From: an uncultured Steroidobacteraceae bacterium
Lineage (GTDB): Bacteria; Pseudomonadota; Gammaproteobacteria; Steroidobacterales; Steroidobacteraceae
Assembly (NCBI GenBank): GCA_964422045.1
Contig: CAYRAC010000001.1
Coordinates: 1 to 35,950 of the forward strand
Reading direction: 5' to 3'
DNA: 35,950 nt
Every line of letters starts with the position of its first letter. The stretch's first letter is position 1. Below are positions 1 through 35,950 of this stretch, piece by piece. A model generated the notes under the pieces. The model saw only the letters and a program-made list of their open reading frames with translations, did not search any database and was not told the DNA's origin. The position numbers were made by a program, and so were the translations under genes.

Positions 1-666
1 GCCGAGATCCGCGCCGTGATCCTCGGCGCTGCGGGACGCGGCTTTTGTTCGGGCGCCGACCTCATGGGCAGTAATTTCTCGGGTGGCGCCGAGGCGCGCC
101 TCGGCGAGGTCATCGGGATCGAGCTGCGCGAACACTTCAATCCCATGGTGAACGCCTGGTACCAGCTGCGCGTGCCGGTGGTCGTTGCCGTCAATGGGGT
201 CGCCGCGGGAGCCGGTGTCAGTCTCGCATTGCTCGGCGACATCGTTCTCGCGGCGCGCTCTGCCACATTTTTGCAATTGTTCGCGCCCAAATTGGGTCTC
301 ATGCCGGACCTCGGCAGCACGTTCCATCTGCCGCGGCTCGTCGGCACGGCCCGGGCGAAGGGGCTCGCGCTGCTGGGCGATGCGCTGTCGGCCGCGGATG
401 CCGCCGGTTGGGGACTCATCTGGGGGTGCGTCGAGGATACGGCGCTGCAGGCCGAAGCGCAGGCCATTGCGCGCCGTCTCGCCGCGGGTCCCACCCAGGC
501 GTTCCGGCGCATCAAGGCCACCTTCAACACGGAATTGCCGCGCACGCTGTCCGAGCAGCTGGCGCTCGAAGCCCAAGCCCAAGTTGAACTCGGCAACACG
601 CGGGATTTTGCCGAAGGCGTGCAGGCGTTCCGCAACAAGCGCGCGCCGAAATTCACGGGCAACTGA
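1..666 (+). CDS. paaG: Enoyl-CoA hydratase/isomerase, PaaG-like (5' end outside window)
   Basis: Frame 1 is open from base 1 (AEIRAVILGAAGRGFCSGADL...). Crotonase motifs GRGFCSGADL and VNGVAAGAGVSLALLGDIVLAARSA are present. The C-terminus FRNKRAPKFTGN and the overall pattern closely resemble E. coli PaaG as I recall it. Stop is at 664-666. Confidence 0.8.
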   Translation, partial: AEIRAVILGAAGRGFCSGADLMGSNFSGGAEARLGEVIGIELREHFNPMVNAWYQLRVPVVVAVNGVAAGAGVSLALLGDIVLAARSATFLQLFAPKLGLMPDLGSTFHLPRLVGTARAKGLALLGDALSAADAAGWGLIWGCVEDTALQAEAQAIARRLAAGPTQAFRRIKATFNTELPRTLSEQLALEAQAQVELGNTRDFAEGVQAFRNKRAPKFTGN

Positions 667-668
667 CA

Positions 669-1970
669 GTGCGCGACCTACCGAACGAGCTGGCGGCGCT
701 CGCCGATCATTTGAATATTCATCATGAAGCGATCTTGATCGCATGGCGTCGCGCGATCCTGAAAGATCCGGACCTCACCAGTGGCGATTCGCTGCCGCGC
801 TCCGAGTTATTTGATCACATCCCGGCACTGTTGCGTGCCTTCGAAATAGGCCTGCGCGGCGCCTCGAGCACGGCGGAACGCAAGGCCGAGGCGGACGCGC
901 ACGATCAGGCTGCCGCGCACGGGCTGCAGCGCTGGCAGCAGGGCTATGACTTGCGCGAGGTCAGCCGCGAATGGGGCAAGTTGAACCAGTGCGTGCTCGG
1001 CGAATTGGACCGCTACGCAAAGGAGAACTCGAGCATCTCGCTCGATGCGATGAGCCGTGCTCGGGAGGTGTGGGCGATCCTCTTGAGCACCGGCATTGAG
1101 ACGAGCGTGCATCAGTACTTTACCTTGCAGCAGCAGGAAGCCGTGGGGCACGTCAAGGACTTGGAGAAGGCCCTGGAGCAGGTACAGGCCCTCGAGCAAG
1201 AGCGCGGGGCCGTATGGCAAGAAGCCGCGCACGACCTGCGGGGTAACTTGGGCGTCGTCGCCAATGTCACCGTGGGGCTTACCCGGCATGGCCCAAGCGA
1301 TGCCAAGAGAGAGGATTTCATACGCATTTTGATGCGCAATGTCTCCTCGCTTCATCAACTGCTCGATGACGTCACGAATCTTGCGCGCCTGCAGGCGGGA
1401 CGCGAGTCGCGCCGGGTCGAGCCGCTCGATGCGACCAGCGTGTTGGAGTCCTTGTGCGAGGGAATTCGCCCGTTGGCGCAGCAGCGCGGTCTGCAATTGC
1501 TCGCGCAGGGACCGCGAGGGCTGGCGATCGACGGGGATGCGGTGAAGATCCGCCGCATCGCCCAAAATTTGATCTTGAATGCCGTCAAATATACCCGCGA
1601 GGGCTGCATCACCGTGGCCTGGGGTGATAGCAATCCAGGCGATCTCAAACGTTGGATGTTGAGCATCTCGGACACCGGCCCGGGATTTCATACCGCCTCT
1701 GGCCAGCCGCTAGCCGCGGCGCTCGATCCGGCGGCAACCCCCGCCGCATCGCCGCCCGCGTCAGGCCTGGCGTCACGACCAGCCGCTGCGGTCGCAAGCG
1801 GCCCGGACGGTGAATTGCGATCCTTCCTGCGCGGCGAGGCGGGCGAAGGGATCGGACTGTCGATCGTCAAGCGCTTGTGCGAAATGCTGGATGCGACCAT
1901 CGAGATGGAATCGGTCAAGGGCCAGGGCACTACCTTTCGAATCCTATTTCCGCGCCACTACGAGAGTTAG
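669..1970 (+). CDS. Soluble sensor histidine kinase (RsbRD_N-like N-terminus, HisKA + HATPase_c), no adjacent response regulator
   Basis: GTG start lies 2 nt after the upstream stop. H-box is AAHDLRGNLGVV, N-box NLILNAVKYT, G1 DTGPGF and G2 GEGIGLSIVKRL, followed by GTTFRILFP. No hydrophobic span is long enough for a TM helix. Confidence 0.85.
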   Translation: MRDLPNELAALADHLNIHHEAILIAWRRAILKDPDLTSGDSLPRSELFDHIPALLRAFEIGLRGASSTAERKAEADAHDQAAAHGLQRWQQGYDLREVSREWGKLNQCVLGELDRYAKENSSISLDAMSRAREVWAILLSTGIETSVHQYFTLQQQEAVGHVKDLEKALEQVQALEQERGAVWQEAAHDLRGNLGVVANVTVGLTRHGPSDAKREDFIRILMRNVSSLHQLLDDVTNLARLQAGRESRRVEPLDATSVLESLCEGIRPLAQQRGLQLLAQGPRGLAIDGDAVKIRRIAQNLILNAVKYTREGCITVAWGDSNPGDLKRWMLSISDTGPGFHTASGQPLAAALDPAATPAASPPASGLASRPAAAVASGPDGELRSFLRGEAGEGIGLSIVKRLCEMLDATIEMESVKGQGTTFRILFPRHYES

Positions 1971-2033
1971 AGCAACGCCGCAATCGACGCGCTATTCCAA
2001 TTCTCCGAGCGGCGCAGCGCGCTGCTGTTTTGG

Positions 2034-3578
2034 GTGGGATCGCTAATAGTCAGCATCGGGGTCATGCTCCATCTGCCGATGTTCTGGATGGCGCACGCAC
2101 ATGGCTTCGTCCTGGCCGGGATGCCCATGGATCCCGGCATGCTGGCAGGCATGGCATGCATTGTCGGCGGCATCATTGCCGCCGGTTATGGGTTGCTGCC
2201 CGTCCCGGTTGTCATGGGTGTGCTCGAACCGTTCGAGCCGCCCGAGGACGCGCCTCTGACGAGCGCCCACTGGCGCCTGATGCTGGTACTGGCCGTTGCG
2301 CTGATCATCGACGTCATGAAGCCGGCAAGCCTCGGCTTTGTCACGCCAGGAATGCGCGTCGAGTATGGCATCGACCGCACCACCGTTGCGTTATTGCCGC
2401 TGTCCGCGCTGATCGGCACCGCCGTCGGCTCCTTTGTGTGGGGAGCACTCGCCGACATTTATGGTCGGCGGGCGTCGATATTATTGTCCTCGGTGATGTT
2501 CGTCGGCACTTCGATCTGCGGCGCGATGCCCTCCTTCTCATGGAACATCGCCATGTGCTTCCTGATGGGAGCGGCCGCCGGCGGCATGTTGCCGGTCGCC
2601 TATGCACTGCTCGCGGAAATTATGCCCACACGGCATCGCGGCTGGTGTCTGGTGCTGGTCGGGGGCATAGGCACGATCGGCGGATATTTTGCCGCGAGCG
2701 AACTGTCCGCGCTGCTGCAGCCATTCTTCGGCTGGCGAATCATGTGGCTTCTGAATTTGCCAACCGGTCTGGCTCTCATATCCTTGAGTCCGTTGATTCC
2801 TGAATCCGCGCGCTTCCTGCAACATCTAGGACGGTTGGACGATGCGCGCACGACACTGGCGCGATTCGGAGCGCTCGGCAAGCCTAGGATCGAGGCGTCC
2901 GGGAGCAGCGGCGCCGAGCATCAAGAGTCGCTGGTGCGTGCCGCCGCCCACGGTCTGCTCGGCACGACCGTGGCGCTCACGCTCGCCGCCTTGGCCTGGG
3001 GTTTCGTCAATTTCGGCGTGCTGTTATGGCTGCCCAGCGCGCTGGTGGCGGAAGGCCGCAGCGTCGGTCTGGCGAGCGCCGTTATCGCACGCTCCGCACT
3101 GTTCGCGGCACCGACCATCATTCTTGCCAGTTATCTTTACAGCACCTGGAGCACGAAGTGGTCGCTGATCGGCTCCATCGCTCTCACGACCTTGGGTCTG
3201 TTGGCCGTAATGCTGCACGGGAGTGCACACTGGCCGATCCTGAGCAATCCAATTTTGCCGCTGTGCCTGCTGATTGTCGGCTCGAGCGGCATGATTTCGA
3301 TGCTGCTGCCATACGCCGCCGAGAACTATCCGCTCCGCGTGCGAGGCAGGGCAACCGGCTGGGTGGCGGGCTGGAGCAAGATCGGCGGCGTCATCGCGCA
3401 GGTGCTGGGCGTGCTGGGCTTGGTCCCTGCATTGGGCGCGGTCGCCGCGTTCGTCGCCATACCCGCCTCGCTCTCGTTGATACTCATCGGCTGCTTTGGT
3501 CGTGAGACACGGGGCCGCGATCTGCGCGAACTCGAAGTCCGTGGCACTGAACTGCGCAAGGCGCTTAAGCGGCCGTGA
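2034..3578 (+). CDS. MFS transporter (sugar-porter/metabolite:H+ symporter-like)
   Basis: The hydrophobic pattern looks like about 12 TM helices. Motifs are GRRASILLS (loop 2-3), PESARFL after the first six helices, and RVRGRATGWVAGWSKIGG in the second half. The start is ambiguous: GTG at 2034 or in-frame ATG at 2064. Confidence 0.85.
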   Translation: MGSLIVSIGVMLHLPMFWMAHAHGFVLAGMPMDPGMLAGMACIVGGIIAAGYGLLPVPVVMGVLEPFEPPEDAPLTSAHWRLMLVLAVALIIDVMKPASLGFVTPGMRVEYGIDRTTVALLPLSALIGTAVGSFVWGALADIYGRRASILLSSVMFVGTSICGAMPSFSWNIAMCFLMGAAAGGMLPVAYALLAEIMPTRHRGWCLVLVGGIGTIGGYFAASELSALLQPFFGWRIMWLLNLPTGLALISLSPLIPESARFLQHLGRLDDARTTLARFGALGKPRIEASGSSGAEHQESLVRAAAHGLLGTTVALTLAALAWGFVNFGVLLWLPSALVAEGRSVGLASAVIARSALFAAPTIILASYLYSTWSTKWSLIGSIALTTLGLLAVMLHGSAHWPILSNPILPLCLLIVGSSGMISMLLPYAAENYPLRVRGRATGWVAGWSKIGGVIAQVLGVLGLVPALGAVAAFVAIPASLSLILIGCFGRETRGRDLRELEVRGTELRKALKRP

Positions 3579-3593
3579 TCTGCCCGGGGCGGT

Positions 3594-5210
3594 TCATTGC
3601 GCCGCGCCACCCGCGGCGCTGCCGGTGACGGCGTCATCCACGCTCGAGTAGTCGAGTCCGGCCGGGGGCAGTTGACTGAAGTCGGCGCGCTGCAACGCAT
3701 CGCGGCTCGACTCTTTCAGTCTTGCGACACGCAGACCGATCTTGCGTACCGTGAGCCAGGCGGCGAATTCACCCAGGCTTTCCAGAGCCGTGCCGTCCAA
3801 GTCCGGCGATTCCTCGAGACTCAAGATCACGAGCTTGACGTCGGTTTGTTGCAGCACGCGTTGCCTGGCGACGGCGAGCAACGGCTCGGCGTTCGCAAAA
3901 AACAGCGGCTCCTCGGGCCGCAGGATGAGCATGCCCGGCGTGCAGGCCGCCTGCGGAAAACGCGTGACGCTGACGTAATCGTGCGCGCCGACGCGGCCCA
4001 AGATCGAAAGACGCGGGCTCGTCAACGAATGCAGCAGCATCCCCAGGCTGAACGCGATGGCGGCGAGCAGTCCGTCGAGCATGCCGAACAGGATGACCGC
4101 GGCCACGGCCGTGAGCGTGACCAGCCGATCGCGCTGCCAGCGAAAGTAAGGACGGAACGTCGCCAAGCGCAACGACTTGCTGACCGCATGGATGACGATC
4201 GCCGCCAGCACCGGGTCGGGAATGCGCTCGATCCACGGCAAGAACAGCAGCACGAGCGCGAGCACGGTCGCGGCGGCGAACACGCCCGCCGCGCGCGATT
4301 GCGCGCCGGCCGCGTCGTTGGCCGACGTGCCCGAATAGCCTGCCCCGACCGGCGTGCCGTGAAAAGCAGCCGACAGAATGTTGGCCGCGCCGAGCGCGAT
4401 CAGGTCGCGATTCGGCTGCACCACGTCGTCGTGCTTCAACGCATAGGTGCGGATCGAGCTATAGGATTCCGCGTACAGAATGAACATCAGCGCCAGTGCG
4501 AACTCCACCAGCGGCAACCAGTGCTGACCCGCAGGCATGGCAAATTCCGGCCGCTCCAGGACGAGATGGATGGGGCCGGTGAGTACCACGCCCCGCAACG
4601 CCAGCCACGGCGCCGCGGCAATGCCGGCGATGATGACCAGCAGGACGCCGGGAATATGTCGAAAGCGCTCGAGCAAGAACAAGCCCGCAAGGGCACCCAC
4701 CCCGACGCCGAGACTCACCGGCTGCCACTCGCGGACATGGCGCAGAATCTCCGAGAACAGCGGCAGAAAATCGCTGCTCTGCGTGTGGATGGCGACGATG
4801 TGCGGCCACTGCTTCACCGCGATGACGAGCGCGAGGCCAAAGGAAAAGCCGCGCAGCACGGGCCGCGCGATCAGGTTCGACATGGCGCCGAGCCGCGCGC
4901 AGCCGGCGAGCACGAAGGCGATGCCGGTCGCACACACGAGTATCGATGCGAACGCCATGCGCTGCCCCGAGGCATTGGCGGCGAGTGCCAGCGTCGCCGC
5001 GGCGAATACCGCGGCCGACGATGAGGTGGCGGTGACGATGGCATAGCGGCTGCTGCCGATCAGCGCATAGCAGAGCAGCCCGGCGAACAGGCCGATGACA
5101 CCCGCCTGCGGCGGCAGATTCGCGAGCCCAGAATAGGCCACCGCCTCGGGCAATAGCAAGCCGGCCAGGGACAGACCGGCGAGAGCGTCGGCCGAGTTAA
5201 CCGCGCGCAT
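3594..5210 (-). CDS. SulP-family inorganic anion transporter with C-terminal STAS domain
   Basis: The N-terminus LAGLSLAGLLLPEAVAYSGLANLPPQAGV is typical of SulP and the core is polytopic. The C-terminal soluble region (VKLVILSLEESPDLDGTALESLGEF) is STAS-like. The ATG at 5210 lies 3 nt after the upstream stop. Confidence 0.9.
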   Translation of the reverse strand: MRAVNSADALAGLSLAGLLLPEAVAYSGLANLPPQAGVIGLFAGLLCYALIGSSRYAIVTATSSSAAVFAAATLALAANASGQRMAFASILVCATGIAFVLAGCARLGAMSNLIARPVLRGFSFGLALVIAVKQWPHIVAIHTQSSDFLPLFSEILRHVREWQPVSLGVGVGALAGLFLLERFRHIPGVLLVIIAGIAAAPWLALRGVVLTGPIHLVLERPEFAMPAGQHWLPLVEFALALMFILYAESYSSIRTYALKHDDVVQPNRDLIALGAANILSAAFHGTPVGAGYSGTSANDAAGAQSRAAGVFAAATVLALVLLFLPWIERIPDPVLAAIVIHAVSKSLRLATFRPYFRWQRDRLVTLTAVAAVILFGMLDGLLAAIAFSLGMLLHSLTSPRLSILGRVGAHDYVSVTRFPQAACTPGMLILRPEEPLFFANAEPLLAVARQRVLQQTDVKLVILSLEESPDLDGTALESLGEFAAWLTVRKIGLRVARLKESSRDALQRADFSQLPPAGLDYSSVDDAVTGSAAGGAAQ

Positions 5211-5213
5211 CGC

Positions 5214-5831
5214 TCACTGTCCGGCAATCGACCCGCACCAGCCGGGCAGGAAGTCTGCCTCGCCGCTCTTGGCCAGTTTCAATGCGCGCACCAGTGCCGC
5301 CGGGAAATCATCCTCCAGGAACTTGCGCTTCAATCGACGTCTGAGAAAATCCGCCCACAGAAATTCGCTGAACGGCGTCGTGTCCTTCGCATAGCCGCCG
5401 CTTTGGCGCAACTCCCCGGCGAGACTGCGAAACGGATCATCGACCAAACCCATGATCCGCTTCGGCACGTCTTGATAGCTGCGGCGGCGGCCGCGAGCAT
5501 CGAAGGGATGCAGCCAGCCGCGGTTGTCCAAAAACACCCAGAAAGCATCGCGCGGCAGGCGGCGCAAATCCGCCACCACCGTGGTCGCGATATATTTCAC
5601 ACCCTCTTGATGCAGCGCCAGCGTCAAATGATGATGATCGATGACGTAGTACTCGTCCTTCGGGCCCCAGATGACGGGAATCAAGTGCTTGCCCAAGAAG
5701 TCCGCTTTCTTGCGTTGCTCGCGCCAAAACTTGCGCTTGGCCTTGACTTCGCGCATGCCGACCGTGATCTGCGTCGGCCGCAGCGATGCGATCGCGACCG
5801 GGTGAATCCGGGGTTCCCTGGGTAACGCCAT
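5214..5831 (-). CDS. ParB/Srx-fold protein (ParB-like nuclease domain, ParBc_2-type), 205 aa
   Basis: Motifs LRPTQITVGMREV and YYVIDHHHLTLAL resemble the ParB/sulfiredoxin-fold signature (PTQ...G, DGHHR-like). A strong SD (AGGAG) sits 6 nt upstream of the ATG at 5831. The family assignment is from memory of Pfam ParBc_2. Confidence 0.65.
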   Translation of the reverse strand: MALPREPRIHPVAIASLRPTQITVGMREVKAKRKFWREQRKKADFLGKHLIPVIWGPKDEYYVIDHHHLTLALHQEGVKYIATTVVADLRRLPRDAFWVFLDNRGWLHPFDARGRRRSYQDVPKRIMGLVDDPFRSLAGELRQSGGYAKDTTPFSEFLWADFLRRRLKRKFLEDDFPAALVRALKLAKSGEADFLPGWCGSIAGQ

Positions 5832-5891
5832 TGTTTGCTCCTACGCCTGATTCGCGCTCCGAAAAGATATCACGATGGCCGCCGCCCAGGG

Positions 5892-6311
5892 TCAACCGGC
5901 ATCCGGCAGCACGGCCGTTGCCTCGATCTCCACGCGCGCGTCTTTTTCCATCAGAGCAACGACCTGCACCACCGACATCGGCGGAAAGTGCTTGCCGAGC
6001 GTCGCGCGGTACGCCGCGCCGATATCGGCCAGTTGCTCGTGGTATTCGTCGCGGCTCGTCACGTACCAGGTGAGGCGCACGATATGTGCCGGCGTGGCCC
6101 CGGCCTCGGCCAAAATCGTCACGATATTGGCGAGCGCCTGCCGCACCTGGTCCGCCATGCGCAAGCTGTGAAATTTGCCGCCGCTGTCCCAGCCGATTTG
6201 TCCGGCCACGAAAATGCCGAGACCCCGAGCGGTCATGGCGTGGCTATAGCCCTTGGGCCGCGCCCAGCCGGCCGGTTGCACGATGGACGGTACGCGTTTG
6301 TCCCGGGTCAT
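5892..6311 (-). CDS. RidA/YjgF/L-PSP family enamine/imine deaminase
   Basis: The 139-aa product has FVAGQIGWD, QVRQALANIVTILAEAG and a VEIEATAV ending, typical of RidA-family proteins. Its ATG overlaps the ACAD stop (ATGA at 6308-6311). Confidence 0.85.
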   Translation of the reverse strand: MTRDKRVPSIVQPAGWARPKGYSHAMTARGLGIFVAGQIGWDSGGKFHSLRMADQVRQALANIVTILAEAGATPAHIVRLTWYVTSRDEYHEQLADIGAAYRATLGKHFPPMSVVQVVALMEKDARVEIEATAVLPDAG

Positions 6312-7504
6312 GCGCTGTCCGTTGGCGCGAGCAACTCGCGGGCGATGATCAGTTTCTGCACTTCGGTGGCGCCTTCGTAAATGCGCAGCGCCCGCACGTC
6401 GCGATACAGGCGCTCCAAGACTTCACCGCGTACCACGCCGCGCGCGCCGAACATTTGCAGCGCGCGGTCGACCACGCGCTGCGCCGTTTCGGTGGCGGTC
6501 ATTTTCGCCATGGCCGCTTCCTTCGTGACCCGCCCGCCGCAGTCGCGCAGCCACGCCGCTCGATAGGTCAATAGCCGTGCCGCGTCCACCTCGGTCGCCA
6601 TCTCCGCGAGCGCGGCCTGCGTCATTTGAAAATCCGCCAACTGGCGGCCGAACATGCGCCGTCCCCGGACCTGCCCGAGCGCCTCATCGAGCGCGCGCTG
6701 CGCGAAGCCGAGCGCGGCCGCGGCGACCGAGGTGCGGAATATATCGAGGGTGCGCATCGCGATCTTGAAGCCCTCGCCCTCCTCGCCGAGGCGCTGGCCG
6801 GCGGGAATGCGGCAGCCGCGAAATTCGAGCGTCGCCATCGGGTGCGGCGCAATGATGTCGATGCGCTCGCTCACCGACAAACCCGGCGTGTCGGCGTCGA
6901 TCACGAAGGCGCTGATGCCGGTTGCGGCCGCGCTCCCGTCCGCGCGCAAGCTGGCCGCCTGCGTGCGCGCAAAAACACAGTAGAAATCCGCGATGCCGCC
7001 GTTCGAAATCCACGTCTTCGCGCCATCGAGCACATACTCGTCCGCCTCGCGCCGAGCGCGGCATTGCATGCCCGCGACATCCGAGCCCGCGTCCGCCTCG
7101 GACAGGGCAAACGCGGCGCAAACCTCGCCGCGGGCAACGCGCGGCAAGTAGTGTCCTCGCTGGCGGGCGGTGCCTGCCAGGGTGAGCGCACCGCTGCCGA
7201 GACCCTGCATGGCAAACGCGAAATCCGCCAAGCCGTCGAATTGCGCCAATGCTTCGCGCACGATGGCGATGCTGCGCACGTCGAAGTCCTGCGATGCACC
7301 GCCATCCTCGCCGCGCACGCAGTGGCGAAGAATTCCCGCAGCCCCGAGCCTCTTCACCAGAGCGATGCAGTGCGCGTCGACCTGCTGCCGGTCATCGCCG
7401 TGGGTTGCCTGAAGATGGACGGCGCACCAGTCCTGCACCTGTTGGTGCAGCTCGCGATGCCGAGGCGCGAAGAACGGCCACTGCAAATGGGCTGCGCTGC
7501 TCAT
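6308..7504 (-). CDS. Acyl-CoA dehydrogenase
   Basis: ACAD pattern is present: TWISNGGIADFY, a C-terminal IYEGATEVQKLIIAREL, and FALSEADAGSD. I set the start at ATG 7504 (MSSAAHLQWPFF), 7 nt after the upstream stop. The tracked 7549 start would overlap the upstream CDS. Confidence 0.9.
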   Translation of the reverse strand: MSSAAHLQWPFFAPRHRELHQQVQDWCAVHLQATHGDDRQQVDAHCIALVKRLGAAGILRHCVRGEDGGASQDFDVRSIAIVREALAQFDGLADFAFAMQGLGSGALTLAGTARQRGHYLPRVARGEVCAAFALSEADAGSDVAGMQCRARREADEYVLDGAKTWISNGGIADFYCVFARTQAASLRADGSAAATGISAFVIDADTPGLSVSERIDIIAPHPMATLEFRGCRIPAGQRLGEEGEGFKIAMRTLDIFRTSVAAAALGFAQRALDEALGQVRGRRMFGRQLADFQMTQAALAEMATEVDAARLLTYRAAWLRDCGGRVTKEAAMAKMTATETAQRVVDRALQMFGARGVVRGEVLERLYRDVRALRIYEGATEVQKLIIARELLAPTDSA

Positions 7505-7511
7505 GGCTGCG

Positions 7512-8321
7512 TCAGTTCCCTTCGAACTGAGGTGTGCTCTTGGCCGCAAACGCTCGATAGGCGCGCCGAAAATCCTCGGTTTGCATGCACTGCGCCTGCG
7601 CCTGCGCTTCGGCTTCGATGGCCGCCGCGAGCGATAGATTCCATTCCTGGTTCAGCATGCGCTTGGTCATGGCATGGGCGATGGTCGGCCCGTTCGCGAG
7701 CACCGCGGCGAATTCGATGGCCTCGGCGGGAAGGCTCGATTGCTCGACCAGCCGGTTGAAAAAACCCCAGCTCGAGCCTTCCTGCGCGCTCATCGAGCGG
7801 CCGGTGTAGAGAAGTTCCGCGGCGCGGCCATGCCCGATGATGCGCGGCAGAATGGCGCACGCACCCATGTCGCATCCCGCGAGGCCGACGCGCACGAACA
7901 AGAATGCGGTGCGGCTGTCGGGCGTCGAAAATCGCAAGTCGGCGGCCATGGCGATGATGGCGCCGGCGCCGGCGCACACGCCGCTGACGGCCGCCACGAT
8001 CGGCTGCGGACACTCGCGCATGGCCATCACCAGATCGCCCGTCAGGCGCGTGAAGTCGAGCAGCCGCGGCGGATCCATGCGCGTCAACGGCCCGATGATC
8101 TCGTGCACGTCGCCGCCGGAGCAGAAATTGCCGCCCGCGCCCGTGATCACGATGGCTTTGACGGCGGGCTCGGCGCTAAGCCCGCGGAACAAGTCACGCA
8201 ACTCCGCATACGAGTCGAAGGTCAGCGGATTCTTGCGCTCCGGGCGATTCAACGTGATGACGCCGACGCGGCCGTGGATTTCCCAGAGAAAATTCTTGGG
8301 GTTGCAGTTCGCGAGACTCAT
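7512..8321 (-). CDS. Enoyl-CoA hydratase/isomerase (crotonase family)
   Basis: Begins [33 protein letters not shown], with GNFCSGGDV and [20 protein letters not shown]. The ATG at 8321 overlaps the MarR stop (ATGA at 8318-8321). The tracked 413-aa ORF is an N-terminal over-extension. Confidence 0.9.
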
Positions 8322-8851
8322 ACGGAGCCCTCCGCCCGGGAGTGTTCGTGACGCACGTGGTCCTTGAGATGGTTCAGCAGCCCCGCCAGTTGTTGCTTGG
8401 TCTTCGCAGGCAAACCGGCGAATAGCTCGATGATCCAGCGCTCGTGCGCCGCGGCCATCCTTTTGAAGAGACGTTGACCGCTCGGCGTCAGCGTCACGCG
8501 AAACGCCCGCCGATCGTGCGCATCGATCACGCGCGCGACCAGATCTTCCTTCTCCAGCAAATCGGTGATGCCGGTGACATTGCCGCCCGTGACCATCAAG
8601 CGCTTCGACAATTCGCCCATCTTGAGTCCTTCCGGGCAGCGTTCGAGCTGCGCCATCAGGTCGAAGCGCGGCAGCGTGGTGGCGAATTCGCCTTGCAGGC
8701 GCTGCCGGATATGGTTTTCGATCAGCGTCGAGCAGCTGAGCAGCCGCAGCCACAGCCGCAACGACTCATGATGGTCGTCGCGCACGCGGGTCTCGCTGTC
8801 GGATGCCGGTTCTTTGGGCGGCTTGACGCGACGCAAGGCGCTCGCCGTCAT
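8318..8851 (-). CDS. MarR-family transcriptional regulator (embedded in operon)
   Basis: Winged-helix pattern: [63 protein letters not shown]. The start at 8851 lies 1 nt from the SDR stop (8853). Confidence 0.85.
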
Positions 8852-8852
8852 G

Positions 8853-9626
8853 TCACATCACCTCGCCGCCGGCGACGGCGATGCTCTGCCCGGTCACGCT
8901 GCCGCTGCTCTCGAGGCACAGCCACAGCACCGTAGCGGCGACTTCGGCCGGCGTGACCAGCCGCCGTTGCGGGTTGTGCGCGACCAATTCGGCGAGCGCT
9001 GCCTCGGTGCCGCGGCCGGTTTTCGCGCTGATATTGGCCACCGCGGCGCGCACGATGTCGGTGTCGGTATAGCCCGGACACACGGCATTGACCGTCACGT
9101 TGCGGCGCGCCGTCTCGCGCGCCGCGGCGCGGGTCAAGCCGATCACGCCATGTTTCGACGCGCAGTAGGCGCTCACGTACGGATAGCCGACCAACCCGGC
9201 GGTGCTCGCAATATTCACGATGCGACCGAATCCGGCCTTGACCATGTCGGGCAGGCACTCGCGCATGCACAAAAAAGTGCCGGTGAGATTGACCGCCAAT
9301 ACGGAGTGCCAGAGCGCATCGCTCGTGCCGCCGAGCGGTGCGCTGTGCGCCTGGCCTGCATTGTTCACCAGGATCGCGATCGGTCCTAAGGCGTTGCGCG
9401 CTGCCGCGACGGCCGCGCGGACCGATTCGCCGTCCGCGACATCGGCCGCCTGGCAGCTGCTGCGCACGGCAGGCAGCTCCCCGGCGAGGCGTTCAAGATC
9501 GGGGCGCGAGCGGCCGAGCAAGCTGACATCGGCGCCGGCATCGGCCAGTGTGCGCGTGATCGCCGCGCCGATGCCGCGCCCTGCGCCCGTGATGAGCGCA
9601 TGCAATCCGGCGAGCGGTGCGCTCAT
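8853..9626 (-). CDS. Short-chain dehydrogenase/reductase (SDR)
   Basis: Contains ITGAGRGIGAAI (TGxxxGIG), NNAG and the YCASKHG (YxxxK) motif. I set the start at ATG 9626, which overlaps the upstream TGA by 1 nt. The tracked 410-aa ORF is over-extended. Confidence 0.9.
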   Translation of the reverse strand: MSAPLAGLHALITGAGRGIGAAITRTLADAGADVSLLGRSRPDLERLAGELPAVRSSCQAADVADGESVRAAVAAARNALGPIAILVNNAGQAHSAPLGGTSDALWHSVLAVNLTGTFLCMRECLPDMVKAGFGRIVNIASTAGLVGYPYVSAYCASKHGVIGLTRAAARETARRNVTVNAVCPGYTDTDIVRAAVANISAKTGRGTEAALAELVAHNPQRRLVTPAEVAATVLWLCLESSGSVTGQSIAVAGGEVM

Positions 9627-11911
9627 CAGACCGGACCCACGGCTTGTGCGGCCCGCTCGAGATTGCGTTCGAGTTGTGCCTTGCCGGATAGATACGGCGC
9701 AGGCCAGGCCTGCTCCTGGTAGTGCTGCTGCGCCGCCGCGCTCAATGTCCACGCGGGATTCGCCAGGTGCGGCCGCGCCAGCGCACACAGATCCGCGCGG
9801 CCCGCGGCGATGATGGAATTCACGTGATCCGCCTCGAATATATTGCCCACCGCGATGGTCGGAATCCCGATCCCGTTGCGTATCTGGTCCGAGAACGGGG
9901 TTTGCCACATGCGGCCGTAGACCGGTTTTTGGTCTGCGACCGTCTGGCCGCTCGACACGTCGAGCACATCGGCACCGGCCCGTTTGAGCGCCGCGGCAAT
10001 CGCCAACAGATCTGCTTCCGAGAGACCGCCGTCGGCCCAGTCGCAGGCGGATATTCGCGCCGACAGCGGACGCTCGGCCGGCCATACCGCGCGTACGGCC
10101 GCGAAAACCTCCAGCGGAAACTTGAGGCGCGCGCCGACATCGCCGCCGTATTCATCCTCGCGCAGATTGGTCAGGGGCGAGAGGAAACTGCCGAGCAGAT
10201 AGCCGTGCGCGAGATGCAGCTCCAACATGTCGAAATCCGCCTCGAGACCGAGCCGCGCCGAGCGCACGAACTCATCTCGAACCGCGACCATGTCCGACTC
10301 GGTCATGGCGGCGGGGATCTGGCTGATGCCGGCCATGTAGGGCAGCGCCGAGGGCGCGAGCAACGGCCAGTTACCGGTATCGAGGGGGTAATCCATGCGC
10401 TGCCAACCGAGCTGCGTCGACCCCTTGCGGCCCGAATGGCCGATCTGCAGGCAAATCTTGGCGCGCGAATGCGCATGAACGAAATCGACGATCCGCCGCC
10501 ACGCATCGCGCTGCGCCTCGTTCCACAATCCCGTACATCCCGGCGTGATCCGCCCCGACGGGGAAACGCAGGTCATCTCGGTGAACAAGAGCCCCGCACC
10601 GCCCACCGCGCGCGCGCCGTAGTGCATCAGGTGCCAGTCATCGGGCATGCCGTCTTTGGCCATGTATTGCGCCATGGGCGAGACCACCACACGATTCTCG
10701 AGCCGCATGCCGGCAAGCGTGATCGGCAAGAACATCGGCGGCCGCTCGCCCTCGGCGAGACCGCTGCGCGCCGCGAACCAGCGCTCATAGCGCTGCACGA
10801 ATCCTGCGTCGCGCAGCTTGAGGTTCGCATGCCCGATGCGCTGGCTGCCCGTGAGCAGCGCATAGGCGAACTGCTTGGGTTCGAGTTCGGCGTAGCGAGC
10901 GACATTCTCGAACCACTCCATTCGATTGCGTGCCGCGCTCTGCAGTTTGAGCGCCTCGAGACTGCGCTCCGCCTGGTAGGTGATCAGTCCCGCCGGCACG
11001 TCCGCCGCGCCCGCCACGCGGGCGACCAGCGACATGGCGTCTTCCATCGCGAGCTTGGTGCCGGAGCCGATACCAAAATGCGCGGTATGCGCCGCATCGC
11101 CGATCAACACGAGGTTCTTGTGGTGCCATTGCGCGCATAGCACGCGGTTGAAGCGCAGCCAGGCGGATCCGCGCAGGTGGTTCGCGTTGCTCATGAGCGG
11201 GCAGCCGCCCAAATACTTCGCGAACAACGACTCGCAAAAGGCGATCGACTGCGCGGCGCTGAACGTGTCGATGCCATGGGCGCGCCAGGTCTCCTCGCGC
11301 GTCTCGACGATGACGGTGGAGAGATCGTCGCTGAACTGATAGGCATGGATCTGGAACCACCCATGCGCGGTTTTTTCGAAGGCGAATGTGAAGGCGGCAA
11401 ATGTCTGCCGCGTACCGAGCCAGATGAAGCGGCATTGGCCGACGGCGATATTCGGCTGGAACACCGCGGCATAGCGCGTGCGGATTTTACTGTTCACGCC
11501 ATCGGACGCGACCGTGAGATCGGCATCGGCGAACGGCGCAAGATCATCGACCTCCGCTTGAAAATGCTGTTCGACGCCGAGCGCTCGAGCGCGCTCTTGA
11601 AAGATATTGAGCAGCCGGCGCCGGCCGATCCCGCAAAAGCCGTGACCGCCCGAACGAATCGTCTCGCCGCGGAAGTGCACGTCGATGTCGTCCCAGTGGT
11701 GGAAATCCTGCGTGATTGCATCGTGGGTCGGAGGGTCCGCCGCGCGGAAACCCGACATCGTCTGATCCGAGAAGACCACGCCCCAGCCGAAGGTATCGTC
11801 CGGCCGATTGCGTTCATGCACTTCGACCTTGACCGCCGGCAGCGCCTTCTTCAGCAGGATCGCGCCGTACAAGCCTGCGGGACCGCCACCGATGAACACG
11901 ACGCGCTTCAT
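9626..11911 (-). CDS. Bifunctional FAD-dependent aromatic-CoA monooxygenase / OYE-type NADH:flavin oxidoreductase (2-aminobenzoyl-CoA monooxygenase/reductase or salicylyl-CoA 5-hydroxylase family)
   Basis: The product is 761 aa. The N-terminal half has [17 protein letters not shown] (GxGxxG) and [24 protein letters not shown] (flavoprotein hydroxylase). The C-terminal half has [13 protein letters not shown]...[23 protein letters not shown]...[10 protein letters not shown] (old yellow enzyme family). Confidence 0.85.
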
Positions 11912-11917
11912 GGCCTC

Positions 11918-11946
11918 ACAATAGATGCGGATACTTTAGATGTCAA
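11918..11946 (-). promoter_or_regulatory. Candidate sigma70-type promoter TTGACA-N17-TATTGT directly upstream of the monooxygenase/reductase ATG
   Basis: The minus strand reads TTGACA (11946-11941), a 17-nt spacer, TATTGT (11923-11918), then GAGGCC and ATG (11911). This is the most AT-rich stretch between iorB and the next gene. Confidence 0.35.
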
Positions 11947-11956
11947 ATATATGCGG

Positions 11957-13429
11957 TCAACCGGCCGCGAGCGCCTTGGACAACGCCTCTCCCTCGTCAT
12001 CGGCGAGTGCCGCGGCGCACAGCGTACGCACCCTGGCGGCCGCCTCGCGACGCTGCGGACGGTCGTCGAGATCGGCAAGGATGGCGTTGAAACTCGCCGT
12101 GCCGCGCTCGTGGGTTTCGCCATAACCCTTCACCAGCCGTTGGCACTCGGCGATCTCCAGCGCCAGCGCGTAGTCCTGGCGCGCGGTTTGCCCGATGAAA
12201 TCGAGCCAGCGGCCGATGCGTCGCTCCTCGTCCGCGTAGCGCAAGGTGTTTCGGCGCCAACGCCTCAAACTGGCGAGCCAGTAAAGCTGCACGAAGCCCC
12301 CAATGCTCGTGGTCTCGATCCGCCGGCCGCGTGTCAGACGCGTCAGCCAGCGCCGCGGCCGCTTCGAGCGCAGGATCCAGCGGCCGAGGCGCGTCGGCAG
12401 CGTCCCACACAGCTCCTCGATCCGCGGCTTCATGAATTCGGTGACCGCAACCAGTTGGCGCTCTGACGGTCGAAGCTCCTCGAGCACGCGTCGCGTCCGG
12501 GCGCTGCGAATCTTCAAATCCGCAACGCGGATCGTATCCTCGAAGGACATCCACAGGGCGAGACCGCGCGCCACCGACTCGCTCAAAGGGCACTCGGCGC
12601 GTGACGGTTCCAATGCGATGACGGCCTCGAGCCGGTCGAGATACAGGCGCGCATAGGCGCAGTCTTGGTAGTCGAGCATCCGGCGCACTCCCTCGCGCGC
12701 CACAGCCTGGACCGACGCCGGCACGCGGCTGCGGATTCGCTCCTCCCAACCGCCCGACAGCGCGCGCGGCGGCGCAGCTTGCGGCGCAGCATCCGCCTGC
12801 GGGGCGCCGCCAGCCGCAGCGCGCGCCGCCTCGAACGCGCGGCTGCTCGATAGCGCTTCGATGCCGCTCGCACGGATCGCTGCGGTGTAGTGGTCGGGCG
12901 CGAAGGGTAGCGCACCGGAACCACACAGCGCGCCCAGCATCGCAGCGCTGATGACGCTGCCGCTGGCTTCTGCCACGGCCTGCATGTCGATTTCAACGTA
13001 GCGTCCCGCATGCTGGCGTGCGAGCTCGCGCACCCGGCTCGCATCGGCGCGGCCGTCGCCCCTGTGCGATTTCTCTTGTATCGAGAAAATCCGATGCGAC
13101 GACGCGATGAGCGTGGTGCGCTCGGTCACGAGCCCGCGCTGCATCGCCCGCCCGGCCTCCATGATTTCCGAAGCAATGACCACATCCACATCGCCGGGAT
13201 GCGGCATCAGCGCAAATATCGGCCGCTGGCCGGCGGGAATGCCCGCAATCGGAAAGAATTCCAAGTAGTAGATGGTGGCGCCGGTTCTTTGCGCGACCCC
13301 GGGAACGGACGTCGCCTGCGCCAGATAGCCCGATCGCCGGGCGACATCGATCAGCCAATCGGCGACGACCCCGCCGCCCTGCCCGCCCAATGCGGCGATG
13401 GTTAAGGTGATGGGCTTCGCTTCGCTCAC
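11957..13429 (-). CDS. iorB: Indolepyruvate/aryl-2-oxoacid:ferredoxin oxidoreductase, beta subunit (long form with C-terminal extension)
   Basis: Begins (GTG) SEAKPITLTIAALGGQGGGVVADWL...AQATSVPGVAQRTGATIYYLE, which is POR-gamma/IorB-like. The GTG at 13429 overlaps the iorA stop (GTGA). The roughly 300-aa C-terminal region resembles the domain seen in bacterial IOR-family proteins. Confidence 0.8.
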   Translation of the reverse strand: MSEAKPITLTIAALGGQGGGVVADWLIDVARRSGYLAQATSVPGVAQRTGATIYYLEFFPIAGIPAGQRPIFALMPHPGDVDVVIASEIMEAGRAMQRGLVTERTTLIASSHRIFSIQEKSHRGDGRADASRVRELARQHAGRYVEIDMQAVAEASGSVISAAMLGALCGSGALPFAPDHYTAAIRASGIEALSSSRAFEAARAAAGGAPQADAAPQAAPPRALSGGWEERIRSRVPASVQAVAREGVRRMLDYQDCAYARLYLDRLEAVIALEPSRAECPLSESVARGLALWMSFEDTIRVADLKIRSARTRRVLEELRPSERQLVAVTEFMKPRIEELCGTLPTRLGRWILRSKRPRRWLTRLTRGRRIETTSIGGFVQLYWLASLRRWRRNTLRYADEERRIGRWLDFIGQTARQDYALALEIAECQRLVKGYGETHERGTASFNAILADLDDRPQRREAAARVRTLCAAALADDEGEALSKALAAG

Positions 13430-15567
13430 ACCGATTCCTCGGCGATGCGCGCCAGGCGCCGGTCGAAACGACGCTGCAGGTAGCCGATCAGCGACGCTCG
13501 GATGCGGGCTTTCACCCGATCCCACACGCCGGGATTGGTAATGACGTCCGCCCGGTAGAAACTCGGACACAGGACCGCCGCGTGCGCGACTTCGCCGCAT
13601 ACGCCGCATCCGACGCAGCTATTGTCGACATGCGCGACCGGATCGCGCCGCAAGGGGTCCGGATTGGCCTTGATGGTGAGAGACGGGCAGCCGGAGAGGC
13701 GAATGCACGAGTGATCCCCGGTGCACACATCCGGATCGATGCCGAATCGTTGACGCACCACGCGCTTGCCCTCGGCGGCCATGCGCTTTAACTGTGGTGC
13801 CACCCGCCGCTTGCGGTTCAACTCGCACTCGCCCTGCGCGATGATCACCTTCGGCCCCTTGTACGCCGTGGTCAACGCTTCGCGCAGCGCCGCGATGCCC
13901 TCCTGCATTTTATAGGTATGGACCGTGCGCACCCAATCCACCCCGACGCCGCGCACCGCACGCTCGATCGGATTGCGGCCCTTGCGATGTTTGAGGTCCG
14001 CCCGCGACGACGGAATGTACTGGCCGCCGGTCGCTGCGGCATAGCCGTTGTCGACGATCACCGTGACCGAATCGTGCTGGTTGAATACCGAATTTCCGAT
14101 GCCGCTCGACAGGCCGTTGTGCCAGAAGCCGCCATCGCCCATGATTGATATCGAGCGCCGGCCGTGCCCGCCGCTCAAGGCGGCGCCGCTGGCAGCGCCC
14201 AGTCCATAGCCCATGATGCTCGCCCCGGTATTGAACGGCGGCAACGTCGCGAACGAGTGACAGCCGATGTCGGCGCTGACGTGCACGCTGCCCAATTCCC
14301 GCTGCACGAGTTTCATCGATGAGAAGAACGGCCGCTCGGGACAACCGGTGCACAGGCCCGGCGGACGCGCCGGCACCGCCTTGCGCAACTCGGCGATCGG
14401 CAGCAGCGGCCGTTCGCTGGCCGGGTCCGAAGGCAAGGCGCGCGGCGCCCACTCCGTGAGGAAGGTCTTGATCCCGGCGCTGACGACCGCGCCCGTATAT
14501 TCGCCGGCCATGGGCAGCGGCCCCTTGCCGACGATGCGCGTCTCGATATCCGCGTTGCGCAAGAATTGATTGACGCTTTGCTCGATATATTCCGGCTGGC
14601 CTTCCTCGATGATCAACAGCGCGCGCTTGGCCCTGGCAAACTGCCGGAACTCCTCCGCAACCAACGGATAGGTGACATTGAGCACATACAGGGGAATGCG
14701 CGACTTGCCGAAGACGTCGGCGAGACCCAGCAGCTGCAAAGACCTGAGTACCGTGTTGAAAAGCCCGCCCTGCATCACGATGCCGACATCGATATCGCCG
14801 GCCTGCATTTCGTTCAAGCGGTTGTCGATGATGAAGCGCACCGCCGCGGGCCAGCGCGCGTCGACCTTGTCCTGTTCCTGGGCATAGGTCGCCGGCGGCA
14901 GGATGATGCGCTCCGCCGAGCGCTGCGGATGTTCGAGTGCCTCGCGAATCGCGAACCGCGGCGCGAGGTTGTCCTTGGCGACGAACGAGCCGTACATGTG
15001 GCACGCGCGAATCCGCAGCATCAGCATCACCGGCGTTCGACTGGCCTCGGATAGTTCGAAACCGCGCTCGACCATATCGACGATGGCGCGCGTGTCGGGC
15101 TTCGGATCGAGCAGCCAAATCTGCGACTTCATCGCAAACGCGTGCGAGCGCTCCTGCATGATGCTCGCGCCCTCGCCATAGTCCTCGCCGACGATCATGA
15201 GTGCGCCGCCCCGCACGCCGGCCGACGCCAGGTTGGAAAGCGCATCGGATGCGACGTTGGTGCCGACCGTCGATTTCCACGTTACCGCGCCGCGCAGCGG
15301 GTAATTGATCGACGCGGCCAACATCGCCGCCGCGCCGGCCTCGGACGCGCTCGATTCGAAATGCACGCCGAGTTCGTCCAGGATCTCGCGCGCATCGGCG
15401 AGCACGTCCATCAAATGCGAGACCGGCGCTCCCTGATAGCCGCCGACATAGGCAACGCCCGCCTGCAGCAACGCTTTGGTCACGGCAAGAATGGCCTCGC
15501 CTTCGAACAGCTCGCCGGCACCGAGCCTGAGCGATTGAACTTCACGTGCGAACGATCGCTCTGCCAT
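13426..15567 (-). CDS. iorA: Indolepyruvate/aryl-2-oxoacid:ferredoxin oxidoreductase, alpha subunit (TPP + Fe-S)
   Basis: The product is 713 aa. It has the TPP-binding pattern GDGGFWHNGLSSGIGNSVFN and the C-terminal Cys clusters CTGDHSCIRLSGCPS and CVGCGVCGEVAHAAVLCPS. The N-terminus VAYVGGYQGAPVSH is typical of IorA. Confidence 0.9.
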   Translation of the reverse strand: MAERSFAREVQSLRLGAGELFEGEAILAVTKALLQAGVAYVGGYQGAPVSHLMDVLADAREILDELGVHFESSASEAGAAAMLAASINYPLRGAVTWKSTVGTNVASDALSNLASAGVRGGALMIVGEDYGEGASIMQERSHAFAMKSQIWLLDPKPDTRAIVDMVERGFELSEASRTPVMLMLRIRACHMYGSFVAKDNLAPRFAIREALEHPQRSAERIILPPATYAQEQDKVDARWPAAVRFIIDNRLNEMQAGDIDVGIVMQGGLFNTVLRSLQLLGLADVFGKSRIPLYVLNVTYPLVAEEFRQFARAKRALLIIEEGQPEYIEQSVNQFLRNADIETRIVGKGPLPMAGEYTGAVVSAGIKTFLTEWAPRALPSDPASERPLLPIAELRKAVPARPPGLCTGCPERPFFSSMKLVQRELGSVHVSADIGCHSFATLPPFNTGASIMGYGLGAASGAALSGGHGRRSISIMGDGGFWHNGLSSGIGNSVFNQHDSVTVIVDNGYAAATGGQYIPSSRADLKHRKGRNPIERAVRGVGVDWVRTVHTYKMQEGIAALREALTTAYKGPKVIIAQGECELNRKRRVAPQLKRMAAEGKRVVRQRFGIDPDVCTGDHSCIRLSGCPSLTIKANPDPLRRDPVAHVDNSCVGCGVCGEVAHAAVLCPSFYRADVITNPGVWDRVKARIRASLIGYLQRRFDRRLARIAEESV

Positions 15568-15600
15568 GACCGCGCCTTGAGTGGCTTCGAGTGACCTGCA

Positions 15601-15628
15601 ATACTATTCTCGTTACGTGATTTTGCAA
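15601..15628 (-). promoter_or_regulatory. Candidate iorA promoter (TTGCAA-N16-TAGTAT on minus strand) within the iorA/marR divergent region
   Basis: The minus strand reads TTGCAA (15628-15623), a 16-nt spacer and TAGTAT (15606-15601). An AAGG SD lies 7 nt before the ATG at 15567. A TGCAA(T)(A)CTATT repeat occurs at 15598-15609 and 15625-15634. Confidence 0.25.
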
Positions 15629-15645
15629 CTATTGAGGAGCAACCG

Positions 15646-16137
15646 GTGCCCCGAGCAACAGCCGACGCCAAGCGCCGCGGCGATCCGCAATCCGCCCAAT
15701 TTCGCCTCAGCGACTCGCCGCTGTACCTGATCGTGCGCACCGCCGGCCGTTATGCGCAGGAACTCGAGAACGCCTTGCACGCCTCCGGCATGGACCTCTT
15801 GAGCTGGCGCGCGCTGATGATCGTCACCGAGGCAAGCCCGAGCAGCGTCAGCGAAATCGCCGAGCGCTCGGTGACCCGGCTCTCGACGATGACCCGGGTG
15901 GTGCAGCGCCTGCAAAGAAAGAAGCTGGTAAAACTTGCCAAGCGGCGTTCCGATGCCCGCGTGACGGAGGTTCATCTGACTGCCCTCGGCAAGCGCTGCG
16001 TTGAGAACGAACGCGCCACGGCCGGTGAAATCTACCGCCGCGCCACGCGCGATTTGACGCCCTCGGATATCACCACGCTGAAACGGTTGACGCGGCGACT
16101 TTTCGCGAACTTGTCACCGCAGGCGGCCCGGGGATAA
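15646..16137 (+). CDS. MarR-family transcriptional regulator (divergent from iorAB)
   Basis: Contains LSWRALMIVTEASPSSVSEIAERSVTRLSTMTRVVQRLQRKKLVKLAKRRSDARVTEVHLTALG. The GTG start is preceded by a GAGGAG SD. Confidence 0.85.
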   Translation: MPRATADAKRRGDPQSAQFRLSDSPLYLIVRTAGRYAQELENALHASGMDLLSWRALMIVTEASPSSVSEIAERSVTRLSTMTRVVQRLQRKKLVKLAKRRSDARVTEVHLTALGKRCVENERATAGEIYRRATRDLTPSDITTLKRLTRRLFANLSPQAARG

Positions 16138-17235
16138 CGCGGCCGCATCGACGCCGCACGCGGCGAGCCGCGGCAGCGTTGCCGCGCCGGTTATTTGCGC
16201 GACCGCGAGTTCGGCGAGCGCCGGCGCCGTCTGTATGCCGTAGCCGCCTTGACCCGCCAACCAGTAGAAACCGCGCGCCTGCGGGTCGAATCCGGCGACC
16301 GGCGTGCGATCTTTGGCAAAGGTTCGAAGTCCCGCCCACGCACTCAAGGGCCGATCGACGCTGAGGCGGGTGGCCGCTTCGACCCGGGCAATGGTGAGCG
16401 CCACGTCGTAGTCGTCCGGTTGCGCATCGCAGGGCGGGCTCGGCGTCTCGTCGGCGGGCGACAGCAGCAAGGCACCGGCATCGGCACGCAAGTACCACTG
16501 TTCGGATACATCGACGATGAAGGGCCAATCCGCCGCCACCCAGGGCGCGCAACTCACGCGCACCGCGGTGCGCCGGCGCGGCTCGAGGCCGACTGCGGCC
16601 ACACCCGCGGCGCGCGCCACCTCATCCGCCCATGCGCCGGCGGCGTTGACGACGACCGGCGCAAGAATCTCATGGGCCCCGGCGCGGATGAGCCACGCAT
16701 CGTCCACGAGTTCGAGCCGGGTCACTTCGGCCTCGCGATACGGCCGGCCGCCGCGCGCGCGGAACTGGCGCGCGTAGTGGTCGACGACGGCGGCCACATC
16801 GATGTCTCGAGCATCCGCATCGAGCAGCGCCGCCGCGAGCAGCTCGGGCTTGAGCATCGGGCACAGCCGCAGCGCTGCTTGCGGCCCCAAAATTTCAACG
16901 TGGGAAGTGGCGGCAGAGAGCGTTGCGTGCAGCGCCTTGAGCTCGTCTTGCTGGGTGGCGGCCGCGACGAACAGCGCGCCGCGCGGTCGCGTAAATTGCG
17001 CAGCTTGGTCGCCGCCCAAATAGAAATCGCGGCTGGCGCGCGTCAGCGCACGGACCGCCGTGTTGCCATAAGACTCTGCGAACAGCGCGGCCGAGCGGCC
17101 CGTCGAGTGATAAGCCCAATGCGGCTCGCGTTCCACCAGCACGACGCTGCGCGCGGCGGCGAGGCCCGCCGCGACGGACAGACCCGCCAAACCGCCGCCG
17201 ATGACGCAGATGTCGAATCGTTCAGCCGTACTCAT
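16114..17235 (-). CDS. FAD-dependent oxidoreductase (DAO / glycine-D-amino-acid oxidase-like)
   Basis: FDICVIGGGLAGLSVAAGL (GxGxxG) lies at the N-terminus and the C-terminus has GQGGYGIQTAPAL. I set the start at ATG 17235 (MSTAERF). The 3' end overlaps the convergent MarR by 24 nt. Confidence 0.8.
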   Translation of the reverse strand: MSTAERFDICVIGGGLAGLSVAAGLAAARSVVLVEREPHWAYHSTGRSAALFAESYGNTAVRALTRASRDFYLGGDQAAQFTRPRGALFVAAATQQDELKALHATLSAATSHVEILGPQAALRLCPMLKPELLAAALLDADARDIDVAAVVDHYARQFRARGGRPYREAEVTRLELVDDAWLIRAGAHEILAPVVVNAAGAWADEVARAAGVAAVGLEPRRRTAVRVSCAPWVAADWPFIVDVSEQWYLRADAGALLLSPADETPSPPCDAQPDDYDVALTIARVEAATRLSVDRPLSAWAGLRTFAKDRTPVAGFDPQARGFYWLAGQGGYGIQTAPALAELAVAQITGAATLPRLAACGVDAAALSPGRLR

Positions 17236-17323
17236 CCCCTGTGCGGCGCTCCGTTGAGGTCGCGCGCCCATCTTATGCTAGGCTAAATTCCTCGTGTCGA
17301 CCTGATTTGAGCACAAAAGAACC

Positions 17324-18475
17324 ATGCCTCGCCGCTCCGTCGCGATCCCGAGCATCAAGATTGCCGCCGCCGCAGCGATTGCGGTGTCGAGCGCCTCCTG
17401 CGCACAGCGCGCGCCTCCGGCGGCGGCGATTGTCGATGTCACCACCGTCACGGTCACGCCGCACCCGGTGACATTTTCCGAGGACTACGTTGCGCAGACC
17501 GAAGCCGTGAACGCGGTCGAGATCCGGCCGCGGGTCGGCGGCATGCTGGAGAAGCGGGTGCCGGTCGAGGGCGAGCCCGTCAAAACAGGTCAGCTGCTGT
17601 TCGTGATCGATCGCGAACCCTATATTGCCGCTTTGGCCCAGGCCCAGGCGACCCTGGCGCAGAGCCAAGCCGCCTCGCTGCAATCGCAGCGCGACTTAGG
17701 CCGCGCCAAGTCGCTCTCCGAGATCGATGCCGTGAGCCAGCAGGAACTCGACGCGGCGGTGGCGAAGAACCAAGCCAACCTGGCGTCGATCGACGCCGCC
17801 AAGGCTGCCGTCAGGACTGCGGAGCTCAACTTGGGCTATACCACCATCTTGAGCCCGATCGACGGGGTCATGGGGCGCGCGCAATTGCGCCAGGGCGGCA
17901 TGGTCACCGCCAATAACACGCTGCTGACGACGATCTACCAAATCGACCGCATGTACGTCAATTTCAGCGTCAGCGAGCGGCGCCTGCTCAGCCTGCAGCG
18001 CCAGCTCGGCGGCACTATGGATCAGAAATCGCGGACGACACCGCCGTTTCGCATTTTTTTGGCGGATGGTTCCGAGTATCCGCAGAAACCGCGGCTCGAC
18101 TTCATCGATCCGGCGGTCGATTCGCGCACCGGCACCCTCGCCCTGCGTCTGGAGGTCGACAACCCGCATCAGCTGTTGCACGCGGGTGAATTCGCGCGCG
18201 TACAGCTCGCGGCACAGCAGGATCCGAACGGGATCCTGGTGCCGCAGCGCGCCGTGCAGGACCTACAAGGCAAGAACTACGTCTGGATCGTCGACGCCGC
18301 CGGCCGCGCGCAACAGCGCGATGTGCAATTGGGCCCGCGCATCGGCCCCGACTGGCAGGTGCAGCAGGGATTGAAGGCCGGAGATGTCGTGATCGTCGAT
18401 GGGTTGCAGCACTTGAAGCCGGCCGCGCCGGTGAAGGCCACTGCATTGGCGGTTCCGGCTCCGAGCGAGGCATGA
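17324..18475 (+). CDS. RND efflux periplasmic adaptor (membrane fusion protein) lipoprotein
   Basis: It has a lipobox-like VSSASC signal, followed by [36 protein letters not shown] and [15 protein letters not shown]. The stop overlaps the pump ATG (ATGA at 18472-18475). Confidence 0.9.
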
Positions 18476-21400
18476 TCGACTACTTCATCGATCATCCGAT
18501 CTTCTCGACGGTCCTCGCGACCATCATCACGATCGCCGGGGCCGTGTCGCTCTCGGGTCTGCCGGTCGCCCGTTTCCCGCAGATCACTCCGCCCACCATC
18601 GTGGTTTCGACGAGTTTTCCGGGCGCCGATGCCGGCACGATCGAGCAGTCGATCGCCGCGCCGATCGAACAACAGGTCAACGGCGTGCCGCACATGATCT
18701 ACATGGACTCGAAGAGCGCCAATGACGGCAGCTACAGCCTCACCGTGTCCTTCGATGTCGGCACCGCGCAGGACATTGCGGCGGTCGACGTGCAGAACCA
18801 GGTCGCGATCGCGCAGCGCCAGTTGCCGGCCCAGGTGCTGCAGCAGGGCATCACCGTCGCCAAGCGGCAACCGCAGATCCTGCTTACCGTGGCCATCGGA
18901 TCCGACGATCCGCGCTACGACTATTTGTTCCTGTCCAATTTCGCGACGCTGCACGTGTACGACGCGCTGGCGCGGGTGCGCGGAGTCGGCCAGGTACTGG
19001 TATTCGGCGCGCGCGACTACGGCATGCGCATCTGGCTCGACCCGGCCAAGATGGCGCGCCTCGGCGTGACCACCGACGATGTCACGGGCATCATCAATGA
19101 ACAGAATGTGGTCGCGCCGGCCGGCACGATTGGCGCCGAGCCGGCGCCCGCGGGCCAGCAGATGCAGTACGTCGCCGCGGTGAAAGGCCGCCTATCGACA
19201 CCCGAGGAGTACGCGGCGATCGTGGTGCGCACGGGTCCCGACGGCGCGGTCGTGCATCTTCAAGATATCGCACGGGTGGAATTGGCCGCCACCGATTATT
19301 CGCGCTCCACCAAGTTGAATGGCGTGCCCACCGCGATCATCGGCATCTATCAATTGCCGGACGCTAACGCCCTCGATGTGGCGCACGGCGTGCGTCAGGC
19401 CATGGACGCGTTGGTCCCGACTTTTCCCAAGGGCATCCACTACTCCATTCCCTTCGATACCACGCTGTTCGTATCCGAGTCCGTGCACGAAGTCGTCGTG
19501 ACCCTGGCCGGAGCGGGCCTGTTGGTGCTGCTGGTCGTGTTCATTTTCTTGGAAAGCTGGCGCGCGACGCTGATCCCGATGGTCGCGGTGCCGGTGTCGC
19601 TGATCGGAGCCTTCAGCGCGTTCGTGGCGCTCGGTTTCTCGCTCAACACCCTGACCCTGTTTGCCTTGGTGCTCGCCATTGGACTGGTCGTGGATGATGC
19701 CATCGTGGTGGTCGAAGCGGTCACGGAGATCATGGACAGCCGCAAACTCGCCGCCCGCGAGGCAACCAAGGCGGCCATGAAGGAGGTTGCGGGTCCGGTG
19801 GTCGCGATCGCGCTGGTGCTGATCTCGGTATTCGTGCCGGTGTCATTCCTGGGCGGCCTGACCGGCCAGTTCTACCGGCAATTCGCGCTCACCCTCGCGG
19901 TGTCGGTGACAATCTCGCTCATCGTCGCGCTCACGCTGACACCGGCGCTTTGCGCCTTGCTGCTCAAACCCACCGATCAATCGCATTTTGGCGGCCTGCT
20001 CGGCCGCGCTTTCGGCGCATTCGACCGTACGTTCAAACGCTTGACGGTGCGCTACACGGACTCGGTGCGCAAGCGCATCCGCCGCGCGCTGCAGTCGATG
20101 CTGGTGTTCCTCGTCTTGAGCCTGGCGGCTTTCTGGCTGGTCTACAGCCGACCCACGGGCTTCATGCCCGATGAGGACCAAGGCTACCTCATGGGACTCG
20201 TGACCTTGCCGCTCGGCGCCTCGCTACAGCGCACGGAGGCGGTGGCGGACGCCTTCGGCAGGCAAATGCGCGCACAGCCGGAAGTCCAAGATACCTTTGC
20301 CATCACCGGACTCAATATCCTGACCGGGACGAATTCGCCGTATGCCGCCACCGTGTTCGCGGAATTGAAGCCCTGGTCGAAGCGCGACGATGCGCAGCAT
20401 GGCGCGCCGGCGCTCGCCGCGCGGCTCAATCGGCTGGGGGCCGCCGTCAAGGAAGCGAACGTTCTGGTGTTCAATCCGCCGCCCATCCCGGGGATCGGGA
20501 CCGCAGGCGGCTTCGAGTTCGTTCTCGAGGACCGAAGCGGCGGCGACATCCAAAAATTCGCCGGCGTGCTCGGCGATTTCCTGGCCCAAGCCAACAAGCG
20601 CCCGGAGCTCGCGCGCGTGTTCACCCAGTTCAACACGCGCACGCCGCAAATCGAGTTCGCGCTCGACCGCGAGCGCGCCAAGACGCTGGGCGTGTCGATC
20701 TCGAGCATCTTTGCGAGTCTGCAGACCTTCCTCGGCGGCACCTACATCAACGACTTCAACCTGTTCGGCCGCACCTACAAAGTGACCGCGCAGGCGCAGG
20801 CCGAGGCGCGCGCCGTGCCCGACGCGGTCAACAGTCTCTACGTGCGCACCGCGCAGGGCGACATGGTGCCGCTGTCGACGCTGGTCTCGATCAAGCCCAA
20901 GCTCGGCCCGGAATTCATCGAGCGCTTCGACGTGTTCCGCGCCGTCACGATCATCGGCTCGCCCGCCCCCGGTTACAGCTCGGGTCAAGCCACCCGCGCA
21001 ATGGAGGAACTCGCGCAGGATTTGCCAAGCGGCTACGGCTTTGACTGGACCGGCACCACCTACCAGGAGAAGATCTCGAGCGGCCAGAGCGGCGCCATTT
21101 TCGGCATGGCCATCGTCTTCGTGTTCCTGGTGTTGGCTGCATTGTACGAAAGTTGGGCCGTGCCCTTCGCGGTGCTGCTGTGCATTCCTTTCGCCGTGTT
21201 GGGTGCCTACGGCGGGCTCGCCATGCGCAGCATGCAAAACGATATCTATGCGCAAATCGGCCTCGTCATGCTGATCGGTCTCGCGGCCAAGAACGCCATC
21301 CTGATCGTCGAGTTCGCCAAACTCGAGTACGAGCGCGGCAAACCCTTGGTGGAGGCAGCCATCGCGGGTGCGCGCTTGCGCTTGCGCCCCATTCTCATGA

Positions 21401-21615
21401 CCTCCTTCGCTTTCATCTTCGGTTCCTTGCCGCTCGCGATTGCCACAGGGGCCGGCGCCTCGGCGCGCCGCGTGCTCGGTACGGCCGTGGTATTCGGCAT
21501 GAGCGTCGCCACCCTCGTCGGCATTTTCCTGATTCCGGTCTTCTATGTGCTCATGCAGCGGCTCGCCGAACGGCTGGGACGCCTGTGGAAACCGGCAGCG
21601 GCAGCGCCGCCATGA
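18472..21615 (+). CDS. RND multidrug efflux permease (HAE1, AcrB/MexB-like)
   Basis: The product is 1047 aa and begins [43 protein letters not shown]. It has the typical two large periplasmic loops and 12 TM helices, with [12 protein letters not shown] and [14 protein letters not shown]. Confidence 0.95.
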
Positions 21616-23033
21616 GGACGCGGGTAACGCCCGCGGTGCTCGCCGCGGCCCTTGGGGCGCTCCTCGGCGGCGGCTGTGCACTCGGTCCGGACTATCGGCG
21701 CCCCGCCACCAGCGCGCCGGCCGCGTATCGCTTCGAGCGCGATGCGACGGCGGATTCAGTGGACGATGCCGGCTGGTGGCGCGTGTATCAGGACCCGGTA
21801 CTGCAGTCTCTGATTCGCGATGCGCTCGCCGACAATTTCGACGTGCGGATCGCGGCGGCGCGCGTTGATCAGGCACGCGCCGCACTGGGGTCGGCCCATT
21901 TGCAGCAGTTGCCCCAGGCAGCGATCAACGCCGCCGCCGAGCGGCAGCGCACCTCGATCTATGAATTGCCGCCCGGCATTCCGGCGGTTAGCAATATATT
22001 CTCGCTCGAAGGGAACCTCTCTTACGAGGTCGATTTCTGGGGCAAGTATCGCCGCGCCACCGAAGCGGCACGGGCTGAGTTGCTGCAATCCACCTACGCC
22101 AAACAGGACGTGACGGCGGCGCTGGTCGCCGGCGTCGCCACCGCGTATTTCACGCTGCAGGCGCTCGACGAACAACTCGCCATCACGCAGCGCACGGTCG
22201 GCACGCGGCAGAAGTTCGTCGACTTGACCCAGGCCCAGCACGATCGCGGTACCGTGTCCGAATTGGATGTGGCGACTGCGCAGGCGCAGCTGGCGGTCGC
22301 CAAGGCCAACGTGCCGGACTTACTGCGCCGGATTGGTCAAACGGAAGACCAATTGAGCGTGCTTCTCGGACACAATCCCGAGAGGATCGTGCGCAGCGCC
22401 GATCGGGCGCTGCCGCCGACCCCGGCGCCAGGGCTGCCCTCGAGCTTGCTCGAGCGCCGTCCGGACTTGCGTGAGGCAGAGCAGAATCTGGTGTCGGCGA
22501 ACGCGCAGGTTGGCGTCGCCAAGGCGAATTTGTTTCCGAACATCACGCTCACCGCACTCGACGGCGGTGTCAGCACCGCCCTGTCGTCGCTGTTCAGCGG
22601 TCCCGCGCGCACCTGGTCGATGGCGGGCGGCCTCGTTCAGCCGCTGCTCAATCCGCAGTCCAATCTCTATCAATTGGAACTTGCCAATGCGCAAAAGCGC
22701 CAGGCACTGCTGCAGTACCAAAAGAGCGTGCAGACTGCATTTCAAGAAGTCTCGGACGCCTTGATTGCACGGCAGCAGGATGCCGACGTGCAAGCTGCGC
22801 AGGAGGCCCAGGTCGATGCGCAACGACGCGCCAATACCATTGCGCTGGCGCGCTACCGCGTCGGTTATGCCTCCTATTTCAATGTCATCGACGCCGACCG
22901 CGATCTCTTCACCGCGGAATTGTCGCTCTCCGAAGCGCGCTTGAGTACGCTGTTGTCGGTCGTGCAACTTTACCGCGCCCTCGGCGGCGGTTGGCAGGCC
23001 GAGCCCGCCTCGAGCGGCGCGCACTCGCCCTAG
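21612..23033 (+). CDS. RND efflux outer-membrane factor lipoprotein (NodT family)
   Basis: The ATG at 21612 overlaps the pump stop (ATGA). It has the lipobox LLGGGC followed by ALGPDYRRP, and the C-terminus is LYRALGGGW. The tracked ORF from 21153 is over-extended. Confidence 0.9.
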
Positions 23034-23347
23034 CGGCGCCCGATCTTGGCCACCGGAACCGTGACCTCGCCGTCAGTCGATTTCCCGGATTTGGGTTCAC
23101 TGCCGCAATCATCGCAGCCGCCGCAGGCGCCGGCGGCCTTGCCGGACGCCGCGGCGGCAAGCCGTTCGGCCAGCCGAACGGCGCTGCGCCGCAAGCCCAG
23201 GAATGCCGGTGTACGCGCGGCAATCCAGCGCAATGCAGTCAGCAATCCGCGGCGCAGCCCGCGCGGACCGAGCGTGAGCACGGCGTATCCGGCGCTCAAC
23301 AGAAGCGCGAGGCCCACCAGAGAATTGTCGACAACGCTGTTCACCAA
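23030..23347 (-). CDS. Small membrane protein with C-terminal CxxCxxC motif, FeoB-associated (hypothetical)
   Basis: It has an N-terminal TM helix (LVGLALLLSAGYAVLTL), an Arg-rich linker and ACGGCDDCG. An AAGGA SD overlaps the feoB stop, 5 nt before TTG 23347 and 8 nt before GTG 23344. The architecture resembles FeoB-associated Cys-rich membrane proteins. Confidence 0.55.
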   Translation of the reverse strand: MVNSVVDNSLVGLALLLSAGYAVLTLGPRGLRRGLLTALRWIAARTPAFLGLRRSAVRLAERLAAAASGKAAGACGGCDDCGSEPKSGKSTDGEVTVPVAKIGRR

Positions 23348-23356
23348 AGGGGTCCT

Positions 23357-25246
23357 TCAGCTGAGCGCCAGCGCAATGCGATAGGTGATGAACGAGCCGA
23401 GATAGGCCAGCGCAAACATATAGCCCGCCATGATAATCGGGTAGCGCCAAGAATTCGTTTCGCGCTTCACCGTCGCGAGGGTCGACAGGCACTGCGGCGC
23501 GAATACATACCACGCGAGCAGCGACAGCGCCGTCGGCAGACTCCATGACTGCGCGATCAGCGGCATCAATGCACCGCTAACGTCATTGCCGGTCGCCGAC
23601 AGTGCGTACACCGTGCCGAGCGCGCCGACCGCGACTTCGCGTGCCGCGAGGCCCGGCACGAGCGCGATCGATATCTGCCAATTGAAACCGATGGGCGCGA
23701 AAATCACCGCCAGCCACGCGCCGATGTGGCCGGCAATGCTGTATTGGATGGGCGGACCCAGCGCGCCGGGCGGCGGCGCCGGGAATGAACTCAACGCCCA
23801 CAGGATCACCATCAATGCCAGGATGATGGTACCGACGCGGCTCATGAATATTTCCACGCGCTGCCACAGGCCAATGCCGAGATTGCGCAAATTGGGCCAA
23901 TGGTAGGCCGGCAACTCGAGCATCAGCGCTTGAAAGCCCGAGGAGGCGCCGCTGCGCTTGAGAACGAAGGCCACCGCCATGGCGCCCGCCACGCCGATGA
24001 CGTACAGCACGAACAGCACCACACCCTGTAACTCGAGGCCACCCCACAGACTGCGATGCGGGATGAAGGCGCCGATGATCAGTGCGTACACGGGCAGCCG
24101 GGCGGAACACGTCATCAGCGGTGCGATCATGATCGTCGCCAACCGATCGCGGGGATTTTGAATGGTGCGGGTTGCCATGATCCCGGGAATTGCGCACGCG
24201 AAACTCGACAGCAACGGGATGAAGGCGCGGCCTGACAGCCCGACGCTGCCCATCACCCGGTCGAGGAGAAATGCGGCGCGCGGCAGATAGCCCGAATCTT
24301 CCAGCAGCAGGATGAAAAAGAACAGGATGATGATCTGCGGCAAGAACACCAGCACGCTGCCCACCCCGGCGAGCACGCCGTTGATCAACAGGTTTTTCAA
24401 TAGGCTGGCGGGCAGTGCCGCCCCGAGCCAATCGCCGAAGCCGGCGACCCCGGATTTGATGGCGTCCATCGGCACCTGGGCCCAGGCAAACACCGCCTGG
24501 AAAACCAGGAACAAGATGAGCGCGAGAATCAGCGGCCCGAGCACCGGATGCAGCACCACGGCGTCGACCCGGTCGCTGACCGTCACGCCGTCGAGTCGAT
24601 CGCCGCCCACGAGACCCAAGATTCGGCGCACTTCGGATTGATCGTGCGCGATATCGGCCGCGTTCGGCGTTCGCCACACGGGGCGGGCGCAGGCGTCCGA
24701 GTGCGGCCCGCGCACCGGAACATTCAGCTGGTCGAGCACACGCACGAGCGCCCGGACGCCGCTTGTTTTGATTCCGATGGTCTCGACCACCGGCACGCCC
24801 AATTCGGCGGCGAGCCTTTCGGCATCGATCGCAATGCCCTTGCGGCGCGCGATGTCGCTCATGTTGAGCGCGACCACCATGGGCAAGCCCAGCCGTTTCA
24901 GGCTCAACACCAGGCGCAGGTTTTGGCGCAGGTTGGTGGCATCGGTGACGCACACCACGAAGTCAGGCTGAGACTCGCCCGCGCGGCGGCCGAGCAGAAC
25001 ATCGGCGGTCACCTGTTCGTCGGGCGTCAGGGGATCGAGGCTGTAGGCCCCCGGCAAGTCCAAAATGCGCACGCGCCGCCCCGATGGGGTGAGCAGCGAC
25101 CCTTCCTTGCGCTCCACGGTGACGCCGGCGTAATTGGCGACCTTTTGACGGCTGCCGGTGAGAATGTTGAATAGCGCGGTTTTACCGCAGTTGGGGTTTC
25201 CAACCAGGGCGATCAGAGGACTCGGAGCGCTAGGCACAGCCTCCAT
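23357..25246 (-). CDS. feoB: Ferrous iron transporter FeoB
   Basis: The G-domain has GNPNCGKTALFN (G1), DLPG and NMSD, followed by a polytopic permease. I set the start at ATG 25246, 4 nt after the feoA stop. The tracked 706-aa ORF is over-extended. Confidence 0.95.
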   Translation of the reverse strand: MEAVPSAPSPLIALVGNPNCGKTALFNILTGSRQKVANYAGVTVERKEGSLLTPSGRRVRILDLPGAYSLDPLTPDEQVTADVLLGRRAGESQPDFVVCVTDATNLRQNLRLVLSLKRLGLPMVVALNMSDIARRKGIAIDAERLAAELGVPVVETIGIKTSGVRALVRVLDQLNVPVRGPHSDACARPVWRTPNAADIAHDQSEVRRILGLVGGDRLDGVTVSDRVDAVVLHPVLGPLILALILFLVFQAVFAWAQVPMDAIKSGVAGFGDWLGAALPASLLKNLLINGVLAGVGSVLVFLPQIIILFFFILLLEDSGYLPRAAFLLDRVMGSVGLSGRAFIPLLSSFACAIPGIMATRTIQNPRDRLATIMIAPLMTCSARLPVYALIIGAFIPHRSLWGGLELQGVVLFVLYVIGVAGAMAVAFVLKRSGASSGFQALMLELPAYHWPNLRNLGIGLWQRVEIFMSRVGTIILALMVILWALSSFPAPPPGALGPPIQYSIAGHIGAWLAVIFAPIGFNWQISIALVPGLAAREVAVGALGTVYALSATGNDVSGALMPLIAQSWSLPTALSLLAWYVFAPQCLSTLATVKRETNSWRYPIIMAGYMFALAYLGSFITYRIALALS

Positions 25247-25250
25247 GGAG

Positions 25251-25550
25251 TCACGCGGGTTGCGGCTGCTCCGGACAAACGCGGATACAGGCGGCTTCGA
25301 ACAATCGCAACGCGAACGTGCCGGTACCGATCCGCACCGCAATCGGCGCTCTTGCCAGTAGTCCCTTGGCCACGATGCGCACCGCTTCACCGGGTAAGAA
25401 ACCCAATTCAGCCAAGCGCCGCCCCAAATCCACCGGTGCCGATGCATCGGCGGCCGTGACCGCGACCACTCGGGCACTTTTCCCGATCCCTAACTCCGTC
25501 AACCGGATGCCGGCATCGGAAACCGCTACGCTGGGAGGAGAACTCGTCAT
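25251..25550 (-). CDS. feoA: FeoA (ferrous iron transport protein A)
   Basis: The 99-aa product carries the FeoA SH3-like pattern LTELGIGKSARVVAV...RRLAELGFLPGEAVRIV...PIAVRIGTGTFALR and lies immediately upstream of feoB. Confidence 0.85.
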   Translation of the reverse strand: MTSSPPSVAVSDAGIRLTELGIGKSARVVAVTAADASAPVDLGRRLAELGFLPGEAVRIVAKGLLARAPIAVRIGTGTFALRLFEAACIRVCPEQPQPA

Positions 25551-25560
25551 GGATGCAATT

Positions 25561-25579
25561 CTACATGAGAATCGTTCCC
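25561..25579. promoter_or_regulatory. Fur-box-like site overlapping a candidate feoA promoter
   Basis: CTACATGAGAATCGTTCCC matches the 19-bp Fur consensus GATAATGATAATCATTATC at 11/19 by hand alignment, with a core ATGAGAATCGTT. On the minus strand a TAGAAT -10 hexamer (25563-25558) lies 7 nt upstream of the feoA ATG. Confidence 0.3.
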
Positions 25580-25674
25580 ATTACTAATAAGGAACGCTCT
25601 GCTGCACCGCAAAATTCAAGCGGCGCTACCGTTCCTGCTAATCTTGGAGCCCCTTCAGCCTCGGAGGCATTGAA

Positions 25675-26028
25675 ATGCCTACGCTTTTCGAGAAAATCAT
25701 TGCCGGCGAGCTGCCGGCCACCGTACTCTTTCGGGACGCCCGGGTGATCGCTTTTCAAGACATCCGGCCCGCAGCCCCGACGCACATATTGATCGTCCCG
25801 CACAAGCCCATCCCCACCGTGAATGACATCGCCGACGAGGATGAATCCCTGATCGGACACATGTTCATCGTGGCGCGGGACCTCGCGCGTCAACTGAAGA
25901 TCGCGGACTCAGGCTATCGCTTGATCGTCAATTGCAATGCGGACGGCGGCCAGGAGGTGTATCACTTGCACATGCACCTGCTCGGTGGGCGGCCGCTCGG
26001 CCCGATGATCTCTCGCCCATCAAAGTAA
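25675..26028 (+). CDS. HIT-family (histidine triad) nucleotide-binding protein
   Basis: Begins MPTLFEKIIAGELPA, continues AFQDIRPAAPTHILIVPHK, and has the HIT motif HLHMHLLGG. A GGAGG SD lies 7 nt upstream. Confidence 0.9.
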   Translation: MPTLFEKIIAGELPATVLFRDARVIAFQDIRPAAPTHILIVPHKPIPTVNDIADEDESLIGHMFIVARDLARQLKIADSGYRLIVNCNADGGQEVYHLHMHLLGGRPLGPMISRPSK

Positions 26029-26038
26029 AGGACCTCCG

Positions 26039-27139
26039 ATGAAGAAGAAAAAGGGCGTGGCGGTCAAACGCACCGCACCGCGGCCTGCCGCGAAGAGCAC
26101 TACCGCGAAGAGCACCGCCTCGAAGCGCACCACTCCGAAGCGCGCGGCGCAGGCGAAAACCGCACGGCAGTCGAGTCAGCGCGACAGTGCGCGCCGCGCC
26201 TTGTATCCGCCGCTCGAGCCCTTTCGCCACGGCTACCTGCGCGTCTCGGATGTGCATGAGATCTACTACGAAGAGTGCGGCAACCCGGCCGGCAAGCCGG
26301 CGGTGTTCCTGCACGGCGGTCCGGGCGCGGGATCCGATAAACGCGCGCGGCAATTCTTCGATCCACAGCACTACCGCATCGTGGTGTTCGATCAACGCGG
26401 CTGTGGCCGCAGCCGTCCGAGCGCGAGCCTGGTGGAGAATACGACCTGGCATCTGGTCGCCGACATCGAGCGCTTGCGCAAGCACCTCGGCATCGAGCGC
26501 TGGCTGGTGTTCGGCGGATCGTGGGGCAGCACCTTGGCGCTCGCTTATTCCGAAGCGCATCCCGAACGCGTCAGCGAAATCGTGCTGCGCGGCATATTCT
26601 TGCTGCGCTACGCGGAGATTCGCTGGTTCTATCAGCATGGCGCCTCGGAAATCTACCCCGATGCCTGGGAGCTTTACCGCGACGCGATCCCGCTCGACGA
26701 GCGCGACGACTTTTTGAGCGCCTACCACCAGCGCTTGGTCGGCAGCGATCAGCGCGCCGCATTGGCGGCGGCCCGTGCCTGGTCGATATGGGAGGCGTCG
26801 ACGAGCTTTCTCTACAGCAACGGCGACAACATCAAGAAATGGGGCGAGGACCAGTTCGCCCTCGCCGTGGCCCGCATCGAATGCCACTACTTCGTGAATC
26901 GCGGCTTCTTGCGCAGCGAAGGTCAGTTGCTCGATGACGTGCCGCGCATCCGCCACATTCCCGCCACCATCGTTCAGGGACGCTACGACATCGTCTGCCC
27001 GGCGACCAGCGCCTGGGATCTGCACCGCGCGTGGCCGGAAGCGGACTTGCGCATCGTGCAGGACGCCGGGCACTCGGCATTCGAGCCCGGCAATGCGCAC
27101 GAACTCGTGCTCGCGACCGATCGGTACCGCAGCCGCTAA
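26039..27139 (+). CDS. pip: Prolyl aminopeptidase (proline iminopeptidase, S33) with about 54-aa Lys/Ala/Thr-rich N-terminal extension
   Basis: Contains LYPPLEPFRHGYLRVSDVHEIYYEECGNPAGKPAVFLHGGPGAG, the nucleophile elbow GGSWGSTLALAY and a C-terminal DAGHSAFEP. An AAGGA SD lies 6 nt before the ATG at 26039. Confidence 0.9.
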   Translation: MKKKKGVAVKRTAPRPAAKSTTAKSTASKRTTPKRAAQAKTARQSSQRDSARRALYPPLEPFRHGYLRVSDVHEIYYEECGNPAGKPAVFLHGGPGAGSDKRARQFFDPQHYRIVVFDQRGCGRSRPSASLVENTTWHLVADIERLRKHLGIERWLVFGGSWGSTLALAYSEAHPERVSEIVLRGIFLLRYAEIRWFYQHGASEIYPDAWELYRDAIPLDERDDFLSAYHQRLVGSDQRAALAAARAWSIWEASTSFLYSNGDNIKKWGEDQFALAVARIECHYFVNRGFLRSEGQLLDDVPRIRHIPATIVQGRYDIVCPATSAWDLHRAWPEADLRIVQDAGHSAFEPGNAHELVLATDRYRSR

Positions 27140-27160
27140 TCCCCTTTACCCGAGACCGAC

Positions 27161-30433
<3,273 letters not shown>

Positions 30434-30435
30434 AC

Positions 30436-30900
30436 GTGTCGGAACTCTCCACATTGGGACTCGCGTGCGCACTCGATGCGCGCGAAATTGCCGAAATGTC
30501 GCGCGACCTGATCGAGCACGGACTGACCTGGTCCTGGACGCCGGCCCGGGTGCAACATTTCATATGCGGACCGGAATCCTCGGTGGTGGTTGCGCGCCGC
30601 GAGCGGCACATTGCGGCATTCGCCATCATGCATTTCGGTGATGAGGTGGCTCATTTGAACCTGCTGGCCGTGGCGCCGGAGCATCGCCGCCAGGGTCTCG
30701 GGCGGCAACTCATGAGCTGGCTCACCGAGACCGCGATCATCGCCGGGGTGTTTCGCATCAACCTCGAACTGCGCACTCATAACGAAGCGGCGCGCGTTTT
30801 CTACGAGCGTCTGGGCTTCGATGAGCTCGGCGTGGTGCCGGGTTATTATCAAGGCCGGGAAGCGGCATTGCGCATGTCGCGCCGCCTCGCCTTGGGTTAG
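30436..30900 (+). CDS. GNAT-family N-acetyltransferase (RimI-like)
   Basis: Contains LLAVAPEHRRQGLGRQLMSWL (the acetyl-CoA Q/RxxGxG/A motif) and ARVFYERLGFDELG. I chose the GTG at 30436, 2 nt after the tricorn stop; a later ATG is possible. Confidence 0.75.
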   Translation: MSELSTLGLACALDAREIAEMSRDLIEHGLTWSWTPARVQHFICGPESSVVVARRERHIAAFAIMHFGDEVAHLNLLAVAPEHRRQGLGRQLMSWLTETAIIAGVFRINLELRTHNEAARVFYERLGFDELGVVPGYYQGREAALRMSRRLALG

Positions 30901-30917
30901 AGAGACCCGCCGCAAGT

Positions 30918-31778
30918 ATGCCCGGCCTGGCGCGCAGCGCGGTATTCGGCAGCACCGGACGCGAGGTCGCTGCGATCGGTCAAGGCACCTGGAAAATTGA
31001 GCAAACCGCGGCGGATGCTGCGATCGCGGCGCTGCGCCGCGGTCTTGATCTCGGGCTGACCCACATCGATACCGCCGAGATGTACGGCTCGGGGGCGGCC
31101 GAATCCGTGATCGCCCAGGCCATCGACGGGCGGCGCGACGAGGTTTTCTTGGTCTCCAAAGTGCTGCCCAGCAATGCCTCCAAGCGCGGCACGGTGAACG
31201 CCTGCGAGCAATCCCTGTCGCGGCTCAAGACCGATCGGCTCGACTGCTACCTGCTGCACTGGCGCGGTTCATATCCGCTGCAGGAAACGATCGCCGCTTT
31301 CGACGCATTGCTGCGCGACGGCAAGATCCTGTCGTGGGGAGTCAGTAATTTCGACGTCGCCGACCTGGAAGAAGTCGCGGCGATCGCGGGTAGAGGACAT
31401 CCGTCGTGCAACCAAGTGTTGTACCACCTGCAGGAGCGCGCCATCGAGCACGCGGTGTTGCCGTGGTGCCGCCAGCACGGCACGGCATTGGTGGCCTACA
31501 CGCCGTTCGGCCAATCGACGCAGGCCTACGATCCGAAGTCCGCGCCGGGCGGCGTGCTGGCGCAGATCGCGGCGGCCCACGCTGCCACTGCGCGCCAGGT
31601 TGCTTTGGCGTTTCTCTTGCGCCATCGGGAGGTGTTCGTGATTCCGAAGGCATCGAGCATCTCGCATGTCACCGAGAATGCCGGCGCGGCTGCGCTCAAG
31701 TTGAGTGCCGCCGAGATCGGGAAAATCGAGGGGGCATTCGCGCTCGGCCGGCCGCCCCGTGGATTACCGATGATCTAG
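30918..31778 (+). CDS. Aldo/keto reductase
   Basis: Contains GLTHIDTAEMYGSGAAESVIAQAI, FLVSKV, LDCYLLHW and IPKASSISHVTENAGA. Confidence 0.9.
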   Translation: MPGLARSAVFGSTGREVAAIGQGTWKIEQTAADAAIAALRRGLDLGLTHIDTAEMYGSGAAESVIAQAIDGRRDEVFLVSKVLPSNASKRGTVNACEQSLSRLKTDRLDCYLLHWRGSYPLQETIAAFDALLRDGKILSWGVSNFDVADLEEVAAIAGRGHPSCNQVLYHLQERAIEHAVLPWCRQHGTALVAYTPFGQSTQAYDPKSAPGGVLAQIAAAHAATARQVALAFLLRHREVFVIPKASSISHVTENAGAAALKLSAAEIGKIEGAFALGRPPRGLPMI

Positions 31779-32917
31779 GCCGGCATCCGCAAGATGTGCG
31801 GACCCGCCGCGCCCGCGCTCGACGTCCCGGTCAGCGCCAACGTCACCCGCAACTCGTTGCGCATGATCTCGATGGCCTTCCTGACCCCCGCCTCGCCGGC
31901 GGCGGCGAGTGCGTACAGGAACGACCGGCCGATCAAGGTGCCGCGCGCGCCGAGCGCCAGCGCCTTCGCGATGTCCTGGCCCGAGCGAATGCCGCCGTCG
32001 AACATGACTTCGCAGCGGCCGTCGATCGCGGCGACGATTTCCGGCAGCACCGAAATCGAGGATGGCGCGCCGTCGAGCTGCCGCCCGCCGTGATTCGAGA
32101 CGACGATTGCGTCTGCGCCGGCGGCCAGCGCGAGCTTCGCGTCTTCGGCCTCGAGCACTCCCTTCAGGATCAATTTTCCGGGCCAGCGGCTTCGCACCCA
32201 CTCCACGTCGCGCCAATTCGCGGAGGCATCGAACTGCGTCGCGGTCCACTCCGCGAGGGTCTTGACGCCGCTCGAACCGCCGATTCGCCCCGCCAAATTC
32301 CCGAAGGTGCGGCGTTTACCGAATAAGACCTTGAGTGCCCACGTCGGTTTGCTGGCCACATCGATGGCATTGCGCAGCGACAGACGCGGCGGGATGGTGA
32401 GCCCATTGCGCGGATCGCGGCGGCGCTCGCCGAGCACCTGCAGGTCGAGGGTGAGCATCAGCGCCGAACACTGTGCGGCGGCCGCGCGGTCGATGAGTTC
32501 CTGATTGAAGCCGCGATCCTTCATCAAGTATTGCTGGAACCAGAACGGCTGCCGGGTCGCGGCGCGCACATCTTCGATCGAACAGATCGACATGGTGCTC
32601 ATGCAGTAGGGTATGCCGCAGGCGGCCGCGGCCCGCGCCGCGAGAATCTCGCCGTCCGCGTGGAACAATCCGGCAAGTCCGGTCGGACCGATCGCCAACG
32701 GCATGGACACCGGAATGCCGAGCATGGTGCTCGCCACCGACACATTGGATACATCGACCATCACGCGTTGACGAAACGTCATGGCATCCAAATCGGCGCT
32801 GTTGCGCATCATGGTTCGTTCCTCGTATGACCCGCCGGCGGCATAGTCGAAGATGGCGCGCGGAATGCGCCGCCGCGCCAACTGCCGTAAATCGTCGATA
32901 CTCAGGATGGGTGCCAT
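31775..32917 (-). CDS. FMN-dependent alpha-hydroxy-acid dehydrogenase/oxidase (L-lactate dehydrogenase / glycolate oxidase family)
   Basis: Contains IDDLRQLARRRIPRAIFDYAAGGSYEERTM, KGVLEAEDAKLALAAGADAIVVSNHGGRQLDGAPSSI and FDGGIRSGQDIAKALALGA. Confidence 0.9.
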   Translation of the reverse strand: MAPILSIDDLRQLARRRIPRAIFDYAAGGSYEERTMMRNSADLDAMTFRQRVMVDVSNVSVASTMLGIPVSMPLAIGPTGLAGLFHADGEILAARAAAACGIPYCMSTMSICSIEDVRAATRQPFWFQQYLMKDRGFNQELIDRAAAAQCSALMLTLDLQVLGERRRDPRNGLTIPPRLSLRNAIDVASKPTWALKVLFGKRRTFGNLAGRIGGSSGVKTLAEWTATQFDASANWRDVEWVRSRWPGKLILKGVLEAEDAKLALAAGADAIVVSNHGGRQLDGAPSSISVLPEIVAAIDGRCEVMFDGGIRSGQDIAKALALGARGTLIGRSFLYALAAAGEAGVRKAIEIMRNELRVTLALTGTSSAGAAGPHILRMPA

Positions 32918-32943
32918 AATCGCGCCTCACTATAGCAAGGCGA

Positions 32944-33915
32944 GTGTTCGCCGGGCGGTTGCAGTCGATTCGCATGCGCAAAGATTATTCAAACCCGCCT
33001 CCGCCGCCATGGCTGCAAACGCTGCCGCGTCTGGCCACGCTGTATCGGGAATGGACTGGGCACAATCGCAAGCGGCGGCTGTTCGAAATCTCGAGTCTGC
33101 TGCTGGTCATCGCCGCAGTCGGCGCGACGTGGCCGGTGTGGATGCACCGAGTAAGCGTCGCATCGGCATTCGAACGCTTGAAGGATCACACCCTGGCGAT
33201 CGCAGCGCTCGCCGCGATGGTGGCGGCCGTCGCCGTGTCGCGCCAAAGGAGCATTGAGCGCGCGCGTGCCGCGCGCTCGTGGGTGGCTGCATTGCCGGTG
33301 AGGCCTCGCGCTCGCCTGATCGAAGGACTCTCGCTTGTATTGGCTCCGCTCAGCGTCGGCCTTGCATTGGTCTTGGGCTTTGCGCTCCTTGCCGATGCGC
33401 TGCTCGCGATCGCGGGATTGCCCGTGCAGGGCTGCCTCATCGCGATTGGTTGGCTCCTCTTGGGTGCCTTGCTTGGCGCCACCATAGGCTTTGCGGTGCG
33501 CCTTCCGAAGCCGGTAACTCCCTATCCAGGATCGCGCTATGTCCCGCATCGCGCGACACCCGGCCGGCGCCCGGTGCCGTCGGTGGGCTCACTTGGAATC
33601 TGGCCGATTCGCCGGATGTTTGCCATGCTGCAGCCGAAAACCGTCTCGCGGACCCTGCTGCCCGTGCTGTTGATGACACCCCTGGGAACCTCTGCCGCGG
33701 CGGCAATGCTCATGATTGGCCTGGTTGGCACGGCGCTGGCTGCCCTGTTCCTGGCGCACTCGGTGGTGGCGGTCACACACCTCGCGCGCCGGTGGCTTGC
33801 GCCCCTGCCGCTCTCGTTGCGTCGTTTGAGTTGGCTGGTCGCGATTCCCAGCCTGGTTGTCATGGCTGGCCTCGGCGCGATGGCCAAGTGGCTCATGTGG
33901 GTTGGCGGCCAGTGA
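32944..33915 (+). CDS. Hypothetical polytopic membrane protein (about 6-7 hydrophobic segments), coupled to ABC ATPase
   Basis: GC3-rich codon usage runs through the ORF. There are several hydrophobic helices long enough to span a membrane. The stop overlaps the downstream GTG (GTGA at 33912-33915). I recognise no family motif. The start is ambiguous: GTG at 32944 or ATG at 32974. Confidence 0.6.
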   Translation: MFAGRLQSIRMRKDYSNPPPPPWLQTLPRLATLYREWTGHNRKRRLFEISSLLLVIAAVGATWPVWMHRVSVASAFERLKDHTLAIAALAAMVAAVAVSRQRSIERARAARSWVAALPVRPRARLIEGLSLVLAPLSVGLALVLGFALLADALLAIAGLPVQGCLIAIGWLLLGALLGATIGFAVRLPKPVTPYPGSRYVPHRATPGRRPVPSVGSLGIWPIRRMFAMLQPKTVSRTLLPVLLMTPLGTSAAAAMLMIGLVGTALAALFLAHSVVAVTHLARRWLAPLPLSLRRLSWLVAIPSLVVMAGLGAMAKWLMWVGGQ

Positions 33916-34640
33916 CCGAGCTCCCTCTCGACATTCGGCATCTGGTGGCGGGCTACGGCGAACGAGTCGTGCTCGATAGAATCTCTTTAGTGCTCAAACC
34001 CGGCGAGTGGTTCGTACTGCTCGGCCCGAACGGCTGCGGCAAGAGCACCCTCCTCGATTGCATCGTCGGGCGCAAGACTGCAACTGCGGGCGAGATAGTC
34101 ATTGCCGGACATTCCCTGGAGCACGAGTCCTTCGCGGCGAAAATGCGCTTGGGCTACGGCTGCGCGCCCGACGCGCTGCCCCCATTGTTGACCGCCGGGC
34201 AGTGCTTGGAGATTCACGCGGGAGCGAAGCGCTTGTCCGCCATCGGCAACGATCTGTTCGAGCTTGCGGACGAGTTGCGGCTAACTCCCTATTGGGACTG
34301 CTTCGTCGACACATTGTCGCTTGGAACGCGTCAGAAGCTGGCAGTGCTGCTCGCGCTGGTCGGCGATCCAAACCTGATCGTCTTGGACGAGGCTTTCAAC
34401 GGCCTGGATCCGGCCAGTGCGCAAGTCCTCAAACGTCACTTACGCGCGAGGCTTGAGCAGGGCGGCGCCTTGTTGTTGGCAACCCATTCCCTCGACATCG
34501 TCGAACATCACGCCGATCGAGCCGCCCTCTTGATCGACGGGTGTCTGCAGCGCATTTGGGAAGGCGCCGAGCTCGAGCAACTGCGCGCCACCGGCCGACG
34601 TTTCGACGGTGCTCTCGCGGCCGGTCTCGGCTACAAGTAG
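33912..34640 (+). CDS. ABC transporter ATP-binding protein (ABC-2/DrrA-like single NBD)
   Basis: Walker A is GPNGCGKST, the signature-like motif LSLGTRQKL, Walker B LIVLDEAFNGLD and the H-loop LLATHS. The tracked ORF from 33279 is an over-extension. Confidence 0.85.
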   Translation: MTELPLDIRHLVAGYGERVVLDRISLVLKPGEWFVLLGPNGCGKSTLLDCIVGRKTATAGEIVIAGHSLEHESFAAKMRLGYGCAPDALPPLLTAGQCLEIHAGAKRLSAIGNDLFELADELRLTPYWDCFVDTLSLGTRQKLAVLLALVGDPNLIVLDEAFNGLDPASAQVLKRHLRARLEQGGALLLATHSLDIVEHHADRAALLIDGCLQRIWEGAELEQLRATGRRFDGALAAGLGYK

Positions 34641-35086
34641 CCGACCGTCGCGGCGGGCTTCGATCCTTGCACGAACTCGATCAGGTTGCCGGCGTTGTCG
34701 CGGATGAAGATGTTGGAGCCATGTTTCATTTCTTTGACCCAGACGATGTCCGCGCCGCGCCGCTGCAATTCGGCGGCGAATTCGCGCACATTGGCCACGG
34801 CGAAGGACACATGCTTGTTGCCGTGAGTGTGCACATCGCTGTCTGGCTCGCGTCGTTCGGCGGGCAGCGGCTTGGCTCCCGGCACGGCAAATAGCTCAAT
34901 GTGCATCGGGCCGTTGCGCAGCATCGCGACCTCCGCGGGAATCGCGGGAATCGGGAAGCGCTCCGCCACTTCGAATCCGAGCACCGTGCGCCACCAGGCG
35001 ATGGCGGCATCGAGATCGGGCACGCTCACCCCGCCGTGGTGGTGCCAGAATTCCAATGGTTGGGTCACTGCGGCGTCTCCGTTCAA
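34631..35086 (-). CDS. VOC-family protein (glyoxalase/bleomycin-resistance/dioxygenase fold)
   Basis: Contains HHHGGVSVPDLDAAIAWWRTVLGF, HIELF, HVSFAV and the ending GNLIEFVQ. The start is ambiguous: TTG at 35086 (overlapping the upstream stop) or GTG at 35068. Confidence 0.75.
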   Translation of the reverse strand: MNGDAAVTQPLEFWHHHGGVSVPDLDAAIAWWRTVLGFEVAERFPIPAIPAEVAMLRNGPMHIELFAVPGAKPLPAERREPDSDVHTHGNKHVSFAVANVREFAAELQRRGADIVWVKEMKHGSNIFIRDNAGNLIEFVQGSKPAATVGYL

Positions 35087-35950
35087 GTGTCGCGCGTTTT
35101 CGAACGGCGAAACAGAAAGCTGATCAGGAAAGGAATCAGCGGCAGCTTCAATAATTTGAAGAGCCGCCGCGCCTGCTCCGGCCTTAAGGTGGCGGCGAGC
35201 GGCATGGTGCCGTACGCCTGCCCCTTCACGACCACGCTATTGCCGTCGCGCTCGATGCTGCGGATCACCATCAAGTCCTCGTTCGCGGGGCCATACAAGA
35301 TGACGCTGTCATCCGCCGCACCACCGGGGCCCGGCGGCGCCGCACCGCCCGCGCTGCCGAGACTGGTGACCTTGCCGGCAGCGGCGGATTCGCCGCCCAC
35401 GGTCTTGTGAAAATCCAAGCCGAATTGCTCGAACATGCGCATCGCCGTGGCCCGGCCGGCGCCGTAGACGCCGCCGCCGGGGTGTTGGAACGGCCCGACC
35501 AGGTAGAATCGTTCCACTCCCGGCACCGTGTACTGCGCCAAGTCGGGAGTCGGCCGGTGACCGCCGGTCTGATAGAAGTACGGCGCAACGCCATGCACGT
35601 CGCCGCCCACCATGCTGTTCGGTGAATTGCGCGCATGATCGAGCGGCGTTGCGATCGTGCGCTTGATGATGTTGTCGGGGGTCAGGTTCATGACGAATTT
35701 TCGGTAGGCGGCGAGGCTGCGATCGCCCATCTGCTCGGCGATCTCGTCCCAGCGCGACGCGCCGCCGTCTGCCAGAGTGTAGGGCGCAAACGTGATCCCA
35801 TGAAACATGCCGCGGCCAGGCGGCACGCGGCTCGGGTCGGTGATGCTCTCATCGCCGCCCGCGATCAACACGCGCTCCGAGATTCGGCCGCGCTTGAGCG
35901 TGTCGAAGTCGTCGAGCATCTCGCTCAATGTGTTCGCGCTCATGAATTCG
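35083..35950 (-). CDS. NAD(P)/FAD-dependent oxidoreductase, phytoene-desaturase (CrtI)-like, C-terminal part (5' end outside window) with about 105-aa extra C-terminal extension
   Basis: The frame is open to the window edge. FAPYTLADGGASRWDE...PLDHARNSPNSMVGGDVHG...YLVGPFQHPGGGVYGAGRATA matches the conserved C-terminal region of CrtI-like flavoproteins. Confidence 0.75.
   Translation of the reverse strand, partial: EFMSANTLSEMLDDFDTLKRGRISERVLIAGGDESITDPSRVPPGRGMFHGITFAPYTLADGGASRWDEIAEQMGDRSLAAYRKFVMNLTPDNIIKRTIATPLDHARNSPNSMVGGDVHGVAPYFYQTGGHRPTPDLAQYTVPGVERFYLVGPFQHPGGGVYGAGRATAMRMFEQFGLDFHKTVGGESAAAGKVTSLGSAGGAAPPGPGGAADDSVILYGPANEDLMVIRSIERDGNSVVVKGQAYGTMPLAATLRPEQARRLFKLLKLPLIPFLISFLFRRSKTRDT

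Follow-up and report, generated by a model that had tools for sequence, protein, structure and literature searches.

A candidate isatinate-fed 2-aminobenzoyl-CoA operon in an uncultured Steroidobacteraceae bacterium

1. Introduction

How does a pathway that acts on an aroyl-CoA obtain its substrate when no acyl-CoA ligase is encoded beside it? This question is raised by a contig of an uncultured Steroidobacteraceae bacterium, a soil organism, of which we analysed a stretch of 35,950 nucleotides (CAYRAC010000001.1, positions 1 to 35,950; hereafter, the window). An earlier sequence-only reading had proposed that here the thioester is made directly from an arylglyoxylate, with isatinate as a named candidate, by a two-subunit 2-oxoacid oxidoreductase, IorAB, and every comparative test that we ran supports this proposal. 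Isatinate is ring-opened isatin, which arises in the catabolism of indole and indole-3-acetate, and is thus a breakdown product of indole and of the plant hormone auxin. A chemical precedent for such a step exists in Azoarcus evansii, where phenylglyoxylate:acceptor oxidoreductase converts an arylglyoxylate into benzoyl-CoA.

2. Results and discussion

Organization of the locus

Eight intact, translationally coupled open reading frames occupy positions 5892-15567 on the minus strand, as first described. The unit opens with iorA (13426-15567; alpha subunit, 713 aa, TPP_enzyme_C domain) and iorB (11957-13429; beta subunit, 490 aa, GTG start, Pfam POR and DUF6537, with a POR gamma-like domain), followed by a fusion of an FAD monooxygenase to an FMN-dependent OYE (9626-11911; 761 aa, FAD_binding_3 and Oxidored_FMN). 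Downstream lies an abm-type core, made up of a 3-hydroxyacyl-CoA dehydrogenase-like SDR (8853-9626; adh_short), an internal MarR regulator of this core (8318-8851; Pfam MarR), a crotonase-family enoyl-CoA hydratase or ring hydrolase (7512-8321), an acyl-CoA dehydrogenase (ACAD; 6308-7504; three of three ACAD domains) and, as last gene, a RidA-family enamine/imine deaminase (5892-6311; Ribonuc_L-PSP), all on the minus strand. The tight junctions originally reported were found again on reading them base by base: a GTGA overlap between iorA and iorB, a 1-nt overlap (TGATG) between fusion and SDR, a 1-nt gap (TGAcATG) between SDR and MarR, an ATGA each at the MarR/crotonase and ACAD/RidA junctions, and a 7-nt gap between crotonase and ACAD. 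The AT-rich stretch of 45 nt that separates iorB from the fusion (11912-11956, minus strand) was likewise recovered and holds the ribosome-binding site of the fusion (GAGG). The original gene list was correct for these eight genes and incomplete in that it omitted a ninth member of the unit, a divergent MarR gene at 15646-16137 on the plus strand (Pfam MarR/MarR_2). The cluster contains no gene for an electron acceptor.

The best relatives of known structure of this divergent MarR are IacR of Pseudomonas putida (7KUA, E=1e-26) and 7L19 (E=9e-21), Variovorax MarR_73 (7KFO) matching at E=7e-10; all three are auxin-catabolism MarRs of Conway 2022. The gene takes the same position as IadR/IacR in auxin-catabolism loci. 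Close relatives L088 and L089 keep it, 80-82% identical, in divergent orientation upstream of iorA, and more distant versions of it occupy this place in L105, L115, L163 and L164. It is probably the repressor of the iorA operon. To judge from the divergent arrangement, the 78 nt that separate it from iorA (15568-15645), the sequence of which was read directly, presumably contain promoter and operator, although promoter calling gave no consensus match in them. The Variovorax regulator IadR binds DNA between iadR and iadA (PMC9613470). The 45-nt gap contains a sigma-70-like TTGACA-17-TATTGT, of which the putative -10 element abuts the ribosome-binding site of the fusion; it could act as an internal promoter or as an operator for MarR, promoter-like matches in this region being as frequent as in shuffled sequence (2 found versus 1.8 expected).

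The fusion enzyme and its core

By profile score (1233 bits against NF006101, 'bifunctional salicylyl-CoA 5-hydroxylase/oxidoreductase', cut-off 1078), the fusion is a member of the family that comprises 2-aminobenzoyl-CoA monooxygenase/reductase and salicylyl-CoA 5-hydroxylase. Its N-terminal part is VioD-like and its C-terminal part OYE-like when compared with PDB structures. More than 8000 homologues were found, the nearest being Steroidobacteraceae proteins that carry the JGI name 'anthraniloyl-CoA monooxygenase'; identity to the Aromatoleum buckelii orthologue (L064) is 59%. The five genes from SDR to RidA form a conserved core in about 70 of 80 fusion loci: the SDR comes after the fusion in the majority of these loci (50-64% identity), the internal MarR is kept between SDR and crotonase in most of them, the crotonase (462 bits against NF006107, cut-off 330) recurs in nearly all at 62-74% identity, the ACAD is 53-69% identical across loci, and RidA is mostly kept at the cluster end.

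Ligase or IorAB upstream of the fusion

The reported lack of an acyl-CoA ligase in the window was confirmed in two ways, as no AMP-binding domain was found in the other large open reading frames of the window and a ligase HMM, trained on 40-odd sequences of this enzyme from related loci, matched none of its open reading frames of at least 100 aa. Nor was one found beyond the left end. Contig DASWZT010000197.1, from a Steroidobacteraceae MAG (GCA_036407175.1), is 99.75% identical to positions 1-8783 of the window and continues for another 7.5 kb on the left, running into housekeeping genes; it gave no match to the ligase HMM either. Nine of ten IorAB-type relatives similarly have no ligase within 10 kb.

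Of 80 genomic loci with the fusion, 41 contain a ligase only, 9 IorAB only, 1 both and 29 neither (Fisher p=0.005); ligase and IorAB thus nearly exclude each other in its surroundings. In NCBIfam the ligase best matches TIGR02262, the family of benzoate-CoA ligase, with 355 bits against a cut-off of 375 that it does not reach. In five sister Steroidobacteraceae loci (L002, L007, L013, L015 and L025) the ligase sits in the slot of IorAB, directly upstream of the fusion. Loci of the two types are interleaved on the fusion tree, among orthologues at least 62% identical to the window fusion, so that both feeders would deliver the same substrate. Since several loci hold both (L079, L126, L129, L131, L132, L154 and L165), IorAB is more aptly regarded as a second way into the pathway than as an outright substitute for the ligase. 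Of the 47 fusion loci with complete flanks, about 9 lack both, showing that a feeder may be encoded elsewhere; the same may hold for a ligase in this genome.

Identity of IorAB and its link to isatin hydrolase

The name given to iorAB holds for the family and not for a true indolepyruvate oxidoreductase (IOR). IorB scores 631 bits against NF006179, 'indolepyruvate oxidoreductase subunit beta family' (cut-off 348), whereas IorA reaches only 291 bits against the IOR_alpha equivalog (cut-off 651) and IorB is a 490-aa protein with DUF6537; judged by these profiles, the pair belongs to the IOR family, yet is not a bona fide IOR. Cofactor motifs of IorA are invariant in eight orthologues (GDGGFWHNG for TPP, CTGCPERP and DIGCH), as are its two C-terminal Cys clusters, CTGDHSCIRLSGCPS and CVGCGxCG...LCPS, and iorB always comes after iorA in related loci.

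A 260-aa cyclase-family gene accompanies IorAB in 9 of 10 other loci, mostly directly upstream of iorA, and stands at the contig end in L009, the tenth locus with the gene. Its product matches PDB 5NMP at E=1e-101, as against 1e-5 for kynurenine formamidase, and keeps the metal motif GEHTGTHFDAP; by homology it is an orthologue of isatin hydrolase, the product of which is isatinate. Co-occurrence of IorA and isatin hydrolase among fusion loci is far from random (p=4e-10), and, among metagenomic IorA loci flanked by 8 kb or more, 15 of 19 have the hydrolase and 18 of 19 the hydrolase or abm-type genes. The expected co-conservation of iorAB with the fusion also holds widely, the genes adjoining each other in Gammaproteobacteria, Betaproteobacteria, Alphaproteobacteria, Gemmatimonadales and Actinomycetota. 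Independent repeats of the hydrolase/IorAB link are found on Caballeronia and Tsukamurella plasmids (IorAB, cyclase, fusion, thioesterase, cupin and FAH), in Azospirillum (an iad-like locus running into the fusion gene) and in Sulfitobacter (cyclase, flavoproteins, MarR and IorAB). Hydrolase, IorAB and fusion recur as a tight minimal module.

The window itself contains no isatin hydrolase detectable by tblastn (best match E=0.05), and the gene is absent from the loci of the closest relatives (L087-L089). Nevertheless, the window IorA is nested within the hydrolase-linked clade of the IorA tree and agrees with it at 19 of 21 diagnostic positions, sharing none with the other clade.

A model and its alternatives

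Taken together, these comparisons favour a MarR-controlled aerobic 2-aminobenzoyl-CoA (abm-type) operon in which IorAB, not a ligase, would make the CoA thioester, most probably from isatinate; we put the probability of this reading at about 0.55. IorAB would bind an arylglyoxylate, most probably isatinate (2-aminophenylglyoxylate), decarboxylate it on TPP, with two electrons leaving via its Fe-S clusters for an acceptor, and release 2-aminobenzoyl-CoA, thereby taking the place of the ATP-dependent ligase as entry step. After the fusion enzyme has acted on this thioester, its product would be deaminated, opened and beta-oxidized by RidA, crotonase, SDR and ACAD, the role of RidA being deduced from the known product of the monooxygenase/reductase ACMR (PMC4539516, PMC3534580). 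As isatin hydrolase is not in the window locus, isatinate would be imported or made elsewhere in this lineage.

That absence also leaves room for another substrate. In this lineage IorAB could feed the fusion an aroyl-CoA derived from a different arylglyoxylate, such as phenylglyoxylate, 2-hydroxyphenylglyoxylate or an externally acquired one with some other ortho substituent, which we regard as unlikely. In IorA of the window lineage, residue 517 is Tyr, a position at which at least 90% of the hydrolase-linked sequences carry Asp; since this residue lies in the ATGGQ-x-IPSS loop adjoining the TPP motif, specificity may have shifted. TRAP carboxylate transporters occur in IorAB loci devoid of the hydrolase, the NCBIfam family of the fusion is named after salicylyl-CoA, and a sister IorAB clade on a Variovorax boronicumulans plasmid is accompanied by an alpha-hydroxy-acid oxidase, an enolase-superfamily protein and an ABC importer, a setting that suggests mandelate-like substrates and hence an IorAB family not restricted to isatinate. 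However, besides the placement of the window IorA and its diagnostic residues, RidA and the whole abm-type core are kept, which fits an amino-substituted ring, and the fusion is 69-75% identical to, and neighbours on its tree, those of hydrolase-linked Steroidobacteraceae-type loci. We give slightly less credence to IorAB being a genuine arylpyruvate/indolepyruvate oxidoreductase, merely co-regulated with anthranilate catabolism in tryptophan or auxin metabolism while a ligase elsewhere supplies the fusion. The IOR-family annotation of both subunits, the NF006179 score, the loci that hold both feeders and those that hold neither speak for it, but the low IOR_alpha score of IorA and the anticorrelation of IorAB and ligase in one slot speak against it. 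Its product would moreover be an arylacetyl-CoA, which to our knowledge this hydroxylase type does not accept, and the minimal module includes no enzyme that would turn arylacetyl-CoA into the fusion substrate.

The Variovorax iad loci bear on the same point. The publications consulted on the conversion of isatinate to anthranilate name no enzyme for this step, and iadA and iadB are described as 'exclusive markers' of iad loci, with no function assigned. V. paradoxus CL014 regains anthranilate production when given iadC-K2 but not iadA/iadB (PMC12633357); IadAB is thus not required for this conversion there, a dispensability that counts against the isatinate reading and agrees with the indolepyruvate alternative. 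In favour of the isatinate reading, strong accumulation of C8H7NO3 in V. paradoxus is confined to strains expressing iadC-K2 without iadAB (PMC12633357). The formula C8H7NO3 is that of isatinate. Finally, it is highly improbable that the adjacency of iorAB and fusion is functionless here, with iorAB left over from an isatin module whose hydrolase has gone, and now either degenerating or put to some unrelated use such as the supply of reduced ferredoxin. In favour of this, most relatives do have the hydrolase, and beyond the divergent MarR no conservation of the flanks is seen, L089 included. Against decay, neither iorA nor iorB is disrupted and every cofactor motif is invariant, translational coupling is in place, iorB lies only 45 nt from a fusion equipped with its own ribosome-binding site, and the order MarR, iorA, iorB, fusion is kept where IorA is 85-87% identical (L088); as for ferredoxin, the ACMR monooxygenase/reductase uses NAD(P)H instead.

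If the isatinate reading is correct, this operon would join the known O2-dependent 2-aminobenzoyl-CoA pathway to an Fe-S 2-oxoacid oxidoreductase, in the role that a CoA ligase usually plays.

Structure of the operon and its surroundings

The eight-gene cluster described in the sequence-only reading was recovered exactly as given there, as eight intact minus-strand genes at positions 5892-15567 of the window (approx. 65% G+C). The gene iorA (13426-15567; 713 aa) is followed by iorB (11957-13429; 490 aa), the GTG start of which lies within the GTGA overlap of the two genes and which is separated by a 45-nt gap, containing the next ribosome-binding site (RBS), from a gene for an FAD-monooxygenase::OYE fusion (9626-11911; 761 aa; hereafter the fusion). 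The companions of abm-type clusters, i.e. those of the 2-aminobenzoyl-CoA pathway (crotonase, dehydrogenases, MarR and RidA/L-PSP), are all present and translationally coupled: an SDR gene overlaps the fusion gene by 1 nt, an internal MarR gene follows after 1 nt and overlaps a crotonase gene through ATGA, an ACAD gene starts 7 nt further on, and a RidA gene overlaps the latter through a second ATGA. A ninth member of the unit, a MarR gene at 15646-16137, is divergent from iorA. Among solved structures, its product is closest to IacR (7KUA, E=1e-26) and Variovorax MarR_73/IadR (7KFO), both of which regulate auxin catabolism. This regulator and the internal MarR presumably exert control at two levels. 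Only two sigma-70-like hexamer pairs occur in 12.5 kb, both in the iorB-fusion gap (11918-11960, minus strand; TTGACA-17-TATTGT), with a -10 element abutting the fusion RBS; they could be an internal promoter/operator or have arisen by chance, the spacer being AT-rich. Promoter and terminator scanning was discarded as evidence, as match counts did not exceed those in shuffled sequence.

Several neighbouring genes were also considered. Co-directional with the operon, a ParBc_2 ‘ParB-like nuclease’ gene (5214-5831, minus strand) starts 60 nt past RidA and is followed after 3 nt by a SulP/STAS permease gene (3594-5210, minus strand), an order also seen in the MAG contig L167. An MFS gene on the opposite strand, 2.3 kb from the cluster (2034-3578, plus strand), has the aromatic acid/H+ symporter family as its best NCBIfam match (126 bits versus a cut-off of 418), which makes its product a possible, albeit unproven, candidate for an aromatic-acid importer. 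Further left are a histidine kinase gene (669-1970) and a PaaG-like enoyl-CoA isomerase/hydratase gene truncated by the window edge (16-666, plus strand); in the overlapping MAG contig, the PaaG-like gene stands alone beside NMO-family and housekeeping genes, outside any second CoA pathway cluster. The flank past the divergent MarR is not conserved in relatives. There, a DAO-family FAD oxidoreductase gene (16114-17271, minus strand) is convergent with the MarR gene, with a 24-nt overlap of the two 3′ ends; it was rejected as a source of 2-oxoacid and as a member of the unit because none of the related loci retains it and NCBIfam offers no match. Next to the locus lies an RND efflux system comprising membrane-fusion protein, pump and outer-membrane factor (17324-23033, plus strand); homologues of the first two adjoin the cluster in one related locus (L004), on the opposite side. 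Finally, an FMN-dependent alpha-hydroxy-acid dehydrogenase gene (31775-32917, minus strand) was rejected as a mandelate-type source of arylglyoxylate, since its product passes the L-lactate dehydrogenase subfamily cut-off (425 versus 376 bits) and the gene, at a distance of 16 kb, shows no conserved association with the cluster. A homologous oxidase gene lies within an IorAB operon on a Variovorax boronicumulans plasmid, but the window gene is probably unrelated to the cluster.

Absence of a ligase

Pfam scans of the other sizeable ORFs in the window detected no AMP-binding domain, CoA-transferase, thioesterase or Rieske domain. Over its left 8.8 kb, the window shares 99.75% identity with DASWZT010000197.1, a contig of a Steroidobacteraceae MAG (GCA_036407175.1) that continues for a further 7.5 kb with housekeeping genes (NMO, holA, nadD, rsfS, rlmH, maf, rng, yhdP). 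An HMM trained on ligases from related loci had no match either in the window or in this extension. The window is thus ligase-free, as the sequence-only reading had claimed, and the ligase just outside it that would have spoken against that reading does not occur in these 7.5 kb. The dedicated 2-aminobenzoate-CoA ligase that characterizes abm-type clusters is accordingly missing from the whole of this stretch, and the nearest possible ligase would be more than 13 kb past RidA or more than 20 kb past iorA.

Family assignment of the fusion and of IorAB

The fusion comprises an FAD_binding_3 domain (residues 130-320) and an Oxidored_FMN domain (393-728), and PDB matches on its two halves are VioD-like and OYE-like. 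With 1233.4 bits against the equivalog NF006101 (cut-off 1078) over the full model length, it is a member of the family of 2-aminobenzoyl-CoA monooxygenase/reductase (ACMR) and salicylyl-CoA 5-hydroxylase; its closest relatives are Steroidobacteraceae MAG proteins. The crotonase likewise passes the cut-off of NF006107, and IorB that of NF006179.

IorAB belongs to the IOR family but not to IOR sensu stricto, as IorA scores far below the IOR_alpha equivalog cut-off (290.7 versus 650.9 bits) and the 490-aa IorB carries a DUF6537 extension (33.6 bits against TIGR03334, IOR_beta; cut-off 205.8). IorA contains a TPP_enzyme_C domain; its GDGGFWHNG and CTGCPERP motifs and its pair of C-terminal Cys clusters do not vary in the alignment. 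All cofactor motifs are invariant among orthologues that are 59-72% identical across phyla. A PDB sequence search with IorA gave no match at E<=0.001.

Ligase and IorAB as probable alternative feeders of one pathway core

The abm-type core, in the order fusion-SDR-MarR-crotonase-ACAD-RidA, is kept in about 70 of the 80 genomic loci carrying the fusion. A ligase alone accompanies it in 41 loci, IorAB alone in nine, both in one and neither in 29, a near-exclusion of one feeder by the other (Fisher p=0.005 overall and p=0.003 among fully flanked loci alone). Nine of the 10 IorAB-containing loci therefore have no ligase within 10 kb. Full 10-kb flanks with neither feeder were seen in nine fusion loci (L001, L024, L029, L030, L038, L042, L054, L063 and L064). 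The ligase, which NCBIfam places closest to the benzoate-CoA ligase family (355 bits, slightly under the cut-off of 375), lies between ACAD and RidA in many Betaproteobacteria and directly upstream of the fusion in Steroidobacteraceae-type sister loci (L002, L007, L013, L015 and L025).

When the closer fusion orthologues are placed on a tree, loci with IorAB and loci with the ligase intermingle, which implies that close relatives swapped the feeder module while retaining the enzyme. This is the pattern expected if ligase and IorAB supply the same aroyl-CoA. Co-conservation of iorAB with the fusion, a check proposed in the sequence-only reading, is seen in 10 of the 80 fusion loci, and the association recurs across phyla and in several architectures.

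Linkage of IorAB to isatin hydrolase

When the ORFs of the IorAB loci were clustered, a gene of approximately 260 aa emerged, missing from the window but mostly located directly upstream of iorA, the product of which belongs to the cyclase family (PF04199). Characterized isatin hydrolases are IHA and IHB of Labrenzia aggregata and IHA of Ralstonia solanacearum (PDB 4J0N, 5NNA and 5NMP; PMC6117287). The E-values of the gene product against isatin hydrolases are 1e-101 (R. solanacearum, 5NMP), 1e-96 (Labrenzia IHA) and 1e-82 (IHB), and the GEHTGTHFDAP metal site, a Mn-binding motif, is intact; judged from these matches, it is unambiguously an isatin hydrolase orthologue. A role as kynurenine formamidase was rejected (E~1e-5 to KynB versus 1e-101 to isatin hydrolases). 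The product of isatin hydrolase is isatinate, i.e. 2-aminophenylglyoxylate, one of the two arylglyoxylates that had been named as possible IorAB substrates before this linkage was seen.

The isatin hydrolase gene occurs in 10 of the 80 fusion loci, always with IorAB where flanking sequence exists and never with a ligase (co-occurrence with IorA, p=4e-10). A metagenome scan with the IorA alignment retrieved 80 further loci, 19 of them flanked by at least 8 kb on either side: isatin hydrolase is present in 15 of these 19, and either the hydrolase or abm genes in 18. The window itself lacks the gene, the best tblastn match to a cyclase-family amidase (IadI/isatin hydrolase) having E=0.05, and so do its nearest relatives. 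Nevertheless, its IorA, together with those of three related loci (L087-L089; 85-87% identity), is nested inside the clade linked to isatin hydrolase, and adjoins the fusion gene.

At 19 of the 21 residues separating the hydrolase-linked clade from the other IorA clade, the window protein agrees with the former. Four of the clade-diagnostic residues are grouped in the loop after the TPP motif: residues 506, 511 and 515, and residue 517, which follows ATGGQ in this loop and is Tyr in the window and its three closest relatives, Asp in at least 90% of hydrolase-linked sequences and Asn in the other clade.

This other IorAB clade is devoid of both isatin hydrolase and abm genes. One of its members, on the V. 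boronicumulans plasmid NZ_CP138497.1 (L081, 11998-22574), has an IorAB operon that also encodes an ABC importer, an alpha-hydroxy-acid oxidase and an enolase-superfamily protein, an arrangement resembling a mandelate-type route in which an arylglyoxylate is formed and converted to an aroyl-CoA. This gene context hints at other arylglyoxylates as substrates.

Comparison with known systems

The 2-aminobenzoyl-CoA pathway of Azoarcus evansii uses the same fused FAD-monooxygenase::OYE family (PMC4539516), and the window fusion is 59% identical to the Aromatoleum buckelii orthologue (L064). Crotonase, dehydrogenases, MarR and RidA-like protein are common to both systems, as is the expected non-aromatic product. 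However, where the A. evansii pathway has a 2-aminobenzoate-CoA ligase, the window has an IOR-family oxidoreductase in the ligase slot, so that a 2-oxoacid would enter the pathway in place of anthranilate, with no ATP cost for activation.

The sdg pathway of Streptomyces sp. WA46 comprises the salicylyl-CoA 5-hydroxylase SdgC, a ligase, a thioesterase and a gentisate dioxygenase. SdgC, after which NCBIfam named NF006101, is of the same family as the window fusion, whereas the continuation in the window is reductive and of beta-oxidation type, with no thioesterase or cupin dioxygenase. An sdg-like continuation accompanied by IorAB and the cyclase gene is found on Caballeronia and Tsukamurella plasmids. 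Caballeronia pSBC1_4 (L082, 12001-24387) carries iorA-iorB-thioesterase-fusion-cupin-FAH together with MarR and cyclase genes, and the Tsukamurella plasmid (L086, 1-16074) has the same kinds of parts plus a ligase and FMO-like flavoproteins; a C-N hydrolase gene is also found in these two loci. Their gene content suggests that the same CoA ester is channelled there into a 5-hydroxyanthranilate/gentisate-like branch in place of the beta-oxidation-type one.

The iad loci of Variovorax, Bradyrhizobium and Achromobacter (PMC9613470, PMC12633357) include iadA and iadB, which belong to the same orthologue group as the window IorAB; in four iad-like loci (L083, L142, L163 and L166), IorA is 62-66% identical to that of the window. 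A MarR gene is divergently upstream of the pair in both cases, and IadI, as with the isatin hydrolase of window-related loci, belongs to the cyclase family, being an amidase. Unlike iad loci, the window lacks the Rieske oxygenase IadDE, IadF/G/H/J and the cyclase: tblastn with the Rieske subunits and IadF of L083 flagged neither in the window, and Pfam analysis of the other large ORFs showed no Rieske domain. The window shares only the IorAB part of the iad locus, joined directly to a 2-aminobenzoyl-CoA pathway. Among other annotated plasmid contexts, an iad-like locus of Azospirillum (MarR divergent from iorA-iorB, reductase, Rieske alpha and beta, ligase, SDR) continues straight into the fusion, and a Sulfitobacter locus consists of cyclase, two flavoproteins, MarR, iorA and iorB. 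The ‘iad’ cluster of Pseudomonas sp. LY1 was rejected as a relative, its iadA and iadB being unrelated genes because an iac-like nomenclature is used there (PMC8383072).

Canonical IOR (archaeal and clostridial IorAB; TIGR03336/TIGR03334) shares the superfamily and the alpha-subunit layout (Pyr domain, PP domain and ferredoxin-like Cys clusters), but its beta subunit has approximately 200 aa versus 490 aa with DUF6537 here, and the window context is aerobic aromatic catabolism. The phenylglyoxylate:acceptor oxidoreductase PadEFGHI of Azoarcus evansii functions in the anaerobic phenylalanine/phenylacetate pathway. By description, it has five subunits versus two for IorAB and the same proposed chemistry, namely an oxidative decarboxylation by which a TPP- and Fe-S-dependent enzyme turns an arylglyoxylate into an aroyl-CoA. 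Overall, the cluster combines known kinds (OFOR superfamily, abm pathway, iad marker genes) and is not a new category.

Proposed route and its alternatives

Gene identities, operon anatomy, ligase absence and, across phyla, the linkage of isatin hydrolase to IorAB and the fusion are directly established. The comparative evidence supports the earlier proposal that IorAB feeds the fusion and sharpens it to isatinate. On TPP and in the presence of CoA, IorAB would oxidatively decarboxylate isatinate to 2-aminobenzoyl-CoA, electrons leaving through the Fe-S clusters to an acceptor, a chemistry for which phenylglyoxylate:acceptor oxidoreductase is the precedent. The fusion would then hydroxylate and reduce the ring, as is known for ACMR (PMC4539516, PMC3534580), and the resulting enamine would be handled by RidA, crotonase, SDR and ACAD. 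As all the evidence is comparative, our confidence that the cluster is an isatinate-fed version of the 2-aminobenzoyl-CoA pathway is moderate (probability of roughly 55%). For the broader proposal that the whole IorAB/IadAB clade could be an oxygen-tolerant TPP/Fe-S isatinate:acceptor oxidoreductase, converting 2-aminophenylglyoxylate directly to 2-aminobenzoyl-CoA, we consider the odds about even.

Published data bear on this assignment in both directions. The sequence from indole or IAA through isatin and isatinic acid to anthranilate has long been known, and Cupriavidus SHE continues via a 2-aminobenzoyl-CoA cluster (PMC6221969). In the literature surveyed on indole and IAA catabolism, no enzyme is named for the isatinate-consuming step, and no connection between IOR-type genes and isatinate was found; likewise, the iad literature surveyed gives no function for IadAB, Conway et al. 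describing iadA and iadB as ‘exclusive markers’ of iad operons without assigning one (PMC9613470). A 2025 preprint is both a caveat and a weak support. In V. paradoxus, iadC-K2 alone restores anthranilate formation without iadAB (PMC12633357), and IadAB is thus not needed for that conversion. In the same study, compounds of formula C8H7NO3 (that of isatinate, and shown not to be N-formylanthranilate) and C7H7NO (that of 2-aminobenzaldehyde) accumulated strongly only in overexpression strains lacking iadAB (PMC12633357). This accumulation weakly supports IadAB as the normal consumer of isatinate, overexpression being an alternative cause.

As for the window lineage itself, a shift in arylglyoxylate specificity, or a ligase and a hydrolase located elsewhere in the genome, is possible given the missing hydrolase, Tyr517, the TRAP transporters of other loci and the weakness of the MFS candidate. 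Two IorAB loci without isatin hydrolase have a TRAP transporter (DctP, DctQ and DctM; L131, 5878-9058, and L116, 13050-16535) between IorAB and the abm genes, and the presence of such carboxylate importers suggests that the 2-oxoacid can be imported directly.

Significance of the proposed isatinate-fed pathway

Indole, isatin and IAA (an auxin) serve as signalling molecules and abound at plant roots as well as in guts and the sea. If the IorAB/IadAB clade does consume isatinate as proposed, isatin hydrolase, IorAB and ACMR would form a complete and previously unrecognized route that leads isatin, itself formed from indole, IAA or tryptophan, into central metabolism and that would be widespread among bacteria of soil and sea. 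Such a route would avoid free anthranilate as an intermediate as well as the ATP cost of ligation, and the anthranilate regarded as the ‘end product’ of iad strains would be no more than a side product. It would also provide a function for iadA and iadB, genes already serving as markers of auxin-degrading (iad) operons, and connect both the iad and the indole pathway straight to that of 2-aminobenzoyl-CoA. A gap in indole and auxin catabolism would also be filled. The ‘aerobic’ IOR family with DUF6537, which is poorly understood, would gain a member specific for arylglyoxylates, an Fe-S 2-oxoacid oxidoreductase acting directly upstream of an O2-dependent dearomatizing flavoenzyme.
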